A stretch of DNA of 64,000 nucleotides from a bacterium (GTDB lineage Bacteria > Patescibacteriota > Saccharimonadia > Saccharimonadales > AWTP1-31): the NCBI GenBank assembly GCA_030426125.1, contig JAUHZB010000001.1, positions 222,583-286,582 of the forward strand, written 5' to 3'. A program made the translations under genes and the position numbers. This document shows, in pieces, positions 1 to 64,000 of this stretch. How positions within the stretch are numbered: position 1 is the stretch's first letter; every line of letters begins with the position of its first letter. The notes below the pieces were generated by a model. The model ran no database searches. It saw nothing but the letters and a program-made list of their open reading frames with translations, and was not told the origin of the DNA.

Positions 1-3000
1 CAGTCGACGGTTGATTTTCAGTCGGAGTGTTGGTTGTCGGCGACCCGGTGGTTGGGGTGGGGGCTTCGGTTTCCTCGGTCGGCTCTTCTGGATCATTTTC
101 ATCTCCTGGCTCATCAGTTGGATCTGGATCGGTGGTAGTTGAACCAAGGACGTGCTGAAAAGCTTTGTTGTTGTTTCCGCTAAAGTTAAATACCGGATCA
201 AAGTAATCGGTTACCAAAGAGGACGAAACGTTATTGAATGTTGTGCCTAAGCCAATGCCACTAGTGAACAAGTCGTTACTGTTCATTAGATTAAAGACTT
301 GACTAGTTATATCTGAATCATCTTCTTCGATTATGAAGTCGATATCTACAAGATCACTAAAATGTGGACCTCTTATCGGTATAAAAATGGCTTTAATAGT
401 TGGGTTTGAATAGGAGGCAGTGGCTTCACCGCTGACACTAATTTTATGGCTTGATCCACTAGCCAATGATGCCAAATTTCCAGACGACAGCATAGATACT
501 CTGAGTAATTTTTTATTATGATTGGGTCCGTTGTTTGCTATTGAAGTGATATCATACAGCGCCATGGGTGTCGCGTGATCATGACTGCTTACGATTGGTC
601 CTGCTTCGGCAATATTGTTGATTGTGTATATAGTAATGTCGTCGCTTGAAATGTTTTGGATGTCGAAAGATCCAGGCAATAGCACATAGAGGTCGTTCCA
701 GTTGCTATAGCGATATTTATTCGGTCCATTGTTGGTAATTGTTATGTCATAAGATATTGAAGTGCCAGAAGCTATTGGTCGTTTTTTACTGGAATTAATA
801 TCGACCGATAAATCTGTTTCTCCGCAGTAATTTCCAAAAACTGTTGAACTAGTAATATCTACTATCCAGCTGTGATTATCTACCAGGTCATCAATCGCAT
901 CTTGGGCGTCACAGATACTAAACACACCGGCAAGACGTACTCCACTTTGGACTGCTTGGCCAGCCCAGCTTGTAATCATAGTATCGATCTGTTGAGGTGT
1001 ATGGCTGGTTAGTGCGAAAATATTATCCATTGTAGTTACGCTGGTTACATCCCAGTCACTTAAGTCTTGAGAAAAATCCATTCTCTCTGGTTCATCTGAA
1101 GTTGTCGGGTAGCCAGGGTAAGAGATAAACATATTCGACATGTTTGTAACACTACTAGTGTCCCATTCATTAAGGGGTTGGTTAAAGTTATTTGCACCTA
1201 AAAACATTGAAGTCATGTTTGTTACGTTACTGGTATCCCAGCTATTAAGTGGCTGATTGAAGCTAGTAGCTAGCCCAAACATGCTGTCCATTCTGGTCAC
1301 ACTGCTAGTGTCCCATTCATCAAGTGGTTGGTTGAAGCTAGATGCACCAGTAAACATCGTTTCCATGTGCACGACGCTGGATACATCCCAGTCGTTTAGT
1401 GATTGGTTGAAGTCCGACTGCATGCTAGGTCCGGAGGCAAATGTACCACGCATATCAGTTACGCTGTCGACATCCCAATTACTTAGAGGCTGATTAAAGC
1501 TAGTAGCACCTTGGAAGGTAGCGAATAAGTTATCGAGGTTAGTCGTGGTCCAATCATTAAGTGATTGATTAAAGGCGGCCGCCTCGTCGAACATATATGA
1601 CATATCTTCAACAGCACTGACGTCCCAATTACTCAGTGGCTGGTTAAAACTGGTGGCACTGTCAAACATGCCAGTCATTGTTGTAACGCTACTAGTATCC
1701 CAGTTGTATAGCGAACCATTAAAGTTATCTGTGTCTCTAAAGGTTCTCGACATTACCGAAACGTTGCTAGTATCCCAAAAGCCAAGGTTATTATTTAAAG
1801 AATCAGCCCCGAAGAATGTTTCGTTCATTGATGATACGGAATTTAAATTAGGTGCATCTAGGGCAACTATTTCCAGATTTGAGGCGTTTTGGAAGGCTCC
1901 GTTAAATGTTGTCCAAGAATTGCTTCCCCATTGATTAACTTCTAGTATCTTTTCGTAGTCAGAACCTAAGGCGGTATGAATGCTAGGGAAGAGACCTTTA
2001 ATGCGAATGGTGTAGGTGCCTGGAGAGCCAAAGTCGTGCGTTGTATTAGTTGTTAGATTTGTTTCCTCAAATACTCCGTCGTTATCCCAGTCAACGTCGT
2101 AGTCGTATGTACCACCATAGCCAGCATAGGTAGGGATGGTTATGGAGTTGTCGTCAGATCCTCCAGGGTTGTCTGTCTTCCAAGTTGTAATAAATTCATC
2201 TGATTGATATTGCCCGTTGTAGGTGACTGAATTATCGCTGGATGTTGAGGCTTGATTAGTGTCGCTGGGGTTGCTTAGAGAAATAACTTGATCGGCAGAA
2301 ATACTTGGAGTAATTGTTCCAGATGAGCTGGCCGATATTCTTACTTCAAATGTTGTTGAGTCAAAAGGAGTGGTTTCTGAAATTGATTCAACAGTTTGGC
2401 CGGCTGCTGTTCCAGATAGGGTTATATCGGAGCCTATAAAACTTAGGTTATTAATTGCTTCTGAAAAAGTTACGGTAAATACTGAAGTATAAGACGGGTT
2501 TGGGTCTGCAGATCCGGTTTTCTGATTTATTGTTACCGCAACGGTGGTGGCTGCTTCAACATTGGATATCTGGCTAGAGATAGTGCCTAAGGAAGCTAGT
2601 ATTACTAGCAAACTACTTGCGGTTGCATATGTTAAAGATTTCCATTTATAACGAAGCAACGGGAAGATCACTACCGATAAATGATGAATAAAACTATATT
2701 TTACTACAGGGCTGAAATTAGAAGAGTTTAGGCTTTTATTGTGCTGGGTATAATCCATCCATAAATATAGACTTGCCCCGACAAATAATAGAAGTGGCAG
2801 GCTGCCAACTACGATGTTTTGAAGCCATAAATTGTAATTACTTAAGTCTTGTTGCAGATAAGTGTTAATAGCCGGTATTTTCAGTAAAGCACTGGTTGCG
2901 AAGACTGCTATTGCAAACAGCAAAGCCGGGATAATATAATAACGATACCTAACAAAAAAACGAAAACGGTATTTTACGAGATTAAAACGGAGTTTGTGAT

Positions 3001-3025
3001 TTAACTTGGATATTAGTTTTTTCAT
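1..3025 (-). CDS. Large surface protein, N-terminal ~1,008 aa only (the C-terminus lies beyond the left window edge). It has a multi-TM anchor, Ig/PKD-like modules, DUF285/BspA-type repeats, a DUF11-like module and an acidic Pro/Thr-rich linker. It is a paralog of 3100..8250.
   Basis: Absent from the ORF track because no stop lies in the window. My own minus-strand translation from the ATG at 3025 ([33 protein letters not shown]...) stays open to position 2. The frame was spot-checked at 3025, 1078, 538 and 58. Repeats follow FNQPLxxWDxSxVTxMxxMF. The first ~290 aa align colinearly with the 3100..8250 product. Confidence 0.8.
1020..1900 (-). repeat. Tandem ~25-30-aa DUF285/BspA-like coding repeats inside the 1..3025 gene
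   Basis: About 10 units of the FNQ(P/S)LxxWD(T/V)SxVTxMxxMF type are visible in the translation. The plus-strand ORFs 1257..1493 and 1653..1934 are antisense shadows of these repeats. Confidence 0.75.
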
Positions 3026-3099
3026 TATCTATTTCAGATGACACACTATTAATACTTAAGTTTATTTTAGCATGTCTAAGGGGTATCTTCAGGGTTTGC

Positions 3100-6000
3100 T
3101 TATTTGGTAAACATTGGTTTTGGTGTAATCAGCAGTGGCGCTGAATTTTCCAATTTTTTCTCTCTCGGTAAACGTATATTTACTACCAATCCAGACCCCT
3201 TGCTATTTGTTGCCTTTAAATCACCACCCAGCTTAGTAACAACTAGCTTATTAACATATAGACTTAAACCTAGACCAGGCTGGTTGTAGGTTTCTACATC
3301 AGTTGTTTTAGTGAAAGGTTGGAACAATTGATCAAGTTTGTCTTTAGGTATGCCTGGTCCTTGGTCAGTAATTGAAATATTAATGTGTTTATTTACCGGA
3401 TGAGCTTTTATTATTACATTAGTATTTTCGGGGCTAAAGCGAATGGCGTTGTCTAGAGTGGAGCCAATAATTTGCTGAAGCTCTTGTGGCTGTATTTTAG
3501 CTAATGTGTTTTGTGATATATCTAGTTTAATATTAACTTTCTTGGCACTTGCATGGGTACTATATTGGTTAGCTATTTGAGCAATTTCTTGACTTAGATT
3601 TAGTACTGGTGGGTCACTAGATGGCTGGCTAAGACGACTGACACTTGTCAGACTAGCTACTGTAGCAGATAGCATAGATAGACCATTAAACAGAGTTTTC
3701 GTTTCAGGAATAGAGGTTAGTTTTGCGCTGGCTATTTTCAAATTCTCATAATTGTTAGACAGTACGCTAGATGCTTTGTCTATGAAGTCATTTCGTTGCT
3801 TAATTAATCGTTGTTGCGTATATATGGCCTGCTGTTTGATATTTTGGGCTATCTTTAATGTTTCTCTCTGCTTGAAAGTAGCTGCCAAAATGACACAGAT
3901 AAGTAACAGGCAGATAAGTTGTAGGCTTTGCTGAGCTAAGTCTAATTGATACAACTGGGCATTAGCGAACAGAACTACTACCAGGATTAGAGCCCCACTG
4001 ACAATGGCTATCGGGACAAATACAGCTGGGTTTTTTAGGGCAGATCCAGACTTAGGTATGGTTGCCATTAAACTTAGTAGATAGCTCTGATTATCCCCTG
4101 AATCTGCACTAGAACTATTACTACCAACAAGTGCTTGGCTTGACGAGCTATCGGAAATGGCCAGCTGAGCATCAAGGCTAAGATTACTGACATCTTGTTT
4201 GTAATGGGCAAGGGTATTTAATAGATGATCTGCGCTGTTTTTTGGTATTTTACTTTGGGAATTAAGTAATTCAACGGCTCCGGACATGATAGCTACCGGA
4301 GTATTAAGATGATGATTAACTACTTTAATGTAGGTGTCGGTAGCTTCTTTAGAAGCTTGTAGGTTATTTAGTGCATTAATTAATTGTTTGTTGCTTAGGA
4401 ATTGTTTTCTTGCTCGCCAGGCATAGATCATAGTTAGAATAAGTAGGATTAGTAGCAACAACCAGGATATAAATTGACTAGCAATATCTGATACAGACTT
4501 TGGCTCAGTATTGTCAATATCTTGGAATTGGAATGATTCTCCACCCGGGGATCCTAGACCAGGAATAGGATCGTTTGTAACTCTTTGAGGTGTGGGGCTG
4601 TTGGTTGGTGTGTTGGGGGCTATTGGCTGAGTGGTACTTACTGGAACATCACCAGGTGATGGTGGATCTTCAGGGTCGGGTGGATTATCTATTGGTTCAG
4701 GATCTTCTCCTGGTGTTTCTGGGTTGGGGCCCTCGGACCCAACAAATGTTGGGAAAGTGCTGAATTCCGTTCGCCATATATCATCGAAATCCCATAGATT
4801 AAGTGGTGGGTTTTGTTTATTGTTAACGAAATATGTCTCCAACGAGTTGTCGACATTGATAGTGGTACAACTGTCTGTGATATCCACCGGTGATCCTTCA
4901 CCGTCAAGTGATAGAGTGTAGCAATTGGCTTGAGTGGTTCTGGTCTGATCATAGTAGTTATTGGTTAGGGTTATTGAATCTCCAGCTACTGCTTTAATTA
5001 AACCAGCAGATGGACCCAAATTATCTGAAGGCGCGGTTATGGTACCAACCGCGAATGAGTTAATTACACTAGACCCGGTAAGTATTGGTGAAGCTTGGGA
5101 CTGAAGCAGACCGATTAGACCGCCCACAGGTGCTTGAGTTTGGGGATCGTGAACCGCCGTAATGTTCATAGATGAGTAGCTATCCCGGATAGTAGCCGAA
5201 TGTAGCCAACCGGCTAAACCTCCGGTCATAATAACACCTGTGGTGTAGGATAGATCACCAGTTGAATAACTGTTGGCAATATCCGCGTAACCTCTACCAA
5301 CAATTCCTCCAACGCCCGCTGCATTAGAGGTATTGTCTAGTTCTATAGAGACATCACTAAAAGATTTCTGAATTACCGTTTTTAGCTCCAAAGATTGTAA
5401 ACCGCTAGTTCCGACTAGTCCTCCGACTGAGGCAGGGCCGTAAATATCTCCACCATTAGGCCTGTTAACTAATATTTGTCCCGTTACTGAACTAGTGGAT
5501 ATATTAGAACCAGAATCATTACCTATTAACCCGCCAGAGCCCGAAACAGTTTGCTCTTCATCGCTGGCGCCAGACCAGACTTCTAGTCTTAGGTTATTAA
5601 AATGTACGTTGCTAATACTAGCTAAATTTGCAAAGTTGGCTAAACCGGCACCCATTAGGCCAATTTGATTTCCTCCAACTGAGACCATGTCTTTAAAGGT
5701 TATGTCTTTAATAACTGCACCGTACAGGTTGTAGAAAACAGAGTTGTAGGTTCCCAGTTCTTCACTGTTCTGGTAAATTCCAGTTACAGTGTGGCCTTGT
5801 CCATCCAGTTCACCAGCAAAAGAGTAGGCGGTAACACGGAATCCTACTGGATCATCAGTATCCAGGTCACTCCAGTACCAATTTTGAGTCTCACTGCAGT
5901 CTATGTCGCTAGTGAGTTCATATCTAGCATAAATATCATTATTTACTTCCAGGGTTTGTCTGTTGATAAACATGCCTTGGAATTGTTCACAGTCGGAAAT

Positions 6001-8250
6001 GGTGTAGGTGGTTTGAGAAAGTGTTGTGGTAGTAAAGGTATCCGACCAGTCGCCAGCTAGTGTGCTCGGGTATGGATCGATATCCTTTATAGCTTTCACT
6101 CTAAAGTTATAAGAGGTACTCGGTTTAAGGCCTGGGACAAAGGTTTGACTGATTTCAATTCTAGCAATAATGCCATAAAATTCTGTCCACTCAGCGGAGG
6201 CTGACTCTTTGTATTCAACAGCGTAGCTATCGGCGTCGGCAACATCATCCCAATCTAAATCAACTGCTGTTACATTGGGGGTTCCGGTTAGGTTTTGGGG
6301 AGTGCCCGGTGGGTCAGGACAGGTAACGTCTTTACCGGAGTCATTGATTGTCCAGCTATATGTATCGATAATATTTTGTCTAGCATCAGCCGATAGACAG
6401 TAGGTGCTAGTACCTCCATCGAATGTAACGTTAGGTTGTAAGACCAATAGGTTCCAGGCAGATATAGTGTCGTCGTAATTTTCAAAAGATAATCCTGAGC
6501 CTCCAGTGAACATGTTGGTCATATTTGTAACATTAACAATATTCCAATCAGCAAGTGATTGATCGAAGGAAGTTGCTACTGCGAACATTGCTGACATGGT
6601 GGTTACTTCACCTACGTCCCAGCCGCTAATATCTTGATTGAAATCTTCAGCAAACACAAACATACTGGCCATAGTTTCTACATTACTAGTATCCCAATTT
6701 TCCAGAGGTTGGTTAAAGGCGGCTGCAGATCTAAAGGTATCAGTCATTATGGTTACAGATTGGGTATCCCAGTCATTGAGCGGTTGGTTAAAGGCGTCGG
6801 TTTCCTCAAACATCTCATGCAGGGTTGTAAAATTACTAGTATCCCAACTATCTAAAGGCTGATTGAAGGCTTCTGCGTTATAGAACATTTGCTGTGGGTC
6901 GGTTACAGAGCCCATGCTCCAGTTATTAAGCGGTTGGTCAAAGGTCTCGGTGTTAGCAAACATTGCCCTGGTTGAGGTTATGTTGCTTACATCCCAGTGA
7001 TTAATGTCGGAGTTAAATGCAGTTGCTCCATTGAACATATTAGCTAAGCCATATTCTTCTAAACCTGGGTCAGATAAATCGGGAGCATCAACTGCGCTTA
7101 TTTGAACGTTGGTGGCAGCCGAAAATGCACCGTTAAGCTTCTCCCATGGATTTGTCCCCCATTGGACAATGTCAAGGAATTTTTGCTCATCTCTTCCGGC
7201 TCCACTTAAGCCAAAGGAAGGATAATCCCCTCGGATTCTGATAGTGTATGTGCCTGCAACACCAAAGTCATGGCTGAGACCGGTAGTTTGGTTTAGCTGG
7301 TCATAGGTACCATCATTGTCCCAGTCGATATCAAAGTCGAAGGTTCCAATGTCGGCGTCAAGTATTATTGATGTGTCATTAGATAATCCCGGATTATCTG
7401 TTTTCCAGGTAGTAATAAATTCTTCGGGCTGGTATTGACCATTGTAGGTGACTGAATTGTCGCTGGAGGTTGAAGCCTGATTAGTATTGCTTGGGCCATT
7501 CAGGCCAATTACCTGGTCAGCATCAATACTTGGAGTAATGGTTCCGGAAGAGGTAGCCGAGATACGTACTTCAAAATTTGTTGAATCAAACGGACTGATC
7601 TCTGATATAGATTGTACAGCCTGTCCGGGAGCTGTTCCACCTAGAGTAAGATCAGTACTAATAAAACTTACACTATCTATCGCTTCAGAGAAAGAAACAC
7701 TAAAGACTGAAGTATATGAAGGATTAGGATCATCGCTACCAGTTTTCTGATTGATAGTCACCTCAATTGTACTGGCAGCTTCAACATTGGTTATATGGCT
7801 AGATGCAGTGCCCAGGAAAGTTAGGATTATTAGCAGACTCATTGAAGTTACGTAGGTCAGGGGCTTCCACTTGTAGCGCAGTAAGGGCAGGATAACTATC
7901 ATTATGTGGTGATAGAAACTATATTTAATGTCTAGGGCGGTATTCGTTAGATTTAAGCTTTTACTGTGCTGGATGTAATCCATCCATAAATATAAGCTAG
8001 CGCCTAAGATAAGTAGTAACGGTAAACTACTGACAACTATATTTTGTAGCCATAAATTGGAATTACTTAGGTCTTGGCTGAGGTAAGCTGTAATCGCTGG
8101 TATTTTAAGCAGGGCGGTGGTGGCCAGGATCGTGATAACTACCAGTAAAATCGGGATAATGTAGTAGCGGTAGCGAACAAGATAGCGGAATCTATACTTT
8201 ACTAGTACATATCGTAAGTAGTGGGATATTTTTGAGTAGCTATTTTTCAT
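3100..8250 (-). CDS. Giant membrane sensor histidine kinase with an adhesin-like ectodomain (DUF285 repeats, FN3-like and GLUG-like repeats)
   Basis: The track ORF is 3100..8271 (GTG). The ATG at 8250 (MKNSYSKISHYLRY...) aligns with the paralog start and is preferred. Read from the translation, N to C: N-terminal TM helices; Ig/PKD-like modules (DWDNDGTYD...THDFGVAGTYTIRIRG); seven 25-aa DUF285 repeats; FN3-like (PQNLTGTPNVTAVDLDWDDV...YNFRVKA). Next come GGLxG repeats (GGLIG, VGGLVG, VGGIVG, TGGLAG, VGGLIG), a Pro-rich linker, a TM helix, the H-box NHHLNTPV and two more TM helices. The HATPase_c boxes are N (LDNAIRFSP), G1 (DQGPGIP), F (LFQPF) and G2 (GLGLSL). Confidence 0.85.
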   Translation of the reverse strand: MKNSYSKISHYLRYVLVKYRFRYLVRYRYYIIPILLVVITILATTALLKIPAITAYLSQDLSNSNLWLQNIVVSSLPLLLILGASLYLWMDYIQHSKSLNLTNTALDIKYSFYHHIMIVILPLLRYKWKPLTYVTSMSLLIILTFLGTASSHITNVEAASTIEVTINQKTGSDDPNPSYTSVFSVSFSEAIDSVSFISTDLTLGGTAPGQAVQSISEISPFDSTNFEVRISATSSGTITPSIDADQVIGLNGPSNTNQASTSSDNSVTYNGQYQPEEFITTWKTDNPGLSNDTSIILDADIGTFDFDIDWDNDGTYDQLNQTTGLSHDFGVAGTYTIRIRGDYPSFGLSGAGRDEQKFLDIVQWGTNPWEKLNGAFSAATNVQISAVDAPDLSDPGLEEYGLANMFNGATAFNSDINHWDVSNITSTRAMFANTETFDQPLNNWSMGSVTDPQQMFYNAEAFNQPLDSWDTSNFTTLHEMFEETDAFNQPLNDWDTQSVTIMTDTFRSAAAFNQPLENWDTSNVETMASMFVFAEDFNQDISGWDVGEVTTMSAMFAVATSFDQSLADWNIVNVTNMTNMFTGGSGLSFENYDDTISAWNLLVLQPNVTFDGGTSTYCLSADARQNIIDTYSWTINDSGKDVTCPDPPGTPQNLTGTPNVTAVDLDWDDVADADSYAVEYKESASAEWTEFYGIIARIEISQTFVPGLKPSTSYNFRVKAIKDIDPYPSTLAGDWSDTFTTTTLSQTTYTISDCEQFQGMFINRQTLEVNNDIYARYELTSDIDCSETQNWYWSDLDTDDPVGFRVTAYSFAGELDGQGHTVTGIYQNSEELGTYNSVFYNLYGAVIKDITFKDMVSVGGNQIGLMGAGLANFANLASISNVHFNNLRLEVWSGASDEEQTVSGSGGLIGNDSGSNISTSSVTGQILVNRPNGGDIYGPASVGGLVGTSGLQSLELKTVIQKSFSDVSIELDNTSNAAGVGGIVGRGYADIANSYSTGDLSYTTGVIMTGGLAGWLHSATIRDSYSSMNITAVHDPQTQAPVGGLIGLLQSQASPILTGSSVINSFAVGTITAPSDNLGPSAGLIKAVAGDSITLTNNYYDQTRTTQANCYTLSLDGEGSPVDITDSCTTINVDNSLETYFVNNKQNPPLNLWDFDDIWRTEFSTFPTFVGSEGPNPETPGEDPEPIDNPPDPEDPPSPGDVPVSTTQPIAPNTPTNSPTPQRVTNDPIPGLGSPGGESFQFQDIDNTEPKSVSDIASQFISWLLLLILLILTMIYAWRARKQFLSNKQLINALNNLQASKEATDTYIKVVNHHLNTPVAIMSGAVELLNSQSKIPKNSADHLLNTLAHYKQDVSNLSLDAQLAISDSSSSQALVGSNSSSADSGDNQSYLLSLMATIPKSGSALKNPAVFVPIAIVSGALILVVVLFANAQLYQLDLAQQSLQLICLLLICVILAATFKQRETLKIAQNIKQQAIYTQQRLIKQRNDFIDKASSVLSNNYENLKIASAKLTSIPETKTLFNGLSMLSATVASLTSVSRLSQPSSDPPVLNLSQEIAQIANQYSTHASAKKVNIKLDISQNTLAKIQPQELQQIIGSTLDNAIRFSPENTNVIIKAHPVNKHINISITDQGPGIPKDKLDQLFQPFTKTTDVETYNQPGLGLSLYVNKLVVTKLGGDLKATNSKGSGLVVNIRLPREKKLENSAPLLITPKPMFTK
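6472..7149 (-). repeat. Seven tandem 25-aa (75-nt) DUF285/BspA-like coding repeats
   Basis: Units: FNSDINHWDVSNITSTRAMF, FDQPLNNWSMGSVTDPQQMF, FNQPLDSWDTSNFTTLHEMF, FNQPLNDWDTQSVTIMTDTF, FNQPLENWDTSNVETMASMF, FNQDISGWDVGEVTTMSAMF, FDQSLADWNIVNVTNMTNMF. Plus-strand ORFs 6634..6855 and 6638..6862 are antisense shadows. Confidence 0.85.
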
Positions 8251-8416
8251 CAATACTTTAACTGGTCGCACACTTATTTATTCTTAAGCTTATTTTATCA
8301 TGCTTAAGGATGTCTCGGGATTGGAAGAACGGAGTGAGCGAATTAGATTAAGTAAATAGAGTTGACTCAATAAGCACAACGGCTATATAATGTAATCACT
8401 TCTTAAAAACAAAAAA

Positions 8417-9970
8417 ATGAAAATACAAAAAATACCTATTTGGCCGAAGTTAGCTATTGCTGTCTTTGTTGTAGCCGGTAGTTTTATGCTGTTTGGGGGT
8501 CGTGCTGAAGCGGCCACCATTACTGTTGGTGGTGGCTGTACTCTAAGCGATGCCATTACAGCCACAAATAACGATAGTGATGAAGGTAGTTGCGTGAGCG
8601 TTGGGGCTTATGGCGCTGATACTATAAATATCCCAAGTGGCACAACTACCAGAACAGATAATACGCTAGCTACTGATGATCTTAGTATTGTCGGCGCAGG
8701 TGCCGGAACTACTATAGTTGATGGTGACGATAGCTATAGTGGTCTAATTTGCCAACATTCGGGTGGCGGATTGCTAGATTTTTCTATCAGTAACCTGACT
8801 ATCCAAAATACCGGATCAGGTAGCGGGGCCTATCCAATAGCCGCATATAACTGCAACCTTGATTTAGAGAATATTGAAATAACTGATGGAGAAGAAGCTG
8901 TTGGAAATATTTTCTTTACTACCGCCGAAGATGGGGCAACAGCCGATTTGACTGTTAATGATGTATATATCCACGATACAGAAGGTAATGGCTTGACGAT
9001 ACAACTGCAAGGACAGGGTGTTGATGATGCAGTCGATGCCGTGATTGATGGCCTCACGGTGGCTAGTCATGGTGTTAGTGGCCTCACTACCGGCGGAATT
9101 ATGTTAATATCCGGCAATTCTGACACTGCCAGTACCCACACCAGTGATATCTTAGTTCGCAACTCAACTTTTATAGGAGATGACACCTATGATACTTTCG
9201 GCGTGATGGCTCAGACTCAGTCGTCGGTAAACGGAGTCACTGACAATATAGATATTGCACTGCAAAATGTAACCATAGTTGATCATGACATTGCCTCTGA
9301 CTTTCCAGCTTCTGGAGTATTAGCCGCGGCATATGCTGGTAGTGGCGGAAATGCTAATATAGCCTACACTTTAAAGAATGTTCTAATGGCAAATAACACC
9401 GCTGCATCCAGTCCTGCTACTTGTTTAGGGATGCCTTTTGGGGGTGGTGGTACTGAAGTAGCCACCATTACTTCACTGGGTAATAATATAGTAGATGATG
9501 CCAGCTGTAGTTTTGCACAGAGTGGTGACCAGCAAAGTGTCGCCGGCTTGATAGATACCCTTGATGATCCGGCCGCCAACGGTGGTTTTGGAAGAACCTT
9601 AGCACTGCTTGATGGTTCACCGGCTATTGACGGCGGTGGTGTGGTTGCCGGGATTTCTACTGATCAGAGGGGTGTATCTCGACCGCAGGGCTCGGCTTTT
9701 GATGTCGGTTCCTATGAATTAGAGCAAGAATCTAGTGGTGGTGATTCTGAAGAACCAAGCGGTGGCGATCAGCAGGGAAGCAATAACTCCCAGGATTCAG
9801 ATGGCGAAACCACAACACTTGCCGATAGTGGCAGCACTCCCGGTGTACCCGACACCGGCTTTGGCTTTAAGCTTCTAAAAACTAACCCCTTATTAACCTT
9901 AATTGTAAGTACTAGCATATCTGCTGCTTTGTATCTTACAGCCCGTTATTACAAAAGAGCATCTAGCTAA
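8417..9970 (+). CDS. Secreted parallel beta-helix-type repeat protein with a C-terminal VPDTG cell-wall sorting signal
   Basis: Signal peptide (KLAIAVFVVAGSFMLFGGRAEA). An N-terminal GGGCTLSDAITATNND motif of the type seen at the start of beta-helix surface proteins. Gly/Thr/Asn/Asp-rich repeats. C-terminus is VPDTG, a hydrophobic stretch, then RYYKRASS. Confidence 0.75.
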   Translation: MKIQKIPIWPKLAIAVFVVAGSFMLFGGRAEAATITVGGGCTLSDAITATNNDSDEGSCVSVGAYGADTINIPSGTTTRTDNTLATDDLSIVGAGAGTTIVDGDDSYSGLICQHSGGGLLDFSISNLTIQNTGSGSGAYPIAAYNCNLDLENIEITDGEEAVGNIFFTTAEDGATADLTVNDVYIHDTEGNGLTIQLQGQGVDDAVDAVIDGLTVASHGVSGLTTGGIMLISGNSDTASTHTSDILVRNSTFIGDDTYDTFGVMAQTQSSVNGVTDNIDIALQNVTIVDHDIASDFPASGVLAAAYAGSGGNANIAYTLKNVLMANNTAASSPATCLGMPFGGGGTEVATITSLGNNIVDDASCSFAQSGDQQSVAGLIDTLDDPAANGGFGRTLALLDGSPAIDGGGVVAGISTDQRGVSRPQGSAFDVGSYELEQESSGGDSEEPSGGDQQGSNNSQDSDGETTTLADSGSTPGVPDTGFGFKLLKTNPLLTLIVSTSISAALYLTARYYKRASS

Positions 9971-9985
9971 ACTAATAAAGAAACA

Positions 9986-10012
9986 TTGGCACTCTAGTAC
10001 ATCAAGTGCTAA
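9986..10012 (+). promoter_or_regulatory. CIRCE operator (HrcA binding site) upstream of dnaJ
   Basis: TTGGCACTC-N9-AAGTGCTAA versus consensus TTAGCACTC-N9-GAGTGCTAA (16/18 match, exact 9-nt spacer). It overlaps a TAAAAT -10-like hexamer at 10009..10014. Confidence 0.8.
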
Positions 10013-10023
10013 AATATATGGGT

Positions 10024-11124
10024 ATGAGCAAACGAGATTACTACGATGTACTAGGCATTAAAAAAGGTGCCAGTGATGATGAAATAAAGAAGGCTTTTCG
10101 CAAGAAAGCAATTGAACACCATCCAGATAAGCAGGGGGGTGATGAAGCTAAATTCCAGGAAGTCAATGAAGCCTACGAAGTCTTAAAAGATGAACGTAAA
10201 CGGCAACGCTATGATCAGTTTGGCCACGCTGGTGTGGGTAGTAGTGCTTCTAGTGATGGTTCGGCTGGCAATCCATTTGGTGGGGCTGGTGGATTTGGTG
10301 GTCAGAATGTTAATTTTGACTTTGGTGATCTTGGTCTTGGCGATATCTTCGGTAGTTTTTTTGGCGGTGGTCAAAGACAACGTAGCAATAGAGGGCGTGA
10401 TGTTGAAACTACAGTAAATCTTAGTTTTGAAGAAGGTGTATTTGGGCTCGAGAAAGATATTAAAGTAGGCTTGAACGATACTTGTGAACACTGTAAGGGG
10501 ACTACGGCTGAACCGGGTCACGAACTTAAAACCTGCGATACCTGTAAAGGTGCTGGCCAGGTGAATAGAGTAACTAGAACCGTTTTCGGAGATATCCAGC
10601 AAGCTACTGTCTGTCCAACTTGTGATGGTCAGGGTAAAGTGCCGGAGAAAAAGTGCACAGTTTGTCATGGAAAAGGTACTCAGCATAAAACTAAGACCAT
10701 TAAGCTAAAAATACCGGCTGGAATTGATGATGGTGCTACCATTCGCTTGCGTGAGCAAGGGGAAGCAGTTGCCAATGGTCCTAAGGGCGACCTATATGTA
10801 AATATTAGGGTTAAACCGCATAAACACTTCACTCGCGAGGGTGATCTTATCTTAAGCGAAGAACATGTCGATATGGTTTCGGCATCTTTGGGTACAGAAA
10901 TAGATGTTGAGACTGTTGATGGAACGGTGCGTATGAAGGTCCCAGCTGGCACGCAGAGTGGTACTGACTTCAAGTTATCCAGCCATGGCGTTCCTCATCT
11001 TAGAGGAAATGGCCGCGGAGCGCATATAGTAACCTTACTAGTAGATACCCCAACTAAGCTAAGTAAAAAGCAACAAGAACTACTAAAAGAGTTTGCCGGT
11101 AACCCAAAAAAAGGTTTGTGGTAG
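10024..11124 (+). CDS. dnaJ: Molecular chaperone DnaJ
   Basis: J domain with HPD (AIEHHPDKQ), a G/F-rich region and four CxxCxGxG zinc-finger motifs (CEHCKGTT, CDTCKGAG, CPTCDGQG, CTVCHGKG). The track start at 10006 (GTG) lies inside CIRCE, so the ATG at 10024 (MSKRDYYDVLG) is preferred. Confidence 0.95.
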   Translation: MSKRDYYDVLGIKKGASDDEIKKAFRKKAIEHHPDKQGGDEAKFQEVNEAYEVLKDERKRQRYDQFGHAGVGSSASSDGSAGNPFGGAGGFGGQNVNFDFGDLGLGDIFGSFFGGGQRQRSNRGRDVETTVNLSFEEGVFGLEKDIKVGLNDTCEHCKGTTAEPGHELKTCDTCKGAGQVNRVTRTVFGDIQQATVCPTCDGQGKVPEKKCTVCHGKGTQHKTKTIKLKIPAGIDDGATIRLREQGEAVANGPKGDLYVNIRVKPHKHFTREGDLILSEEHVDMVSASLGTEIDVETVDGTVRMKVPAGTQSGTDFKLSSHGVPHLRGNGRGAHIVTLLVDTPTKLSKKQQELLKEFAGNPKKGLW

Positions 11125-11156
11125 TTTCCTAAACTAAACTGTTGTTCTCTATTTAG

Positions 11157-12209
11157 CTAGGCTACAGTTAGGGCAATATATACACAGTAGGCTATATAGA
11201 GAGCGATCAGGATTAGGCCACTCTTATGTCCGATCTTCCAATTTCGGACCACTAGGAGGAAAAGAGTAGCAACTACAGTTGCGAACAGTAGGATTACACT
11301 AGCACTGAGGTTTGCGGTGCCTACAGATATTGAATCAGACATGAACACAAGAGCTAGGATCCAAGGGAAGCCGAGGCCAAATAGGATATCGAAGATGTTT
11401 GATCCAATAGCATTGCTAACAGCCATATCACCGCGTCCTTGTTTAGCAACAACTATTGAACCGATAAGGTCAGGTATTGAGGTTCCAGCTGCCAGTACGG
11501 TTAGCGCTAGGAAAGTAGAATTAATCGATGCTACGTCGGCAATATATACTATCTGCTCCACAAGTAGCCAGCTAATTCCGGCAATGGCTAGAACAGACAG
11601 TAAAAAAGTTACTAGGTAGAGGCTTGGTTTGCTGGCCGGGTTAGGGATAAATATTTGAATAGTTTTAAAAGTTAGTCTACTCAGTATATTGCCGTCGCTA
11701 TCAGCGCTATGCTGGGGCTCGGCAATTTCTTTATACTTAAACCATTTCCGCCAATTAACCACTGAAAATACATAAACTAAATATAGACCTACAAAAGAGA
11801 TAGCTTCTAGGAGTACAATTTTTCCATCAGAGAAAGATAACAGCAGCAGAAGTATAGTTAAGATATAGAACAGTAGGTCACGTAGAACCGGCTTCCACTG
11901 TAGTTTAACGGCCTTAAACATGGCTGCTGCCCCAATAATTACTAGCACGTTAAAAATAGCAGAACCGACTATCGTTCCAGCTCCAATGTCAGCGTGGTCA
12001 CTGCCGGCAATTCCTAGAATTGCAAAAAGTGAAGTGAAAAACTCTGGAGCGCTGGAGCCCATGGCTAGCAGAGTAGCTCCAGAGGCATCACTGCTTAAAC
12101 GTAGCTTGTCTGCTAATTTATCTATGGCTGGCACGAAGAAATCTTCGGTTAAGATAGCTAAGACATAGAAAGCTAGTAGTATTATTACTATTGATAATAT
12201 TAGTTGCAT
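11157..12209 (-). CDS. Ca2+/cation antiporter (CaCA, YrbG/NCX-like)
   Basis: Polytopic membrane protein with the two alpha-repeat motifs GSSAPEFFTS and GTSIPDLIGS. Confidence 0.8.
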   Translation of the reverse strand: MQLILSIVIILLAFYVLAILTEDFFVPAIDKLADKLRLSSDASGATLLAMGSSAPEFFTSLFAILGIAGSDHADIGAGTIVGSAIFNVLVIIGAAAMFKAVKLQWKPVLRDLLFYILTILLLLLSFSDGKIVLLEAISFVGLYLVYVFSVVNWRKWFKYKEIAEPQHSADSDGNILSRLTFKTIQIFIPNPASKPSLYLVTFLLSVLAIAGISWLLVEQIVYIADVASINSTFLALTVLAAGTSIPDLIGSIVVAKQGRGDMAVSNAIGSNIFDILFGLGFPWILALVFMSDSISVGTANLSASVILLFATVVATLFLLVVRNWKIGHKSGLILIALYIAYCVYIALTVA

Positions 12210-12240
12210 CGACTAGCTATTATACTACGTCGATAAAATT

Positions 12241-12849
12241 TTATTGAACAAGAAATTGGGTTTTTCCGTGATATATCTCTGATCTCACGTTATCGCCAAG
12301 ACGAGTCCAGCGCTCTGCGAGCTTCTTTCGATCCAGTTGTCTATTTGTGACGTACGGACTTTTAGTGAAATATTCTTGAAAGGTATCAATGAATAAATTT
12401 GCGGTAACTAGGGGATCTGCTACTTGCCTGTCGAATTCCGGGCACCAAAATATATCGGTCTTACTGGTTAATTCTGGTTGATGACTCTTTCTAGGATCAT
12501 TGTAGGTAACAGTACTTACATTAGCGCGATGCCGCATGAAAGTTAGCATTGTCATAGCTCCTAAAACAGTGACTATGGTTTCTTGGTTTTCTTGGTATAC
12601 ATCGATGGTTTCAGCCATAGCAACCGCTAGAGTCGATGCTATTTGACCATGGCGAGTTATAAAGTCTGCACCTCGAAATTCTTTACGGTTGTAATCAATA
12701 ACCTCACCGGCTAGGTAATAGTGCCTTGTTTCATCTTCGCGAGTTTCATTTTCCCAGCATTTCTCAAACATAAATTCAGATCGGTCTATTTCGGATTCTG
12801 ATAAAGGTGGATCTAGCGGTGATGGTGGTTCTATAGGTAAATTTGCCAT
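12241..12849 (-). CDS. Hypothetical cytoplasmic protein
   Basis: Clean 202-aa ORF with an ATG start. I recognise no motif. Confidence 0.55.
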   Translation of the reverse strand: MANLPIEPPSPLDPPLSESEIDRSEFMFEKCWENETREDETRHYYLAGEVIDYNRKEFRGADFITRHGQIASTLAVAMAETIDVYQENQETIVTVLGAMTMLTFMRHRANVSTVTYNDPRKSHQPELTSKTDIFWCPEFDRQVADPLVTANLFIDTFQEYFTKSPYVTNRQLDRKKLAERWTRLGDNVRSEIYHGKTQFLVQ

Positions 12850-12977
12850 AAAATTTTGTGTAAGAATAAGGGATAGATGATTTATGCTATATTAGCATTT
12901 TATATGACTATTGTCAATGTGCTGATGTTCTGAATATATCCGTCGGTTATGTACTAACTATGCTTTACATGGAAGAG

Positions 12978-15152
12978 TTAAGAAGTGCAAGTCTGTTTAT
13001 TTGAACACTGTTTACCAATCAACACTAAGCTAGTTGATGCTAGAGCAATAGCAGTAAATGTTATCAGTAGTGTGCTTTGTCCTGTATCTGCAAGTGGGCC
13101 AAGTGATTCAGAGCTATCTGCTCCATTTTGTGATGTGTCAGCTAATATAGTTTGATCACCTAGAACTTCACTAAATTCACTGGTTGCCCCAAAACCATCA
13201 GTTGAATTATCTATCTCAGTTGTGGTTGCAGATATGGCATAAGATCCACTTGTAAAGTCTTCTGGTATTGATAATGCTACATTATTGCTGATGGAGCTGG
13301 AAGCGATGATAGTGCTTCCTAAAAATATTTGTCCTTCACCATACCCGCTTGGATCTGCAGTTTCATTTGCGAAAAACTCTACTCTATAGCCATTGGGTGC
13401 ACTATCGTCTACATCGAGATCAAAGTTAATATCTAGATTTCCTTCAGTTGCAGAGGTTGAGTTAATGACAGGGAAGTTTAGGTAATCGTTAGGACCAGTG
13501 TCGGTGTCACCTGCGTCGTTCGTTGTAGCACCAGTATTTATATCTGGACTTTGATTACCATCAGAGTCATCTGCGTTGTCGATGCCGATTCCACCGTTAC
13601 TGTGTATTTTATTTCCAATAATTGAATTACTATCTGGGAACAGTGAGCCTATAGAAATAGAAAAGTTAGAAATACCGATTCCGTCATTGTAGGCTATTAT
13701 GTTCCCATCAGAGTCATCAATACCACCTATTGTGTTGTTAGTTGCCGATGAAGTAATCGCCATTCCTGCCCCACCTATTCCGATACCAGAATCTTCGCCA
13801 TTTAGATTTGTCCCTAGGTTGTTTGATTTAATGATATTATTATCACCCAAGATTGCAAAACCGACAAAACTACTGCCAGAAACGATATTGCTTCTAATAA
13901 TATTATTATCGCCGATAATCGAAATCCCTGATATGGTATTGCCAAGATCTATAGAAGTGTTACGGTTTGTGCCAATAATGTTGTTTGATATTGTTGAAGA
14001 ATTTCCGGTCTGTGTTATACCATGAGTATTACTTGAAACAACATTGTGTGCGTTAGTAGTTAAACCCCCAATGACTACATTATCACCTGAGCTGCCTATG
14101 CCGGCACCCGCATTACCTATATCTGCATTGCCAGTATAATCTGTGCCGACTAAATTACCTTGTATAACCACTTGTCCGCCAGCGGATATACCGTTTGAGC
14201 CATTTCCAGATATAACGTTGGCAGCCCCGCTATCCGTTCCTCCAATTAAGTTGTCTGTTCCAGTGGCTGAATCAACTATTACAATTCCCGAGCTTTCGTT
14301 TGCAATCGCGGAGGTTCCTGCTGCATTCAGCCCTATATAATTACCTTGGATTATCCAGTCACTACAATCTGTCCCGATAGATATTCCTTCGTTACCACCA
14401 CCACCACCACCATCGTTATTACCAGATATTAAATTACGATCAGATGGTGAGGTCCCACCAACTCGTATTCCGTTGTTTGTATGTGCAGAGTTTGTTCCAA
14501 CACCTCTTAGGTTATTTCCTTCTTCGATAAGTCCTGTTGGGTTGGTGCCAATATAGTTACCAGCTATAACAACATCGTCTACAGTATTTATAAAAATACC
14601 GTCTTGAGGCGATTGGTTAATTACTAGACCTCTTATCTGACTCGCATTTGCGCCAGCCTGTAAATTCAAGACACTTTGTACTCCACCGCTTCCATCTATC
14701 TCAATTAACAGTGTCCCATTTAGCGGATTTGGAGAAACGGCTGTATTTTCTCGTGAGCCTGGTTGTGAATAACCATTAATTATTATTGTTTCAGTTATGG
14801 CTGGAAGTGAGGATGACAATGCTATTGTATAGCCATCTTGGCCACCATTAGTAAAATCTGCGGTTTCACCTATATTGAAATTAATGGTGCTGGTATCTGA
14901 ATTTGAGTTGGCTTCTTGGATTGCCGCCCGTAGAGTGCAGTTACCAGAACCGTCATCACATTCACCATTACCAACATTACTATCAGCGCTGTCGAGAGTA
15001 GAGTCAACGGTTATACCATCACCAAGATTAGTGTCGGCTCCAAGAACCGTTGATGGTTTAGTAACGTAGAACACCAACATAATAATAGTAACTACTACGA
15101 TAGCCACTAAAGTTAGTGAAATTCTATTTTTAAAAATTGTATAATTGGGCAT
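12978..15152 (-). CDS. Secreted beta-helix repeat surface protein with a C-terminal LADTG sorting signal
   Basis: N-terminal signal anchor; a CTLRAAIQEANSNSDTSTINF motif; long runs of NxI(I/S)GN-type beta-helix repeats. C-terminus is LADTG, a hydrophobic stretch, then a KQCSNKQ tail. The ATG overlaps the upstream CotH stop (TAATG at 15150..15154). Confidence 0.8.
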   Translation of the reverse strand: MPNYTIFKNRISLTLVAIVVVTIIMLVFYVTKPSTVLGADTNLGDGITVDSTLDSADSNVGNGECDDGSGNCTLRAAIQEANSNSDTSTINFNIGETADFTNGGQDGYTIALSSSLPAITETIIINGYSQPGSRENTAVSPNPLNGTLLIEIDGSGGVQSVLNLQAGANASQIRGLVINQSPQDGIFINTVDDVVIAGNYIGTNPTGLIEEGNNLRGVGTNSAHTNNGIRVGGTSPSDRNLISGNNDGGGGGGNEGISIGTDCSDWIIQGNYIGLNAAGTSAIANESSGIVIVDSATGTDNLIGGTDSGAANVISGNGSNGISAGGQVVIQGNLVGTDYTGNADIGNAGAGIGSSGDNVVIGGLTTNAHNVVSSNTHGITQTGNSSTISNNIIGTNRNTSIDLGNTISGISIIGDNNIIRSNIVSGSSFVGFAILGDNNIIKSNNLGTNLNGEDSGIGIGGAGMAITSSATNNTIGGIDDSDGNIIAYNDGIGISNFSISIGSLFPDSNSIIGNKIHSNGGIGIDNADDSDGNQSPDINTGATTNDAGDTDTGPNDYLNFPVINSTSATEGNLDINFDLDVDDSAPNGYRVEFFANETADPSGYGEGQIFLGSTIIASSSISNNVALSIPEDFTSGSYAISATTTEIDNSTDGFGATSEFSEVLGDQTILADTSQNGADSSESLGPLADTGQSTLLITFTAIALASTSLVLIGKQCSNKQTCTS

Positions 15153-17980
15153 TATTTTGTCGTCCCTCTGTTCGCTAGTTTATATAATAGCATAAGCATC
15201 GAAGACGTAACAATCATAGTAATACCTATAAATAGAATATTTGTTGTCTGACTTTTTTCGGTATTTTGTATTTGGTTAGCATTTAAATTAGTTTGTTCGT
15301 TATTGCCCGGAATCTTTTTTGAAATATCTTCATCTTTTTCTTTTGCTTGGTCAATAACTGTATTGTCGTTGGCAAATGAACCATTGTCTCTAGCCTTTTC
15401 TGTTGATATTTCTGGGCCTGAGCTGCTATCAACTTCATTTATTGTCGTGTTCGTATAAACTTTGGAGCCATCAGAGCGTCTCAAGCCATATTCACTATCT
15501 CCTGCGACTTGTCCAATATATTCTGCGAGAACTAGCTTGCCGCTACCAATCTCTTGTCTAAACATAGCGTCATCACTTACTACATACCCAGTACCATTTT
15601 TCGGTAGAACACTTCCTCCAGGGAAAGTGAAATTTGTACCATCTATTGTCCAGTTAGATATATCAACTGCAATATTATTAGGATTACTTAGTTTAATATA
15701 GTTATAATTTGCGTTTTGTGAAGCCGTGTATGAAATATCTTCTATATCAATAATCACATTGTTTAATTGGGCTGCAGGAATTAGACCTCTGCTAACATAG
15801 TTCGTTAGGAACCGATCTCTTAGTTTGTCTAGGCTGAAGCGCAGTATGGAAAACCTATTTGCAGGAGTGTACGGTTCATAAGTGGCATGTTGGAATGGTA
15901 AGTCTTCCAGTCGCAAGCCTCCACCAGTTTTCTGGTCCAGAATAGATTGCATTACAAGTGGGTTATCAGGATCTTGTCCGACCACATCAGTTATGTAATC
16001 TCTGACTGGTTGAATATTTGTATCATATTCATAGGTATACCACTTTTGATAATCCAAATCTGATGCAGTTAAACTTGTGGCTGCTTCATCGTCTAGCCAT
16101 TCTTGGATAGTATTATTAGCATAAATTTCATCAACTAATGTCCTTACCCTTCGCTTATACATTTCTTGTAATTCTGGATCATCCCATATAGCAGTGAATA
16201 CATTTCGATCATCTACAGAAATTGATGGAACAACATCATAAGGGTTAATCAGGTCATCGTATCCCTGCGGGGGAACCCCAAGACCAATATTGTGCACACT
16301 CATTGTTAGGTCAAGGTCCCAAGGTAAGAATGACCAACGTTCACGATCACCAGCATTGTAAATACTGAATGTATTTGATGCCAGACTCCAATCGTGACTT
16401 CTTGCAACAGACTGAGCTGCCATATAATTTATTATGTTTGTAATTTCAATATTATCTCTTAAATAATCTAACTTAGCTCCTCCTGATAGTGAGCTTAGTG
16501 CACTCTTTAAATTTTGTAGTCTGGTTGTATCATTATTATCTGGCTGCTTTTTTTCAAACTCATCTTCTATAATTTCTGCATCCTTATATGCTGGATTTCT
16601 GTCCAGCCACTCTTTTTCATATTTTTCAGCTAATGTATAGGCTCCTTCAAATTCGCCATTTTTTTGCAGTTGAATTTTTTTAACTTGTGGCACTGGGAAC
16701 CCAGCGTGTTTAAAAATCCTCCATGATAACAGTGAAACTATATACTCATTATTCGGAAAATCTGTATTTAGATGAAACTCGTTAAGCGGGTATTCTAATA
16801 CCCCTGGTATAGCAAGCTTGTGGTTTTTCGGCAATTTAATTTTGAAAGGTAATTTAGGAAAAGTCCTAGAGTATTCACCCTTAATTCTTACCTCAGAATT
16901 ATCTATAACCTGATTGCCGTAGACAATAACACAGGAAAAATAGTCTTCCTGATCATCTGGTGTGGCGATCAGATCAGTATAGTCACTTTCGGAAATAAAC
17001 CACTCCAGTATTGGGGTAGATCCAACTTCTTGAGATGGGTCTACCACCACATAACCCTGGTAATTAATGCTATCATCATTGCCAGGTAGTCCAGCTGTGT
17101 CTGAGCCTGGACTGGTGGCTTCTACTCTATACCTCACCAGTGAGCCAGCTGTTTGGGTTGGTATTTGTCCGCTGTAGATGCCGTCACTAGCGGTTTGGTC
17201 TCCATTGTTCCCGCTGTCATTCATGGCTATTGTTTCTTCATCTTCAAACATGACTTTGTACACAAGATTTACTGTGTCAACATTGCTCGCTTGTACGGTT
17301 ATGGTTGGAGTGTCGGTTGGTTGGATAGCCTCTAGACTACTTGTGTTTTTTGGTGTACTTAGACTAGACAGTTCTGGCAGGTCAGCAGAGGAGAGAGAGT
17401 TTTCAGTGTTTGGTGTACCACCATCACTAAGGCTGGCTCCCCATGAAGTGGATAGACTGTTATCGAGACTGGAGTCTTTGAGTTCTAATGAAGGACCTAG
17501 TTCATCTGGTGTGACTGGCCAGGGAGATACGTCAAGATAGTCAACACTATCTACGAGGGTATTGGAAGAATCTCGTAGTTCTATGTTTTCACCACCATTG
17601 CTGAGGTTGCCACTGTACTCTGCTAGGACTGTTTGACTGTAGGTTGTAGTGGTTTGAGATGCAGAGGGTGAAACTAAAACGAAGTCATTGGCACCGATAC
17701 TCATACCGGAAGAAAAACATAAACTAATGCCGTCAGTGAAACACCAACCATTTAGGTCTATTGGTGAGCCAGTAGTATTGTATAGTTCTAGAAATTCATC
17801 GTCTTCGTTATCTGAAGATGGATGGTACATAAGTTCATTAATGACTACATCACCACTAGCTGCGGAGGCGAGGTTAGGGTTAATGGTTATGTGCAAAAGA
17901 GAACAGACTAGGCTAGCTAGCAATACAATTACTATAGTTAGTTGATTGTATTTAATTGTCAGAAATAAACGACTTTGCAT
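15152..17980 (-). CDS. CotH-family (atypical kinase) protein with N- and C-terminal lamin-tail domains and a C-terminal TM anchor
   Basis: Signal peptide. LTD motif VVINELMYHPSSDNEDDEFLELYNTTGSPIDLNGWCF. CotH-type motif RWSFLPWDLDLTMS. A second LTD-like segment (YIKLSNPNNIAVDISNWTIDGTNFTFPGG). C-terminal hydrophobic helix plus KLANRGTTK. Confidence 0.75.
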   Translation of the reverse strand: MQSRLFLTIKYNQLTIVIVLLASLVCSLLHITINPNLASAASGDVVINELMYHPSSDNEDDEFLELYNTTGSPIDLNGWCFTDGISLCFSSGMSIGANDFVLVSPSASQTTTTYSQTVLAEYSGNLSNGGENIELRDSSNTLVDSVDYLDVSPWPVTPDELGPSLELKDSSLDNSLSTSWGASLSDGGTPNTENSLSSADLPELSSLSTPKNTSSLEAIQPTDTPTITVQASNVDTVNLVYKVMFEDEETIAMNDSGNNGDQTASDGIYSGQIPTQTAGSLVRYRVEATSPGSDTAGLPGNDDSINYQGYVVVDPSQEVGSTPILEWFISESDYTDLIATPDDQEDYFSCVIVYGNQVIDNSEVRIKGEYSRTFPKLPFKIKLPKNHKLAIPGVLEYPLNEFHLNTDFPNNEYIVSLLSWRIFKHAGFPVPQVKKIQLQKNGEFEGAYTLAEKYEKEWLDRNPAYKDAEIIEDEFEKKQPDNNDTTRLQNLKSALSSLSGGAKLDYLRDNIEITNIINYMAAQSVARSHDWSLASNTFSIYNAGDRERWSFLPWDLDLTMSVHNIGLGVPPQGYDDLINPYDVVPSISVDDRNVFTAIWDDPELQEMYKRRVRTLVDEIYANNTIQEWLDDEAATSLTASDLDYQKWYTYEYDTNIQPVRDYITDVVGQDPDNPLVMQSILDQKTGGGLRLEDLPFQHATYEPYTPANRFSILRFSLDKLRDRFLTNYVSRGLIPAAQLNNVIIDIEDISYTASQNANYNYIKLSNPNNIAVDISNWTIDGTNFTFPGGSVLPKNGTGYVVSDDAMFRQEIGSGKLVLAEYIGQVAGDSEYGLRRSDGSKVYTNTTINEVDSSSGPEISTEKARDNGSFANDNTVIDQAKEKDEDISKKIPGNNEQTNLNANQIQNTEKSQTTNILFIGITMIVTSSMLMLLYKLANRGTTK

Positions 17981-18064
17981 GCAGACTGAATAACCCTCAA
18001 TGTATAAGCATAAGTATAGAGGAGAGCGTGATATTGTGCTAGGGTTAACCTGGTTTCGATATTG

Positions 18065-19588
18065 CTATATTTCGTTAAGTACTGTAATCCTAGCACCCAG
18101 ACTATTGAGCCTTTTAGCCAGGTCTTCATAACCCCGGTTAATAGTGTAAACATTTCGAAGTTTAGATTTTCCGCTAGCAGCTAACATACCAATTAGCAGT
18201 AAACTAGCTGGGCGCAGTGCCGGTGGGCAAACTACATCAGCGGCCGTAAATTTTGTTTTTCCTTTGATGTAAATCCGATGTGGGTCAACTAGTTCAATGT
18301 TGGCGCCGATCTTGGTAAGTTCGGTGTAATAGATAGCGCGGTTTTCGAACATCCAATCATGGATAAATGTTCGGCCTTTGCTAACGGCAGCAATTGGCAC
18401 AAAGTAGGGGATTGAATCGGGGTTAATGCCGGGCCAGAGGTTGGGATGAATCTTATCCTTAGGTGCTTGTAGTTTACCGCGGTGTTTTTCTATTGTCAGA
18501 TCTACTAGATCGACCACGCCATTAGTAGCTTTGTATTTTTTCGTTGCTTTAAACTTTAAGCCAATTACTTCTAGTTTATATAATTCAAGCGCTATCCAAT
18601 CTATTGGAACGCGCTTAATAGTGATTGATGAGTTGGTAGCCACGGCAGCTGATATAAAGAACATCGCCTCGATTGGATCTTCGGTGGGAGCGAAACTAAC
18701 ATTCTTTTTAATGTTGCTGGAGCCTTCAACGGTTAACACTGAAGAGCCAATACCCTGAATTTTAACTCCGAGTTTCTGGAGGAATAGGCAGAGGTCTTGG
18801 ACCATGTAATCAGCGCTGGCATTGTGAATAATTGTTGTTCCGTTGCTTCTAGCTGCGGCCATTAGGGCATTGTTGGTTACAGTATTTCCAGCTTCGTATA
18901 GTACGATCCGCTCAGTCGGTAGTTTACGGTTGACTTTGACGTCATAGAATCCGGTGTGAGCTTTGACATTAACACCGAAGTTTTGTAGAGCTAGTAGATG
19001 GGGCTCAACGGTACGTTCGCCTAGCTTGCAACCACCAGCAAAAGGTATCTTAAAGTGTTTGTGCTCATGCAGTAAAGGTCCGAGGAACATTAGCACGCTT
19101 CTTGTGGCTTTGGCTGAGCTGACATTAATTTTACTTAGATCAAGTTGGGCTGGGCGGTTAATTTCGATGTCGTTATTAGCTAGCCACTTTATTTTTACAC
19201 CGATACTTTCTAGTACTTCAATAATGCGGTGAACTTCTTCAATTTTAGGGAAGGCCTTAAACCTAGTAACTCCATGGTTAAGTAAGCTGGCACACAGTAG
19301 GGCTACGGCTGCATTCTTGCTGGTTTTTAGAGTGATCTCGCCTTTTAGTTCACGACCACCTTCAATTTGTAGATTTAGACCACGATTACCAACCTGAATG
19401 ATGGGCTTATTGAGAACATCACTAATTCTAGCTAAAGTTTCTAGGCTTAAATTTTGGTTACCGTGCTCAATACGGTTAACCGCCGACTGGCTAGTGTTTA
19501 GTTGTTTAGCGAAACTAGCCTGCGTTAGGCCGCGCTCGTGACGTAGCTTATAGATTAAATTTCCGATCTTTTGGTTAGTGGAGGCCAT
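18065..19588 (-). CDS. murA: XRE-family HTH domain fused to UDP-N-acetylglucosamine 1-carboxyvinyltransferase (MurA)
   Basis: The first ~66 aa form an HTH (RGLTQASFAKQLNTSQSAVNRIEHG). The remainder is colinear with MurA: KGEITLKTSKNAA, the catalytic Cys loop FAGGCKLGERTV, and C-terminal INRGYEDLAKRLNSLGA. Confidence 0.85.
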   Translation of the reverse strand: MASTNQKIGNLIYKLRHERGLTQASFAKQLNTSQSAVNRIEHGNQNLSLETLARISDVLNKPIIQVGNRGLNLQIEGGRELKGEITLKTSKNAAVALLCASLLNHGVTRFKAFPKIEEVHRIIEVLESIGVKIKWLANNDIEINRPAQLDLSKINVSSAKATRSVLMFLGPLLHEHKHFKIPFAGGCKLGERTVEPHLLALQNFGVNVKAHTGFYDVKVNRKLPTERIVLYEAGNTVTNNALMAAARSNGTTIIHNASADYMVQDLCLFLQKLGVKIQGIGSSVLTVEGSSNIKKNVSFAPTEDPIEAMFFISAAVATNSSITIKRVPIDWIALELYKLEVIGLKFKATKKYKATNGVVDLVDLTIEKHRGKLQAPKDKIHPNLWPGINPDSIPYFVPIAAVSKGRTFIHDWMFENRAIYYTELTKIGANIELVDPHRIYIKGKTKFTAADVVCPPALRPASLLLIGMLAASGKSKLRNVYTINRGYEDLAKRLNSLGARITVLNEI

Positions 19589-19766
19589 ATTGTGCTGTTA
19601 AGTATATCAGATAAGGTATATGTGACAAGGAAATAGTCAAAATTAATATATGTAGTGGTGCTGCGATTATTGCTTACACAATTTGTATTTATTACATTGT
19701 GGACTATTATGGTTGGCTAGATTAGAATTAGAGGCGAAGATATTAGAGCAGTGGAAGGGGATAGCT

Positions 19767-21041
19767 ATGCAGGATAAGCAAATTCGAGATTTAATTGATG
19801 CTGAGAAAAAACGTCAAGCTGAAGGATTAGAGCTAATTCCAAGTGAAAACTACGTTAGTGGTGATGTACTTACCGCGATGGGCAGTGTTTTTACTAATAA
19901 GTACTCAGAAGGTTATCCCGGAAAACGCTACTACGGCGGACAAGAAAATACAGATATTTTAGAGAACCTAGCAATTGAAAGAGCAAAGGAGCTGTTTGGT
20001 GCTGACCATGCCAACGTCCAGCCCCATTCCGGGGCACCAGCCAATATTGCTGTTTACCAAGCCTGGTTAGAGCCAGGCGATACTGTAATGGCCATGAAGC
20101 TGGATCATGGTGGTCATTTGACTCACGGTCATCCAATTACAAGTAGCGCAAAATTATACAACTTTGTACGTTATGGCATCAAAGACGTAGAGACTGGGGA
20201 GATAGATTATGAACAGATGCGCTCAGTTGCCCTGAAAGAAAAGCCGAAGATAATCCTGGCTGGTTTTAGTGGTTATCCAAGGAGTCTAGATTACCAAAAG
20301 TTTAAAGACATTGCCGATGAATGCGGCGCCGTACTAATGGCCGATATGGCCCATATAGCCGGACTTATCGCTGGAAAGGTACTACCAAATCCGCTAGATT
20401 TTGGCTTCCATATTATGACCACTACTACCCATAAAACACTTCGAGGTCCACGTGGTGGAATGGTGCTTAGTCAAGGTAAGGTCAGCAATCCGCTTCGGTC
20501 ACTGGAAAAAACAGTCGAGAATCTACCGACATTAATTGACAGAGAGATATTCCCCGGATTCCAGGGTGGCCCACATATGCACACGATTGCTGCTAAAGCT
20601 GTTTCTTTCCGTGAAGCGTTGCAACCAGAGTTTAAGACATACGCACGACAGATACTAGATAATGCCTCCAGGCTGGCCGATGAACTGCAAAAGCAAGGCT
20701 TTAAGTTGGTAACTAATGGCACCGACAACCATATGATAATGATCGACATGCCGGCTAGCTTTAAGGACGTTAATGGCCGCCAGGCTCAAGATATATTAGA
20801 CAAGGTAGGCCTAAATGCTAACTGCAACGCTATTCCTGAAGATAAGCTTCCACCCTATAGGCCTAGCGGACTGCGTATTGGAACCCCAGCCATTACCACT
20901 AGAGGGCTAAAAGAAAAAGACATGGTGTTAGTGGCTAAGTGGATGAAGCAGGCAATCCAGGACCGCAAAGACGACGCTAAGTTAGCTAGCCTAGCAGCAG
21001 AAATTAAGCAGTTTGCATTGAAGTTTCCGCTACCTAGCTAG
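19767..21041 (+). CDS. glyA: Serine hydroxymethyltransferase
   Basis: LELIPSENYVS, YSEGYPGKRYYGG and the PLP-Lys region TTTTHKTLRGPRGG. The ATG at 19767 is preceded by GGAAGGGG. The track start at 19683 adds a non-homologous extension. Confidence 0.95.
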   Translation: MQDKQIRDLIDAEKKRQAEGLELIPSENYVSGDVLTAMGSVFTNKYSEGYPGKRYYGGQENTDILENLAIERAKELFGADHANVQPHSGAPANIAVYQAWLEPGDTVMAMKLDHGGHLTHGHPITSSAKLYNFVRYGIKDVETGEIDYEQMRSVALKEKPKIILAGFSGYPRSLDYQKFKDIADECGAVLMADMAHIAGLIAGKVLPNPLDFGFHIMTTTTHKTLRGPRGGMVLSQGKVSNPLRSLEKTVENLPTLIDREIFPGFQGGPHMHTIAAKAVSFREALQPEFKTYARQILDNASRLADELQKQGFKLVTNGTDNHMIMIDMPASFKDVNGRQAQDILDKVGLNANCNAIPEDKLPPYRPSGLRIGTPAITTRGLKEKDMVLVAKWMKQAIQDRKDDAKLASLAAEIKQFALKFPLPS

Positions 21042-22072
21042 TCGATTAGCTCTGGCTCTTGAATTAGATTAACCCCGAACTCGTTAAAAACTTTTTTCTG
21101 TATTTTATCTCTAAACTTCATTAGATCTTTAGTGCTTTTGGCTTTTTCGTTTACTAGCACTAGGGGTTGCAGATGCCAAGTTGCCATGCCGGTGTACTTG
21201 TCGTGCTTGTCTTTAAAGCCTACTTGTTCAATCAGCCAAGCCGCAGATAATTTATAGCCGTCTTTGACTTTCCAGGCTGGGATGTCTTCGGGATTATCGA
21301 AGTTCTTTCGAATACGGTAGTAGCTGGTGTTGCTAACAATCGGGTTAGCGAAGAAAGAGCCGTTGTTGGCGACCTTGTCAGGATCCGGTAATTTACTGCT
21401 TCGTATTGCTATTACTAATTCTCTAATAACCTGAGGTGTGAATTTTGTAATACCGAGTTTGTCAATGTAGCGTTGCAGAGAGTTATAAAAGGGAGGTTTA
21501 GGGTTGGCGCTATTTAAGCAGAAAGTGACACTGACTATTATAAAACGACCTTTATCTTTGTCTTTAAAGCGGCTACTGCGGTAGCCGAACTTGCAACTGT
21601 CGTTGCTTAGGTTTACGAATTGCTCAGACTGGCGATCATAGACTTCAATTGATTCAATGGTGTCGCTAACTTCCTGGCCATACGCCCCAACGTTTTGGAT
21701 TGGAGTAGCTCCAGCAGTCCCCGGGATTAAGGACAAAGCTTCAATGCCATGAAGTTCTTTTTCGGTTGATGCTTTAACGACTTTATCCCACTGTTCACCA
21801 GCCCCGACTGTTAAAAAGATTTCCTCTTGGTTGGCTTTGCGAAACTTAATACCCGGTATTTTATTTACTAGTACTAAACCATCAAAGCCTTTATCTCCCC
21901 ATATGATATTACTGCCACCACCTATAGTAATTACTTCTAAGCCTTGTTCTTTAGCCCAATCTAAATAGTTCGGAATATCCGACTTTTCGTTAATATTAGC
22001 TAGGAATTTAGCCTTACCGCCTAAGCGCATAGTGGAGTATTTAGCTAGGTCAACATTTTTCCGAATGTACAT
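21038..22072 (-). CDS. murB: UDP-N-acetylenolpyruvoylglucosamine reductase
   Basis: N-terminal YSTMRLGGKAKF and FAD-binding IGGGSNI motifs; length is typical of MurB. Confidence 0.85.
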   Translation of the reverse strand: MYIRKNVDLAKYSTMRLGGKAKFLANINEKSDIPNYLDWAKEQGLEVITIGGGSNIIWGDKGFDGLVLVNKIPGIKFRKANQEEIFLTVGAGEQWDKVVKASTEKELHGIEALSLIPGTAGATPIQNVGAYGQEVSDTIESIEVYDRQSEQFVNLSNDSCKFGYRSSRFKDKDKGRFIIVSVTFCLNSANPKPPFYNSLQRYIDKLGITKFTPQVIRELVIAIRSSKLPDPDKVANNGSFFANPIVSNTSYYRIRKNFDNPEDIPAWKVKDGYKLSAAWLIEQVGFKDKHDKYTGMATWHLQPLVLVNEKAKSTKDLMKFRDKIQKKVFNEFGVNLIQEPELID

Positions 22073-22172
22073 GGCTTTAGTATAGCGTAAGTGTCATAAA
22101 CTAGCGCATAGCTTTCATCTTGTATCGCCTAGCTTTAAGGGTTAGAATAGAGGCGTGAACAGGGAAGGTAAT

Positions 22173-22778
22173 ATGAACAAACCATTCAAAGATTTAGGCG
22201 AGAAAATTAAAGCTGTTCGAGAAGCTAAAAAGCGCAGTATTGATGAGGTTTCCGGAGCGATCGAGATTAGTGAAGCAGTATTTAAAAAGATTGAACAAGG
22301 TGAACAGCGACCAGCTGAAGATACACTTGCCACTCTTCTTAGTTATCTAGATATCCAGGATTCCGAAGCTGAAAAGTATTGGGAGTTAGCTGGTTACCAA
22401 AGTAAATCTGAGTCCATGGGGCTAGGATCAGCTGATCAATCCAGCACCTTTGAACTTAATCAGCCAATCGCCATGATGATGCCAGTAGATCTCAGGGTTG
22501 TTTATACCGATATGGTTCATGTTATGGTCAACGACTTTGGCGTAGTAATGAACTTTATGCAAACTGCTGGTAATGGGTCACAGCCACTGGCAGTGTCTAG
22601 AATTGGAATGAGCAGAGAGCATGCCAAATCAGTTATTAAGATTCTTAGTCAGTCTATTGAACAAGCAGAATCAGGTAAGAAGCCCAAACTTCTTAAATCT
22701 GAGAGGCCAAAACAGAACAAATCTAAGCAAAAACCAAGTAGCCCTGGTGAGTTAAATAGCAGTAAAGATAACAAATAG
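22173..22778 (+). CDS. XRE-family HTH protein with a DUF3467-like C-terminal region and a basic tail
   Basis: An HTH-like N-terminus (LGEKIKAVREAKKRSIDEVSGAIEISEAVFKKIEQGEQRP). The ATG at 22173 is preceded by GGAAGG. Confidence 0.65.
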   Translation: MNKPFKDLGEKIKAVREAKKRSIDEVSGAIEISEAVFKKIEQGEQRPAEDTLATLLSYLDIQDSEAEKYWELAGYQSKSESMGLGSADQSSTFELNQPIAMMMPVDLRVVYTDMVHVMVNDFGVVMNFMQTAGNGSQPLAVSRIGMSREHAKSVIKILSQSIEQAESGKKPKLLKSERPKQNKSKQKPSSPGELNSSKDNK

Positions 22779-22873
22779 ATTTTTTACTCTAGTCATCAAC
22801 TTGATGAAAAGCTAGAACAGGGGTATAATTGGCTTTGTTAATTTGTATTTTGTAACTACTAAATTAATTATTG

Positions 22874-22950
22874 GCACCCGTAGCTCAGCGGATTAGAGCA
22901 TCTGTCTTCGGAACAGAGGGTCGGGGGTTCGAATCCCTCCGGGTGTACCA
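22874..22950 (+). tRNA. tRNA-Arg (anticodon UCG), CCA encoded
   Basis: Hand-folded cloverleaf. Acceptor GCACCCG/CGGGUGU (G1-U72 wobble). D stem GCUC/GAGC. Anticodon stem UCUGU/ACAGA with loop CUUCGGA. T arm GGGGG-UUCGAAU-CCCUC. 3' ACCA. Confidence 0.9.
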
Positions 22951-22963
22951 TTAAGTTATTACT

Positions 22964-22995
22964 AAAACTCTCTGTTGATTCAGGGAGTTTTTGTT
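22964..22995 (+). terminator. Rho-independent terminator after tRNA-Arg
   Basis: Stem AAAACUCUCU / AGGGAGUUUU (one G-U pair), 8-nt loop, followed by a U-rich tract. Confidence 0.6.
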
Positions 22996-23004
22996 TCCTT
23001 ACGC

Positions 23005-23037
23005 TTGCAAGACATAGTTAATACGTTTAAATATAAT
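23005..23037 (+). promoter_or_regulatory. Promoter of 23041 gene (cGCTTGCAa -35 region, AT-rich -10 directly abutting the ATG)
   Basis: TTGCAA at 23005..23010. TAAATA lies 17 nt downstream and TATAAT is at 23032..23037. The ATG at 23041 is 3-7 nt from the -10 and there is no SD. Confidence 0.45.
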
Positions 23038-23040
23038 AAT

Positions 23041-23448
23041 ATGAGTACAGAACATATACCATCTAAACCAGAGTTAGATATTGAAGGTCATAGCGTAGTA
23101 GCGACTATGAGAATAATGTCTGAAACGCCTCAAGGGGACCCTGTAGTTCTTGAGCATGATAGTGAAGTAACTTTCAGTAGAGCAGAGTTTGATTCGCTAA
23201 ATGAAGCTAGGGCTAGGGCCGGTGCTGACCCTGTAACTGAGCAGCAATATGTTGACTCAGTGCTGGATCGTTTGGGTGAGCTAAATGACTCTGTTATGGG
23301 TGAAACTTCAAAGCCTGCGCCAGGGCCATCGTTATTCAGATCGTTGATAGATTTACTACCAGAAAAAGCTAAACCTGTCAGGGTAGTTAGACTTAGTCCA
23401 GATGATCTTGATAATACCCCATCGCAAATAGCTGCTAACCTTGATTAA
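23041..23448 (+). CDS. Hypothetical acidic protein (136 aa)
   Basis: ORF with an ATG at 23041. The track start at 22975 would run through the tRNA terminator hairpin. No recognisable motif. Confidence 0.55.
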   Translation: MSTEHIPSKPELDIEGHSVVATMRIMSETPQGDPVVLEHDSEVTFSRAEFDSLNEARARAGADPVTEQQYVDSVLDRLGELNDSVMGETSKPAPGPSLFRSLIDLLPEKAKPVRVVRLSPDDLDNTPSQIAANLD

Positions 23449-23509
23449 TTCCTAAGATTGAATACAAGAATGTGCATTATTTCTAACTATATTTTATAAT
23501 ATAGATATT

Positions 23510-23908
23510 ATGAATAGGGATAGAGATCATAATGCTGAGCATAGAGAACAACAGTGGGCTGTGGTTGAAGAAATATTTGGTTACGAACAAAGGTTTCTTC
23601 GAGCGATTGAGTTTACTTGCGTAGGTGGTTTGTTTGTTCACGAAGTCACTCCTGTTCTAGGTTGGGGCTATGAACAGGGAAGGTTGTTAAAACAATTCTC
23701 TAACCATGAGAGATCATTGATTATAGGGGTTGATGAGGTATCTGTCCCAGAAGTTGGCTCTTCAAAAACTTTGGATGAGCTGTTACATGGGGCTGGATTT
23801 GAGCCTTCTGAATTTCGACAGCTTGAAGCATCGTACGGACTAAATAGTGTCGATTTTCTGGATGACCCAAACAAGAGGATTCTTGGTCCGAATAGGCCAA
23901 AAGCTTAA
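23510..23908 (+). CDS. Hypothetical protein (132 aa)
   Basis: ORF with TATAAT 9 nt upstream of the ATG. No recognisable motif. Confidence 0.55.
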   Translation: MNRDRDHNAEHREQQWAVVEEIFGYEQRFLRAIEFTCVGGLFVHEVTPVLGWGYEQGRLLKQFSNHERSLIIGVDEVSVPEVGSSKTLDELLHGAGFEPSEFRQLEASYGLNSVDFLDDPNKRILGPNRPKA

Positions 23909-23964
23909 TGAAGTTGGCTTTGTTGACCGGGATTTACACAAAATAATGCAGGAAAGTTTCGAAT

Positions 23965-24645
23965 ATGACTGAATATGCCCCATACCCAAAATTTACTATA
24001 CCAATCCCACCAGAACTTGAGGGCCGGATTTTCGAATCATCACAGAGGGACAGAGAATTAGCTCTTCGGTTCTATGATCAAGAATTGTGGGTGGCTGAAG
24101 GCTTCGATCTGCAAACAGAGATGTATCAGTTAGACGGTCCGACAGTTGAGATTGCTGGGCCCACAAGAGAAGGATATTGGCCTCTTGATGATATTGATAT
24201 ACCCAATCCAACATTAGTGAGTAATATTAGCTTAAATAACAGGCCAATAACTTTCCCGGGAGAAGTAGATTTTTTAGCTGATGGCACTAATATGCCTCTT
24301 GCTGACAATTCGGTTTCGGTAGTTTTGGTTTCTGGGTTTCCAATGATTTCTGATGATTTGTTAAGGCAAGACCAGAGCGTTTGGCGACCAATCGAACGCA
24401 AGGCCCAGCAAGAGTATATCGACTTGCTGTGTGATGATTTAGAGCCTACCAACAATCTTAGACTAGTAGTTATTAAAGAAGCTTATAGGTTGCTTGAGTC
24501 GGGTGGCATTTTGGTGGCCCATCTAACACCAAAAGACATCGATAGTGCAGTGCATTATGGATTTAATTTAATGTTAGCTCATTCGATTTATCGGGAAGAT
24601 GGTCAGGTCAAACCTGTACCGACTTGTATATTGAAAAAGATTTAA
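23965..24645 (+). CDS. Hypothetical protein with weak class I methyltransferase-like pattern
   Basis: VEIAGPT (degenerate motif I), MPLADNSVSVVLVSG, and AYRLLESGGILVAH (post-motif typical of the Methyltransf_11 fold). The Gly-rich SAM loop is not canonical. Confidence 0.45.
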   Translation: MTEYAPYPKFTIPIPPELEGRIFESSQRDRELALRFYDQELWVAEGFDLQTEMYQLDGPTVEIAGPTREGYWPLDDIDIPNPTLVSNISLNNRPITFPGEVDFLADGTNMPLADNSVSVVLVSGFPMISDDLLRQDQSVWRPIERKAQQEYIDLLCDDLEPTNNLRLVVIKEAYRLLESGGILVAHLTPKDIDSAVHYGFNLMLAHSIYREDGQVKPVPTCILKKI

Positions 24646-24685
24646 GAACTAAACACAGGATTGAGCTTTAGGTTATAATGACAAT

Positions 24686-26308
24686 ATGTCTCGGTTAAAT
24701 CCCAAAGGGGTAATTACTTGGCTTAAAGGCTTAAATAGACGAACTATAGTTATATTTGCTATTGCTGTTGTTGGTCTGATAACTCTTCTAGGTGTGTCGG
24801 CCAACTCAGCTGGTCTTAGTATTGAGCCCGAGGATGGTACAGGCGCTAGTTCACTCAGGCAAAGTAGTTCTTCGGCCAGTAATGGTGAGTATATCCAATT
24901 TACCGAAGCTCAGCCAGGCGAGGGTTTAGATTTTCCAGCCAATAGCGTAAGTCAGCAATCTTCAGTAAGTCAGTGGGGAATAACTTGGTCTTTCGATAAA
25001 CCGTACAGTGTCGGTAAATATGCTAATGGCGATTGGTGGGTGGTTGGACCAATTACTCTCAGTGGCATATCTCCAGCACAAGGCAATGGTACAAATGGTG
25101 CTAATATTAACCCCACCAAAGGTCAGGTTGGTTATGACAAAGATATAGGAACTTTCCAAAGTCTTAGTTTTCCGCGAACCGTACAACCCGGTAGCTCTAT
25201 AGTTAAAGGTATAAGCCGTCCTGGAGGTCCATTTCTAAGCGACACTTCACACCGAGGTGAACTTCAGACGGCAGCGGTACTGACAGTAGTATCAGAGCCA
25301 CCACCAAAAAACGGTGCTATTGCTTTTAGGCCGGCCTATTTTGGATCTAATAAAAAGCAGTATTTAACAACTGATCTTAGAGTAAATTTATTACCTGATA
25401 TTGATCCACCACCTGCTCATAAGCGTGAACCAACTCAGTATGGCTATAGCTATTACGTGCGGGATTTAGAGTACACTGCTAACCGTTTCCAACGTCTTCA
25501 GTTAGATCATGCCACTGGCGACGAGCTCAATAGACGTACTCACCCAGTGGATAACATGCGAGACTACGGCGGTAGATTCGCTGTCGATATCAACGATGCG
25601 GTGATGCGGTTGATGCTAGATGATCCAATGTCAGAAAAAGCTCAGACCATTATTAACCTCGTTCAATACGGGATAGATTTAAACGAAATGTTCAAAGCAG
25701 GGGCCTACATTTGCGCAGATAGCGCCTATAACTGTGGTGGGCATGGTGGAGGTAGAGGTCTAGCCTTGTTGTTCGCAGCAACCCTATTAAACGCCAGTGA
25801 TATAAAGAATACACTAGATGTTAAGCAGGATGGGATACCTGAGAATTATACTCTGAATTACTTTAATGCACAGGTACCAGTATATGGAGATAAAGCCTGT
25901 TCGGAGTCTGAATATTGGGGCCGTTACAATAGCGGCACAGCTTCAGGTGCAAAAACTTGTCGAGATCCTTACGGATGGATTGATGGTGGTTGGTCGCCTG
26001 GAGCATCTTACCAGGGGGTAGTAACTCCTAATTGGCGGGGTACAGCTGCATTTATGTATTTGGTTCCAGAGTCACAGAATTTTTGGCCTAGCACTCAGCG
26101 GGATAAGTTACTTCAATATATGGATAGAGCAACAGATTTTGGAGCTTGGACTTTACCGGATCCAACAAACAGAAGACCAGAATACGCAGCTTATCATGGT
26201 AGGATTTTATACATTAATAGTAACGCCTATATTAGTCCATTAACAGAATCACTGTGGATAGATCAGAATTTGAGTCAGAGAATTACGACTGATTGGGCGA
26301 ATTTGTAA
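24686..26308 (+). CDS. Secreted protein (540 aa) with the shared N-terminal EPExG...ASxGxY(I/V)xF module
   Basis: Signal anchor RRTIVIFAIAVVGLITLLGVSA, then LSIEPEDGTGASSLRQSSSSASNGEYIQF. The rest is unrecognised. TATAAT lies 6 nt upstream of the ATG. Confidence 0.7.
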   Translation: MSRLNPKGVITWLKGLNRRTIVIFAIAVVGLITLLGVSANSAGLSIEPEDGTGASSLRQSSSSASNGEYIQFTEAQPGEGLDFPANSVSQQSSVSQWGITWSFDKPYSVGKYANGDWWVVGPITLSGISPAQGNGTNGANINPTKGQVGYDKDIGTFQSLSFPRTVQPGSSIVKGISRPGGPFLSDTSHRGELQTAAVLTVVSEPPPKNGAIAFRPAYFGSNKKQYLTTDLRVNLLPDIDPPPAHKREPTQYGYSYYVRDLEYTANRFQRLQLDHATGDELNRRTHPVDNMRDYGGRFAVDINDAVMRLMLDDPMSEKAQTIINLVQYGIDLNEMFKAGAYICADSAYNCGGHGGGRGLALLFAATLLNASDIKNTLDVKQDGIPENYTLNYFNAQVPVYGDKACSESEYWGRYNSGTASGAKTCRDPYGWIDGGWSPGASYQGVVTPNWRGTAAFMYLVPESQNFWPSTQRDKLLQYMDRATDFGAWTLPDPTNRRPEYAAYHGRILYINSNAYISPLTESLWIDQNLSQRITTDWANL

Positions 26309-26343
26309 CTATTACCCAATATTCTGTGCCATGCTGCTATTGC

Positions 26344-26371
26344 TTGCAATATTATTTTATTACTCTTTAAT
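26344..26371 (+). promoter_or_regulatory. Promoter of 26380 gene (tGCTTGCAa type)
   Basis: TTGCAA (26344..26349), 16 nt, TTTAAT (26366..26371), then 8 nt to the ATG. No SD. Confidence 0.45.
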
Positions 26372-26379
26372 AAGTTACT

Positions 26380-26907
26380 ATGAGTGAAGTAAAAGGGTTT
26401 GAGCCTCAACCAAGACAAACTTCGATGCTTGATGTATGCAATCAGGCTTTCGAAAATTGGTCAGCTGGTCGAGACGACTTTGATGTTAAGACATTTGAGG
26501 ACGGCTTGGGTTTGCAACAAGAGCAGGTTATATACAAGGTACCTCACGGGGATGGTAGTGATGTTTCGGTTAGGATTACACGACCCTCTGTCGATACTGC
26601 AGATTTCTTAAGACTAGCAGAGGGTACAATAGATGAAAAACCTAAAGCAGATGCTTGGGTACAAGCGCCTAGGAGCTTTTTATTTAATCTTGCTAACGGC
26701 GAGAAGTATTATGCGGATGAAGGATTTTTTAGAGTTGTAGTGCTAAGCGATGGTGCTTATTTGGATCTTTTTTCAATAGCCTTTAAGACTGTTGAAGATG
26801 CTGGAGTCGAGAGGCGAATACCGGCGACTGTTGGATCTATGTTGAGACCGTTACCACCAGAAACTGATTGGATTATCCAAGATCTCATTTCTCCAAAGGG
26901 AGAATAG
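26380..26907 (+). CDS. Hypothetical protein (175 aa)
   Basis: Clean ORF with no recognisable motif. The stop is 11 nt before the next start. Confidence 0.55.
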   Translation: MSEVKGFEPQPRQTSMLDVCNQAFENWSAGRDDFDVKTFEDGLGLQQEQVIYKVPHGDGSDVSVRITRPSVDTADFLRLAEGTIDEKPKADAWVQAPRSFLFNLANGEKYYADEGFFRVVVLSDGAYLDLFSIAFKTVEDAGVERRIPATVGSMLRPLPPETDWIIQDLISPKGE

Positions 26908-26918
26908 CTAAGAGGCCT

Positions 26919-27626
26919 ATGGAAAAGAGCATTGATAGATTTAGAGAAATACAATCGGTTTACCAGCCTGGACCGGAGGCAATAGCCGTCTTAGAAAATA
27001 CTAACTGTGTATCCTTGATCGGCCCAGCAGCCACTGGTAAGTCGACCTTGTTGGACGCGGTTGTTGAATCAGAAGCCGACTTTGGTAATGCTATCGGCTT
27101 TACAACTAGGCCACAGCGACCAAACGAAGCAGATGATGCCTATAACTTCCTCCCCCATAATGAGCAGACTCTTAGCTATTTATTAGAGCAGGTAAAACAA
27201 CAGCGACTGGTTCAGTTTGCTGTTCATCCAACCACCGGCTATATCTACGGCACTGAAGCTAAGTCCTATCAATATCCCTATTCTTTGATGGTGATGTTGT
27301 CTAGCGCCGCTGATGATTTTTCTAAACTGCCGTTTAAATCAGTCCAAGAAATATGTATTGTCTGTGAACCTGAGCAGTGGCAAAAACGGGTCGTCGGTCG
27401 GATGGATGATCAGGCCGACGTCATGAAGCGGGTTGATGAGGCAAAGCTTAGTCTAAACTGGTCATTGGCTCGTGGCGATCAGTTGATTTGGTTAGATAAC
27501 AGCAGTCCAGATATAGACCAGACGGCTAGTGATTTAGCAGAAGTTATAAGAGGCAATCTCCAGCCAGATTCTGCTAACAGGGAAGTTGGCCAGAGATTAC
27601 TAGATCACCTGGAAACTATTGGTTAG
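26919..27626 (+). CDS. Guanylate kinase-like P-loop protein
   Basis: P-loop GPAATGKST, TTRPQRPNEADDAYNFL (compare Gmk TTRxxRxGExxGxxYxF) and GYIYGT. The ATG at 26919 follows AAGAGG. It is longer and more divergent than a typical Gmk. Confidence 0.65.
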   Translation: MEKSIDRFREIQSVYQPGPEAIAVLENTNCVSLIGPAATGKSTLLDAVVESEADFGNAIGFTTRPQRPNEADDAYNFLPHNEQTLSYLLEQVKQQRLVQFAVHPTTGYIYGTEAKSYQYPYSLMVMLSSAADDFSKLPFKSVQEICIVCEPEQWQKRVVGRMDDQADVMKRVDEAKLSLNWSLARGDQLIWLDNSSPDIDQTASDLAEVIRGNLQPDSANREVGQRLLDHLETIG

Positions 27627-28044
27627 ATTTCTTAATTGATATCTTCTTTGGTTTTGGTAGTTCCTTGAATGGTACAACTACCTTTAGGATACCTTTGTCG
27701 ATATCGGCTTCTATTTTATCTTCGTCAGCTGCTTCTGGTAAGCGAATTCTTCGATAAAAGCTACTACTGCTTTCGCGAACAACATATTTCTTCTTTTTAT
27801 CTTTTTCTTCTTCATGTTTCTCAGCTCTAATTACTAAGAAACCCTTTTCAACATGAACGTCGATGTCTTTTTCGGCAAAGTGTGGCAGATGTGCCTCGAC
27901 TGTCAACTGCTTATCTTCCTCTGTATATATGTCGGTTGTTGGAACCTGCATTGACTTAATAGGTGCCAACCAGTCCTCATTGAAGAATTGATCCTGTAAT
28001 GCTTGTAGTTCTGCAAAAGGATCATATTTTGTAATGTTACGCAT
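27616..28044 (-). CDS. Hsp20/alpha-crystallin family small heat shock protein
   Basis: Alpha-crystallin core (LTVEAHLPHFAEKDIDVHVEKGFLVIRAEK...FYRRIRLP...GILKVVVP). The ATG at 28044 is preceded by GGGGG. Confidence 0.9.
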   Translation of the reverse strand: MRNITKYDPFAELQALQDQFFNEDWLAPIKSMQVPTTDIYTEEDKQLTVEAHLPHFAEKDIDVHVEKGFLVIRAEKHEEEKDKKKKYVVRESSSSFYRRIRLPEAADEDKIEADIDKGILKVVVPFKELPKPKKISIKKSNQ

Positions 28045-28125
28045 AAATAACCCCCTATTTAAGTTAAATTGTAATATTTTATTAATATTTCGGATATTTG
28101 TATATCCAAGTAAATAATACAAAAA

Positions 28126-28152
28126 CTAGCACTCTCATGTCAAGAGTGCTAA
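28126..28152. promoter_or_regulatory. CIRCE operator in the hsp20 / xfp divergent intergenic region
   Basis: CTAGCACTC-N9-GAGTGCTAA (17/18 to consensus, 9-nt spacer). It lies 82 nt upstream of the hsp20 ATG and 54 nt upstream of the xfp ATG. Confidence 0.85.
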
Positions 28153-28205
28153 TTGGCCTTATCGTCTGTTATTTAACCTCTAATTTTAGTACAATAAGCA
28201 TAACC

Positions 28206-30548
28206 ATGACTGATAAGAATTTGCTTTTTGATCAATACTATAGAGCTGCGAATTACCTGACTGCTGCTCAGATTTTCTTAAAAGATAATTTCTTGCTGGA
28301 GCGTCCGTTAAGTTTTGATGATATTAAACCTAGGCTACTGGGGCACTGGGGTTCCGGGCCTGGTGTTAACTTAGCCTATTTGCATCTTAATTATTTAGCT
28401 AAGAAAAAACAGCAAAAGATCTTGTTTGTGCTTGGGCCTGGACATGCCTTCCCAGCTCTTCAAGCTAACCTTTTCTTAGAAGGAACGCTTAGTAAATATT
28501 ATCCGGAACTTCCAAAGAACTATGATGGAATTGCTAGGATGTGTCAGAAATTTAGTTGGCCCTATGGTTTTCCAAGTCACAGTAGCCCATCGACTCCCGG
28601 TGTAATTTTAGAAGGCGGTGAGCTTGGTTATTCATTGGCCACAGCTCAAGGTGCAGCCTTGGATAATCCCGATCAAATAGTTGCCTGCCTTATTGGTGAC
28701 GGCGAAGCAGAGACCGGCCCGATATCGGGGGCTTGGCATATTAATAAGCTGGTTAATCCCAGGACTAATGGAGTTGTGCTACCGATACTGCATTTAAATG
28801 GCTACAAGATATCTGGACCAACAGTCTTCGGGCGGATGACAGACAATGAGTTGTTGCACCTGTTTGTTGGCTATGGCTATACACCGCGAATAGTTAGTGG
28901 CTCCGACACAGCTGACTTGCATGCTCAAATGGAGGAAGTTCTAGAGTGGGCTCATGGACTTATTCAATCTATAAAGAAGAGTGATTCAACAGATTTTGCT
29001 AGGTTGCCTATGATAATAATGCGCACTCCTAAGGGGCTAACCGGCGTAAAAGAGCTAGATGGACAAAAGATCGAAGGTAATAACTTGTCGCACCAGACGG
29101 TTTTAAAGCTAGCAAAGACTGATCAAGGCCAACTGGATAAATTACAAGAGTGGCTAGGTAGCTATAACATCCAAGAGTTGATAACGAAAGAAAGAGGTTT
29201 TTCTAGTTTCTTGAACGAACTTATTCCGGATCCTAGTCTAGCCATGGGTAACAACCAGATTGCTCATGGGGGAGAGCCGAGTTATAAGCCACTGATTTTA
29301 CCGCCAGTTGATCAGTTTGCTGAGGATGCCACTGTTCCGGGTACGATTGGTTCTAGTAGTATGCGTCGGGCCGGACTATATTTAAATGAAGTATTTAAGC
29401 TCAATCAAGAGGCTAATAACTTCCGACTATTCTCGCCTGATGAAACATATTCTAATAAGCTCGATAAAGTTTTCGAAACAACTAGCCGGTCTTGGCAATT
29501 GCCAATAGCCAAATGGGACAAAGATATAAGCAATGATGGCCGGGTGCTAGAAATACTAAGTGAACACAACCTCCAAGGTTTAATGCAGGGCTATGTACTT
29601 ACTGGCCGACATGGTGTATTTGCATCTTACGAAGCTTTTATTCAGGTTGTTTCCAGTATGATGGATCAATACGCTAAGTTCTTAGACCAAGCGGTCCATG
29701 TTGATTGGCGTCAATCGATCCCTTCGTTTAACTACATTTTAACCTCATCCGGTTGGCGTCAGGAACATAATGGTTTTTCACATCAGAATCCTGGATTCAT
29801 TGATGATGCTCTGCGTCGCCATGGCGATTTTGTAGATATCTATTTCCCGGCTGACGGAAATACTACCTTAGCGGCCCTAGAACATATATTGTCATCCACT
29901 CGACGTATTAACATATTAGTGGCTGGTAAGACTTTAGAGCCGAGGTGGTTAACCCCAGCTCTAGCCAAGAAGCATCTCGAAGCTGGTGTTTCTATTTGGG
30001 ATTTTGCTAGTGATGAACAGCCAGATCTAGTTTTCTGCGGAGTCGGTGACTATATGACTAAGGAATGTTTAGCAGCCATTAAAGAAATGAAGCAACTGTG
30101 GCCTAAAGTAAAGTTACGTTTTGTGAATATTTTAAGTCTGACCAGTTGTGGGTTTGGTAGAAGTGGGGCCTGTTTGACTAGTGATGGTTTCGTTCAATTA
30201 TTCACCAGCGACAAGCCAGTAATTATTAACTTCCATGGTTACCCAGAAACCATTAAGGCTATTTTGTATGACTATATCTCTGGTTCACCACGACGCTTCA
30301 GTGTTCATGGTTATATCGAAAATGGTTCAACAACCACACCTTTCGATATGCATGTTCGCAACCAGACTAGTCGTTACCACCTTGCTATAGAGGCTTTCCA
30401 AAAACTGGCCTCGAATAATACAATTCCCTTTGAAGATGCTCAACACAAAATAGCCACCCTTCAAGCTAAGTTAGATAAGAACACTGAGTATATCAAAGAA
30501 AACGGCATTGATATGTCAGAAATTGAGAACTTTAAATGGACAAATTAA
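28206..30548 (+). CDS. xfp: Xylulose-5-phosphate/fructose-6-phosphate phosphoketolase
   Basis: YYRAANYLTAAQIFLKDN, LLGHWGSGPGVN, EGGELGYS and GDGEAETGP (ThDP motif). About 780 aa from the ATG at 28206. The track start at 28098 runs through CIRCE. Confidence 0.95.
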   Translation: MTDKNLLFDQYYRAANYLTAAQIFLKDNFLLERPLSFDDIKPRLLGHWGSGPGVNLAYLHLNYLAKKKQQKILFVLGPGHAFPALQANLFLEGTLSKYYPELPKNYDGIARMCQKFSWPYGFPSHSSPSTPGVILEGGELGYSLATAQGAALDNPDQIVACLIGDGEAETGPISGAWHINKLVNPRTNGVVLPILHLNGYKISGPTVFGRMTDNELLHLFVGYGYTPRIVSGSDTADLHAQMEEVLEWAHGLIQSIKKSDSTDFARLPMIIMRTPKGLTGVKELDGQKIEGNNLSHQTVLKLAKTDQGQLDKLQEWLGSYNIQELITKERGFSSFLNELIPDPSLAMGNNQIAHGGEPSYKPLILPPVDQFAEDATVPGTIGSSSMRRAGLYLNEVFKLNQEANNFRLFSPDETYSNKLDKVFETTSRSWQLPIAKWDKDISNDGRVLEILSEHNLQGLMQGYVLTGRHGVFASYEAFIQVVSSMMDQYAKFLDQAVHVDWRQSIPSFNYILTSSGWRQEHNGFSHQNPGFIDDALRRHGDFVDIYFPADGNTTLAALEHILSSTRRINILVAGKTLEPRWLTPALAKKHLEAGVSIWDFASDEQPDLVFCGVGDYMTKECLAAIKEMKQLWPKVKLRFVNILSLTSCGFGRSGACLTSDGFVQLFTSDKPVIINFHGYPETIKAILYDYISGSPRRFSVHGYIENGSTTTPFDMHVRNQTSRYHLAIEAFQKLASNNTIPFEDAQHKIATLQAKLDKNTEYIKENGIDMSEIENFKWTN

Positions 30549-31711
30549 TACTAGTAGTAAATCCAGGTAGTTCTAGCCGTAAGTATGCTGTTTACAAAGG
30601 GCAAGAGTGTTTAGCTGATCTACACTTTGAGACTTCTCAAAACAAAATTATCTGCACGCTCCGTTTAGGAGAAAAAATTAACCAGGCCATAATACACGTA
30701 GATAGTTTAGATAAAGTTGGAGCTCAGGTTTTTGAAGTGTTAAGCTTCTATAACGCTCAGATAAAAGTAGAAGATATTGCTAAAATTGCTATTAGGGTAG
30801 TTGCTCCATCTAGCTACTTCCAGCAACACCGCCGACTAGACAAGCGGGCGTTATCTAAGTTAGAAGAACTTAAGTCCGATGCTGGGCTACATATTACCTC
30901 TACCCTTAAAGAATCTAAATTGTTTTCTAAACTACTGCCTGATGTCGATCAGTTTGCAATATCTGACAGCGCTTTTCACAGCACCATACCAGACTATATT
31001 AGTAGCTACGCAATTGAGCAGACCTATGCAGATAAGTTAGACATTAAGCGCTACGGTTATCATGGGATATCGGTCGGTTCAGTAGTCACTCAACTTAAGG
31101 TAGAAAACAAAATGGCTGAAAGATTGGTGGTTTGTCATATTGGCAGTGGGGTTAGCGTGACAGCTCTGCGTGGTGGCAAGAGTCTGGATACAACCATGGG
31201 TTATTCCCCACTAGAGGGCGTGGCCATGGCTACTAGGAGTGGTTCGATAGATCCAGTAGCAGTGCGGGCTCTAAGGAAAGACTTGGATATTAGCGAGAAT
31301 CAGGTGATAGAGCTTTTAAACAAAGAGAGTGGACTACTCGGGGTTAGCGGTATCTCGTCGGATCTAAGAGATATCTTAGCTGAGCGCCGCAAAGGTAATG
31401 ATTCAGCAACTCTGGCAGTAGCTTTGTATGTGCACCGGATCCAGCAGGCCATTGCTTCTATGATCGCCAGTTTAGGTGGAGTTGATGGACTGGTCTTTAC
31501 CGGCATAGTAGGGCAACGTTCAGCTGAAATCCGTTCATTAATACTAGCAAAAATGATGTATCTAGATTTTCATGTCGCGGCTGAAAAGAATCATAAAGCA
31601 AGTGAGACTAATAAAATATTAGATATTAGTTCTAGTGGCCCATTAAATATTTATGTAGTTGCTTCCAGAGAAGATCAAGAAATGGCTCGCTTGGCGGAGA
31701 TTATTCGCTAA
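30536..31711 (+). CDS. ackA: Acetate kinase
   Basis: ILVVNPGSSSRKY N-terminus, RYGYHGIS and CHIGSGVSV motifs. It overlaps xfp by 13 nt. Confidence 0.9.
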   Translation: MDKLILVVNPGSSSRKYAVYKGQECLADLHFETSQNKIICTLRLGEKINQAIIHVDSLDKVGAQVFEVLSFYNAQIKVEDIAKIAIRVVAPSSYFQQHRRLDKRALSKLEELKSDAGLHITSTLKESKLFSKLLPDVDQFAISDSAFHSTIPDYISSYAIEQTYADKLDIKRYGYHGISVGSVVTQLKVENKMAERLVVCHIGSGVSVTALRGGKSLDTTMGYSPLEGVAMATRSGSIDPVAVRALRKDLDISENQVIELLNKESGLLGVSGISSDLRDILAERRKGNDSATLAVALYVHRIQQAIASMIASLGGVDGLVFTGIVGQRSAEIRSLILAKMMYLDFHVAAEKNHKASETNKILDISSSGPLNIYVVASREDQEMARLAEIIR

Positions 31712-31776
31712 CGCCTGAGGTTATTTTTTGAGTTTATTATTGGAGCATATATTCATATATGACTAAGATATTCAGA

Positions 31777-32040
31777 TTATTTCCTATAAATTTCACGTCT
31801 GTGTTGAACATGCAATATGATAATTATATCTTCTTTAACATCAAAAAGGACGCGGTATGAGCCTACTCTAAATCTGTATTGTGCATCGGCAGGTTTTGTA
31901 AGTGCCGACGCAAAACTTATTGGATCGTCTTGGTTAATAAACCATTCTAGTTTTGTCTTAAGTCGTTTTTGTACTTGTTTTGGTAGTTTCTGGATATCTT
32001 TAACAGCTTGCTTCTTGTATGCCAGATTAAAATGGGGCAC
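31777..32040 (-). CDS. RelE/ParE-family type II toxin
   Basis: 87 aa with the pattern YRFRVGSYRVLFDVKEDIIIILHVQHRREIYR. Its start overlaps the antitoxin stop. Confidence 0.8.
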   Translation of the reverse strand: MPHFNLAYKKQAVKDIQKLPKQVQKRLKTKLEWFINQDDPISFASALTKPADAQYRFRVGSYRVLFDVKEDIIIILHVQHRREIYRK

Positions 32041-32282
32041 TATAGGTCCCCAAAGACATCTTCATGACTAAAATAGTCTTTGCTCTCACGTGCTTCCTTA
32101 ATGCGGGCTAAATAGGCAGGGTCGCTGGTTGCTAGAAGATCTTCGAGACGGTCTAGGTCAATAATAGCTCGCTCCTTTTTGCCTCTACGTGTAACAATTA
32201 GAATGTCTTCAGTGTTAACTGCGTCAAGCGCATCAGCGAGTCCCTTCCTTAGATCTGACGCAGATATTGTTTTTGAACTCAT
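32040..32282 (-). CDS. Phd/YefM-family antitoxin
   Basis: 80 aa, TISASDLRKGLADALDAVNTEDILIVTRRGK, encoded immediately upstream of the toxin. Confidence 0.75.
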   Translation of the reverse strand: MSSKTISASDLRKGLADALDAVNTEDILIVTRRGKKERAIIDLDRLEDLLATSDPAYLARIKEARESKDYFSHEDVFGDL

Positions 32283-32294
32283 TTGTAGTTACCC

Positions 32295-32348
32295 TTTATA
32301 TTATAGTTGTACAAATGTATTGTACTATTAATACGTACGTTTTGTCAA
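32295..32348 (-). promoter_or_regulatory. Toxin-antitoxin promoter with candidate operator repeats
   Basis: On the minus strand: TTGACA-18 nt-TACAAT, then a second TATAAT. GTAC-containing repeats include the palindrome TTGTACAA (32307..32314) and TTGTAC (32320..32325). Confidence 0.4.
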
Positions 32349-32504
32349 CGATTTTCTGAGGTTTAAACATTATGATTTGGGGAAGAATAGAGATGAGTGA
32401 AATGGTTTATTATGGTGGCTACTCACTTTCATCGTTTATAATATCTAACTAGTTCAGTTGTTATATGATCGTGGCGTAAGCATAAAAGTGATATCCTAGA
32501 TACA

Positions 32505-33476
32505 ATGAAAGCTATATTTAGAAGAGCTAAGCCAATACTAAAACATAAAAAGGCTAGACCTATTTTAATTATTGCAGTCATAGCCATTCTTGGTGGTCTA
32601 GTAGTTACCTTAACCCAAGCTTCTGGAGTGTTCATTAGTTTAGAGCCAGAGCAAGGAAGTGCTAGTGATACCTCGATGGTTATTGACAATAACTCAGCAT
32701 CTGGCGGAAGGTATGTCCAGTTTAAGCAGGAGGGGTGTTCAGCACAATCAAATTGCACATCGGAGGGTGGTCCTCCGCCGATAAATACAGTAGGAACATC
32801 GGGTAATTTAATTAGTCGATCATGTAGTAATTTAGCGCCCGGAACATACCAGAATATTAATTGTACAGACTCGGTTATTTTGCAAAGCTCGGGTGATTAT
32901 ACTTTCATTAACGTAAAGATGCCTAGTATTAAGAGTCAGGGTGGGGGACCGCTTTTCCCTAGAAGTGGAAAAGTAATACTCGATCATGTAGAATCTGGCG
33001 GTTTATGGTTTGAAAATAATGGTAGTACAGGCGGACAAACCAACTGGACGATCAAGTGGTCTAAGCTATACGGAGGTGTTTGGCAAGCATTACGACCTAA
33101 AGGAGCTGGAAAAATTTATGTTTCAGATTCTTGGTTATTGTCTGATGGTACTCCTCCAGATGGTGCTCACACTGAAGTTCTTCAACAAATGTATGGTTCT
33201 GATGGTCACTACGAACGTGTAGCTTTTTCTCGGCAACCAGTTACCAACAATACCGTAACCGCTGTGCTTACTATGGAAAATGCAAACGATGGTGGCGACA
33301 CTAAATTCATAGATTGCGTTGTTGGTTATTGGAACGGATCTAGATGGGTTCGGGGAGGCGGCAATTATGCGGTATATCCAGGCAAGTCACAATGGATACG
33401 CCCAACCATTTATGCTTCTGAAGCATCGGCGTGGTATCAGCAGCCATCAGTATTGACTGAGCCAACATATAAATAG
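32505..33476 (+). CDS. Secreted protein (323 aa) with the shared N-terminal EPExG...ASGGxYVxF module
   Basis: Signal anchor ARPILIIAVIAILGGLVVTLTQA, then ISLEPEQGSASDTSMVIDNNSASGGRYVQF. Confidence 0.7.
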   Translation: MKAIFRRAKPILKHKKARPILIIAVIAILGGLVVTLTQASGVFISLEPEQGSASDTSMVIDNNSASGGRYVQFKQEGCSAQSNCTSEGGPPPINTVGTSGNLISRSCSNLAPGTYQNINCTDSVILQSSGDYTFINVKMPSIKSQGGGPLFPRSGKVILDHVESGGLWFENNGSTGGQTNWTIKWSKLYGGVWQALRPKGAGKIYVSDSWLLSDGTPPDGAHTEVLQQMYGSDGHYERVAFSRQPVTNNTVTAVLTMENANDGGDTKFIDCVVGYWNGSRWVRGGGNYAVYPGKSQWIRPTIYASEASAWYQQPSVLTEPTYK

Positions 33477-33636
33477 AAGAATGATCATAATATAGTAGGC
33501 AAGATAAACTTATGATACCAATTTGGAGTATTTGATTTCAGCTAATATAAATTCAAGGCACATGTTACAAAGTCTAAGCTTATAATCCTGGGATCAGATT
33601 TACCTTAATGTATAATTACAATTATGATTGTGGTTA

Positions 33637-34875
33637 ATGACAAAGATGAATAAGAAAATCAAACTGACAACTGGCTTTAAAAGATACAATAAAGTTATAG
33701 TTATTGTAATCATTACCTTATTTGGTGTCTATTTTTTATCTTTAACTCAGGCCGCTAGTTCATTTATTAGCCTAGAGCCTGAAAATGGGGTCACTAGCAC
33801 AGCAGAGGAGCTGTCAGACAGTAGCGCTTCTGGAGGGAAGTATGTCAGGTTTGGTGCTGAGAGTGAACCAAACACTTCTGGGCGTGGGCCTACTGGTCAG
33901 TGGCCGGCTGGTTTCCCGGATTACGATACGCCTGCAGATATAACTACTAGTGGAAGTTTAGCTAGTTTGCAAAATGCTCTAAACTCTTTAGGGTCGAGTG
34001 GTGGTGTTATAGAACATCCTGGCGATATTCCGGAAGCCAAACTAGACAGACCTAGTGGACCAGAAATTGTAGTTAGGCCACCACTAGGCAAACGCGCTGA
34101 ATACACCAGCGCCGGTTACCCTATAGCTTCCAATGTATTATTGGCTGGTTGGCAGGCAACAAACCTTACTATTATTGGAGAGCCTGGTGATACTGTCCGG
34201 AATTCTGGCTGGGCTTGGTGCGAGGGTACAAAATACGCTGGCTTAAATGTTTACGGAAACGGATCAGATGTCGAAGCCTTGTACTATGAAATTGTTTATC
34301 GGGAATTCGCAGACGGTGCTTTTAGCGATAGGGCTGGAACCCGTTCAACGAATAATGGTAGAGCAGTAATGACGGTAGTGGGTTCAGTTATTACAGGTTC
34401 TCTTACGCCCAAAACAAAGCCCGATGATCCTAATTGGGACATGCATGCCGATACATTGCAGACCTACTTTAACAGCGGCGGTTTTGGCAAGATAAGTATT
34501 CGAGATTCCGTTATCTGGCCTTCCTATGACAAAATGTACCAGGGATTAAATTCTTCACCGCTAGAACTCGACAATGTTTATACCATTGCACCAAGTTATG
34601 CACCACAAGTCTACAATGGCTCTGATGATATATCAGCGTTTAACAACAACGACGTATATGGTTTGGTGACGACTGGCGCGTCTATTGTTCGAAATTCAAC
34701 TTTTATTGGTGCAAACAATGCAAGTGCGCAACTCCAAATTGGTAATTCAGAATATTATGATTTATTTTCCTATCATAACTACAAAGATCTTGGTGGTAAC
34801 ACTAAGCTTAACTCTATACCCCCACCACCGCCAACACCATCTAGCACTCAGCTAGATACAATTTGGTCTCCATAA
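33637..34875 (+). CDS. Secreted protein (~412 aa) with the shared N-terminal EPExG...ASGGxYVxF module
   Basis: Signal anchor VIVIVIITLFGVYFLSLTQA, then ISLEPENGVTSTAEELSDSSASGGKYVRF. The start is uncertain (TTG 33628, ATG 33637 or ATG 33646). Confidence 0.7.
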   Translation: MTKMNKKIKLTTGFKRYNKVIVIVIITLFGVYFLSLTQAASSFISLEPENGVTSTAEELSDSSASGGKYVRFGAESEPNTSGRGPTGQWPAGFPDYDTPADITTSGSLASLQNALNSLGSSGGVIEHPGDIPEAKLDRPSGPEIVVRPPLGKRAEYTSAGYPIASNVLLAGWQATNLTIIGEPGDTVRNSGWAWCEGTKYAGLNVYGNGSDVEALYYEIVYREFADGAFSDRAGTRSTNNGRAVMTVVGSVITGSLTPKTKPDDPNWDMHADTLQTYFNSGGFGKISIRDSVIWPSYDKMYQGLNSSPLELDNVYTIAPSYAPQVYNGSDDISAFNNNDVYGLVTTGASIVRNSTFIGANNASAQLQIGNSEYYDLFSYHNYKDLGGNTKLNSIPPPPPTPSSTQLDTIWSP

Positions 34876-34944
34876 TCGTGTCATATATATTTTATTAACA
34901 AAGCTAAAGGTAGATAATCAAAGAATATAACTTTCATTGTCTTG

Positions 34945-35265
34945 CTATAGATTTTCTAAAGGTACGCCGGTCTTTTCTGACACCTTACGTGCCCAAGAAA
35001 GAAGTTTTTCAAATTGTTGGTCACGAGCTGCTTGTTCGGTTTCGTATTTATCAATCCTGCTAATAAAGCCGTCAATAGTATTGAGGAGTCTATCATATTT
35101 TTGGTCAAGAGAATCTAAACGATCGTTAATTGCACTGAATTGATTATCAACATTATTAAACTGATCCGATACTTGTCCCATGAAGTCTTTTACGATCCCG
35201 ATAATTTCGTCAGTGTGAGTTCGTAATTTGTTATCTAGCTGTTCTTCAGTGACGTAATTACTCAT
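34945..35265 (-). CDS. Small coiled-coil protein (106 aa)
   Basis: Heptad-rich sequence (DNQFSAINDRLDSLDQKYDRLLNTIDGFISRIDKYE). The ATG at 35265 lies 6 nt downstream of the extended -10 TGGTATAAT, a leaderless arrangement. Confidence 0.6.
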   Translation of the reverse strand: MSNYVTEEQLDNKLRTHTDEIIGIVKDFMGQVSDQFNNVDNQFSAINDRLDSLDQKYDRLLNTIDGFISRIDKYETEQAARDQQFEKLLSWARKVSEKTGVPLENL

Positions 35266-35407
35266 ATTACTATTATACCACCCATATTTTATTCTTTGTT
35301 GAAGTTCGAGTTCCTCCATAGCTATATTAACAAAAAACATTACCTTAATTAGCTAGAAGCACATGCTAGGTATGCTTTATTAAGCACAACCAGTATAATA
35401 ATTTATT

Positions 35408-37090
35408 ATGGCCGCCAACGCCCAATCTTCTACTAGTTCAAAAAAATTGCAGAAAATGACTCCGCAATTAGCATCTCCAACTATTCTGGGGATCATGCTA
35501 TTAATTTTAGGAAACTATTACAGTGGGCTAACTTATACGAATGATCCAAGGTTGGTATTCGGTCTGGTGGGGGTATTAGCTGTTCTTGGAGCTAGTCATT
35601 TTATTGCCAAACTAAAGTTTGGTTCGGCTCATGCTCCGTATTTAATAATCTACCATTTACTGCTTAGCTTTCTATTGATCGCGGTTGTGCCGACACTTTC
35701 TTTTTATTTGTATATTTGGGTTTTACTGCTTTATTTAACCGACTATTACTACGGTCTTAAAGGGGCTATAGTCAGTAGTAGTGCTCTACTATTAGTTATG
35801 CTTGGTGGTACGTATTACCAGCAAGGGGGCTTAAGTAGTAAGAACTTAGTTAATATATCGGCTCAGTTTATCATTATCCTATTCGTTATTAAGTTAATGT
35901 CGTCGCTTAGTACCGCCAATCGTCATAAGCGTAGCGAGACTATAACCAAGGTGGCTCGAGCCGAAGGTGAGCACGATAGGTTAGTAGCCCTGATCAACTC
36001 GATGAGTGACGCAGTTATCGCCACCGATGATCAAGGCGTGATCGTTACCTATAACGCAGCTGCCCTGGATATTTTAGATACCAATGAAACCTTGACCGGT
36101 AAAAAAATAGTAGATTACTTGAAAGTTGTCTCAGCAGAAGACAAGAAGCAAAATATCTTCGATATTGCCAAAAAAACTGATTCTATCCAGAGAAGGTCTG
36201 ATCTTCGAATAGCCTACGGCAAAGACGATAGTCTAGCGCTAGACATTACTATCAGCCGGGTAGCTAAGTCGACCGTGCTGGACAGACGCGAAGGTTACAC
36301 TTTTCTGCTAAGAGATATTACCTTGCAAAAGACTTTAGATGATGAAAAAGACTTGTTTATTCATGAGGTTAGTCATGAACTTCGAAACCCAATTACCGTT
36401 GCCGAAGGCGAAATGTCTATGGCAATAATGCTGGCAGAAAAACCTCAGCTAGATTTCGAGCAGATCAAACAAACCGTCGACCGGGGCCACAAGCAAGTAG
36501 TTTTCTTAGGCGAGATGATAAATGATCTATCGGCCTTGTCTAGAGCAACCCACGATAAACAGACAATGAAGGTTGAGCAGTTCTCTATTAAAGAAGTACT
36601 AGAAGGCCTGGAAGCTGACTATAAGGCCCAAGCTAAAAAGAAAGGTTTATACCTTAAACTTGAGCTAGCCCCTTCAGTTCCAGAAGTTACATCCTCGAAA
36701 CTATACCTAAAAGAAATTTTAGAAAACTTTATAACCAATGCTATTAAATACACCAAAAAGGGCGGTGTAACCATCAAAGGTCAGGCTATAGATAAAGATC
36801 ATATCATGCTAGGCGTTAGTGACACTGGTATTGGTATTGCTAAAGCTGAACTGGATAAGGTTTACCGAAAGTTCTGGCGCTCCGAGGACCCATCAACTCG
36901 AGAAGTTAGTGGCACCGGACTGGGGCTATACGTCACAAAACACTTAGCCGACAACATTGGTGCTGAAATTAAGGTAGAGTCTGAATTAAAGCAGGGGTCT
37001 ACTTTCTCTATCATTATGTCTACAAAGGGCAAAGATCAGCCCATTTCTCGCTCACCGATACGAAAGTTCTTTAAGTTTGGTGGTAAGTAA
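35408..37090 (+). CDS. Membrane sensor histidine kinase (multi-TM N-terminus, PAS-like, HisKA, HATPase_c)
   Basis: H-box FIHEVSHELRNPITV, N box NFITNAIKYT, G1 VSDTGIGI, F YRKFWR, G2 GTGLGLYV. Five or six N-terminal TM helices. Confidence 0.9.
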   Translation: MAANAQSSTSSKKLQKMTPQLASPTILGIMLLILGNYYSGLTYTNDPRLVFGLVGVLAVLGASHFIAKLKFGSAHAPYLIIYHLLLSFLLIAVVPTLSFYLYIWVLLLYLTDYYYGLKGAIVSSSALLLVMLGGTYYQQGGLSSKNLVNISAQFIIILFVIKLMSSLSTANRHKRSETITKVARAEGEHDRLVALINSMSDAVIATDDQGVIVTYNAAALDILDTNETLTGKKIVDYLKVVSAEDKKQNIFDIAKKTDSIQRRSDLRIAYGKDDSLALDITISRVAKSTVLDRREGYTFLLRDITLQKTLDDEKDLFIHEVSHELRNPITVAEGEMSMAIMLAEKPQLDFEQIKQTVDRGHKQVVFLGEMINDLSALSRATHDKQTMKVEQFSIKEVLEGLEADYKAQAKKKGLYLKLELAPSVPEVTSSKLYLKEILENFITNAIKYTKKGGVTIKGQAIDKDHIMLGVSDTGIGIAKAELDKVYRKFWRSEDPSTREVSGTGLGLYVTKHLADNIGAEIKVESELKQGSTFSIIMSTKGKDQPISRSPIRKFFKFGGK

Positions 37091-37091
37091 A

Positions 37092-38783
37092 CTAGTAATT
37101 TAGTTCTCTAAGAACAGAATCAACAGTCTGTACCTGTATTTTACTTTTCTTAATTAGCTCTAGATGCTTGGTATAAATTTCTTTATTGATTGTGAAGAAA
37201 TCATCTGAAGGCTCAATACCATGATAAACCAGGATTAGCCATCCGTTTTGTGAGTGTGCTTTATTGAGTGCAAACTGTATGTCTTTGGCTGATGTTTCTT
37301 TGTCGATGAATAAAACCTTTAGATTGTATACATCAAAGTTTTGGGCAGTATTGATGCCCCTTTCTGTTCCTCTATGGGATCTATAGGTCGACCGGATAGT
37401 TTCCATCGATAGATAGTCTATTTTCCCAAAGGCAGATGCAAAATCAAAAGACGTGTTTGGCTTTAAGGTGCTTAAGTCACTGTGTGCATCGACTAGCTCG
37501 GAGTTGACCACATTACGAGATTCGAGAGTTAGGTCAATATGATTTTGTCCATGCGAAGCAACTTGATGATTGCTGAGTAGTAGTTCGGCTACATGCTCGT
37601 CAGATACAAAACCAGGATTGTTTATGGTGCCAGGATTAATATAAAAGGTTGTTTCAAAATTGAAGGCATCAGCAATCCGCGCCCCATTCTGATAACTAGA
37701 CAACCAACCATCATCAAAAGTAATGCTGACTCTTGGTTTATTGAAAGATTTAGCTTCTGCCAGCTTGTACATCTCAATATCAGAGTTTGTCATTTTACCT
37801 ACATTAGATAATTGAAGTGAAGGTTTAACGTTGATCGCTTTAAGATTAATAGTAAAATCGATTGTTACTTCAGTAGTTTCCGAGTTCGGAGAGAATTCTC
37901 GTAATGGAACATATTTTGACTTGCTACTGCTGAGCTCGTAGTCGAGGCCTAGTTGGACTATTGTGTCTGATGAGTAATCAAATTTAAGCCTATATCTTTC
38001 AAACTCATTTACAGGAACAGATTGTCTTGGTAACCATCCAGCTTGAGAATCGTTATTTGCAGATAATACTTCGTTGGTGAATAGATCAACAGCCTTTTTT
38101 TGACCTTTGCTTTCTATGCCCGATGGTTGCTGGTATTCCCATAGGCTATCTTTTAGTAGGTTATCTTTATTGATCGTTTGTTTTTCATATGGCTTTGTAA
38201 TAGCGTAGGCTGAATCTATTTGGAGGTAACCATTTGTACTTAGTGTGACGGCAAAGCGTATAGATTCTGTTTTTCTGTCGACATATGTAACGCCAGACAT
38301 AGTTGAAAGCGGATAGTCATAATCTGGATAATTTTTTATAAATTCTGTAGTGACAGATCCATCAGTGCTCGTTTTTTCTACTACAAGATCAAATTTTGTG
38401 TCTGTAATGTAGAAAGCTTTATAAAAATAGCCAGTATTTGGTTTTGTTTTGATTCTCGGGGTATATACAATTGCGGATCCATTAGTATAATCACTGACAC
38501 TTACCTTTAGTGCGCCTTTGTCGACTTTACCTTTTTGTTCTTCGGTTTCTACGTTTAGTTCACCTGATGCGGACACTTTCCAGTTTGTTGCCATACCATC
38601 ACTAAATTTACTTAAATCATGATTTAATATAAGGTTTTCGTCTTTTGAAATAAGATCGTAGGTTTGTGCTCGATTGCTGTCAGTTAAAATAAATATCCAT
38701 AAAATAATAAACAATACACTAAGAAGTGGCATTAGTATTGATGGTTTTCGGATGCTTTGTAGCAAAGATCTTAGCTGTTTCAT
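37092..38783 (-). CDS. Polysaccharide deacetylase (NodB domain) with two N-terminal CBM4/9-like modules
   Basis: N-terminal TM; two NL(I/L)xx...W-type beta-sandwich modules; C-terminal NodB motifs VSITFDDGW and ASHGQNH. The ATG overlaps the GT2 stop (ATGA at 38780..38783). Confidence 0.8.
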   Translation of the reverse strand: MKQLRSLLQSIRKPSILMPLLSVLFIILWIFILTDSNRAQTYDLISKDENLILNHDLSKFSDGMATNWKVSASGELNVETEEQKGKVDKGALKVSVSDYTNGSAIVYTPRIKTKPNTGYFYKAFYITDTKFDLVVEKTSTDGSVTTEFIKNYPDYDYPLSTMSGVTYVDRKTESIRFAVTLSTNGYLQIDSAYAITKPYEKQTINKDNLLKDSLWEYQQPSGIESKGQKKAVDLFTNEVLSANNDSQAGWLPRQSVPVNEFERYRLKFDYSSDTIVQLGLDYELSSSKSKYVPLREFSPNSETTEVTIDFTINLKAINVKPSLQLSNVGKMTNSDIEMYKLAEAKSFNKPRVSITFDDGWLSSYQNGARIADAFNFETTFYINPGTINNPGFVSDEHVAELLLSNHQVASHGQNHIDLTLESRNVVNSELVDAHSDLSTLKPNTSFDFASAFGKIDYLSMETIRSTYRSHRGTERGINTAQNFDVYNLKVLFIDKETSAKDIQFALNKAHSQNGWLILVYHGIEPSDDFFTINKEIYTKHLELIKKSKIQVQTVDSVLRELNY

Positions 38784-40054
38784 GCTGCAGCCCTCGCTGA
38801 TCTTTCGGTGGTTGTGTAAGCCCCGTCATCTTTTTTCGGGTTAGTTAGGTTTTTAATATTCACAAAGCTTCGGTACATGGCGGTTACTTGGACAGCAGAC
38901 ATAATAAATGAAGTTAGATACATAGTCGGAGAAAGTATAGTTAGCCTGAGTTGTTCTTTTTTGCTGAGGTGTTCGTCCGACCAGATGGCTAGCCAGGTTA
39001 TTAGGCTGAATGCGCTAGCTGCTCCAATGAACAGTATTGGGTTGTTCCCGGTAACTGCTAAATATGTGAAGGTAACAAGAAATATAGGTTCGAGTATCAG
39101 CATAAATTCTGACCAAAGCGAGTAGGGCATTTTTATCCAAGTTAAGAATGGGTTTTGCTTTTTATCGATCGAGAAGAATAAACTTTTATTAAAAAATTGG
39201 GCTTGTAGGCTGCCGTATTTCCATCGATATCTTTGTTTGAAAAGTGACTTATAGGTAGGTACTGGCTCAGTATAAATGACATAATCACTGGCATATTTCA
39301 GTCCACCAGCTTTACCCAGTTTTTTGGTCATACGCATAGACAGCTCAATGTCCTCGGTTTTCATTCGGTCGTCGAATCCGCCAACTTTTTTTAAAACTGA
39401 TGCTCGGTAACTTGCCCCAGCTCCACCGATAATTACTTCACTATTGACTAAAGTGTTAAACTTTTTTGAACGGAAACTTACTAAGTATTCCAGTTTTTGC
39501 ATTAATCCCAGGATAGTGCCATCTTCGTTAATTTTAATATTCGCAGCTACAGCAGAAACGCCAGGGTCAGCAAAATGTTCCACGAGCCTGTGTATCATGT
39601 ATGGGTTCATCTGGCAGTCAGCATCGTAAGCTATAACAATTTCACCAGAGGCTCTTCTCAGACCTGAATTAATGGCCGATCCTCTGCCTCCATTTTTTCG
39701 TTTTGCCACCAGAAAGATCTTTTTTTGGCCACTGTAATCTTTAATGAATTTTCGAACAATTTCTCTAGTTTTATCGGTTGATTTATCATCTGAGACGATT
39801 ATTTCTAAATTCTTATATCTTGATTTAGATAATGTTCTTAGGCAATTCTCAATCGCAACTTCTTCATTGAAAGCCGGAATAATAATACTTACCAGCGGAC
39901 GATAATGTTTTCTTTTGTTTTTAGATATTCTTTTTGGATTCTTTTTTTCACTTAGCATTTCTATGTCGTATAGGCTTGAGCCAATTAACATCAACATTCC
40001 TAGAGCCGTCCCTAGCATTACGCTTACCGTGAATAGTATCATTAAATAAGTCAT
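38780..40054 (-). CDS. Processive family-2 glycosyltransferase (PgaC/IcaA/chitin- or cellulose-synthase-like)
   Basis: SIIIPAFNEE, DDKSTDKT, YDADC (DxD), QRYRWKYG (QxxRW), plus N- and C-terminal TM helices. Confidence 0.85.
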   Translation of the reverse strand: MTYLMILFTVSVMLGTALGMLMLIGSSLYDIEMLSEKKNPKRISKNKRKHYRPLVSIIIPAFNEEVAIENCLRTLSKSRYKNLEIIVSDDKSTDKTREIVRKFIKDYSGQKKIFLVAKRKNGGRGSAINSGLRRASGEIVIAYDADCQMNPYMIHRLVEHFADPGVSAVAANIKINEDGTILGLMQKLEYLVSFRSKKFNTLVNSEVIIGGAGASYRASVLKKVGGFDDRMKTEDIELSMRMTKKLGKAGGLKYASDYVIYTEPVPTYKSLFKQRYRWKYGSLQAQFFNKSLFFSIDKKQNPFLTWIKMPYSLWSEFMLILEPIFLVTFTYLAVTGNNPILFIGAASAFSLITWLAIWSDEHLSKKEQLRLTILSPTMYLTSFIMSAVQVTAMYRSFVNIKNLTNPKKDDGAYTTTERSARAAA

Positions 40055-40626
40055 TACGCTGTTACCTCGATTAGCTCAAAAGTAAACAGTCTGCGTTGCT
40101 CAAACCAGGCTCCGCTACAAGTTTGCACGGTTAATATTGCTGGCCCTTTGTATTCAAATAAAGAGGTGTCATTTGGTTCAACATCTTTTACAGACCTAAG
40201 TATATAGTGGAATACAGAACCTTCTTTAGTGGTGATTGATGCTTTAGTTCCTACTTGCAGGTCGACCATTGGACCAAATACTTCAGGTTTGTTATGGCCG
40301 TATATGAAAGTATTGCCTGATTGGTTATTTGGTTTGGGAGTAATAAGAGCGTGATGTGCAGAGTCTGAACTTAGTGTCCATTCTTGGGTTTCAGGCTTGT
40401 ATACTCCATCTTGAATATCTGTAGATAAGTTAATCTCAGGAATTTGTAGCGACTCAGGGCTGCCTTCTGTGTAGTCGGGCAGTTTTGTGTCGGGCTTTTG
40501 TATCTCAACCTGTTGCACAGAAAAGGCGTCAGCTGCTCTTGGCTTAGGCTTAATAGCGTAAATAACCCCAGTAATTGCTAATATATTAAATACAGCAATT
40601 ACAACCATTATTTTTACTAGACTCAT
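40054..40626 (-). CDS. Sortase family transpeptidase
   Basis: N-terminal TM anchor, His motif FIYGHN, Cys motif LTVQTCSG and the downstream Arg (EQRRL). The stop overlaps the GT2 ATG (TAATG). Confidence 0.85.
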   Translation of the reverse strand: MSLVKIMVVIAVFNILAITGVIYAIKPKPRAADAFSVQQVEIQKPDTKLPDYTEGSPESLQIPEINLSTDIQDGVYKPETQEWTLSSDSAHHALITPKPNNQSGNTFIYGHNKPEVFGPMVDLQVGTKASITTKEGSVFHYILRSVKDVEPNDTSLFEYKGPAILTVQTCSGAWFEQRRLFTFELIEVTA

Positions 40627-40645
40627 AACTGCACCCGGTTGTTGT

Positions 40646-40822
40646 TTAGCCGTTTTTCCGCTTATGAATTGTTACGCCAACTTGTACTAGAATTAAAGTT
40701 ACTCCTGTAACAACTGAAGCAATGCCAACAATTGTCAATAACGGCATTCCACCTGTATTAGGAAGAATAGCGATACCAGTCGCTGTTGTTACTGTTCCTA
40801 GGACGTTTCCTTGATAATCCAT
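40646..40822 (-). CDS. 58-aa LPNTG mini-protein (a sorting signal with almost no passenger)
   Basis: Below the ORF-track cutoff; translated by hand codon by codon as MDYQGNVLGTVTTATGIAILPNTGGMPLLTIVGIASVVTGVTLILVQVGVTIHKRKNG. AGGAG lies 5 nt upstream of the ATG and an in-frame stop lies upstream at 40874..40876. It ends 19 nt before the sortase start. Confidence 0.65.
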   Translation of the reverse strand: MDYQGNVLGTVTTATGIAILPNTGGMPLLTIVGIASVVTGVTLILVQVGVTIHKRKNG

Positions 40823-40870
40823 AATTACTCCTTTGCATAATAGCCTTATCTGGCCAATTACATTACGTTT

Positions 40871-40899
40871 ATATTACTACAAAAGTGATATTTTGTAAA
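40871..40899 (-). promoter_or_regulatory. Sigma70-like promoter of the LPNTG-sortase-GT2-deacetylase operon
   Basis: Minus strand: TTTACA (40899..40894), 17 nt, TAATAT (40876..40871). Confidence 0.5.
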
Positions 40900-41037
40900 C
40901 TATATTATATAAAACATAAGCTTTATGGAGTGATCAAGTTAAGACCATATTGATTTTTAAGCTATACAGCGTTAGAATAACCTCTGACTTTACAGCTTGA
41001 GTTATAGTTAAGATAGCTCAATCGTAATATCACATAC

Positions 41038-41114
41038 GGGCCAGTAGCTCAGCTGGTTAGAGCACCTGCCTCTTAAGCAGGGTGTCGAGGGTTCGAGTCC
41101 CTCCTGGCCCTCCA
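41038..41114 (+). tRNA. tRNA-Lys (anticodon CUU), CCA encoded
   Basis: Acceptor GGGCCAG/CUGGCCC. D stem GCUC/GAGC. Anticodon stem CCUGC/GCAGG with loop CUCUUAA. T arm GAGGG-UUCGAGU-CCCUC. 3' UCCA. Confidence 0.9.
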
Positions 41115-41130
41115 ATTCGGTTATGCTTAA

Positions 41131-41157
41131 AACAGAGGTCATAAGCCTCTGTTTTTT
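41131..41157 (+). terminator. Rho-independent terminator after tRNA-Lys
   Basis: Stem AACAGAGG / CCUCUGUU with a 7-nt loop, followed by a U6 tract. Confidence 0.75.
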
Positions 41158-41171
41158 GATATCATAAGTGT

Positions 41172-41912
41172 GTGAAAGATAAATACACCCAACAAGAACT
41201 AAATGGAATATTGGCCAACACTAGTCAGCGACAAGGATGGGACTTTTCATCTATGAAAACTTGGCGAGCACCGGTTGATTGGGATTATCTTGAAGAGGTT
41301 AAGAAGTATCTCAATCCTAGTTCGTCTGTTTTAGATATCGGTACGGGTGGTGGTGAAAGATTCATACAATTATCTAATATATTTAAAAATGGATTAGGTG
41401 TCGACATCGATCCTAAAATGATAGATATTGCCAGACAAAACGCACATGCAGTTGATAACGTAGAATTTATAGTATCTAGTGAAAAACTGGCGAGGATCGA
41501 GAAAGACTTTGATTTAATCCTCAACCGTCATGCACCTTTTAATTTAACAGCAATTTTCAATCACCTTAAACCTGGAGGTTATTTTATAACTCAGCAGGTT
41601 GGCGAGAATAATATGCAGAATGTTAAAAAAGCTCTCAATCAAAAACATGAAAATCCTACCATAACGAAAAACGAAATACTAAAAAATGGATTAAGTATAG
41701 TCTCTTTTCAAGAATATGATGTTGAGTATGTGGTAAAAGACATCGAGTCACTCATATTTTGGCTTAAAGCTCTGGATATGCTTCATGCTGACATCGCAAC
41801 AAATAAAGCCATTGACAACGTAGAGATTCTGAACGCTATATTGAAGGGTAATGTAGATGAGGGTGGATTTGTCACAAACGAGCATCGTTATCTTGTAATT
41901 GCTGAAAACTAG
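41172..41912 (+). CDS. Class I SAM-dependent methyltransferase
   Basis: Motif I VLDIGTGGGE, acidic motif II GVDIDPKMI, and LKPGGYFITQQ. GTG start. Confidence 0.75.
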   Translation: MKDKYTQQELNGILANTSQRQGWDFSSMKTWRAPVDWDYLEEVKKYLNPSSSVLDIGTGGGERFIQLSNIFKNGLGVDIDPKMIDIARQNAHAVDNVEFIVSSEKLARIEKDFDLILNRHAPFNLTAIFNHLKPGGYFITQQVGENNMQNVKKALNQKHENPTITKNEILKNGLSIVSFQEYDVEYVVKDIESLIFWLKALDMLHADIATNKAIDNVEILNAILKGNVDEGGFVTNEHRYLVIAEN

Positions 41913-42005
41913 TTGCAATAATAAGTACGGCGGCCCTCCAATAAAGTTTAGATATTTTGAACAGGGATGATATTTTGTAAAATTGTTGAGCGCCAATTGG
42001 GTATT

Positions 42006-42764
42006 CTACTTCGCATCAAACCATATTCGTTTAGAATTATCACCATATGAGGTATCGACACAGATTCCCAACTTAATGAGCTCACGCTTGGAAATCTTAT
42101 TTGGGTGTATGTGTTCTTGGGGGATTCCTAGTTGCGGAAGTCGCATTCGGTTAAATTCATAGTAACTTTGTCGTTTGGGTGGACCTGCAAAGAACTGACC
42201 AGTCAAGTCCATGTTTGCCAATATTGTCCTAGCTAACCCGGTGACAGGAACAAAAGTCTTATATACATTATTCCAAAATATATTTCTATTGTCGGGATTA
42301 CTTAGTATCTTTTTAGTCCGTTTTTCAATGGCTCCCGCGGAAGTATTTCCAACTATGGGACCTGTAACAAAAATTGTATATTTTGAGTGGAGGGAAACTG
42401 CTTTTTGTTCTGCAAGCTTGCGGCGTGCGTATGTGCCTAGATCAGTTCTAGCTTCTAAAGAGCGTTGACAGAGAGTAACATCTGACGATACATAGATAAT
42501 TTTTGTTTGGGGTAGCTTGTCTAAAAATATCTCAAATGGATCATTCTTCACGTAAGGTTCTGGTGACCAGGCTGTCCATATTACTGTATCCAGATCCTGG
42601 TCTAACAATGAACCCCAAGTAGACTTGTCTGCGAGGTCGAATCTAACTAAATCCTTGTTATCTGAAGAGCGACCTGTCCCTATTACTTCATATCCATGTT
42701 CTTCTGCTTGAAACAGTAGTTCCGACCCAAGGTACCCACTTCCTCCAACAATTCCTATATTCAT
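42006..42764 (-). CDS. NAD(P)-binding Rossmann-fold protein (SDR / RmlD-like sugar-nucleotide reductase family)
   Basis: N-terminal MNIGIVGGSGYLGSEL glycine-rich dinucleotide-binding motif. Confidence 0.6.
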   Translation of the reverse strand: MNIGIVGGSGYLGSELLFQAEEHGYEVIGTGRSSDNKDLVRFDLADKSTWGSLLDQDLDTVIWTAWSPEPYVKNDPFEIFLDKLPQTKIIYVSSDVTLCQRSLEARTDLGTYARRKLAEQKAVSLHSKYTIFVTGPIVGNTSAGAIEKRTKKILSNPDNRNIFWNNVYKTFVPVTGLARTILANMDLTGQFFAGPPKRQSYYEFNRMRLPQLGIPQEHIHPNKISKRELIKLGICVDTSYGDNSKRIWFDAK

Positions 42765-42916
42765 AACCTAATGATAACAAATTTATTATTTCAGTATCCT
42801 AATGTTTAGCGAGCAGTTTTACATTGTATGCTTGAATATAGTTGCAGCAAAAGCACGGTGACCCCTCGAAGCCACAAGTATTTACTTTATGAAATTATAG
42901 GTTGATAATGTTTGTT

Positions 42917-43408
42917 ATGAAAAAGAAAAAATACAATAAATACATATTTGCCGTAATCATTATTATTATCGGGTTTGCACTAGGTTTTCTTACAAGCAAC
43001 TTAATGGAACCAAGGCCTGCTTCTGCTAAAGAAATAGAACAGGCAAAAAATGAAATAACAGAGCTGTACAAAGATAAGGCCGTAGATGCTTGCTGGGAAG
43101 TAAATGATGGAGGAAATTTAGCGGCTGACAAATACGAATTAACGTATCGCAATATACAGATAAACGATACAGCGGATCGGGCAATCATCACTGATTGCGG
43201 TGAAAACAGCACTCTTCTAGCGGAAAACAAATCAGGTAGTTGGGTTGCAACCAATATAAACATTACTAACTTCAATAGAATTAACCCTGCTTGGCAAAAA
43301 GAATGCCTGATTGAAGACATTACTGTTGCTGACGATACAGTTCGACCAGAGAATAGCTCTATTGATGAAACAAATCTTGAGTTGTGTAAGCAACTGAATA
43401 TTGAATAA
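42917..43408 (+). CDS. Membrane-anchored hypothetical protein
   Basis: MKKKKYNKYIFAVIIIIIGFALGFLTS signal anchor followed by a soluble Cys-containing domain. GATAAT lies 7 nt upstream of the ATG. Preferred over the antisense ORF 42895..43437. Confidence 0.55.
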   Translation: MKKKKYNKYIFAVIIIIIGFALGFLTSNLMEPRPASAKEIEQAKNEITELYKDKAVDACWEVNDGGNLAADKYELTYRNIQINDTADRAIITDCGENSTLLAENKSGSWVATNINITNFNRINPAWQKECLIEDITVADDTVRPENSSIDETNLELCKQLNIE

Positions 43409-43472
43409 GTAATTAGTAATTTCTGTGACGTACCCAAGCATAAAGCTTATGATTTATCGATTCGAGCGGTCT

Positions 43473-44039
43473 TTATTGGATATATGTAGCGAAAAGTAGC
43501 GAGCAAAAGAATAATGCAAAGTAGACTGACTGCAGGAGTAATAAGTTCTTGTGGTACCCATGATTTTTGAAGTAAGCCCAGACCATAGCTCCTATTATCA
43601 TAGTCATAACTAGACTAGATAAACCAGCAATTATTCTTGCTATGTTGCTAACAGTCGGAAGCAGGGCAATTATTACTGTAGTCGGCAACAAGCAGTCTGC
43701 CGAAAAATAGGCAAGCATTTGGTGGATAGTTGTCTTGCGCCCTCCGGTTTCCGGAACCAATGTACACGCAAATTGGGTAATTGCTGCCAATAAGATTAAA
43801 TAGCTAAAAGCTTGTGGCGGATTATAGGTTGGAATGAACCACTTAAATATAAATAGTAAGAGTAGCGTGAGTATCACTATAAACAAACCGATATAGTAAA
43901 TAATGGCTGATTTTTGCCTAGCGACATGCTGGCTAAAGGTGTGTTCTTTATCGTAAGGCCATAGTTTTAGTACAGCAATTAAACCCATAACTGTAGCTAT
44001 TGCGGAGATAGTAATGAAGTGTTGGTATGAACTAACCAT
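43473..44039 (-). CDS. Polytopic membrane protein, unknown function
   Basis: 188 aa with about six hydrophobic helices. Confidence 0.6.
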   Translation of the reverse strand: MVSSYQHFITISAIATVMGLIAVLKLWPYDKEHTFSQHVARQKSAIIYYIGLFIVILTLLLLFIFKWFIPTYNPPQAFSYLILLAAITQFACTLVPETGGRKTTIHQMLAYFSADCLLPTTVIIALLPTVSNIARIIAGLSSLVMTMIIGAMVWAYFKNHGYHKNLLLLQSVYFALFFCSLLFATYIQ

Positions 44040-44333
44040 TACTCACTAGTATATTACAGCTATAATCTTATATTATTATTTTAGCTTTTATTCGGACAAT
44101 TTTTAGTCCTCTACAGATTTAACCATCTACCACAATCTAAAAACCATCGTTCTTATCTGTTGAGTGTTTGCCATAAGGCTGTTCCATGAGCTTTCCACAC
44201 CTCTTGAGTTCATCTAACTGAGGTTTTAAGTTAGAGTTGAGCGCATTTCCATAATTTTCGGAGAAGTCAATCTAGAACCTATTCAAGTAGGTGTTAGTAC
44301 CAAACTAGGTTATTTTAAGATTTTTGCTTGTGC

Positions 44334-44361
44334 TTGCATATATCTATCTAAGTTCTAGAAT
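44334..44361 (+). promoter_or_regulatory. Promoter of 44381 gene (tGCTTGCAt type)
   Basis: TTGCAT (44334..44339), 16 nt, TAGAAT (44356..44361). Here it is followed by a leader carrying an AGGAG SD. Confidence 0.5.
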
Positions 44362-44380
44362 AAACTCAGGAGTTATACAT

Positions 44381-44836
44381 ATGAGTAAAGATAGACAAAA
44401 CGCTGTGTCAGTTAGTCCAGAAAAGGGAGAATTACAAAGTATAATAGATAGAGTGTTGGAAGCCGCTGAACGACTATCTTATTGGGATGGTGAATCGGCA
44501 AGAACAGGACACGGATCTTTAAGCTTTCGCAGAAACAGTTCGGAGCCAGATGAGTTGCTTCGTGAAATAATGACAGGGGCTGATGCTTATAGAGCTAAGA
44601 ATCCAAAAAATGCACCGCTCGTCGAACCTACGGAGTCCATTGGCTCTACAGCATTAACAGAAGCGAAGTCTGAAGTCATCAGTATTGCGGACCGTCTTGG
44701 GGTTATTAATATTGTTTCGGATGACTATATGGATATGGAAGCACCAGATATAGGAAGGACAATTAGACTTGCTGAGAGTATGGGAGCTGTAGTTCATATC
44801 TCCGTAGAGGTCAGACATCCTGAAATAGATTCTTAG
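44381..44836 (+). CDS. Hypothetical acidic protein (151 aa)
   Basis: The ATG at 44381 lies 8 nt after AGGAG. No recognisable motif. Confidence 0.55.
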   Translation: MSKDRQNAVSVSPEKGELQSIIDRVLEAAERLSYWDGESARTGHGSLSFRRNSSEPDELLREIMTGADAYRAKNPKNAPLVEPTESIGSTALTEAKSEVISIADRLGVINIVSDDYMDMEAPDIGRTIRLAESMGAVVHISVEVRHPEIDS

Positions 44837-44876
44837 TGGCGGGACTGTATATTAGGCACCTGAATAGTTCATATGC

Positions 44877-44905
44877 TTGATACTGGCATGTATTTAGAGT
44901 ATAAA
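44877..44905 (+). promoter_or_regulatory. Promoter of 44913 gene (tGCTTGAta type), leaderless arrangement
   Basis: TTGATA (44877..44882), 17 nt, TATAAA (44900..44905), 7 nt, ATG. Confidence 0.5.
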
Positions 44906-44912
44906 CATTTAT

Positions 44913-45791
44913 ATGTCACGAGAGATCAGCGTTGAACTTAGAGATGGGCTCGATTCTATGGCTTCCTATCAAGATTGGGTTGCTTCTGTTGAGGTTCTTG
45001 AGGGGCTGCTTTCTGATCATCCTACGCAAGGTGCAGCTGAAGGTTTTGATAGGTATGATCAAAACCACCTGGATGCACAGTCACGTCTTAATCCAGCGAT
45101 ACAAGAGCAGTCTCAAAGAAGGAGGAAGCTTGATTCCGCTATTAGAGACACCTCAGAAGATAATCTAGATGTAATTGCAAAAATAGCCGTACTTAGTTCT
45201 TTGCATCGCTTTACCCCAACCAGATTTTTTAAACAGCAACCTAAGAAGATTTTTGATCCAAGTACTGGTGCTAGAGTTATGAGTCTACAGAGTTCTGGCC
45301 CAAGAAAACTAGATAATATTGATCAGGTGTTAACATCAGCTTCAAGGCTAGACCAGGCTCTAAGAGCAGTAGATGAAGCTTTGAATGATGGTCGTAACGA
45401 GATTGAAGTAATCGAAGATTATACTATATCTGGGTATTCATTTACTTTGAAAGAAAAGTTAGAAAGAGGTACTACGATAACAACAGGAACAGTTGATGAT
45501 AGAAGTACTTCATTTCCTCTGGAGCATCCGACTCCATTTCACTACTCCATACCTAATTATTTGCGGGATGTTGTTGTGATTGGACGACGTGGTGGAGCTG
45601 AGAATGGCAGAAGAAGAGGCGATCTACCGTCAGCATTAATGAAAACTACCGAGAACAATGTAGAGACTGTCAGTATTCCTTTGAACGCTGTACATCTAGC
45701 GATGGGTTATTCTGAGCCAATCCGAGGAGGAGATATTAGGCGTTCCGCGGATTTAGTGACTCGAGTTAGTATTAACGGCCAAAGTATTTGA
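44913..45791 (+). CDS. Hypothetical protein (292 aa)
   Basis: Clean ORF with no recognisable motif. Confidence 0.55.
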   Translation: MSREISVELRDGLDSMASYQDWVASVEVLEGLLSDHPTQGAAEGFDRYDQNHLDAQSRLNPAIQEQSQRRRKLDSAIRDTSEDNLDVIAKIAVLSSLHRFTPTRFFKQQPKKIFDPSTGARVMSLQSSGPRKLDNIDQVLTSASRLDQALRAVDEALNDGRNEIEVIEDYTISGYSFTLKEKLERGTTITTGTVDDRSTSFPLEHPTPFHYSIPNYLRDVVVIGRRGGAENGRRRGDLPSALMKTTENNVETVSIPLNAVHLAMGYSEPIRGGDIRRSADLVTRVSINGQSI

Positions 45792-45876
45792 AAAATATAG
45801 CTTTAGAAACTCGCCAGTTCCTAATAGTTAAAGAGATACGTTTAAAAGTAGTTGTTGTTAGTACACAGCTACACTG

Positions 45877-46437
45877 CTATAAACGCTTTTCTATTTCATC
45901 GGCTATGCGGTAAGGCTCGGTTCTTGCATCAATCATGATCGCTCCTAGTAGCTTGAATTGATTGGTCAGTACTGAGTTTTGCTCTAAAGTGAAATCAATT
46001 TGGGACTGTTCCATACCCCAAAGTACCACATTCTGATCGTTCTTAGCCTGTTCGGCTCTTCTTCTCAAACGCTCCTCAATTAAAACGTTGGGTAGTTTTA
46101 GGAAGAATGTAAGACCTATGGCATCGTCTAGCTCTGGTGATGGTTCGCGTAGCCTGCCCACAAGGAATACATCCTGGCTTGCTGATTCACCAATTACACG
46201 TGCCAAACCTTCATTTGTTAAGCCCCAAACATGCGTCTCAAAACTAATGCCATCATTACCCCAGTTAAATTCATTATATTGAGCAACTTGTTTTCCAGTA
46301 GCCCTCTCATGAAGCGCACTAAGTCCGGTTTTTTCAGGGTCATCTGTATCGTAAGCTGTGTATCCTCTGGAAACTAGTTCTTTTTGAGTGGCTGTTTTCC
46401 CTACGCCAGAAGAACCTGTTATTAAATGCAAAGCCAT
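45877..46437 (-). CDS. P-loop NTPase / nucleotide-kinase-like protein
   Basis: Walker A LITGSSGVGKTAT at the N-terminus; 186 aa, a typical small-kinase size. Confidence 0.6.
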   Translation of the reverse strand: MALHLITGSSGVGKTATQKELVSRGYTAYDTDDPEKTGLSALHERATGKQVAQYNEFNWGNDGISFETHVWGLTNEGLARVIGESASQDVFLVGRLREPSPELDDAIGLTFFLKLPNVLIEERLRRRAEQAKNDQNVVLWGMEQSQIDFTLEQNSVLTNQFKLLGAIMIDARTEPYRIADEIEKRL

Positions 46438-46541
46438 ATTATCTATTGTATAGCAAAAAATATGTATTTATATCTTCAAGCAAATGACACAAACCATATT
46501 TGATTGAATAACACCAACAATTGTAACTAATCCAGTTATGC

Positions 46542-46571
46542 TTGCATACATTTATCTGATTAGCATATAGT
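46542..46571 (+). promoter_or_regulatory. Promoter of 46579 gene (tGCTTGCAt type), leaderless arrangement
   Basis: TTGCAT (46542..46547), 18 nt, TATAGT (46566..46571), 7 nt, ATG at 46579. Confidence 0.5.
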
Positions 46572-46578
46572 CATATTG

Positions 46579-47016
46579 ATGGAATTTGATACAGCATTAT
46601 TTACTCCTGAACATGCCGAAAGATTCGAAGGTGAGCTAGTTGAAAGAGCTAGAGTTGTGATGGATACCGATGAGCTATTAGCAGTCGATAATCTTTTTCA
46701 ATTAGTCCGTGGTTCAGCGGACTATAACGCTCAAGGGTTGGTAGATGTTGGTTATCCTGAGGATGAAGCTGCACTTCTTGGGTGGCAAGCGGCTTGGTCT
46801 AAGTTGCGAAAAAATCTGGACACAGAGACAGATTTCACTCATGAGATTGCAACCTATATGGAAAGAAATATTAGTAGAGTTAATCCCGACGCTGTAGTTA
46901 GCAGTTCGGGTGAACCGCTTGATGCTCCCACGCGGACATTTTATAGAACATTTATAGACAGTGTTGAGCATCCTTATGTGCATCCTACATCTAGATGGTT
47001 GTTTGAAAACGATTAG
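46579..47016 (+). CDS. Hypothetical acidic protein (145 aa)
   Basis: ORF with no recognisable motif. The ATG at 46579 is preferred over the TTG at 46576. Confidence 0.55.
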   Translation: MEFDTALFTPEHAERFEGELVERARVVMDTDELLAVDNLFQLVRGSADYNAQGLVDVGYPEDEAALLGWQAAWSKLRKNLDTETDFTHEIATYMERNISRVNPDAVVSSSGEPLDAPTRTFYRTFIDSVEHPYVHPTSRWLFEND

Positions 47017-47122
47017 AGGCGTTGTCTACTTCAACTAAATATTAGATTTTTAATGACGTTTATTCATTTAATAGAATATCCGAAGCTTTTCTGTTTATAG
47101 ATAATTGTATATAATACCGCTT

Positions 47123-47815
47123 ATGGATAACCAACCAGGTTCTCAGTTCTCGCCTCAAACTGATCAAACAACGCAACCAAACAGCAACCCTGATCTTCCA
47201 GATCTTGGCCCTAGTATGCCTAGCAGGATAGATAGTGGTGCAAATAATATTAAAGATAATAGTAATAACAATAAGCCAAAGAAAAAATCTAAAATAGCGT
47301 TGCTAGTTCTAGCTGTGCTACTAGTTGGAGCTGGTGGCTTCGGCGCTGCTTATTTTTGGCAAAGCTCTAGTAATAGTCAATCAGCTAACCAAGTTCAGAA
47401 CCTAGAGCAACAAGTCTCTGACCTACAACAACAACTTTCTGCTTCTCAGCAAGAAGCTGAAGATGCAGAATCTGAAGAAGCAACAGCAGCAAATCCGGAC
47501 TTAATTCCTGGTAATGTTGATACAAGCCGAGAAGACAACCAGGTAGCAATAACTGCTGTCTATAAGTATTCACTTGAGCCAACTGAAGTCTGGATAGAGT
47601 ATGGAACTGATCCAACTAAGCTTGACCAAGAGAGCGATAAAGTCACTGAAGATCTAGGCGCTGGTGATGATAAAGCTGTCTACTCGAGCGGTCCAGAATT
47701 CCTTATAGCTGACTCTAAATTAGAAGCTGGAACAACTTACTACTACCGGACAGTTGCTACTATTGATGACAAAACTGCTTCCGGTCCAGTTGCTAGCTTT
47801 ACTACAGCTAAATAG
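47123..47815 (+). CDS. Bitopic membrane protein with a coiled-coil and an FN3-like ectodomain
   Basis: Disordered N-terminus; TM helix IALLVLAVLLVGAGGFGAAYFW; a Q-rich coil; C-terminal VWIEYGTDPTKL...GTTYYYRTVA (FN3-like pattern). TATAAT lies 7 nt upstream of the ATG at 47123. Confidence 0.6.
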   Translation: MDNQPGSQFSPQTDQTTQPNSNPDLPDLGPSMPSRIDSGANNIKDNSNNNKPKKKSKIALLVLAVLLVGAGGFGAAYFWQSSSNSQSANQVQNLEQQVSDLQQQLSASQQEAEDAESEEATAANPDLIPGNVDTSREDNQVAITAVYKYSLEPTEVWIEYGTDPTKLDQESDKVTEDLGAGDDKAVYSSGPEFLIADSKLEAGTTYYYRTVATIDDKTASGPVASFTTAK

Positions 47816-48713
47816 CCTTTACTATTTGCTCGGTCAGTTGGTCGTAGTTGTCGCTAAAGCCATGATCAGCCCCGGCTATAACCACCGTTTTTACTTTTGG
47901 ATTTAGCTTATTAAGCATATCCACCGCTTCTTTAGTAGGGGTCACTGTACCAAAATCTTCGGATCCATATATTGCCAAGCAATCACTTTTTAATTTTTTA
48001 TACCTGGCAAAGTGCTTAGGGTTGTTATTATTGAACCGGCCAAAAGGGAAGATGTCGTAATCTGAATCTTCTTCAATTAATTCCAATAGACTGCCGTAGC
48101 TAATCGGGTGATCGCCAGGGAAATCATCTTCGGGTACTAGCTTTTGTCCTTTACCGGCCTCTACCATGGCTTTTATCTTTTTATGGAATTTTAAGGGCGA
48201 TTTGAGGCGCGAATTTTGCAGACTAATATCGTCGCCACCGGCTAATAGGAAGGACTTTTTAACTTTTTTCCGGTTTCTTGCTTCAGCTGTAGTTATATCG
48301 GCGGTTAAGTAGTAGACAATTTTGTTGGCGCCAGTAGAATGTCCAATTAAGATGAATTTCTTGTAGCCTTGTTGTTGGCCCCAGTTTATTGCCCCATCTA
48401 TATCTTTTACGCAATCGGCAATCCGCTCGTAAGCCATGCCAGCTTTGACATTTTCAATTTCTTGACCATCCTTATCTGTCTTTTTAAGGGAGCTAATATA
48501 CCTAGAGCCTCTATTATCAAAAGCCATCAGATTATAGTCTTTATTGCTTAATCCTTCACTTAGAGTCCTGAGAAGCGGTCCTTTTTTTAGGATGTGCGAG
48601 TCGCCGGTTCCATGTATGAAAATAGCTAGTTTATCCGATGTGGTCGGGTTGTAGTGTAGACCATGTAGATGTAGCCTATCGTTAGTAATGAAACTGATTT
48701 GAGTTGCTTGCAT
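47808..48713 (-). CDS. Alpha/beta hydrolase
   Basis: HG oxyanion region AIFIHGTGDS and the nucleophile elbow LIGHSTGANK (GxSxG). ATG at 48713; the track start is a TTG at 48722. Confidence 0.7.
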   Translation of the reverse strand: MQATQISFITNDRLHLHGLHYNPTTSDKLAIFIHGTGDSHILKKGPLLRTLSEGLSNKDYNLMAFDNRGSRYISSLKKTDKDGQEIENVKAGMAYERIADCVKDIDGAINWGQQQGYKKFILIGHSTGANKIVYYLTADITTAEARNRKKVKKSFLLAGGDDISLQNSRLKSPLKFHKKIKAMVEAGKGQKLVPEDDFPGDHPISYGSLLELIEEDSDYDIFPFGRFNNNNPKHFARYKKLKSDCLAIYGSEDFGTVTPTKEAVDMLNKLNPKVKTVVIAGADHGFSDNYDQLTEQIVKAI

Positions 48714-48849
48714 AATAACCAATATTATACTAAAACAGTTGTTTTAAACAATAATAAACTCTGAAGTACAGATAGATAACTGACTGCTGAGCTCCTTAGT
48801 TCGTTCCGTGATTATGGAAATTAGTAGCCAAATAGCGTATCATTAAAGC

Positions 48850-49344
48850 ATGAAAAAGAAGCTATTAATCGCATCCATCGTAGCATTAATAGTAATCGGG
48901 GCGGGGGTAGGATATTTTGTTTGGAATAACATAAGTAACCAGCCAGCTGAAACTGTAGAACAGTCTACTGACTTGTCGCTAGAAGAAGTTCAGCAAAATG
49001 CCGAAGCTCCACAAAGCTTACTTAAACAAGGCGAGTTTGTTGATGGTGATGCTGTTCATAGTGCATCTGGTACAGCTACAATTGTTAAGACAGATAAACG
49101 AAACGTCCTAAAGTTTGAAAACTTTTCGGTAACCCAAGGACCAGACCTTTTTGTTTATCTTTCACCTAATGAAGCTGGGCAAAACTTAGGTGAATTTGTT
49201 TCACTGGGAAAACTAAAGAATAACAGTGGCGATCAAGTCTATGAATTGCCAGATAACGTTGATCAATACCAGACGGTTGTAATTTGGTGTAGAGCATTTA
49301 ATGTTACTTTCGGTACAGCCTCGCTGGATCAGTTAAATGGTTAA
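48850..49344 (+). CDS. Membrane-anchored DM13 domain protein
   Basis: Signal anchor, then GEFVDGDAVHSASGTATIV...LKFENFSVTQGPDLFVYLS...VVIWCRAFNVTFG, which matches the DM13 pattern. Confidence 0.7.
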   Translation: MKKKLLIASIVALIVIGAGVGYFVWNNISNQPAETVEQSTDLSLEEVQQNAEAPQSLLKQGEFVDGDAVHSASGTATIVKTDKRNVLKFENFSVTQGPDLFVYLSPNEAGQNLGEFVSLGKLKNNSGDQVYELPDNVDQYQTVVIWCRAFNVTFGTASLDQLNG

Positions 49345-49840
49345 GATACAATTCTCTCGTGAGTATGTTAGAGACAGCCTAGATGTACTTAAACAACGTG
49401 GTCTTAAGGCCTTAGTGCTCGGTACCAAAGCAAAATTAAGTGACCAAGAAAAACAATTACTTAGAGATCTAAAAACCGACTATTCCCAGTACAAGTCAGA
49501 TTCGGCCAGGCGCGGTAGCCTAAAGAAAATAGACCCCCTACACAAAGGCAGTGGGCTAGTTTATTTAGTATCCAGTCCTAGTGACAGTAAGTCGTCTCTA
49601 GTGGTGCTAGAGGAAGAAAGCAAAATAACCAATGGTCCAGACCTATGGCTATACTTATCTGACTCTAATAACCCCAGGAAAACTTTAGGAAATTCTATTG
49701 ATCTAGGACTACTAAAAGGCAATAAGGGAGGGCAAGTATATAGGGTCGATAAGCCACTAGCCAAGCTGGATAGCTATAAGTCAGTAATTGTGTATTGTAA
49801 ACAATTTGATGTTTTATTCTCTTACGCTACGCTGGAATAA
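49337..49840 (+). CDS. DM13-like domain protein without a signal peptide
   Basis: The C-terminal half (ITNGPDLWLYLS...VIVYCKQFDVLFSYATL) parallels the DM13 core of the upstream gene. It overlaps that gene by 8 nt. Confidence 0.55.
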   Translation: MVKIQFSREYVRDSLDVLKQRGLKALVLGTKAKLSDQEKQLLRDLKTDYSQYKSDSARRGSLKKIDPLHKGSGLVYLVSSPSDSKSSLVVLEEESKITNGPDLWLYLSDSNNPRKTLGNSIDLGLLKGNKGGQVYRVDKPLAKLDSYKSVIVYCKQFDVLFSYATLE

Positions 49841-50597
49841 AGTAGGCAATCTAGGGGCAACAACTCCTAGTCTTTCAAGTAGTGCGCTTAGAGGGGCATT
49901 GTTCTGGATTCATCTAGCGATAATTGTTGGCGGACTATTCATGGGTTTAGTACTGCCACTATGGTTGGTTGCACTGTTGGTAGTAGTCCACCGTTTCCAT
50001 CTATTCTTATTTGATGGCTGTATTTTTTCTAGATTTCAATCTAGACTAGGGGCCTTAGATCCCAATAAGAATTTCCTGCAGGAGGTAGCTTTGGTGCTAC
50101 TAAAAAAAGAGATTTCTAAAAAACAAGCGCAGGCAATTGACCGGGCTATTATTCGTTTTAGTATTGCTATCGCTGCGGTTGCCAGTATGGTAACGACTGG
50201 GAGCTATCTAAGTACAATCTTAATTCTATCTATATTATCTGGTCTTAATCTTTCATGGAAAATGTATAAAGCCAATCACCAAAAAAACCTCCAAAAGGGA
50301 GTTTGCCCTAGTAATGTCTGCCAGGTAATTAAACAACGGATTAAGCCTAATTTAGTAACCAGTAAAGCTGAAGTACTAGGCGTAGGATATTTCTTTAGTC
50401 TGATAATAATTTACGGCCTAATTAGTAGCGGAATTGCTAGTTATCCTAGGATGATCTTTGTCGCTATAACTGGAGCTGGTCTAGTAGCTTCAGTCTACTA
50501 TCTGTATTTAATGATTTCTTCCAATCTGTTTTGTAGAAACTGTCTGCAAGTACACTTAGTATCCGCTTTAGTCTTTGTTTCTGGTTGTTTGCTATAA
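49788..50597 (+). CDS. Polytopic membrane protein with a VKOR-like C-terminal half
   Basis: Cys pair CPSNVC, then SKAEVLGVGYFF, then a CxxC in a TM helix (FCRNCLQVH). This matches the VKOR/DsbB-analog pattern. The start is uncertain (ATG 49788/49809, TTG 49899 or ATG 49941). Confidence 0.5.
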   Translation: MCIVNNLMFYSLTLRWNKVGNLGATTPSLSSSALRGALFWIHLAIIVGGLFMGLVLPLWLVALLVVVHRFHLFLFDGCIFSRFQSRLGALDPNKNFLQEVALVLLKKEISKKQAQAIDRAIIRFSIAIAAVASMVTTGSYLSTILILSILSGLNLSWKMYKANHQKNLQKGVCPSNVCQVIKQRIKPNLVTSKAEVLGVGYFFSLIIIYGLISSGIASYPRMIFVAITGAGLVASVYYLYLMISSNLFCRNCLQVHLVSALVFVSGCLL

Positions 50598-50605
50598 TCC
50601 CTAGG

Positions 50606-51232
50606 ATGAGTAAACCAGATAAACTATCAGTTGAGGAGATCCAAAGACTTGTCCATGACATTGCTGTACCTTTCTATCTTATAGATAGAGACATGGATAT
50701 CCAGCTCAGCGACAAGCAGAGTCGGAAGGAGACTGATGCTGAACATGCCTGGTCTCTAGCACTAGTGGCCTGCGCGGTGGCACCTCGAATTGACGATAGT
50801 CTTGACGTAGGCAAGATAGCCCAGCTCGCCATAGTTCACGATCTAGTAGAGATACACGCTGGCGACGTTTCTATTTGGGCCGATGATAATGCCTTAGAGG
50901 CCAAAGAGGAGAACGAAGCCAAGGCACTCCAGAAATTGACTAAAGATTTTGCTAGTTTCCCTTGGCTTATAGAAAACATCACTGAATACGAAGAAAAGAG
51001 TTCTAATGAGGCATTGTTTGTTTATGCAGTAGATAAACTAATTCCTTTTTTCTTTAGGGTTTTAGTAAAGCCAACACCTTTTGAGAGAAAGAAAATCACT
51101 TTGGAGCAATTTAAAACTGGCATCCAGAGATCGAGGCGTAAAGCCCAAAGCCATCCGGTGATAGGTCAATATTTTGATGATATGCTAGATATGTTCTTAA
51201 GTCATCCTGAATATTTTTATAGTCAAAAGTAA
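50606..51232 (+). CDS. HD-domain phosphohydrolase (YfbR-like)
   Basis: ETDAEHAWSLAL and VHDLVEIHAGD (H...HD...D metal-binding pattern). TATAAT (50593..50598) lies 7 nt upstream of the ATG at 50606. Confidence 0.7.
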   Translation: MSKPDKLSVEEIQRLVHDIAVPFYLIDRDMDIQLSDKQSRKETDAEHAWSLALVACAVAPRIDDSLDVGKIAQLAIVHDLVEIHAGDVSIWADDNALEAKEENEAKALQKLTKDFASFPWLIENITEYEEKSSNEALFVYAVDKLIPFFFRVLVKPTPFERKKITLEQFKTGIQRSRRKAQSHPVIGQYFDDMLDMFLSHPEYFYSQK

Positions 51233-51282
51233 ACTGCTCGAAAAAAAATATAAACATACTGCAAGTTTGGTAAACTTATAGC

Positions 51283-52923
51283 ATGAGGCTTAAGTTTAAT
51301 CTTGCCAAGATTATAAAAAGAAATCCTAAAACTAGTAGACTGGTGGTTATCGTCGCTTTCGCTGTTATTGGTGCAGCTGTCATTGCATTCTCACGGGCAG
51401 CAACTTCATCAGTTGCTATCCAACCTGAAGATGGTCAGCTATTATCTTGTTTATCGGAAAAAACAGATGATTCTACGGCTTCTGGCAACGGCTATGTACA
51501 GTTCGGTTGCCCGGCAAGTAATGGTGATCTGGTTATTATCTCCCCAGAATCAGAGCTAAGCAGTGTTAAACAAGCCGTAAAAAGTGGCGAGAAAAAACAG
51601 TACTGGGACTACGTAAAATCTAAGGGCTACATTTCTGACCCTCGAACTAGCCATATTCCAAATTGGTCAGGTAACCAGAGCTATACAATTAGATGTGGTA
51701 GTCAGGATATAACCTATACTTTTGATCCAATCACTTATATATCTACCGACCATGCTGATGGTTGTTCGTCTGATGCTCAAGGGCGACATATGCACAACTC
51801 CGGCTTAAATGCTTACACCACGGCCCTAAGGTGGCGTTTTGACGACGACCAAGCAAACGGTAGCCACGCTGTTAATCTAATTAATTCATGGGTAGATAAT
51901 TTTCAGGCAGTATCGACCCAGAGTGGCCCAAATGACATTCGAGATAACCAGGTCAGATTAAACAGTGGCTGGTTTATTGCTTCTTTTACAAAAGCTCTGG
52001 AGATAATATGGGATCATCCCAGCTTTACCCAGCAACGTAAACAACAAACTGCCGATTGGCTTTGGGAAGTATTCTTGGATGAAGACCCAGTGATGCACGA
52101 AAACAACAGTGAGGTCTTAGGCCAGCAACATGCTGGCTGGAATGGTCGAACCGGTTTCTTGCAGGCAAGACTGAATATTGGCTTAGTTATGAAAGCAGCC
52201 GGTCATCAAAATGCGGATCAAGTAATAAGTCAGGTTATTGCAGATTTTGAAAGTGTGATTCCGGAAATCCTCTATTACGGAAAACAACCTTGGCACGAAG
52301 CTTTGGGCCAACCTTGGCCAAAACAACCTTACCGCAAATTGGGTAATAGCTATGCTGGTTGGAATACACCTAACAACCTGAAAGATTATTGGTTCTTCAC
52401 TACTAACTCATCTACACCACCGCCGTATTTTGTTGGTCAAACTCAAGAAACTGGTCGTGACGTTGCCCACAACCAATTAGGTACCGGTTCACTTACTGAG
52501 TCACTGCGAGCTATACGGCTCAATGGCTACGGAGACTGGTTTAAACAGTCTAAGATTGGCGATGTGCTACTGGGACTAGGAGAACAGCACGCTGACTACT
52601 ATAACGAAACCCTCGATGAATTTTGGAGTGGTGGCTATTCCAGCCTGGATAATTTTAAAAACAACGTCTGGGAGCCAGATGAGTGGGATCAGTTTAAATT
52701 CAAGGTACCTTTCTGTGTTTGCGGTGAGGGAGCTGATCATGGTTGGGAGTTCTTAAGGACTGAGCTGAAAAGAAATGGTTATTCAACTCCAGAGCTGGAT
52801 AGAATGGTAACTAGACTTCGGGGGGTAAGCCCGCGAAGTAGCAACAAAGCGGCTGGTTATGCACCGCTAAGAACAGCCAATAACCAAGCTTGGGAGCCAT
52901 TGTTTGCCTTGGACTATCAGTAG
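51283..52923 (+). CDS. Secreted protein (546 aa) with the shared N-terminal module; possibly an alpha/alpha-toroid polysaccharide lyase-like enzyme
   Basis: Signal anchor RLVVIVAFAVIGAAVIAFSRA, then VAIQPEDGQLLSCLSEKTDDSTASGNGYVQF. The lyase idea is only an impression from the Trp/His-rich helical body and is unverified. Confidence 0.6.
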   Translation: MRLKFNLAKIIKRNPKTSRLVVIVAFAVIGAAVIAFSRAATSSVAIQPEDGQLLSCLSEKTDDSTASGNGYVQFGCPASNGDLVIISPESELSSVKQAVKSGEKKQYWDYVKSKGYISDPRTSHIPNWSGNQSYTIRCGSQDITYTFDPITYISTDHADGCSSDAQGRHMHNSGLNAYTTALRWRFDDDQANGSHAVNLINSWVDNFQAVSTQSGPNDIRDNQVRLNSGWFIASFTKALEIIWDHPSFTQQRKQQTADWLWEVFLDEDPVMHENNSEVLGQQHAGWNGRTGFLQARLNIGLVMKAAGHQNADQVISQVIADFESVIPEILYYGKQPWHEALGQPWPKQPYRKLGNSYAGWNTPNNLKDYWFFTTNSSTPPPYFVGQTQETGRDVAHNQLGTGSLTESLRAIRLNGYGDWFKQSKIGDVLLGLGEQHADYYNETLDEFWSGGYSSLDNFKNNVWEPDEWDQFKFKVPFCVCGEGADHGWEFLRTELKRNGYSTPELDRMVTRLRGVSPRSSNKAAGYAPLRTANNQAWEPLFALDYQ

Positions 52924-52950
52924 AGGATATGGGATACTAATATTTGTATT

Positions 52951-53247
52951 ATGAAAAACAGCAAAAGAACTGACTACTGGTTTAAAAGGCGACGATATGG
53001 CTACGGCTGGATCCCAGTGAGCTGGCAAGGATGGTTGGTGGTCCTAGCTTTCGTTGTTTTTGTGTTGCTCGGCGCCCTGTCTATAAAAGACGTGCCTGAA
53101 AACACCTTCACCAAAGAAGTTGCTTTTTATCTGTTGTTTGTGTTTATAGCTACCACTGCGTTAGTAAAAATTAGCTACCTAAAAGGCCCAAAGCCTAAAT
53201 GGCGTTGGGGTAAGAAGTCTGGCGATAATCCTGAAGAAGATTTTTAA
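52951..53247 (+). CDS. Small two-TM membrane protein
   Basis: 98 aa; RRRYGYGWIPVSWQGW followed by two hydrophobic helices. Confidence 0.55.
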   Translation: MKNSKRTDYWFKRRRYGYGWIPVSWQGWLVVLAFVVFVLLGALSIKDVPENTFTKEVAFYLLFVFIATTALVKISYLKGPKPKWRWGKKSGDNPEEDF

Positions 53248-53268
53248 AAAATTATCACTCAGCCTTAT

Positions 53269-54747
53269 TTACTGCAGTGACGAGGTAAGTCTCGAAATAC
53301 TATCGGCTAGGTTTTGCCAGAAACTTCGCTTTGACCAATTAGATAGATTTAGTTGTCGCGATCTAACTAGATTTTGTTTCTGAACTTTCTTTAGATCACT
53401 GACCACTTTTGTGTCGTAGGCGACCAGTACGCATTCTAGGTTTAGCTCGAATGATCGGATATCCATATTACTGGATCCAATTACTGCGATATCGTCATCA
53501 ATGGTTATGTGTTTAGAGTGGAGCAGGGTTGGTTTTTTATACAGATGAATTTTAATACCACTTTCCAGGAGCTCTTTATAGAAGGATCTCATGGCGTGGC
53601 CAACTAACCATTGGTCAATTGCTTCGGAGTTAATTATAGTAACCTCTACTCCCCGATATGCTGCCGATTTTACGGCACTAAGGATAGTCTCATCAGGTAC
53701 AAAATACGGGTTAGTGATGACGATACTTTTTTTAGCAGTGTGAATTAATTCACTGAACAGGAGGGCATTATTTTCTGTCTTATAGCCCGATCCACTAGGC
53801 AGAATCTGGACTAAAGAATTTCCAATTTCTTTTGGCATTGGTCGTTTGCGCGGATCGGTAATGTCTAGTAACTTCTGGTCAGTCTCGCAGAACCAATCTC
53901 CAGCAAAAACAGCCGAGCAATGCCGAACAGCAGGACCTTGTATTTTTGCTACCAATTCATCGTAGACGATATCGTCTTTACGGTGATAACTACGATCAAT
54001 CAAGTTCTGTGAGCCAATATAGGCCAGATTATCATCGATGACTAAGATCTTGCGGTGATTCCGCAGGTCAGGCCGGTTGTAGCTATTCTTCTTGAGACTT
54101 AGGGGTAGAATAGGGTGCCACTCGGCACCAATGCTAGTTAGTAGTTGCTTCATTTCTTTTCGGCGGGGGTAGGCCATTATTCCTAAACTGTCGAACAGCA
54201 CTCTAACTTTAACGCCTCTCTTTATGGCTTTTTCTAGGGCATCAAATATTGGCTGAGTGGTGTCGTCTAGGGTTAGTATGAAGTATTGAAGACTAATAAA
54301 TTCACGCGATTTATCTATTTCCTTCACTATATCTGCGATAATTTTGTTATATTCAGCCAGGATCTTAACTTCATTTCCGCTTCTAGCTGGCAATCCGGAC
54401 AGGTTATAGTTTAGGTTAATAAGTGGTTTGTAACGATTTTGCTGTTGCTGGCTAAGTCCCGTAATTTTTTCAGGCTGGGTCTTACCGAGCTTTCGAATGT
54501 AGCTATCGACTATCTTCTGCTGGTTTCGTCGTCTTTTGGACAGCTTAGTGCTACCAATTACAAAGTATAGGGTTATACCGACTATTGGAACAAAGAAGAT
54601 AATTAGGATCCAAGCAATAGCAGCGGTTGGTTTACGTTTGCGGGGGATGAACAGTAGAACGGCAATAAGGATTAGCCAGTGGATAATCACGCCGATAATA
54701 GAGTATAGAGTTAAGTCATTTATCATTTGCTTGATTATATCAGCCAA
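53269..54747 (-). CDS. cls: Cardiolipin synthase (PLD superfamily)
   Basis: Two N-terminal TM helices and two HKD motifs (HRKILVIDD...GSQN and HSKHITIDD...GSSN). Start is the TTG at 54747 or the ATG at 54726. Confidence 0.9.
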   Translation of the reverse strand: MADIIKQMINDLTLYSIIGVIIHWLILIAVLLFIPRKRKPTAAIAWILIIFFVPIVGITLYFVIGSTKLSKRRRNQQKIVDSYIRKLGKTQPEKITGLSQQQQNRYKPLINLNYNLSGLPARSGNEVKILAEYNKIIADIVKEIDKSREFISLQYFILTLDDTTQPIFDALEKAIKRGVKVRVLFDSLGIMAYPRRKEMKQLLTSIGAEWHPILPLSLKKNSYNRPDLRNHRKILVIDDNLAYIGSQNLIDRSYHRKDDIVYDELVAKIQGPAVRHCSAVFAGDWFCETDQKLLDITDPRKRPMPKEIGNSLVQILPSGSGYKTENNALLFSELIHTAKKSIVITNPYFVPDETILSAVKSAAYRGVEVTIINSEAIDQWLVGHAMRSFYKELLESGIKIHLYKKPTLLHSKHITIDDDIAVIGSSNMDIRSFELNLECVLVAYDTKVVSDLKKVQKQNLVRSRQLNLSNWSKRSFWQNLADSISRLTSSLQ

Positions 54748-54773
54748 ATTAGCTTATCTGCTAAGATAAAAGT

Positions 54774-55370
54774 ATGGAAACTGAAATAGAAGCCAAGTGG
54801 CTAGATATTGATCTAGAAAATTTCAGAAAAAAGTTAAAAAGCCTTGGTGCTGAGCTAGTCTACCCAGAGCGGCAAATGACCCGTAATATTTATGACTATC
54901 CCGACAAAAAACTGCAGTCTAATGGCGGATGGGTTAGATTACGGGATGAGGCTGACAAAATTACTCTAAGCTATAAACAATTAAAAGATCGATCAGTCAC
55001 CGGCACTAGTGAGGTGCAATTGGTCGTCGATAATTTTAACCGAACCGACAGGTTCCTGCGTTCTCTAGGCCTCAGTCTTCAATCTACTCAACAAACTAAG
55101 CGTGAAAGTTGGCGTCTTGGTGACATCGAGATTGAGCTTGATACTTGGCCCTGGATACCTAGTTTTGTGGAAATAGAGGCCACCGCTGAAGCAGATTTAT
55201 TAGAGACTGCAAAGAAATTGAATCTTGATTACTCTGAAGCTTTACATGGTAGTGTGGAAACCGCTTATCAGGCAGTGTATAAGGTAACTGAAAAGGAAAT
55301 TAATAGCATTCCTGACATTAAGTTCGGGCCAGTTCCAAGCTGGCTTGAAGATCGGCGCAAAGGAAAATGA
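54774..55370 (+). CDS. CYTH-domain protein (CyaB-type class IV adenylate cyclase / triphosphatase family)
   Basis: N-terminal ExExK signature (METEIEAKW) and beta-barrel-like alternating charged pattern (RLRDE, IELD, EIE). Confidence 0.7.
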   Translation: METEIEAKWLDIDLENFRKKLKSLGAELVYPERQMTRNIYDYPDKKLQSNGGWVRLRDEADKITLSYKQLKDRSVTGTSEVQLVVDNFNRTDRFLRSLGLSLQSTQQTKRESWRLGDIEIELDTWPWIPSFVEIEATAEADLLETAKKLNLDYSEALHGSVETAYQAVYKVTEKEINSIPDIKFGPVPSWLEDRRKGK

Positions 55371-56446
55371 AGACGAAAGAGGCAAAGTCAAAATCAACCA
55401 TAGTACCACTATGGAAGAGATTTATCCTAGCTTTGGTAGGCCTGCTTTTCTCGCTTAGTTTAATAGGTTTGGCTTTTAGTGTAGCCTTCAATCGAAGTGT
55501 TGGTAACCCGGACACTATTAAGACTAGCCTTAGTAGAGCTGAGGTTCATTCGGCCGTGGCTAAACAGATTAAGCAAGAAATAAATACTCAAGCTGAAGAT
55601 AGTATAAATAACACTAATATAGATAAAGATATATTAGCTAAAGCCTTGGGCTTTGTAATTACCGAGCAATTAGTCGAGAACAACCTAAATCGAGTTATTG
55701 ACGGCACCTATGTTTGGTTAGAAGGTAAAAATAATATTCCGCAGTTTAGTATTGACCTAGCTGATATTGAGGGTCGTATCAAAGACCGGGTCGCAGAACT
55801 AGCTAGTCAAAGAGTAAAGAAATTGCCAGCCTGTAGTTTGCTAGAGTTAAGTCGTATTGATCTTGATAATATAGACATATTTAGCCTGACTTGTAATTCA
55901 GGAATTGATCTAGCCAGTCTAAGTCAGCGCATTGATCAACTAACTAATGATCAATCCTTACTTGGTGAGGGAATCGAAGGAGCTCAAAAGAAATTTACAG
56001 CCAGAGATTTGATTGCTAATGATCAAGAGGCTGGTGAAGAAAATATCTTTGAAAGGCTAGCGGTTGTCCCAAAAAGTTACCAGGCTTTGAGGTTCTCGCC
56101 TTGGATCTTGGTACTGTTGAGTCTTTTATCGGGTGCGTTGATAGCTACAAAGCTAAGCACTAATCTAAGAGTTGGTATGCGCCGGGTTGCAATTAAGTCG
56201 TTGGTTGTCGGTGTCGGCCTTATACCATTAATTTTCCTCAGCAAGTTCGTTTTCCAGAAAGCTTCAGAAGAGGTTTCTGGACAACAGCAGTTAATCTATG
56301 GTCCGCTTGTAGATGCTGGTGGCTATATTAATTCTATGTTTAATAAAACACTACTGTTGTTTTCGGCGCTATATCTAGTGGTCGGAATTGTCATCTTGAT
56401 TCTGCTAAAAAACAACCGAGATTCTAGTCAAAAAACTAGCACTTAA
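55367..56446 (+). CDS. Membrane protein, unknown function
   Basis: An N-terminal TM helix, a ~200-aa extracytoplasmic region and C-terminal TM helices. The ATG overlaps the CYTH stop (ATGA). Confidence 0.6.
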   Translation: MKTKEAKSKSTIVPLWKRFILALVGLLFSLSLIGLAFSVAFNRSVGNPDTIKTSLSRAEVHSAVAKQIKQEINTQAEDSINNTNIDKDILAKALGFVITEQLVENNLNRVIDGTYVWLEGKNNIPQFSIDLADIEGRIKDRVAELASQRVKKLPACSLLELSRIDLDNIDIFSLTCNSGIDLASLSQRIDQLTNDQSLLGEGIEGAQKKFTARDLIANDQEAGEENIFERLAVVPKSYQALRFSPWILVLLSLLSGALIATKLSTNLRVGMRRVAIKSLVVGVGLIPLIFLSKFVFQKASEEVSGQQQLIYGPLVDAGGYINSMFNKTLLLFSALYLVVGIVILILLKNNRDSSQKTST

Positions 56447-56549
56447 CTCAATTGATTTTGATATAACCACTCAAGTCGCTAAAATATACTTGAAAGATAA
56501 TAACTAATGCAAAAGATAATAATCAGTATATAAAGAAATAGGAGTCAGT

Positions 56550-59240
56550 TTGAAAAATACAGTTTTTGGTAGTATTGCCTGGAAGTTTGCGAGTAAGTAT
56601 CGGATAACTCTATTAATTTGGTTAATATTTCTAGCATTTGGCTTTTTTAGCTATACCAGTTTTCTGGGCCGTGAAGGCTTTCCACCGATAAATCTACCAA
56701 TTGGGGCTGTTCAGGGCACCTATTTTGCTGATGACCCCAAGCAAGTTGATTCGCAGGTAACTTCTAAAATTAGTGAAGCTATTGCACCACTAGACGCAGT
56801 CGATAAATTCCAAACAGCCAGTGGTCCAAATTTTTATTCGGTGTTCGTTACTTTTAAGGACGATGTTGAGGTTGATGACGGGGTTCAAGAGCTGGAAACA
56901 GCGATTGGTAATGCTAATTTACCGGACTCAACTGAGCCCAGTGTATCCTCATTTGATCCCTCTAAGTTCGATAACAAATACAACCTACTGTTAGCAGTTT
57001 ATGATGATCAGACCTCTAATTACCAAGATTTGTATTCTAGCGCTAATCAAGTTGCAGAGAAGTTGCAGGCCAGGTCTGAGATAACTTCGGCTACAGCCAT
57101 TCCAGTAATTGAAGATGTTCAAAATCCGGCTACTGGTGAAGATGTACAGAGGCAGACTAGTATTAATACCATCGGTATTAAGCAGGATGACGGTCAGATA
57201 AAGTATTTCCCAGCCATATCTATCGGAGTTGAAAAAGCCGATTCGATTGATGCCATCGAACTATCTAATGCCACCAAAGATGTCCTTAGTAGCCCAAATT
57301 TAGTTGAAGGGTCAGCTGCTGCGAGTACAAAAACCACCATTACAGCTGACTTTGCTAGAATAATTGACCAGCAGATTAGTTCGCTAGAGAGTAGCCTTAA
57401 AGGTGGTTTAATAGCGGTTATTATAGTAGCCCTACTACTAATTAGCTGGCGAGCTGCTTTAGTTATTGCCTTGTTTATCCCAACAGTTCTAGCTCTTTCT
57501 TTCACTAGCTTGAACCTACTTGGTATTACACTAAACACCATTACTTTGTTTGCTACCATTCTGACACTTGGTCTGTTTGTTGATGACGCCACTATTATTG
57601 TCGAGGCTATTGACGCCCATAAACGCGATAGTAAGGATCATAAAAGAATAATTAAATCGGCGGTTAAACGGGTCGGGGTGGCCTCGCTGGCTGGTACTCT
57701 GACTACTATATTGGTATTTTCTCCTATGCTTTATGTCAGCGGAATACTAGGTAGCTTTATTACGCTACTACCAATTACAGTTATTTTAGCTTTGACCATT
57801 TCGTTTATTACTTCTATTGTTTTAGTCCCATTCTTATCTAGAATCTTAGTTCTTTCTTCTGGTAAAGGTAAGAAAGATAACTTGCTAGATAAATTAAGTA
57901 TCCTTGTTCCAGTAGAGCGGATCACTGCAGATTTTCTATCCAAATTACCGCTAATTAACAAGAACAACAAAAAGAAGGGTCGGATCATAACCACCGCTTT
58001 AGTTGGGGTTAGTTTACTGGCCATTATTGGCGCTGGGGCCTTGTCTTCACGCCTGCCACTGGACATTTTCCCGCAGTCTAAAGATAGCGATGTTCTTCAA
58101 GCTAGCGTTGAGTTTGCTCCAGGTACCAGCATTGAACAGGCTAATGAAATAACCGAGGAGATTAACCAGAACATCAAGCAAGGTGCAGGACAGTACCTAG
58201 ATTATGTTACCTATGTTGGGGCGGATAATCGTCAAGCTAATATTGAGATTGGCCTAACGCCGTATGACCAAAGAGAGCCAACTAGTCACGATATTATCGA
58301 AGACTTAAACCAGACCGGACTAGAGATTAGTGGGGCCACTATAAAGTACTCACAGCAGGATTCTGGTCCACCTTCAGAAGATTTCCCATTCCAGATGCGA
58401 GTTTATGCTTCTAGCGATGAGCTTCTTAAAACTGCTAGTACAGACATAACTGGCTATATCGCTGATCAGCAGTTCGATATTAGCGGTAGCCAGGTAAATG
58501 TAAAAGAAGTTGAAACCGATATTGATGGTACTATCAGGACTAGCGAAAAAGGACGATACGTTACAATCCTGGCCAATTTTGACGACACTAATCTAACATC
58601 CGCAGCCGTAATTTCACTAGAAGAAGAGGTTAAATCTCAATTTGATGAGGATAAACTTGAAGCAATTGGTCTAACTAGTGATGCACTAGACTTTGACGTT
58701 AGCCAAGAGAGTGAAAATGCTGAGAGCTTTAATTCGATCGGGATAGGTTTAATTGTAGCCTTAGTTGGAATGTACGTACTACTAGTGATGCTATTTAATA
58801 GCTTCTCGCAGCCACTGTTAATCTTTATGGCCATACCGTTTAGTTTGTTTGGCGTATTCCTAGGCCTAACTATTACCGATAATTCCTTTAGTTTCTTTGT
58901 AATGCTTGGACTGCTGGGCTTAATTGGTATAGTGGTTAACAATACTATCCTGCTCACCGAATACGCTAACCAAGAACGGGAAAAAGGGGCAGATAGGCAC
59001 CAGGCAATTAGCGAGGCCGTAAAAGATCGCTTCCGGCCGCTAGTGACTACAACGCTTACTACTGTATTTGCTCTGTTGCCTCTAGCTCTGAGTGATCCAT
59101 TCTGGCAAGCCCTAGCCTACACCTTAATCTTCGGTATGATATCTAGCACCACCCTGATAATTATCTCTTTTCCGTACTACTACCTGTTGTTTGAGAGGAT
59201 CAGAGATTGGAAGAATCGCAAATTCCCCGGGCTAGAATAG
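56550..59240 (+). CDS. RND-superfamily transporter permease (AcrB/MMPL-like), 896 aa
   Basis: Two-fold 1+5 TM architecture with two large loops. Conserved TM4-like LGLFVDDATIIVE and TM-cluster motifs. The TTG start lies 5 nt after AGGAG. Confidence 0.75.
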   Translation: MKNTVFGSIAWKFASKYRITLLIWLIFLAFGFFSYTSFLGREGFPPINLPIGAVQGTYFADDPKQVDSQVTSKISEAIAPLDAVDKFQTASGPNFYSVFVTFKDDVEVDDGVQELETAIGNANLPDSTEPSVSSFDPSKFDNKYNLLLAVYDDQTSNYQDLYSSANQVAEKLQARSEITSATAIPVIEDVQNPATGEDVQRQTSINTIGIKQDDGQIKYFPAISIGVEKADSIDAIELSNATKDVLSSPNLVEGSAAASTKTTITADFARIIDQQISSLESSLKGGLIAVIIVALLLISWRAALVIALFIPTVLALSFTSLNLLGITLNTITLFATILTLGLFVDDATIIVEAIDAHKRDSKDHKRIIKSAVKRVGVASLAGTLTTILVFSPMLYVSGILGSFITLLPITVILALTISFITSIVLVPFLSRILVLSSGKGKKDNLLDKLSILVPVERITADFLSKLPLINKNNKKKGRIITTALVGVSLLAIIGAGALSSRLPLDIFPQSKDSDVLQASVEFAPGTSIEQANEITEEINQNIKQGAGQYLDYVTYVGADNRQANIEIGLTPYDQREPTSHDIIEDLNQTGLEISGATIKYSQQDSGPPSEDFPFQMRVYASSDELLKTASTDITGYIADQQFDISGSQVNVKEVETDIDGTIRTSEKGRYVTILANFDDTNLTSAAVISLEEEVKSQFDEDKLEAIGLTSDALDFDVSQESENAESFNSIGIGLIVALVGMYVLLVMLFNSFSQPLLIFMAIPFSLFGVFLGLTITDNSFSFFVMLGLLGLIGIVVNNTILLTEYANQEREKGADRHQAISEAVKDRFRPLVTTTLTTVFALLPLALSDPFWQALAYTLIFGMISSTTLIIISFPYYYLLFERIRDWKNRKFPGLE

Positions 59241-59297
59241 ACCAACGTAGATTTAAAACTTGCTTTTACTAAGTATTTAAAAGTATCATAAAACTAT

Positions 59298-59411
59298 ATG
59301 AAAAGCCTTAAGCGCAATCAGACTGGGCTTATTCCTTTACTGCTAAGCATTTTGGTGGTGGTGGTTGGATTAATAGTGCTCGCTTTTTTGAGAGTTAAAG
59401 GGAGTCAGTAA
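59298..59411 (+). CDS. Possible 37-aa single-TM peptide
   Basis: MKSLKRNQTGLIPLLLSILVVVVGLIVLAFLRVKGSQ. There is no clear SD. It is called only from the positive-inside TM pattern and its position after the RND gene. Confidence 0.3.
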   Translation: MKSLKRNQTGLIPLLLSILVVVVGLIVLAFLRVKGSQ

Positions 59412-59521
59412 TTCCTAGTGACCCTAGTGTAATTGCAAAATACTACAAATCTGGTATAATAAGAGCACATTAAGTATTGTTTCACGGGTAGCATAGTAAT
59501 CTATAAAGCAGAGGAAGATGA

Positions 59522-59923
59522 ATGACTAAAATAGTTGGATCTGTAGAAAAAATCTCTTTCCCAGACTTTGGAATAAAGGATATTTCTGCCAAAGTAGATA
59601 CTGGAGCCTACACTGGCTCAATTCATTGCCACTCCTTAAAAGTTGTGAAGACCGAATCTGGTAAGCAGCTTCGGTTTGTAGTAATAGACGGTAGTAATAA
59701 AGAGCAATTTGCTGAAAAATTTAGACGAATTCCAGTTACCAGTTCAAATGGTATTACTGAGTATCGCTATGCGGTTCAAACTAGAGTTACTGTCGCCGGT
59801 GAAACCTACCCTATAAGGCTAACTCTAGCTAAGCGCTCTGCAATGCGCTACCCAGTCCTTTTAGGCCGAAGATTTTTAAAGAAACACAAGATAATAGTTG
59901 ACGTAAGTCAGAGAAAAAAGTAA
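59522..59923 (+). CDS. RimK-associated retropepsin-like protease (ATP-dependent zinc protease family, PF05618-like)
   Basis: AKVDTGAYTGSIHC and VLLGRRFL motifs; located immediately upstream of rimK. Confidence 0.75.
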   Translation: MTKIVGSVEKISFPDFGIKDISAKVDTGAYTGSIHCHSLKVVKTESGKQLRFVVIDGSNKEQFAEKFRRIPVTSSNGITEYRYAVQTRVTVAGETYPIRLTLAKRSAMRYPVLLGRRFLKKHKIIVDVSQRKK

Positions 59924-59932
59924 GGTGCAGAT

Positions 59933-60835
59933 ATGCGAATAGCAATACTTTCAAGAGGTCCAGGCAATATTTCAACCAAGCGCCTAAAGCAGGTGGCTGA
60001 AGCCCGTGGGCATAATGTCCAGATTATTAATCATGCTGAATGCTATGTTACCGTCGAAAAGAGTCGGCCAGTGGTGCGGTATCGCGGAGAAGATCTCAAA
60101 GACATAGAAGTAATTATTCCTCGAATCGGTCAAAGTATTACCGGCTATGGTACAGCTATTGTCCGACAATTTGAGATGCAGGGTGTCTACACTACTACTA
60201 GCTCAATCGCAATTAATCGAGCTAGAGATAAACTCCGCTCTATGCAGATATTAGCTAGGGCTGACGTAGGTATCCCAAAGACGGTATTCGCAAGAGAAAC
60301 TACAGATGTAGATGACGTTGTTGAGCAGGCCGGAGGTGCCCCGCTGATAATTAAGGTTGCCCGTGGCACCCAAGGTAACGGTGTGGTATTGGCTGAGACC
60401 AGAAAAGCGGCTCAAGCTGTAATGCAGGCTTTCTACGTTGAAGGGGTGAACTTTTTAGTGCAAGAGTTTGTCAAAGAATCGGCTGGTGAAGACATACGAG
60501 CTTTCGTAGTTGGTGGTCGGGTGGTTGCTAGTATGAAACGACAGAGCTTAGATGACGACTTTAGGTCTAACCTACATCAGGGCGGGGAAGGTACGGCTGT
60601 GAAGCTAACTGATGAAGAAAGAAAGACAGCCATAAAAGCTGCCAAAACCATGGGTCTTGGTATCTGTGGAGTAGATATGATGCGCTCCAGTAGAGGTCCG
60701 TTGGTACTTGAAGTAAACCCTAGTCCGGGCTTTGGCATCGAAGAAGTAACCGGCCGTAACGTAGCCGAGAAAGTTATTGAATACGTCGAACAGAACGCCA
60801 AAGGTAAACAGCGTAAAGACCGAGTCGGCGCTTAA
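59933..60835 (+). CDS. rimK: RimK-family ATP-grasp alpha-L-glutamate ligase
   Basis: MRIAILSR, PLIIKVARGTQGNGVVL and CGVDMMRSSRGPLVLEVNPSPG. Confidence 0.9.
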   Translation: MRIAILSRGPGNISTKRLKQVAEARGHNVQIINHAECYVTVEKSRPVVRYRGEDLKDIEVIIPRIGQSITGYGTAIVRQFEMQGVYTTTSSIAINRARDKLRSMQILARADVGIPKTVFARETTDVDDVVEQAGGAPLIIKVARGTQGNGVVLAETRKAAQAVMQAFYVEGVNFLVQEFVKESAGEDIRAFVVGGRVVASMKRQSLDDDFRSNLHQGGEGTAVKLTDEERKTAIKAAKTMGLGICGVDMMRSSRGPLVLEVNPSPGFGIEEVTGRNVAEKVIEYVEQNAKGKQRKDRVGA

Positions 60836-60908
60836 ACATCCTTCGGGACCGTGATTGGTGAACATATTTTGTAGCAGTTCTATCTGTTAATTGTGCTATT
60901 ATTATTCT

Positions 60909-61406
60909 ATGGATCCGCTATTGCTTATTGCTGTATTATTCGCAGCTCCCGTTCTTCTGATAGTCTTATCTAGAGCCAACGCTGCCTTAGTTTTTCTAGC
61001 TCTTTGCGCTGGAAATGTACTCCAAGCCTTCTTAGGTGATGATGCTCAAACGTTATTACAGGGCTTCTTAAATAACTACAACCCTGATCTTGGCTTATAC
61101 ATCCGTCTAGCAATTATGCTTTTGCCGCCATTGCTGGCCATATTATTCCTGCGTTCTAGTGTTCATGGTGGCAAGAACCTAATAAATATATTTCCAGCTA
61201 TTGCCGTTGGTATAGTCAATGTTTTCTTGGCAGTTCCGCTGTTACCAGCCTCAATTAAATCTGAGGTCTACGGAACTACCCTGTGGTCAGAAATTAGTCA
61301 GTTTCAAGCAGTACTGATAGGTGGTTCGGTGCTAATTAGCTTAGCCATAGTGCTATCTGGAAAACGAAGCCATGGTCATAAAAAAGGGCGTAAGAAAGCT
61401 AGATAA
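60909..61406 (+). CDS. Polytopic membrane protein, unknown function
   Basis: About five TM helices and a basic C-terminal tail. ATG at 60909. Confidence 0.55.
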   Translation: MDPLLLIAVLFAAPVLLIVLSRANAALVFLALCAGNVLQAFLGDDAQTLLQGFLNNYNPDLGLYIRLAIMLLPPLLAILFLRSSVHGGKNLINIFPAIAVGIVNVFLAVPLLPASIKSEVYGTTLWSEISQFQAVLIGGSVLISLAIVLSGKRSHGHKKGRKKAR

Positions 61407-61449
61407 GCTAAACTACATCTAGACCTGGGAATAAGTAGATAATAGTTGT

Positions 61450-61893
61450 TTAAACTTCTACAATAAAGACATCTGGCAGTAGAGCTTCTTTAGCAGGTGA
61501 GCTAACTACTTGACCGTTTTCAAAGCTGTGCTCTGTAATATCACTACACTGACCTAGTCGGTACTGCTTGGTTAGTGGCTCAACATCCGGAATTGCTGTT
61601 ATTGCCACCCCTCCAAGACGAGAATTGGTTTCTGAGAGGTCAACCAATACTCTTTGGGTAGATTGATCTGTTTCACAGCCAATTATAGCTGCACAGGCTA
61701 CGGTGGTTAGTTTTTCGGTGTAGTCATCACTACTAGCAGTGTTAGTTTGTACTGCCATAGAGTAGTCAGAGACGCACAGATCGATGGAATCACGTAGATC
61801 ACGTTGTTCGGGGGTCTGATCGGCATTTGTGTAGCCTCCACAAGCCGGTAGGGCTAGTAGTGAGCCTGCTAATGCTAGTTTGATAGATCTCAT
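61450..61893 (-). CDS. Probable lipoprotein
   Basis: MRSIKLALAGSLLALPACGG is a lipobox-like LPAC following a basic n-region. The ATG at 61893 is preferred over the GTG at 61920. Confidence 0.55.
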   Translation of the reverse strand: MRSIKLALAGSLLALPACGGYTNADQTPEQRDLRDSIDLCVSDYSMAVQTNTASSDDYTEKLTTVACAAIIGCETDQSTQRVLVDLSETNSRLGGVAITAIPDVEPLTKQYRLGQCSDITEHSFENGQVVSSPAKEALLPDVFIVEV

Positions 61894-62008
61894 AGATCGT
61901 TTTGGTCCTAGGTTTGGCACTGTATATCTCCTGATATGTAAATAACAAGACTATACAATAACTTAATATAGCGATTACGTCAAGAAGCTCTAAGTTATTT
62001 TTAATGTC

Positions 62009-62608
62009 CTAAAATAGCTTGGCTATTTGTTCCGTAACCTGCTGACTATCTATATTACTAACTTCTCGTGGTTCACTGACGGTAACGCTAATAACCCGAT
62101 TACCTTTTCTGGTAACTAGTTGCCGAGAATCAACTGCAAAGTAGCTCTCGTCATTTATCTCGAGCTGCTTTACATTGCTTTTGTTTTTCGTTGAACTAAG
62201 TGACTGTGAAGCGCTGTCATCACTACTGAGGTCTTTAATTACAATCGTTACGGCTCGGGCAGGCTTTTGCTTGGTAGTGTAGTTACAAACTGATACTAAC
62301 CTGGGTTCGACTACGTCTTTGTACGAGCCACCAACTTTAACTACTTCTGCTTGAAGCGCATCACTTACCTTATTGACTGAAGCTGTAGAACAGGCAAAGC
62401 TAGATTTATTTTCTTCTTCAGGCATATTGAAGGTCTCCGTTTGTTGCTGATCCCTGACACTATAGCCAAGGAATGTGCCCTGATTTATCAACCGCTCAGC
62501 TATTAATACAATTAAGAGTATTACAATTACTCCAATAACAATTTGTTTAATAGATAATTTTTTAAACCAGCTTGCAACTGACTTTAAATGTTTTTTACTT
62601 GCCTTCAT
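62009..62608 (-). CDS. Membrane-anchored hypothetical protein
   Basis: A basic N-terminus plus the TM helix IVIGVIVILLIVLIA. It overlaps the upstream gene by 14 nt. Confidence 0.55.
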   Translation of the reverse strand: MKASKKHLKSVASWFKKLSIKQIVIGVIVILLIVLIAERLINQGTFLGYSVRDQQQTETFNMPEEENKSSFACSTASVNKVSDALQAEVVKVGGSYKDVVEPRLVSVCNYTTKQKPARAVTIVIKDLSSDDSASQSLSSTKNKSNVKQLEINDESYFAVDSRQLVTRKGNRVISVTVSEPREVSNIDSQQVTEQIAKLF

Positions 62609-64000
62609 TTTTCCGCTTCTGCCACCTCTTCAACACTAGCGCTCCTCCCGAGATCAGCAGAGCAATGGCTGCGACCTTAGCAGTCATTGCTCCTGCTCCG
62701 GTGTCGGCAAGGAATGAAGTAATGCTGCTAGGTATGGTTGTGGTGTCACCATCATTGTCTTCTGCAGACTCATCAACTACGCCTAGTCCAACTGGATCAA
62801 CAATAATGCGGTTGACTGACTCATCAGTGTCTAAGGTTCCACCATCAGTGACTTGGTAGTCTACGGTTAGCACATTTGTTGAATCAATCTCTGCTTGACC
62901 AAGGGTGTAGCTAGCAACTGTACTGTAGCTATCACTGTTGCTATGGAACTTCCTGAGGGTGTAATCAAGGTTAGTTTCATCAAAGTAGTACTTTGTAATG
63001 TCTGCAGTGAAGCCATCATCTTCACAGTTAATCTCAAAGGCTAGCAACCCAAGAGGGTATTGGTAGCCTGAGTCAGTCACCGAGTTGGCTGACTCTTGGT
63101 TAACACCACTGGTGTAGACACTACATTCACTAGCTACTTCTAGAACCACTCGTTTCCCAGTCACTGAGCTAACATAACTAGCGACGTTTGCTTGCTCTGA
63201 GTCAGCAGTACCGTCATCGTTAGCATCACCACTGTTTGGACCATTGTCTTCAATGGAGTCAGAGATACCATCTTTATCTCCATCGTCAGTAGTTATCTTG
63301 TCGAAGTTGTCATTGTTAATTTCGTCTAGCTGGTCTTCAGTGGCTGACCCAAATTCGTTACTGAGGTCAATAGAGTCATTGTCTATGAAGAATCCAGTGT
63401 AGCCCTGAGATACGTAGTTGGTGAAAGATTGACTAGCCCCAACCTGAACTGTGAAGTCTAGCCTTATGGTAATACTGTCATCAGCTTCCATGACTTGACC
63501 AGCCCCAATGTAGACACAGACTAACATGCCATGATCTGGGTGATCGGCAGTAACTGGTCCAGTAAAGTTGGAAGCTGGAGCACCTAGGTCATTACAGAAA
63601 ATGTCAGCATTGTCGTCATCGTCGTAGGCTAGGTCATTAGACGGGTAGACATCAGCGAATACAAAGTTAGCACCCACCGAACCGGTTAGGGTATTTAGAT
63701 TGACTGGCATAGGCCCACGGTTAGTTAGCGTAACATCGTATTGAACTGTTTGTCCTGGTGTTATGTCAAAAGGAGCTACCATTTCTTTTTCAATAGTGAA
63801 GTCAGCCACCGGCAAACTAACAGCTACGTTATTTATCTCTTCGCCTACGTAACAGTCAATGATGTCCATTGGTGGATCAGCACAAATGTTCCCAGGGCCA
63901 CCAAAGGCACTTGGATCACTAAGCGTTACAATGTCTGGATCATCAGCTAGCCAACCAGTTATTACATTGTTAGTAAATACTAGATCGGAAGTAGCATCTA
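62595..64000 (-). CDS. Surface protein, C-terminal part (the N-terminus lies beyond the right window edge), with a DUF11-like module, acidic TSP3-like Ca-binding repeats and an LADTG sorting signal
   Basis: The reading frame remains open from 63869 to the window end (checked by hand, no stop). Motifs: TPGQTVQYDVTLTNRGPMPV, DGDKDGISDSIEDNGPNSGDANDDGTADS, and C-terminal LADTG, a hydrophobic stretch, then KRWQKRKNEGK. Confidence 0.75.
   Translation of the reverse strand, partial: DATSDLVFTNNVITGWLADDPDIVTLSDPSAFGGPGNICADPPMDIIDCYVGEEINNVAVSLPVADFTIEKEMVAPFDITPGQTVQYDVTLTNRGPMPVNLNTLTGSVGANFVFADVYPSNDLAYDDDDNADIFCNDLGAPASNFTGPVTADHPDHGMLVCVYIGAGQVMEADDSITIRLDFTVQVGASQSFTNYVSQGYTGFFIDNDSIDLSNEFGSATEDQLDEINNDNFDKITTDDGDKDGISDSIEDNGPNSGDANDDGTADSEQANVASYVSSVTGKRVVLEVASECSVYTSGVNQESANSVTDSGYQYPLGLLAFEINCEDDGFTADITKYYFDETNLDYTLRKFHSNSDSYSTVASYTLGQAEIDSTNVLTVDYQVTDGGTLDTDESVNRIIVDPVGLGVVDESAEDNDGDTTTIPSSITSFLADTGAGAMTAKVAAIALLISGGALVLKRWQKRKNEGK

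Follow-up and report, generated by a model that had tools for sequence, protein, structure and literature searches.

Extracellular CotH proteins are abundant, but no function has been defined for any of them. How a kinase would work outside the bacterial cell is a puzzle, since a phosphate donor is not evident in that setting. What such a protein might do is the question raised by a locus in the 64,000 nucleotide stretch of DNA analysed here (the window), in which the gene for a 942-aa protein with a CotH core and lamin-tail domains (LTDs) overlaps that for a 724-aa beta-helix protein (bh724). There is nothing unusual in the LTD-CotH architecture itself, which is very common and already catalogued, with about 10,800 clusters (50% identity) matching the 942-aa protein at E<=1e-10, and an identical protein is present in public data with Pfam matches and without a name. 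A link between CotH and Saccharibacteria or Patescibacteria was not found in the literature. The reading that we favour, at a probability of roughly 45%, is that the two proteins form a Saccharibacteria-specific surface module in which a surface-anchored CotH enzyme would phosphorylate co-displayed LAXTG proteins. A preliminary description of this DNA had suggested that the CotH protein could phosphorylate surface proteins or aid attachment to a host, and had taken the organism to be non-sporulating and probably host-associated. The closest genomes are Candidatus Saccharibacteria, which are probably epibiotic, and this view of the organism stands to that extent, with the amendment that the host would be another bacterium and not an animal cell. 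The features on which the argument draws are listed in Table 1.

Table 1. Features of the CotH/bh724 locus and the sortase gene, with window coordinates (AF2, AlphaFold2 model).
Feature	Position	Strand	Basis
LTD-CotH-LTD protein, 942 aa	15152..17980 (including stop)	minus	ORF + Pfam
Signal-peptide-like segment, aa 1-40 (...NLASA/AS)	17861..17980	minus	hydropathy + AF2 helix 11-32
LTD 1, aa 39-148	17537..17866	minus	best PF00932 stretch (Pfam)
Beta-sandwich linker, aa ~200-312	17045..17383	minus	AF2 strands 226-312, high pLDDT
CotH kinase-like core, aa 364-666	15983..16891	minus	Pfam PF08757 + Foldseek
D530, catalytic Asp equivalent (B. cereus D224 = B. subtilis D228)	16391..16393	minus	alignment
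N536, conserved Asn downstream of catalytic Asp (B. cereus N229)	16373..16375	minus	alignment
D555-L-D557 of PWDLD motif (D555 = B. subtilis D251)	16310..16318	minus	alignment
LTD 2, aa ~744-841	15458..15751	minus	Pfam PF00932 + AF2 strands 745-849
C-terminal TM helix, aa 913-936	15173..15244	minus	hydropathy + AF2 helix 917-936
TAATG stop/start overlap of CotH and bh724 genes	15150..15154	minus	sequence
CSLREA-type right-handed beta-helix surface protein, 724 aa (bh724)	12978..15152	minus	ORF + homologues + AF2
bh724 CSLREA-like N-terminal motif, aa 47-82 (...GNCTLRAAIQEAN)	14907..15014	minus	TIGR04214 (below cutoff) + homologue conservation
bh724 C-terminal beta-sandwich, aa 557-670	13143..13484	minus	AF2 strands 562-669 + conserved motifs
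bh724 sorting signal, LADTG + hydrophobic + K-containing tail	13008..13094	minus	motif + hydropathy
 LADTG, aa 687-691	13080..13094	minus	
 hydrophobic segment, aa 694-715	13008..13073	minus	
Sortase gene, 190 aa	40054..40626	minus	Pfam PF04203, E=4.3e-16

The Pfam CotH profile (PF08757) matches the 942-aa protein with 118.8 bits (cutoff 23.8, E=4.8e-34) over profile positions 1-314 of 322, and the LTD profile (PF00932) matches in two stretches totalling 99.4 bits. The second LTD is borderline: a scan restricted to the C-terminal 249 aa gave 34.5 bits, where the cutoff is 34.3. The AF2 model of the protein (pLDDT 81.2, pTM 0.73) is matched in Foldseek by the Ig folds of lamin B1 and lamin A/C (3jt0, 1ifr) with TMt of 0.64-0.65, the LTD aligned being unspecified, and its non-CotH parts are matched by CBM56, Big_2 and Ig-like modules; three Ig-like modules are present in all. 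The beta-sandwich linker gave no match in the Pfam scan and carries at aa 251-280 the NCBIfam ‘choice-of-anchor X’ motif NF041940 (31.1 bits; cutoff 25).

Hydropathy reveals two hydrophobic stretches in the 942-aa protein (aa ~5-36 and ~913-936), each with a helix in the model. Homologues have comparable N-termini with A-x-A right before a conserved VVINELMY, and the N-terminal signal would presumably be cleaved. The C-terminal TM helix follows a disordered linker (aa 851-912; low pLDDT at aa 851-922) and is itself followed by the basic tail NRGTTK. The signal-like N-terminus, the TM helix and the basic tail together place the domains outside the cell, in keeping with the extracytoplasmic topology first proposed. 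Neither LAXTG nor LPXTG precedes the TM helix, where the C-terminus reads ...NTEKSQTTNILFIGITMIV..., unlike the orthologues P0003, P0004, P0017, P0019 and P0028, in which LAXTG is present. Orthologue C-termini have either LA[DNQES]TG and a TM segment or no anchor at all, and the anchorless orthologues would be secreted. In the 942-aa protein the motif was either lost or never acquired.

The best PDB matches of the 942-aa model are to B. cereus CotH (5jda/5jd9; E~1e-16, probability 1.00, TMt 0.61-0.65). A PDB search with the single sequence gave a marginal match (E=0.009) and a 31-sequence profile was needed, the sole PDB match of which was B. cereus CotH 5jd9 (E=4.5e-22). The RWSFLPWDLDL motif, which the preliminary description had assigned to the CotH core, does lie within the Pfam CotH region and contains D555. 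This residue aligns to D247 of B. cereus CotH, in which the two Asp residues are spaced by 23, the same as from 228 to 251 in B. subtilis. The B. subtilis mutants D228Q and D251A are both inactive (PMC7821199). Both D530 and D555 are invariant in 31 homologues and, in a set of 120 homologues reaching down to about 30% identity, D530 is retained in 118 and N536 and D555 in 119 each. Also conserved among the 120 are K376, R548, R610 and R611 of the core, the mapping onto characterised CotH residues having covered the Asp/Asn/Asp set. The near-invariance of this set and of the basic residues argues for selection on catalysis. Judged by HMM, modelled fold and catalytic residues, the protein can be assigned to the CotH family; it is a putative kinase, and its substrate and phosphate donor, which are considered below, are likewise putative. 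The Pfam check proposed with the preliminary description bore out its CotH and LTD assignments, and the catalytic-residue check showed these residues to be retained.

The likeness to Bacillus CotH (5JD9/5JDA) extends to Pfam family, fold and the equivalents of D228, the Mg-binding D251 and the intervening Asn, although identity over the core is only about 17%. Bacillus CotH, from a spore former, has one domain and ~360 aa and resides in the cytoplasm of the mother cell, whereas the 942-aa protein has export and anchor signals, two LTDs and a beta-sandwich, and belongs to a non-sporulating lineage. Its neighbours are bh724 and housekeeping genes and not cotB/cotG-type substrates with SKR repeats, which speaks against its being a functional orthologue of the spore-coat protein.

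The partner, bh724, has more than 4500 homologues, named ‘CSLREA domain-containing’ or ‘right-handed parallel beta-helix repeat-containing’. The Pfam scan of bh724 itself gave no match, its close homologues carry PF13229/PF05048, and a search of the PDB with its sequence returned nothing at E<=1. TIGR04214 scores 22 bits, under the cutoff of 25; across 34 homologues, C72, T73, R75, A77 and N82 do not vary. The AF2 model (pLDDT 84.9) consists of a beta-helix and a C-terminal beta-sandwich in which the motifs NDYLNFPV, YRVEFFAN and GFGATSEFS are conserved. The C-terminus, with a tail containing two Lys and with L687, T690 and G691 at least 90% conserved, fits the definition of LAXTG followed by a hydrophobic segment and a positive tail, and LAXTG is the signal of class E sortases (PMC5148588). 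The substrates of these enzymes, such as the Streptomyces chaplins, have LA-x-TG, a hydrophobic segment and a basic tail, as do bh724 and many of the CotH orthologues. A sortase gene lies 25 kb from bh724 and resembles in tblastn the sortases that flank the CotH homologues of two other loci (L084, L087); its product is a likely candidate for processing the LADTG signal. Genes for a GT2 and a deacetylase are found beside the sortase gene, 20 kb from the pair. The original account of the partner as a beta-helix protein with LADTG agrees with both the sequence and the model.

The junction of the two genes reads ...ACAAAATAATGCCC..., the TAA stop and the ATG having one A in common, and the minus-strand ORFs confirm the overlap described at the outset. 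The case for coupling is now stronger than had been claimed, as the pair is kept across divergent Saccharibacteria loci. A bh724-family gene directly adjoins the CotH gene in 11 of 13 Saccharibacteria-type loci, which are phylogenetically related and do not amount to 11 independent events. This conserved adjacency is new here. The outer neighbours differ throughout, being murA/SHMT here, a T4SS and an integrase in L082, glycolysis genes in L085, restriction-modification in L092 and lepA in L093, and the stop/start overlap recurs (1 nt here, 17 nt in L082, 4 nt in L092). Several bh724-family copies surround the CotH genes of L084, L087 and L088. The two loci without an adjacent copy are L089 and L091; the translated neighbour in L089 ends in the LAXTG-type motif LATTG and that in L091 is without such a signal. 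Two apparent fusions of beta-helix and CotH proteins among public gene calls, P0047 (1628 aa) and P0036 (1604 aa), were rejected as Rosetta-stone evidence because each has an internal LAxxG, TM segment and basic tail followed by a new signal peptide, indicating that neighbouring genes had been merged by the gene caller; they count as adjacency evidence only, and both gene orders are seen. A universal partner of LTD-CotH proteins was likewise rejected. In loci of Planctomycetota, Actinomycetota, Acidimicrobiales and Sedimentisphaerales the neighbours are heterogeneous and include weak dockerin/cohesin matches, laminin-G, metallo-beta-lactamase, metallophosphoesterase, a second LTD-CotH paralogue and efflux components. 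As no constant partner is seen in these phyla, the pairing does not define the chemistry of the family. A scan for promoters and terminators gave counts no better than those of shuffles; as weak evidence, it returned no terminator-like site between the CotH and bh724 genes, and a promoter-like site at 12917..12889, upstream of the gene after bh724.

In the surface module that we favour, the 942-aa protein would be an enzyme of the CotH family of Fam20C-like atypical kinases, anchored in the membrane as a type I protein and exposed at the surface. It would run from a signal peptide through LTD, beta-sandwich, CotH core, second LTD and a disordered stalk of ~60 aa to the TM helix and a short, basic tail in the cytoplasm. 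The bh724 gene would be translationally coupled to that of the enzyme, and its product would be exported and probably joined to peptidoglycan by sortase via LADTG. Ser/Thr residues of LAXTG surface proteins displayed alongside the enzyme would be phosphorylated by its CotH core, and the LTD and beta-sandwich domains would hold it in place on the envelope or its partner. The first candidate substrate would be the adjacent bh724, for example its acidic Ser-rich stalk. This choice parallels B. subtilis, where the cotB-cotG-cotH cluster provides a precedent for a kinase gene adjoining its substrate genes (PMC7821199). Adjacency could, however, reflect co-regulation of surface proteins and not a relation of enzyme to substrate, and no kinase assay of any extracellular bacterial CotH was found in the literature. 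To our knowledge there is no evident source of ATP outside a monoderm cell. B. subtilis CotH acts in the mother-cell cytoplasm and Fam20C in the ATP-supplied Golgi, and it is in this ATP-importing lumen that both Fam20C and Fam20B work, unlike the 942-aa protein. These enzymes have a distantly related atypical kinase fold (PMC7821199), and their targets are proteins or glycans that have left the cytosol; no Fam20 protein was among the direct sequence or fold matches of the 942-aa protein. At some pel loci cotH is accompanied by a polyphosphate polymerase and DUF4956 (PMC7112168). A polyphosphate donor system of this kind (VTC-type polymerase, DUF4956) was sought with Pfam in 43 ORFs of the window and none was present among them.

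The alternative that survives best, although we consider it unlikely, is that the CotH core phosphorylates a cell-wall or host polysaccharide or another non-protein polymer, that bh724 binds or processes the same glycan, and that the LTD and beta-sandwich domains are polymer-binding modules. Among the secretory-pathway relatives of CotH, Fam20B and POMK phosphorylate sugars. The bh724 model resembles only polysaccharide-active beta-helices, namely the mannuronan C-5 epimerases AlgE4 and AlgG, phage tailspikes and pectate or capsule lyases, but these Foldseek matches are weak (E 1e-4 to 1e-3, TMt <=0.52). The CBM56, Big_2 and Ig-like matches of the 942-aa model would also suit a glycan-directed enzyme, as would the laminin-G, cohesin/dockerin, PKD and CBM-type modules that relatives in other phyla carry or neighbour. 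Further support comes from the cellulosome, where CotH relatives occur with LTD, Fn3 and dockerin modules (PMC6083626), and from Pel exopolysaccharide loci, at which CotH genes are accessory and lie beside the polyphosphate polymerase (PMC7112168). The cellulosome proteins (C. thermocellum Cthe_0239 and CseP, Cthe_0044; R. cellulolyticum Ccel_1101) have secreted cores with LTDs, as here, and are without defined function (PMC6083626, PMC12774918). They are attached by dockerins, whereas the 942-aa protein is attached by a predicted TM helix and its orthologues by LAXTG, and, unlike them, it has a beta-helix partner and comes from an epibiont-type genome that is non-cellulolytic. Against phosphorylation of a glycan, every CotH enzyme characterised so far is a protein Ser/Thr kinase (PMC7821199), and genes for glycan synthesis are absent beside the pair, the GT2 and deacetylase genes being 20 kb off. 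The phosphate-donor problem holds equally.

Rather less probable is a non-catalytic adhesin or scaffold, in which the 942-aa protein would bind the surface of the bacterial host or bh724 and the kinase fold would be a structural platform only. The lack of obvious extracellular ATP would then present no difficulty, and the three Ig-like modules are typical of adhesins. The organism is probably an epibiont, and the epibiotic growth of a cultivated Saccharibacterium requires multiple adhesins (PMC10633639). The CotH proteins of Mucorales (Rhizopus CotH2/3/7, Mucor CotH3/4) share with the 942-aa protein a signal peptide and surface display; they are mostly extracellular and some are ligands of host GRP78 (PMC9973265). 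They differ from it in being eukaryotic, GPI-anchored and without LTDs. The GRP78-binding motif (M/Q/A)(E/M/A)QTNDGAY... (PMC9973265) is missing from the 942-aa translation, which has only the loose QTASDGIY (aa ~262-269) inside the choice-of-anchor X motif, and without catalysis it is hard to see why the Asp/Asn/Asp set and several basic residues should be nearly invariant in 120 homologues. That the two are simply neighbouring surface-protein genes of a genome with many genes of that sort, co-transcribed for convenience, is very improbable: the size of the bh724 family, its multiple copies at three loci, its missing adjacent copy at two and the lack of such a partner in other phyla would allow it, but adjacency in most loci despite wholly different outer neighbours, recurrent stop/start overlaps and a single bh724-family gene in the whole window all speak against it.

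For experiments on extracellular CotH proteins, a compact and conserved module of two genes, in an epibiont with a small genome, is a cleaner handle than the giant multidomain versions of Planctomycetes or Verrucomicrobia or those of cellulosomes. The pair supplies an obvious candidate partner or substrate and two mutable catalytic residues, and genetic tools exist in related cultivated Saccharibacteria. Were the 942-aa enzyme inactive, it would be one more annotated surface protein. Were it active, phosphorylation of bacterial surface proteins or glycans would be established, and this might bear on the attachment of epibiont to host. A more speculative extension, which we regard as improbable, is that the pair constitutes an extracytoplasmic phosphorylation system of epibiotic Saccharibacteria, in which the targets of the surface-anchored kinase would be adhesin-like beta-helix proteins displayed by sortase, or the host surface that they contact, with nucleotide or polyphosphate available only at the epibiont-host interface. 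If true, such a system would regulate attachment, and Fam20C-type phosphorylation in the secretory pathway would have a first counterpart in bacteria.

By every test run on its sequence and predicted structure, the 942-aa protein (CotH942) belongs to the CotH family, and it is not a spore-coat CotH. Pfam searches place a CotH domain (PF08757) at aa 364-666 (E=4.8e-34; 118.8 bits vs a cutoff of 23.8) and LTD domains (PF00932) at aa 39-148 and aa ~744-841, the second barely over threshold when scanned alone (34.5 vs 34.3 bits). A further motif, 'choice-of-anchor X' (aa 251-280), was matched in NCBIfam. The two LTDs and CotH core of the preliminary description are supported by these searches, and that annotation proved correct and well read. 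A PDB search with the single sequence barely detected B. cereus CotH (E=0.009), and with a profile of 31 homologues this was the sole match (E=4.5e-22). The AlphaFold2 model built on the 31-homologue alignment (pLDDT 81.2, pTM 0.73) has 5jda and 5jd9 as its best PDB matches (E~1e-16; target TM 0.61-0.65), and the Ig folds of lamin B1 and A/C match a flanking LTD (TM about 0.64-0.65).

Profile alignment pairs B. cereus D224, N229 and D247 with D530, N536 and D555 of CotH942. Because its 23-residue spacing matches, the B. cereus D224/D247 pair was equated with D228/D251 of B. subtilis CotH, where the mutations D228Q and D251A inactivate the kinase (PMC7821199). D530, N536 and D555 are invariant in the 31-sequence alignment and are kept in 118, 119 and 119, respectively, of the best 120 homologues (identity down to about 30%), among which K376, N441, R548, W549, R610 and R611 are similarly conserved. 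Failure of the HMM search and loss of catalytic residues had been named as refuting outcomes; neither was seen, as the Pfam HMM supports CotH and the three residues are kept.

Hydrophobic stretches are confined to aa ~5-36 and ~913-936, in agreement with model helices at 11-32 and 917-936, the latter preceded by a disordered stalk (851-912) and followed by an NRGTTK tail. The N-terminal segment ends NLASA|AS right before the conserved VVINELMY, and homologues are alike. These features agree with the signal peptide and C-terminal TM anchor proposed previously; we infer that the signal peptide is cleaved and the anchor type I, with every domain outside. Orthologues take three forms, ending in LA[DNQES]TG, a TM segment and a basic tail, in a plain TM segment (as CotH942), or without an anchor at about 770 aa, and each is compatible with an extracytoplasmic protein.

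The CotH gene and that of its beta-helix partner (bh724) are both present as originally read, meeting at ACAAAATAATGCCC, where one base is common to both codons, so that the TAA stop of the first overlaps the ATG of the second by one base. They lie in a co-directional run of, in order, HTH-MurA, CotH, the beta-helix gene, a 202-aa ORF and a Na/Ca exchanger, with G+C ~40% throughout and no compositional break. HTH-MurA (507 aa) is a full-length MurA (UDP-GlcNAc 1-carboxyvinyltransferase; NF006873, 340 bits) with an XRE-type HTH_3 DNA-binding domain (aa 12-63) fused to it; it is unusual for a cell-wall enzyme to carry a transcription-factor domain. Neither Pfam nor NCBIfam gives a match to the 202-aa ORF, and no relatives of it were detected in other CotH loci; it may be transcribed separately from the pair, as a promoter-like site (TTGACA-17-TAATAT with TG) precedes it. 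The window also encodes a sortase, acetate kinase (391 aa) and phosphoketolase (XFP, 816 aa), the last overlapping the acetate kinase start, and many of its genes lack a family match. A 1723-aa ORF carries DUF285 repeats (E=2e-61) together with Fn3 and a GLUG motif, and at its C-terminus the histidine-kinase ATPase domain HATPase_c; from its sequence, it resembles a giant sensor kinase with extensive repeats outside the cell.

Features of the window and their positions
Feature	Position	Strand	Remarks
1723-aa ORF	3100..8271	-	
Second surface protein, 517 aa	8417..9970	+	
202-aa ORF	12241..12849	-	directly downstream of the pair
Promoter-like site	12917..12889		
bh724, beta-helix gene	12978..15152	-	724-aa ORF
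CotH gene	15152..17980	-	942-aa ORF
HTH-MurA	18065..19588	-	directly upstream of CotH
Phosphoketolase/acetate kinase	28098..31711	+	
Sortase-GT2-deacetylase run	37092..40626	-	stop/start overlaps at 40054 and 38780/38783
Sortase, 190 aa	40054..40626	-	in the overlapping run

The exact protein occurs once, unnamed, on a 289,771-bp NCBI contig and a Logan contig, and its nearest genome loci belong to Candidatus Saccharibacteria MAGs (41% and 35% identity). Of 13 distinct loci of Saccharibacteria type, 11 have a bh724-family gene (29-56% identity, tblastn) immediately beside the CotH gene. In seven of them (the window, L002, L003, L082/83, L085/86, L092 and L093) it lies downstream in the same direction, and in L088 and L090 it lies upstream, again co-directional; in L084 and L087 it is upstream and divergent, and CotH is flanked by sortase genes as well. 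In L089 the neighbour is an SdrD_B/SpaA-type protein ending LATTG, and in L091 it is unrelated and its end is not LAXTG-type. Translated C-termini of the adjacent surface proteins carry LA-x-TG-type signals except in L087 (…VVAATG…). Start/stop overlaps recur (1 nt in the window, 17 nt in L082, 4 nt in L092), the genes beyond the pair differ wholly (murA/SHMT, T4SS/integrase, glycolysis, restriction-modification, lepA), no bh724 paralogue was found elsewhere in the 64-kb window, and in 12 further homologue pairs the longest contigs are identical in size. Together these observations suggest that the linkage is under selection, although the 13 loci are mutually related. Two Logan homologues, P0036 (1604 aa) and P0047 (1628 aa), have both genes called as one ORF with no stop between, each half having a signal peptide and sorting signal of its own. 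They were rejected as fusions and are merged gene calls, since an internal sorting signal is followed by a new signal peptide in each; sequencing errors or the gene caller's use of an alternative genetic code could account for them.

bh724 has no Pfam match and a sub-threshold CSLREA_Nterm match (22 vs 25 bits). Its homologues (>4500) are named 'CSLREA domain-containing' or 'right-handed parallel beta-helix repeat-containing' by their sources, and many contain PF13229 or PF05048. The model (pLDDT 84.9, pTM 0.81) comprises a long beta-helix (aa ~45-530) and a beta-sandwich (aa 557-670), and the C-terminus has LADTG (aa 687-691) ahead of a hydrophobic segment and a tail that contains Lys, as expected of the LADTG beta-helix protein described earlier. 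Class E sortases use LAXTG as their sorting signal (PMC5148588), and in the bh724 family acidic, Ser-rich stalks precede this motif. The window's sortase shares its overlapping run with two further genes, for a 424-aa GT2 glycosyltransferase and a 563-aa polysaccharide deacetylase-domain protein, and thus looks coupled to apparent exopolysaccharide synthesis/modification genes. The second surface protein combines an N-terminal motif of CSLREA-like type (GGGCTLSDAITATN) with a 'choice-of-anchor Q' domain (67 bits), and at its C-terminus LADSG and VPDTG precede a TM segment and basic tail; its sorting motif departs from LAXTG, and tblastn detected no similarity to bh724.

Given the near-invariant catalytic set, the likeliest role for CotH942 is that of a phosphotransfer enzyme. 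As the pairing is conserved and translationally coupled, the likeliest candidate for its substrate or working partner is bh724, or the surface that bh724 binds. This resembles B. subtilis cotH, which adjoins its substrates cotB and cotG. More speculatively, a Fam20C-like kinase could target the acidic Ser-rich stalk. This reading is weakest on the phosphate donor; neither an ATP supply nor a polyphosphate system is evident. A glycan-directed phosphotransferase is rather unlikely, yet it draws on the polysaccharide type of the partner, whose weak PDB matches are all polysaccharide-active beta-helices (AlgE4, AlgG epimerases, phage tailspikes, lyases), and on family associations: LTD/Fn3/CotH proteins are cellulosome components 'without any defined function', extracellular kinase activity being described as unexpected (PMC6083626, PMC12774918), and Pel polysaccharide loci have cotH-like genes with polyphosphate polymerase, DUF4956 and DUF4832 (PMC7112168), all three absent from the 64-kb window. 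A shade less probable is a non-catalytic adhesin resembling the CotH proteins of Mucorales, which are secreted or GPI-anchored and in some cases bind host receptors (PMC9973265); their QTNDGAY motif is not present in CotH942. That the pair share nothing beyond co-expression is improbable.

The LTD-CotH-LTD architecture has been catalogued before and is very common, with relatives in Actinomycetota, Planctomycetota, Verrucomicrobiota, Myxococcota and other phyla, often much longer and with Fn3, PKD and cadherin-like modules. An exhaustive search gave 21,696, 10,810 and 2,605 clusters at 50% identity (E<=1e-3, 1e-10 and 1e-30), partly LTD-only matches. An Acidimicrobiales MAG (L009) carries two LTD-CotH paralogues, at 7669..10324 and 11286..14057, within 4 kb of one another and beside a calcineurin-like phosphoesterase; tandem duplication of the family therefore occurs in Actinomycetota. 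No constant neighbour was found in the loci examined from other phyla. The Saccharibacteria-specific pairing of CotH with a putative CSLREA-type beta-helix LAXTG protein is a modest new observation, and offers an experimental handle.

Follow-up and report, generated by a model that had tools for sequence, protein, structure and literature searches.

Four genes in the window open with the same module

We analyzed a 64-kb stretch of DNA (the window) of a Saccharibacteria-like genome in which four genes, all on the + strand, encode proteins that begin alike. The first, p24686 (24686-26308, 540 aa), opens with a signal peptide ending in a VSA site (24686..24802), followed by the front-half module LSIEPEDG...SASNGEYIQF (24815..24901, residues 44-72) and a body (24902..26308) with no match in Pfam, NCBIfam, or the PDB. 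In p32505 (32505-33476, 323 aa), a signal peptide made up of a basic n-region, an h-region, and a TQA site (32505..32621) precedes the module ISLEPEQG...SASGGRYVQF (32634..32723, residues 44-73), and a linker extending to about residue 90 leads into a small beta-helix-like body (linker and body, 32724..33476). The p33628 gene spans 33628-34875 (415 aa) when read from the TTG of the mechanical ORF start, whereas the publicly annotated gene begins at 33646 (MNKK, 409 aa). Its signal peptide (33646..33753) also ends in a TQA site, and the module ISLEPENG...SASGGKYVRF (33766..33852, residues 41-69) is followed by a short linker and a right-handed parallel beta-helix body that begins at GRGPTGQWP (33853..34875). 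The fourth gene, p51283 (51283-52923, 546 aa), combines a signal peptide with an SRA site (51283..51399) and the module VAIQPEDG...STASGNGYVQF (51412..51504, residues 44-74), and the predicted mature front-half peptide is ATSSVAIQPEDG...YVQFG. The p51283 body (51505..52923) is weakly alginate-lyase-like, matching Pfam Alginate_lyase at E 7.6e-4, below the gathering score; a relative (L002:1058-2464) matches this family at E 3.5e-22. A p24686-type body was also found behind another cassette, at L013:3313-5094.

A preliminary description of this DNA had claimed that the four proteins share a basic n-region, a hydrophobic stretch ending in (Q/S/R)A, and the motifs quoted above, ahead of mostly unrelated sequences. 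All of these features are present, with a single hydrophobic stretch in each protein. All-against-all BLASTP showed the bodies to be mutually unrelated; similarity among the four (E 2e-6 to 4e-13) was confined to the N-terminal ~75-110 residues. A strict ASGG-type regex returned exactly four matches in the six-frame translation of the window. An HMM of the module, built from unrelated database sequences, scored p24686 (the most divergent copy) at 30.6 bits, p32505 at 46.6, p33628 at 54.3, and p51283 at 48.6, vs. 6.9 bits for the next-best ORF of the window. The sharing of the module by these four ORFs is therefore far beyond chance. Five other exported proteins of the window (8417, 12978, 15152, 37092, and 48850) lack the module, indicating that it marks a subset of proteins rather than every signal peptide.

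Several simple accounts of this pattern were rejected. Recent gene conversion among the four cassettes does not fit, with nucleotide identity per 10-codon block of at most ~0.7 and unrelated upstream regions. An N-glycosylation tag was ruled out because the consensus sequons N-G-T and N-A-T are missing from the window's four modules. A mirror-image PEP-type or sortase sorting signal is not supported, as an exosortase-like gene is absent and the four proteins carry no C-terminal sorting signals. The window does encode a sortase at 40054-40626, with no evident tie to the four cassette proteins. Pfam annotation of ~47 ORFs and a search with the back-half HMM described below found no dedicated peptidase or partner within the window.

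The module is the truncated front of a CBM35/CBM6-type domain

The module corresponds by homology to the N-terminal ~30 residues of CBM35/CBM6 domains (PF16990, PF03422; GH115_C-like subgroup). By hhalign, class A modules with 40 downstream residues aligned to columns 1-33 of A9, a 156-column profile of the full CBM (97.8%, E 1e-12), and nothing aligned beyond column 33. Individually, p24686 aligned over post-signal residues 1-32 only and p51283 over the first ~36 residues only. A complete CBM35/CBM6 module is a beta-sandwich of ~120-140 residues recognized at the Pfam gathering score, which none of the four proteins reached; CBM_35 and CBM_6 were absent from all four in a Pfam scan even at E<=1, and neither was among the 25 families most often matched at E<=1e-3 in 89 class A proteins. 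Multi-stretch matches of the module profile elsewhere were genuine tandem CBM_35, CBM_6, or GH115_C domains. Pfam and NCBIfam have no model covering the module, and cassette carriers are consequently annotated as hypothetical or by their catalytic domain alone.

In a CBM35 structure, Glu21, Glu23, the carbonyl of Thr40, and Asp137 coordinate a structural calcium, and the ligand sites of CBM35 are made by loops joining the two sheets (PMC9843283). The front part of this calcium motif, an E-x-E strand plus D..ASGG..Y-V, is present in the module and aligns with the same motif of full domains. The spacing from E12 to S29 of the module is 17, equal to that from Glu23 to Thr40 in the structure (PMC9843283). 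Full domains invariably carry an Asp in the C-terminal strand (D131 in A9); in class A proteins, hhalign shows nothing equivalent to it downstream of the module. Unlike full CBM35/CBM6 domains, the module thus comprises columns 1-33 of 156 only, lacks the C-terminal calcium-ligand Asp and most ligand-site loops, and is tied to a signal peptide; it also closes with a conserved Q-F-G absent from the full domains.

AlphaFold models (AF2) of p32505 and p33628 both placed a low-confidence linker after the module and then a beta-helix body. The p32505 model contained a helix at residues 17-36, a beta-hairpin of moderate confidence within the module at 57-61 and 69-73 (pLDDT 78-88), and a body with pLDDT >90 from residue ~91; the first strand, ISLEPE, was not modeled as a strand. 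For p33628, pLDDT was <50 over residues 29-77 and ~90 in the body. Foldseek gave weak matches of the p32505 body to PL3 lyases, tailspikes, and other beta-helices, and it matched the p33628 body to Pel9A, PL6 lyases, and tailspikes. Homologues of the bodies occur without the module (P0008 and P0009 for p32505, and P0013-P0025), showing that the module is separable from them, and p33628 body homologues in other phyla bear other N-termini.

We therefore considered it very improbable that, in the four proteins, the segment simply opens a whole CBM or supplies the initial strands of the catalytic fold behind it. Homology to the start of the CBM35/6 domain would be expected of such an arrangement, but hhalign found no continuation in any of them, no Pfam CBM is present, the modeled bodies are beta-helices set off by a linker, body homologues do without the segment, and class A bodies span unrelated folds. 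The preliminary description's reading of the segment as an incomplete CBM start, not contiguous with a full domain, was borne out. A second possibility is that the module is a minimal autonomous binder, a calcium-stabilized hairpin that would by itself attach enzymes to glycans or cell-wall polymers of the cell's own surface or a host's. Against this, it represents only about a fifth of the CBM profile, most of the CBM35 ligand-site loop region (PMC9843283) is absent, and we found no sequence or structural precedent for so small a CBM. We regard such a binder as improbable, even though the module descends from a carbohydrate-binding fold, keeps three of the four protein calcium ligands, is predicted by AF2 to form a defined hairpin, and is attached to glycan-active enzymes through a flexible linker.

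Signal peptide and module form one conserved cassette

An exhaustive module search returned 346 cluster representatives at E<=1e-3. Among the best 148 of these 346, 122 contained a single full-length module, which started within 110 residues of the N-terminus in 121 of the 122 (median 40). This N-terminal enrichment agrees with the strictly N-terminal placement asserted in the preliminary description. Family matches of class A bodies (Pfam at E<=1e-3, 89 proteins) included GH5, GH16, GH26, GH10, beta-helix, GDSL, and others, representing mutually unrelated folds (TIM barrels, jelly rolls, beta-helices, and SGNH). By these matches, module carriers are mostly glycan-active enzymes, a possibility raised in the preliminary description. 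A genome scan with a two-sequence module alignment and narrow patterns yielded eight loci, and the taxonomic assignment covers eight named loci. No match to the module consensus was found in plasmids and phages by tblastn, and a scan of viral contigs gave no relative. Nothing relevant on the motif, or on any described leader of Saccharibacteria, emerged from literature searches.

Over the 122 clusters (<50% identity, a single full-length module each), the conserved module residues included E12 and S29 (both 122/122), A28 and F36 (both 120/122), E10 (116/122), and D25 (111/122). Conservation was not limited to the module. Numbered from E10, the class A signal consensus reads F-21, A-20, G-17, L-13, S/T-10, and AA-8/-7, with G-17 in 77/109, A-8 in 97/109, and A-7 in 89/109, around an 18-residue h-region preceded by a K/R-rich n-region. 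The spacing of signal helix, site, and module is fixed across class A, and the p32505 h-region fits the in-register consensus. Together these parts make up a cassette of ~60 residues: an in-register conserved signal peptide, an S-x-A↓A site, and a module of 30-37 residues. We are highly confident in this identification of the cassette as the front of a CBM35/CBM6-type fold joined to a signal peptide; the preliminary description had missed that the signal peptide belongs to the same conserved unit. Past the module, P, T, and S are enriched in the next 25 residues (37% vs. 22% in bodies).

The cassette also appears to move as a block. At locus L002, two genes with different bodies have 77 nt in common at 100% identity, and this identity breaks off within the codon for the Gly in the terminal FG. 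The same 62-residue unit is present on P0071. This pair shows one case of cassette exchange.

By inspection, all four window proteins have Sec-type signal features (basic n-region, h-region, and small residues at -3/-1), and cleavage by signal peptidase I at S-x-A↓A is probable from the conserved sequence. Alternatively, the helix could remain as an uncleaved type II membrane anchor, with the module as a juxtamembrane spacer below a linker stalk and the enzyme held at the cell surface. A hydrophobic stretch of 18-22 residues, a very short c-region, the fixed spacing of helix, site, and module, and the order of module, P/T/S-rich linker, and enzyme are all compatible with an anchor. Yet the S/T-x-A↓A-T junction obeys the -3/-1 rule for signal peptidase I, and anchoring gives no obvious reason for its conservation. 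Moreover, a few members carry twin-arginine signals ahead of the module (P0102, P0076, and L018); these differ in composition and share the same S-x-A-A-T junction. We consider retention as an anchor about as improbable as a minimal binder, or slightly more so. The twin-arginine members also argue against a purely Sec-specific role for the module.

Neighboring genes in some related genomes encode the complementary back half

In related genomes, proteins encoded near cassette genes contain a domain that aligns to columns 45-140 of A9 (97.7%, E 1.5e-12); one example spans residues 49-184 of L015:8296-9369. Front half (columns 1-33) and back half are thus homologous to complementary, non-overlapping parts of the same profile, and the same class B proteins (P0032, P0054, P0077, and P0132) are the closest full-length relatives of both. 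The homology shared within the neighboring family reflects this orphan back-half domain rather than shared Big_7 domains. The orphan back half was found in 7 of 18 unbiased related loci (6 of 17 with the orthologs L015 and L016 counted once), always on the same strand and at most two genes from a front-half gene; the rest of the surveyed DNA contained none. It was absent from the other 11 of the 18 sampled loci, loci without it included three of 17-21 kb, and the back-half HMM found none in the 64-kb window despite its four front-half genes. Pairing of front and back is therefore not obligatorily local.

The C-terminal Asp is kept in 11 of 11 orphan back halves. These domains also have four conserved cysteines that their full-length relatives lack, a gain that fits a self-sufficient, disulfide-stabilized back half needing no front half. 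Front-half genes are many per genome, with a single back half per carrier, and some carriers (L012 and L003) bear type I dockerins. A small membrane cupredoxin follows back-half carriers in gene order. In three proteins (P0030, P0053, and P0100), both halves occur in one chain, 460-900 residues apart, behind a single signal. Gene adjacency could be a by-product of origin, if tandem genes recombined to give the two halves as reciprocal products, or of the clustering of secreted-enzyme genes.

A rival view is that the cassette is a leader and nothing else, a standard signal peptide with an export-compatible early mature region and no binding partner. The leader would assist export through Sec, favor processing by signal peptidase, or shield the N-terminus; the back halves would be the other product of an ancestral gene fission, now independent. 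This view accommodates the conservation of signal and module as a unit at fixed spacing, the exchange of the cassette with its signal included, the putative disulfides gained by back halves, and the window's four cassettes without a back half. It is also consistent with the first ~20 mature residues, which are acidic or neutral (E10, E12, and D25) with K or R nearly absent. However, near-invariance of E-x-E, D, ASGG, and V-x-F over so many divergent clusters exceeds what charge balance would need, and Tat-type signals also precede the module. Calcium-ligand residues are retained in both orphan halves, and both halves are retained in one chain in three proteins. We think a leader-only role unlikely, though it is a serious contender.

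A possible split-domain docking system

We favor, with some reserve, a role for the cassette as a tag that acts independently of the body behind it. Signal cleavage, calcium binding, and front-back pairing are steps that we infer, and the scheme would run as follows. The shared segment is the front third (strands beta1-beta3, with the E-x-E calcium ligands) of a CBM35/CBM6-type beta-sandwich, joined in one N-terminal cassette to a conserved signal peptide of the Sec type. Duplication and recombination would have spread this cassette onto unrelated secreted, mostly polysaccharide-active enzymes of Saccharibacteria and relatives, where it is neither a working CBM nor a portion of the catalytic fold. 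Export and a probable cut at S-x-A↓A would leave a beta-hairpin handle on a flexible linker at the mature N-terminus. This handle may then pair with an orphan back part (beta4-beta11) on other exported multi-domain proteins, which neighboring genes often encode, or with one located farther down its own chain. Pairing would rebuild the sandwich and its calcium site, with E-x-E from the handle and Asp from the back half, and the rebuilt sandwich would dock the enzyme to its carrier.

The neighboring back halves suggest a new mode of enzyme attachment to carrier proteins, although docking specifically is a tentative proposal on which we place no more weight than on a leader-only role. Taken whole, from cassette and spread to handle and docking, this explanation is the best we can offer, and we hold it to be plausible while stopping just short of calling it probable. 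A still more speculative extension, somewhat less likely than docking itself, is that a naturally split CBM fold serves as a two-part docking system of Saccharibacteria and related ultra-small bacteria. Tags on dozens of exoenzymes would meet disulfide-braced back parts on carriers anchored by a membrane helix, dockerins, or Ig-like stalks, and calcium-locked strand complementation would create a minimal cellulosome-like display. The interpretation in the preliminary description, a common targeting, processing, or tethering tag, is thus partly supported as a whole. Of the two outcomes that it named as refuting, a full CBM contiguous with the downstream sequence and no enrichment of the motif at N-termini, neither was seen. 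Its tethering idea gains a concrete, testable form from the complementary CBM back part, which that description did not include, as an orphan domain on neighboring proteins in related genomes.

Bacteria of the Saccharibacteria type combine very small genomes with a life attached to other cells and a dependence on secreted enzymes. One cassette on a sizeable fraction of the glycan-degrading enzymes they secrete provides a simple sequence handle for exoenzyme repertoires in metagenomes. If the halves do reassemble, they would constitute a natural split-domain docking system and a new principle of enzyme display, an unusually clear example of domain fission into two interacting parts, and a small tag-and-catcher pair that protein engineering might exploit. 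We know of no natural split CBM.

Comparison with known systems

Among Gram-positive signal families, YSIRK-G/S and KxYKxGKxW resemble the cassette in placing a conserved export signal on some surface or secreted proteins whose bodies are unrelated. However, their conserved motif lies inside the signal peptide, whereas conservation of the cassette runs ~37 residues into the mature protein, and this mature part derives from a folded domain.

The cassette also recalls the dockerin-cohesin pairs of cellulosomes, where a short module, flexible linkers, and varied glycoside hydrolases, lyases, and esterases are likewise combined; calcium dependence of our module is probable, and its possible cognate domain also lies on multi-domain carriers. 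The resemblance is in possible working only, as dockerins have no sequence relationship to the module. Dockerin_1 had no match in the four proteins, was not among the Pfam families listed for the class A set, and matched other proteins only (neighbors at L003 and L012, and L027). Dockerins are also usually C-terminal, whereas the module is N-terminal, and cohesin is a separate fold, whereas the proposed partner of the module is the missing part of its own fold.

The proposal also resembles donor-strand complementation in the chaperone-usher pathway and to the engineered SpyTag/SpyCatcher pair, in which strands from one chain complete the beta-sandwich of another. Unlike SpyTag/SpyCatcher, the cassette implies no isopeptide chemistry, and unlike in these systems, our case for complementation is drawn only from complementary homology and gene adjacency.

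Four window proteins share a post-signal module

The preliminary description proposed that four otherwise different secreted proteins of the window share a module of about 30 residues directly behind the signal, and our analysis bears this out. The four ORFs, all on the forward strand and named by their start, are p24686 (24686-26308; motif at nt 24815-24901, signal ending in VSA), p32505 (32505-33476; motif 32634-32723, TQA), p33628 (33628-34875, with a public gene call starting at 33646; motif 33766-33852, TQA), and p51283 (51283-52923; motif 51412-51504, SRA). Each leads from a K/R-rich start through one hydrophobic segment and a 4-5-residue spacer into the motif. An ASGG-type regular expression had exactly four matches in the six-frame translation of the window, and an HMM built from database sequences scored the four proteins at 30.6-54.3 bits, against 6.9 bits for the next-best window ORF; no other exported protein of the window carried the module. 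Similarity in all-against-all BLASTP (E 2e-6 to 4e-13) was confined to the first ~75-110 residues, and past these the four are unrelated, in line with the earlier reading of mostly unrelated bodies. At the nucleotide level, the four cassettes (signal peptide plus module, ~60 residues) reach an identity of at most about 0.7 per 10-codon block, and their upstream regions are unrelated. The window cassettes are thus old, and their likeness has been kept by selection at the protein level.

The surrounding DNA (G+C 41%) looks like an ordinary Saccharibacteria chromosome, encoding DnaJ, SHMT, MurB, phosphoketolase with acetate kinase, a sortase, GT2, an RND/MMPL transporter, and RimK; a partial homologue at 71% identity is annotated as Candidatus Saccharibacteria. 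Several other genes deserve mention. Just upstream of p32505 lies a ParE toxin and PhdYeFM antitoxin pair (31780-32282, minus strand), and a homologous pair (43% and 36% identity) precedes a module gene, P0057, on an unrelated contig (L010:7868-8416). A 1723-residue multi-pass membrane protein (3100-8271, minus) combines DUF285, a Mycoplasma-type surface repeat, with a GLUG motif, fn3, and a C-terminal HATPase_c, an unusual, histidine-kinase-like architecture. Two exported proteins without a Pfam match (8417-9970, plus; 12978-15152, minus) have in common a Cys-framed motif a short way past the signal (GGGCTLSDAITATNNDSDEGSC and GNGECDDGSGNCTLRAAIQEANSNSD), which is reminiscent of a CSLREA-type N-terminal domain. 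An exported protein of 942 residues (15152-17980, minus) combines two Lamin Tail Domains with a CotH kinase domain. An EPSP-synthase-fold enzyme with an N-terminal HTH_3 DNA-binding domain (18065-19588, minus) adjoins MurB (21038-22072) and is probably MurA-like, and two tandem overlapping genes (48850-49840, plus) encode TM-anchored DM13 (electron-transfer) domain proteins.

The module is widespread and strongly N-terminal

When an 8-sequence profile of the module was run exhaustively with HMMER against 1.84 billion cluster representatives, 346 proteins matched at E<=1e-3; the cassette thus spans at least 346 clusters at 50% identity. Local re-analysis of the best 148 of these matches separated two classes. 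In class A (n = 122), a single full-length match (profile positions 1-38) follows a basic n-region and a single hydrophobic helix, and it begins within 110 residues of the N-terminus in 121 proteins (median 40), in keeping with the N-terminal placement first noted. The sole outlier, P0098, is a read-through of two adjacent genes: the first encodes a signal, the back half described below, and a TM helix, and the second a cassette with GH16. Class B (n = 26) gave several partial matches (~9-35), spaced ~145 residues apart, within tandem CBM_35, CBM_6, or GH115_C domains (Pfam).

The bodies of 89 class A proteins scanned against Pfam included GH5 (10), GH16 (10), Beta_helix (10), GH26 (6), and apiosidase-like (4) domains, along with GH42, GDSL esterases, metallophosphatases, GH10, GH114, GH12, GH99, and others; the module itself was covered by no Pfam family in these proteins and by no NCBIfam model. 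Its class A consensus is [RK]-A-A-T-P-x-V-S-[LIV]-E-[PA]-E-N-G-T-L-S-G-x-A-T-V-x-S-D-S-T-A-S-G-G-K-Y-V-Q-F-G, with E12 and S29 invariant and A28 and F36 nearly so, and the following 25 residues are rich in P, T, and S. Six of eight species-representative loci are Saccharibacteria MAGs, one is labelled Patescibacteria group, and one uncultured bacterium. Other metagenome loci with the module range from 33 to 62% G+C, which may point to a broader set of lineages. Module genes occur in multiple copies, frequently in tandem: the 64-kb window has four, the 3-kb contig L002 has three, L012 has four in a row, and L013 and L017 have pairs.

A truncated CBM start fused to a signal peptide

To place the module, class A modules with 40 downstream residues were aligned by hhalign to a 156-column profile built from 20 complete class B domains. 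Columns 1-33 aligned (97.8% probability, E 1e-12) and nothing further did. Likewise, when the 188 post-signal residues of p24686 and p51283 were aligned individually, the match stopped at ~32-36 residues. A contiguous CBM downstream of the module was found by profile alignment in none of the four window proteins, and the suggestion of a truncated rather than full domain therefore holds. The signal peptide is also conserved in register: anchored on E10, class A sequences share F-21, A-20, G-17 (77/109), L-13, and S/T-10 and, nearer the predicted cut, R/H/K/Q-9, A-8 (97/109), A-7 (89/109), and T/G/S-6. Signal and module, ~60 residues in all, thus form a single homologous cassette whose spacing is fixed. 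Signal peptidase I follows a -3/-1 rule, which the S/T-x-A/A junction fits, with a predicted cut between the two alanines. In a few members (P0102, P0076, L018), this junction follows a twin-arginine signal (TRREFL).

Module and body are separable. The p32505-type body follows the module and a Pro-rich linker in P0005-P0007 and comes straight after the signal peptide, with the module absent, in P0008 and P0009. Polyangiales and other lineages have the p33628-type body, which starts with GRGPTGQWP, preceded by N-termini of lipoprotein or other type; among its homologues, P0012 (49% identical) alone has a module, a divergent one. AlphaFold2 modelled this body as a right-handed parallel beta-helix (pLDDT ~90, with residues 29-77 below 50), for which Foldseek found, among others, Pel9A, PL6 lyases, and tailspike depolymerases. 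For p32505, modelled with 97 sequences supplied for depth over the N-terminus, the module was predicted at pLDDT 78-88 to fold into a beta-hairpin whose strands (57-61 and 69-73) enclose the SASGG turn. The segments on either side had lower confidence; the body was high-confidence, and its Foldseek matches, to beta-helices, were all weak.

L002 shows a case of the cassette moving between genes. Its nt 1-77 (module, first body) are 100% identical to nt 2669-2745 (module, p33628 orthologue), and identity ends within the codon for Gly in the terminal F-G. In P0071, the first L002 body follows this 62-residue unit of signal and module. P0071 could be a chimeric gene call; whatever its status, both bodies are joined to the module in L002 itself. 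SPAdes usually runs up to a k-mer of 77 nt, so the end of the contig reflects the edge of a repeat whose real length is 77 nt or more. That this 3-kb SPAdes contig starts with an exact copy of an internal module segment indicates that repeated cassettes disrupt assembly from short reads; in MAGs, module genes are likely to be under-assembled.

An orphan back half

ORF comparison across loci uncovered a recurrent neighbour family. Its interpretation as shared Big_7 domains was dropped, as several neighbours open with a distinct domain right after the signal peptide. The pattern of this domain is C...G-x-Y-[RK]-[IV]-W-[ST]-R...N-N-S...D...C...G-D...W-x-W-V...G-x-H-T...G-R-E...[VLI]-D...C-x-P-x-G...G-D-N-C. 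For the L015 copy, which has just ~13 mature residues before it, the full-CBM profile used above matched at columns 45-140 (97.7%, E 1.5e-12). A back-half HMM matched directly after every front-half match in class B, as expected of full domains, and found strong orphan copies, with the front half absent, in genes adjoining module genes. Three long class A proteins (P0030, P0053, P0100) carry orphan copies internally; each has one N-terminal signal, and the two halves lie 460-900 residues apart on the same chain. Besides its N-terminal cassette and orphan back half, P0030 has a second, partial front-half-like match directly before a C-terminal CBM60 (residues 1579-1607 and 1626-1710).

In an alignment of 11 orphans and four full domains, the orphans start at the beta3-beta4 loop, with internal ones abutting the preceding Big_7 domain. 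All 11 keep the Asp of the C-terminal [VLI]-D and have four conserved cysteines that the four full domains lack. Pfam does not recognize the orphan back half. Its carriers also have Big_7, fn3, CarboxypepD_reg, phosphoesterase, or purple-acid-phosphatase domains, a C-terminal TM helix, or type I dockerins (L003 and L012 neighbours). Such dockerins occur on four exported proteins of Saccharibacteria-like contigs (L003:4945-7083, L012:5981-6673, L008:4999-6006, L027:13463-15004), two of them back-half carriers, as judged by a match to Dockerin_1 (Pfam, E 1e-7 to 6e-7) or by a clear duplication of GD.. repeats.

Among 18 loci of at least 5 kb picked independently of the back half, seven had an orphan copy, always on the same strand and at most two genes from a front-half gene: directly downstream in L003, L005, L012, and L022, and upstream in L004, L015, and L016. 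The HMM found none elsewhere in the DNA surveyed; the 64-kb window had none, nor did L010, L026, and L027 (17-21 kb each). In six loci, the gene directly after the back-half carrier encodes a small TM-anchored cupredoxin-like protein (126-196 residues). In L004 (3423-3896), L015 (9373-9888), and L016 (4203-4790), its gene separates the back-half gene from that of the front-half enzyme; it also occurs in L022 (5897-6301), L023 (5631-6071), and L028 (15117-15530), the last two with Pfam Cupredoxin_1; L025 holds a fragment (2-205). Together with the back-half and, in some cases, front-half genes, it looks like a conserved pair or triad.

Possible roles and relation to known CBMs

It seems well supported that a portable cassette, consisting of a signal peptide and the front third of a CBM35/6-type sandwich, sits on a subset of secreted, mostly glycan-active enzymes. 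For its mode of action, one possibility is front-back docking: the front strands would complete a back half, in cis or in trans, and the completed sandwich would dock enzymes to carriers. The complementarity of the two orphan halves supports this idea, as do their linkage in about a third of loci and the three proteins with both halves per chain. The main rival is that the cassette is an export and processing leader alone, with the two halves now following separate paths. Against docking, the new cysteines suggest a self-sufficient back half, the back half is absent from the window and most loci, and adjacency could be explained by tandem origin or by clustering of secreted-enzyme genes.

The retained calcium ligands also favor docking. 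A solved CBM35 coordinates its structural calcium through Glu21 and Glu23 (beta1), the carbonyl of Thr40, and Asp137 (beta11) (PMC9843283). The front half keeps the E-x-E, with an E12-to-S29 spacing of 17 residues that equals the Glu23-to-Thr40 spacing, and the back half keeps the C-terminal Asp. The truncated N-terminal cassette, its spread, and the orphan back half are undescribed in Pfam, NCBIfam, and the literature searched, while the CBM35/6 parent fold is already known. If front-back docking were confirmed, this system would be considerably more than a variation on that fold.

Follow-up and report, generated by a model that had tools for sequence, protein, structure and literature searches.

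In sortase biology, substrates are assumed to be exported through Sec and to be anchored for the sake of their passenger domain. The locus considered here raises the question of what role is played by a 58-codon ORF (the mini-ORF) that lies just ahead of a sortase gene and whose product has neither a Sec signal nor a passenger. The ORF belongs to a 64-kb stretch of Saccharibacteria DNA, the whole of which is called the window below. From its comparison with relatives, it is a genuine, conserved Saccharibacteria gene whose product consists of hardly anything beyond a cell-wall sorting signal. In a full-text literature search, no publication came up that deals with a Saccharibacteria sortase or mini-LPXTG gene.

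The mini-ORF and its sortase

The mini-ORF is read on the minus strand from 40822 to 40646, with its ATG at 40822-40820 and its stop codon at 40648-40646; the product is MDYQGNVLGTVTTATGIAILPNTGGMPLLTIVGIASVVTGVTLILVQVGVTIHKRKNG (58 aa). The parts of the gene and of its surroundings are as follows.

40871..40899, minus strand: promoter-like TTTACA-17-TAATAT, about 49 nt upstream of the mini-ORF start; a consensus match only
40828..40833, minus strand: Shine-Dalgarno (SD) sequence AAGGAG, with a 5-nt spacer to the mini-ORF ATG
40646..40822, minus strand: mini-LPXTG gene (58 aa and the stop codon); belongs to a conserved family under purifying selection
40766..40822, minus strand: N-tail, residues 1-19, MDYQGNVLGTVTTATGIAI; G/A/V/T-rich, without a basic n-region
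40751..40765, minus strand: LPNTG pentapeptide, residues 20-24; predicted sortase scissile bond T23/G24
40667..40744, minus strand: membrane helix, residues 27-52; Hessa sum -1.56
40649..40666, minus strand: basic tail HKRKNG, residues 53-58; predicted to be cytoplasmic by charge
40054..40626, minus strand: sortase, 190 aa, with an N-terminal membrane anchor; PF04203, E=4e-16
38780..40054, minus strand: processive family-2 glycosyltransferase (GT2), PgaC/IcaA-like; QRYRW motif, terminal membrane helices
37092..38783, minus strand: membrane-anchored polysaccharide deacetylase, 563 aa; PF01522

As the original prediction had it, the ORF possesses a ribosome-binding site, ends 19 nt before the sortase ATG (at 40626), and has the build of a sorting signal, in that LPNTG, one membrane helix, and an HKRK tail are all present. 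The number of residues ahead of the motif, given as 20, is actually 19 (those that precede L20), and the peptide that would arise from the predicted cleavage between T23 and G24 has 23 residues. The ORF had also been called unannotated; it is indeed nameless, but the gene callers behind the NCBI and Logan assemblies do call it. Throughout the 64-kb window, it is the sole small ORF that joins an LPxTG motif to a hydrophobic stretch and a basic tail. Its N-tail carries the family motifs (an M-Y/x start and VLG), and its helix contains the near-invariant Gly40 (40703-40705), with an S/T four residues earlier. Promoter-like sites, such as the one listed above, are not more numerous in the region than shuffled expectation in a promoter scan. 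A terminator scan was negative for the interval that separates the mini-ORF from the sortase, and an Rfam scan of the leader and the intergenic region found no riboswitch, its sole match being the neighboring tRNA-Lys.

The identification of the downstream gene as a sortase also holds. It passes the Pfam Sortase model (59.2 versus a cut-off of 26.6), 34 homologues all keep its His111, Cys170, and Arg178, and the triad is intact. With respect to class, the enzyme falls below the NCBIfam cut-off of every sortase-class model, TIGR01076 included; its best NCBIfam matches, though sub-threshold, are to class D (NF033746, 30.7 versus 165; NF058671, 33.9 versus 140). A mid-helix (A/G)G is usual in sortase anchor helices. 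Two longer sortase homologues, P0020 and P0028, were considered as possible mini-protein/sortase fusions and rejected, because their extra length is C-terminal and unrelated.

The contrast that had been drawn between LPNTG and the motifs of the large surface proteins is real: three such proteins in the window (8417-9970, plus strand; 12978-15152 and 62595-63869, minus strand) have LADTG or VPDTG signals. Since these proteins do not use LPNTG, the mini-protein and its sortase may be taken as a dedicated pair. A second sortase is assumed to serve the LADTG proteins; a tblastn search found none within the 64-kb window. In a motif-class survey of 80 loci, few other large LPXTG-type proteins lay in the flanks of 6 kb on either side. 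The sortases known from Tn-seq in Southlakia, one of 448 aa and essential, the other of 199 aa, class E, and non-essential, are of other types, and neither corresponds to the mini-ORF cassette.

Conservation, membrane topology, and long forms

The check proposed with the original prediction, a search for homologous small ORFs upstream of sortases, showed that, of 77 testable Saccharibacteria loci, 68 have a mini-ORF of the same build (51-68 aa) immediately ahead of the orthologous sortase, 6-265 nt away. A start was accepted only if it had an SD; the start codon is ATG in 65 of these loci and GTG in 3, and a GGAG-type SD precedes all of them. The sortases themselves are merely 35-60% identical. 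The substitution pattern in relatives, which had been named as a means of refutation, speaks for the gene, with dN/dS values of 0.03-0.41 (median 0.125) in 39 informative pairs and values below 0.5 in all 41 pairs.

The family surfaced only through synteny and an exhaustive phmmer search; a word-indexed search for homologues of the 58-aa sequence alone matched nothing besides that sequence. Against 1.8 billion representatives, phmmer gave 13 matches of 58-84 aa, in which most of the 58-aa query was aligned, and a profile search gave at least 242 further clusters, nearly all of 56-67 aa and all unnamed or labelled hypothetical. No Pfam or NCBIfam family exists for these clusters. Pfam and NCBIfam scans of 14 members yielded no specific family and only weak LPXTG-anchor matches, with 7 or 8 of the 14 relatives matching such models only at lenient E-values, and the window's own mini-protein stays under the curated thresholds (PF00746, 13.4 bits versus 20; TIGR01167, 12.7 versus 15.9). 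Mini-proteins found by sequence alone also sit upstream of a sortase.

These data bear directly on the possibility that the ORF is spurious, or is the decaying, functionless remnant of a truncated surface-protein gene. Such a reading could draw on the shortness of the ORF, its lack of a database name, and its homology to the C-terminal end of the longer LPXTG proteins found in its slot elsewhere (see below). However, the SD, the start codon, the M-Y start, and the length of 51-68 aa are kept in 68 loci, the dN/dS values are low, and the family comprises at least 242 clusters. The conservation data effectively refute this reading, and we regard it as scarcely credible.

Within the family, nearly every sequence has the motif's L, P, T, and G (64-66 of 67 unique sequences), and these are the most conserved columns (4.0-4.2 bits). 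Position X is usually N (47 of 67), less often A (8) or K (5). The N-tail is conserved as well, with M-Y at the start in 55 of the 67 unique sequences, VLG, and a G at -4. In the helix region, a G lies at +20 from the motif L in 63 of 67 sequences, accompanied by S/T at +16 and R at +30, and a juxtamembrane R-x3-KK-A-Y-K-A tail is conserved. Furthermore, the length after the motif is 35 +/- 1 in 55 of 67 sequences (range 30-36). In the alignment, this position-by-position conservation of the helix is unusual for a mere sorting signal. Because neither it nor the fixed length would be needed for simple stop-transfer, they point to a specific helix-helix contact or to a role for the C-peptide, and the near-invariant mid-helix Gly keeps a partner role like that of SafA, or a C-peptide role, under consideration.

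That the mini-protein has no signal peptide had been predicted, and this stands. With 19 residues before the motif, no basic n-region, and no exported passenger, it does not qualify as carrying a Sec signal. The Hessa sum of its N-tail is +8.9, and those of the family extend from +2.8 to +11.6, values at which the N-tails are not predicted to span the membrane; the median for the C helix is -1.1. In the family, the N-tails have 11-29 aa and a net charge of -1 to +1, and the C-tails have a net charge of +2 to +5. The leaderless N-out/C-in topology that had been suggested is predicted from, and fits, this charge distribution. An AlphaFold monomer model (106 sequences) places a helix at residues 27-57 with a pLDDT of 84-92, and confidence is low for the N-tail (57-63), so that the model is compatible with a hairpin as well as with a translocated tail. 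Lys-dependent, pilin-like polymerization was rejected as a family-wide mechanism, since only 31 of 69 N-tails have a basic residue.

In seven loci, the slot of the mini-ORF is held by an LPXTG protein of 120-200 aa that carries an ordinary Sec signal. In one such long form (locus L051), the final 58 residues match positions 6-59 of the mini-family HMM with 31.4 bits. This end-to-end match of the long-form C-terminus with the mini-family profile suggests that the mini form is a passenger-less derivative of a Sec-exported LPXTG protein. The original prediction had mentioned neither these signal-peptide-bearing long forms, nor the position-specific conservation of the helix, nor the GT2/deacetylase operon.

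A cassette with polysaccharide genes

The order of the operon is mini-ORF, sortase, PgaC/IcaA-like processive GT2, and polysaccharide deacetylase. The start of the GT2 gene overlaps the sortase stop by 1 nt, and the start of the deacetylase gene overlaps the GT2 stop by 4 nt; judged by this layout, the mini-ORF is the head of a translationally coupled operon. The GT2 matches TIGR03937 (E=1e-42) and TIGR03111, an XrtG-associated GT2 family (E=3e-27), both below cut-off.

An orthologous GT2 gene adjoins on the same strand in 51 of the 68 mini loci and lies upstream in 2 more. It is missing next door to 13 of the 68 mini-sortase pairs, and thus the link to polysaccharide genes is frequent rather than obligatory. 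A deacetylase gene is present within 6 kb in 40 of the 68 loci, its position varying; the linkage is kept even where that position is rearranged, and large upstream genes in other loci encode PF01522 proteins, too. In a minority of loci, the mini-sortase pair has neither GT2 nor deacetylase adjacent. Mini-proteins that were found independently by sequence have the same order of mini-ORF, sortase, GT2, and deacetylase, and the other neighbors in the window recur in just 0-2 of 80 loci. By these comparisons, the four genes are a conserved cassette rather than an instance of general synteny. A histidine kinase gene converges on the operon in the window and recurs as a neighbor in only 2 of the 80 loci.

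Models for the function of the mini-protein

Taken together, these findings lead us to lean, with modest confidence, toward a model in which the mini-protein, a passenger-less, leaderless sorting signal, is a substrate dedicated to its co-transcribed sortase. Such a mini-substrate would be of a kind that has not previously been described. The model begins with a gene that heads the mini-ORF/sortase/GT2/deacetylase operon and has a strong SD, a conserved frame and length, and a history of purifying selection. Its product, to judge from charge and hydrophobicity, would insert as a single N-out/C-in span without a Sec signal; the short, nearly uncharged N-tail would be translocated in the manner of the Pf3 coat protein, probably via YidC, and the basic tail would remain in the cytoplasm. 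LPNTG would thereby come to lie at the outer face of the membrane, beside the membrane-anchored sortase, and docking may be aided by packing of the S/TxxxG helix on the Gly-containing anchor helix of the sortase. The sortase would then cut between T23 and G24 and pass the 23-residue, G/A/V/T-rich peptide to an envelope amine acceptor, most likely a peptidoglycan precursor, and the 35-residue C-peptide would stay in the membrane. The homology suggests that the family derives from, or alternates with, the 120-200-aa Sec-exported LPXTG protein of the same slot. The purpose could be a peptide coat, a wall modification coupled to the neighboring GlcNAc-polymer system, or regulation. However, we know of no natural sortase substrate that has been shown to work without a Sec signal, and the conserved M-Y start and VLG fall outside what a dedicated substrate would account for.

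Other models would place the function elsewhere. It can be postulated that the mini-protein is a partner or pseudo-substrate of the sortase, which docks by its helix and LPxTG, is not turned over, and would stabilize, localize, protect, or gate the enzyme in a SafA-like way. The near-invariant Gly40, the S/T at -4 from it, the fixed post-motif length, and the (A/G)G that is usual in sortase anchor helices are all compatible with such a contact, as is the tight, apparently one-to-one pairing of mini-ORF and sortase in the loci seen; there is also the precedent of SafA, a 52-aa sortase-linked protein that binds the sortase membrane domain (PMC9282373). However, the best-conserved feature of the mini-protein is the scissile pentapeptide, beside an enzyme with an intact triad, and an uncleaved LPxTG next to an active sortase would be special pleading. 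Furthermore, the SafA motifs FPW and PGP occur in neither the window's mini-protein nor the family consensus, the predicted topology is opposite to that of SafA, the gene lies upstream rather than downstream, and a normal Sec-exported substrate has a C-terminus homologous to the mini-protein. We consider a partner role unlikely. Less probable still is a model in which the C-peptide is the product, such that sortase cleavage releases or shapes a membrane peptide of 35 residues (G24-G58), which would then serve the GT2 as a small subunit or regulator, in the manner of IcaD/PgaD, or the histidine kinase as a membrane signal, in the manner of the streptococcal C-pep. The position-specific conservation of the helix and of the juxtamembrane tail would be explained in this way, the operon is translationally coupled to a GT2 gene that adjoins in 51 of 68 loci, a histidine kinase gene converges on it in the window, and SGO_1180 of S. 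gordonii senses a sorting-signal remnant (PMC11326707). Nevertheless, an orthologous GT2 is not adjacent in 13 of 68 pairs, and the kinase is a neighbor in just 2 of 80 loci. IcaD and PgaD are two-helix proteins, to which Pfam and NCBIfam showed no homology among 14 members, and the conservation of the N-tail (M-Y, VLG, and the G at -4) is not needed by such a model.

A further proposal concerns the acceptor, which would be the glucosamine made by the deacetylase in the GlcNAc polymer of the GT2, not peptidoglycan. The dedicated sortase would ligate the leaderless 23-mer onto this partly de-N-acetylated polymer, and the hydrophobic peptide would decorate the exopolysaccharide or tether the polymer or wall to the membrane. 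All four genes of the cassette would then be accounted for (polymer, amine generation, transpeptidase, and acyl donor), and the survival of the deacetylase linkage through positional rearrangement would fit, as would the fact that exosortase systems are likewise tied to EPS loci, with the GT2 matching an XrtG-associated family. SrtA of S. aureus can ligate LPXTG peptides to some amino-sugars in vitro. However, sortases use the C2 amine of GlcN poorly as a nucleophile in vitro, and to our knowledge no natural sortase uses a sugar amine. In addition, the proposal is purely inferential, and a minority of mini-sortase pairs persist without an adjacent GT2 or deacetylase. We give polymer ligation, like polymer tethering, a low probability.

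As a dedicated substrate, the mini-protein can be set beside several known systems. It has in common with conventional LPXTG substrates (PF00746/TIGR01167) the LPxTG, about 25 hydrophobic residues, a basic tail, and a sortase neighbor. Unlike them, it has no Sec signal or passenger, just 11-29 residues before the motif in the family, a position-conserved helix, and HMM scores below curated thresholds. Class D sortases can have dedicated substrates, as does SrtC of B. anthracis with BasH and BasI (LPNTA), and the likeness would lie in a specialized sortase for one or few LPNT(A/G) substrates, with another sortase for bulk surface proteins; however, the window sortase reaches 31-34 bits against class D cut-offs of 140-165, and BasH and BasI are normal Sec-exported proteins. 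The Pf3 coat, a leaderless N-out single-span protein whose insertion is YidC-dependent, resembles the mini-protein in its size (about 45-60 aa), short N-tail without a basic region, one helix, and basic C-terminus. It is not a transpeptidase substrate and has no sequence relationship to the mini-protein, so that the likeness is one of predicted insertion mode.

The resemblance to SafA comprises a single helix, about 50-60 aa, linkage to a sortase, and conservation across a phylum, and a contact with the anchor helix is plausible. In Actinobacteria, SafA is encoded downstream of srtA, is N-in/C-out, has PGP and FPW motifs and no LPXTG, and binds the sortase anchor helix, shielding the sortase from the signal peptidase LepB2 (PMC9282373). 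By contrast, the mini-protein is encoded upstream, is predicted to be N-out/C-in, and has LPxTG. GspA of Actinomyces oris, which is full-size, Sec-exported, and LCP-glycosylated, ties sortase to a glycopolymer pathway (PMC9282373), and the streptococcal C-pep indicates that the membrane remnant of large adhesins can be functional (PMC11326707). Both exemplify sortase substrates that matter for envelope homeostasis rather than for an adhesin passenger, but neither is a stand-alone mini-gene. Exosortase/PEP-CTERM systems likewise encode a protein-sorting transpeptidase with a GT2 polysaccharide synthase; however, the window enzyme is a PF04203 sortase, its signal is LPxTG, and its GT2 is below the TIGR03111 cut-off. 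Unlike the two-helix IcaD/PgaD small subunits, the mini-protein has one helix and no family match.

An ultrasmall, epibiotic lineage thus keeps, at the level of a phylum, a leaderless, signal-only gene under purifying selection, locked to its own sortase and usually also to a synthase and deacetylase of a PNAG/chitin-like polymer. If the peptide is processed, the function would reside in what the sortase reaction itself does to the wall or polymer or else in the membrane remnant, and either outcome would broaden the known roles of sortases; the mini-protein would be the first natural sortase substrate to need neither a Sec signal nor a passenger. Polymer ligation, should it prove true, would mean that a sortase builds conjugates of peptide and polysaccharide, and these would represent a new class of envelope polymer. 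The system would also provide a way into the envelope of Patescibacteria, which is poorly understood and is their interface for attaching to host bacteria. With at least 242 clusters, the mini-family merits a model in the protein-family databases, and the mini-protein/sortase pair may provide a naturally minimal sortase tag.

The mini-ORF, its sortase and their conservation

The mini-ORF is a real gene. As originally predicted, it is preceded at five bases by AGGAG (here part of AAGGAG) and ends 19 nt before the sortase ATG at 40626. The original prediction counted 20 residues ahead of the motif, but there are 19 before L20, so that predicted cleavage at T23/G24 gives a peptide of 23 residues. 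The ORF had also been described as unannotated; gene callers do call it in the NCBI and Logan assemblies, although without a name.

Features of the mini-ORF region
40899-40871, minus strand: plausible promoter, upstream of the mini-ORF
40833-40828, minus strand: Shine-Dalgarno sequence AAGGAG, five bases 5' of the ATG
40822-40646, minus strand: mini-ORF, ATG start, encoding MDYQGNVLGTVTTATGIAILPNTGGMPLLTIVGIASVVTGVTLILVQVGVTIHKRKNG

No overlapping ORF of at least 40 aa lies on the opposite strand, and a scan of the leader found no riboswitch. A divergent tRNA-Lys(CTT) gene (41038-41114, plus strand) lies 215 nt upstream; the window has a second tRNA gene, Arg(TCG), at 22874-22950.

The downstream protein (190 aa) matches Pfam Sortase (E=4e-16), carries an N-terminal anchor helix, and has the canonical triad His111, Cys170 and Arg178, invariant across 34 homologues. 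Homologues of this sortase are labelled Candidatus Saccharimonadales/Saccharibacteria. Its scores stay below the cut-offs of all NCBIfam sortase classes, class D being nearest, and the sortases with solved structures are only distant relatives of it.

Alignment of the sortase yielded 80 genome loci, all from MAGs and nearly all labelled Saccharibacteria/Saccharimonadales, of which 77 had enough sequence upstream of the sortase to be testable. The homologous small ORF whose presence in relatives had been proposed as a check was found in 68 of these 77, coding for 51-68 aa, immediately ahead of the sortase on the same strand and ending 6-265 nt from its start. All 68 have a GGAG-type Shine-Dalgarno sequence, as was required for a start codon to be accepted (65 ATG, 3 GTG), and the motif is LPNTG in 46, LPATG in 8 and LPKTG in 3, with a few other LPxT(G/A/S) variants. 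In seven loci an LPXTG protein of 120-200 aa, bearing a classical Sec signal, fills the slot; in the other two it holds nothing recognisable. The substitution pattern, the other proposed check, was examined by the Nei-Gojobori method in 41 equal-length pairs: dN/dS was 0.03-0.41 (median 0.125) in 39, and two near-identical pairs had no non-synonymous change. The mini-protein is thus under strong purifying selection.

A word-indexed search with the 58-mer returned only itself. Exhaustive phmmer against 1.84 billion representatives gave 13 matches at E<=1e-3, all small (58-84 aa) and aligned across most of the query, and the profile built from them picked up at least 242 clusters, nearly all of 56-67 aa, every one unnamed or a "hypothetical protein" and none with a Pfam domain. 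When 14 members were scanned with the NCBIfam and Pfam models, none matched a model specific to the family, and the only matches were weak ones to LPXTG anchors. Reciprocally, P0075, a homologue found by sequence alone, lies in the order mini-ORF, sortase, GT2, deacetylase. A full-text literature search found no paper on the mini-gene or on a Saccharibacteria sortase substrate.

Anatomy, predicted topology and long forms

Among 67 unique sequences, the pentapeptide columns are the best conserved (4.0-4.2 bits each), followed by a Gly at +20 from the motif Leu (63/67, 3.9 bits; Gly40 in the window), with S/T four residues N-terminal of it in a small-xxx-small pattern. An Arg lies at +30, the tail is of KKAYKA type, and 35 +/- 1 residues follow the motif in 55/67 (range 30-36). 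The start is M-Y in 55/67. The N-tail has 11-29 residues, 68% of them G/A/V/T, a net charge of -1 to +1, and conserved positions at -11 (VLG-type Gly) and -4 (G/A).

On the Hessa biological scale the totals for the N-tails are +2.8 to +11.6 kcal/mol, and these tails are therefore not membrane-spanning; for the C-terminal helix the median is -1.1, and the charge of the C-tail is +2 to +5. The prediction from these values is one membrane span, oriented N-out/C-in, so the topology originally proposed fits the charge distribution; LPNTG would then lie at the outer face, beside the membrane-anchored sortase. In the AlphaFold model (106 sequences) residues 27-57 form a confident helix, residues 7-18 a helix of low confidence and LPNTGGMP a loop, and thus the protein may form a helix-loop-helix hairpin. 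Sortase anchor helices (N-termini, 68 loci; window 40560-40626, minus strand) usually have a mid-helix (A/G)G, and the two helices, that of the mini-protein with its Gly and S/T at -4, may dock together.

In the six lineages listed here, a long form takes up the slot upstream of the sortase.

LPXTG proteins of 177-199 aa with a Sec signal (coordinates of each locus)
L020: 5407-5940
L045: 5390-5980
L051: 5237-5788
L062: 5366-5944
L064: 5357-5956
L068: 3800-4378

The mini-family HMM aligns over its positions 6-59, at 31.4 bits, with the C-terminal 58 residues of the L051 long form (183 aa, with a Sec signal), the helix Gly included; the LADTG and VPDTG proteins of the window gave no score. The mini-protein is thus a homologue of the C-terminal part of a conventional substrate that occupies the same position in the genome, and looks like a passenger-less, leader-less derivative since kept by selection. 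The long form, whose Cys-containing, Asn/Ser/Thr/Gly-rich passenger begins ...NTGPGSNN... and matched no Pfam family in the three scanned (L020, L062, L064), is probably the ancestral or an alternative form.

Compared with sorting-signal proteins, the mini-protein has the three defining features (motif, hydrophobic segment and basic tail) but lacks a Sec signal and a passenger, and falls under curated HMM thresholds. It would thus be a Sec-free sortase substrate cut down to its signal. Identification as SafA, the actinobacterial sortase-associated factor, was rejected (the mini-protein lacks FPW and PGP, is predicted to have the reverse topology, and has its gene ahead of the sortase gene rather than behind it), as was identification as IcaD or PgaD.

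The polysaccharide cassette

Genes downstream of the sortase
Minus strand, start overlapping the sortase stop by 1 nt: GT2, a family-2 glycosyltransferase, 424 aa
Minus strand, start overlapping the GT2 stop by 4 nt: membrane-anchored polysaccharide deacetylase (PF01522), 563 aa

The GT2 matches PgaC/IcaA TIGR03937 (E=1e-42, below the cut-off) and the XrtG-associated GT2 TIGR03111 (E=3e-27), and has DxD, TED and QRYRW motifs with membrane helices at its termini. An ortholog (at least 30% identity) directly follows the sortase on the same strand in 51/68 mini-loci and is found immediately upstream in two more; 40/68 have a deacetylase within 6 kb, downstream in some and upstream in others, and the large upstream genes ending ...YIDEYD...GNWISGQYK also encode PF01522 proteins. 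By contrast, the methyltransferase, histidine kinase and 131-aa ORF of the window are each found again in just 0-2 of the 80 loci. This is therefore a cassette, beyond background synteny, with the mini-sortase pair as its core and the polysaccharide genes as frequent (about 78%), non-obligatory partners. The genes suggest that this Saccharibacterium has a surface polymer of PNAG or chitin type, deacetylated in part. Translation of the GT2 and the deacetylase (37092-40054, minus strand) is coupled to that of the sortase. Convergent with the deacetylase gene, and separated from its end by a 1-nt gap, is a gene for a PAS-containing histidine kinase (WalK/PhoR-like; 35408-37090, plus strand), found in only 2/80 related loci.

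Possible functions and the large surface proteins

In the best-supported reading, which we favor by a little over even, the mini-protein is a leaderless, dedicated substrate of its paired sortase: the gene is real and paired with a triad-intact sortase, its LPxTG is conserved, its charges fit N-out/C-in, and its sequence is related by homology to that of a normal substrate. It would insert like Pf3 coat by a YidC-type route and be cleaved at T23/G24; the 23-mer would be transferred to an envelope amine, by default on a peptidoglycan precursor, and the 35-residue C-peptide would stay in the membrane. A role as SafA-like partner or pseudo-substrate of the sortase is supported by the conservation of particular helix positions, by the (A/G)G in the sortase anchors and by the precedent of SafA (PMC9282373); however, the scissile motif is invariant and several features of SafA are missing, making this rather unlikely.

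That the C-peptide acts as a synthase subunit or signal (PMC11326707) is still less probable. We give the same low weight to the idea that the peptide is joined to GlcN units in the deacetylated polymer, which accounts for all four genes of the cassette but is without precedent. A spurious or decaying ORF is refuted by the conserved slot, the dN/dS values and the cluster count, and has practically no probability. Conservation of the mini-protein extends over a large uncultivated lineage, inside an envelope-polymer cassette; so strongly conserved a leaderless, passenger-less design, with its putative function as a dedicated substrate, would surprise a sortase specialist.

Large surface proteins whose sorting signal is LADTG or VPDTG
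8417-9970, plus strand
12978-15152, minus strand
62595-63869, minus strand

These three proteins, without any Pfam domain, bear out the motif difference originally noted. The contrast with LPNTG suggests a dedicated enzyme-substrate pair and another sortase for the large proteins; since no second sortase was found in the 64-kb window, one (perhaps class E-like) is implied elsewhere in the genome. A Saccharibacterium can carry two: the cultivated Southlakia epibionticum ML1 has two, of other types, SEML1_0327 (448 aa), scored essential and adjoining an essential PEGA-domain protein, and the class E SEML1_0711 (199 aa), which confers a growth advantage when disrupted (PMC10633639). The mini-LPXTG/GT2 cassette is not evident in the supplementary tables for that strain (PMC10633639). 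Immediately upstream of the 724-aa LADTG protein, and abutting it, is a 942-aa protein with CotH kinase and Lamin-tail domains (15152-17980, minus strand). A 1723-aa protein (3100-8271, minus strand), with DUF285 repeats, fn3, GLUG motifs and a C-terminal HATPase_c domain, looks like a giant surface-exposed, sensor-kinase-like protein.
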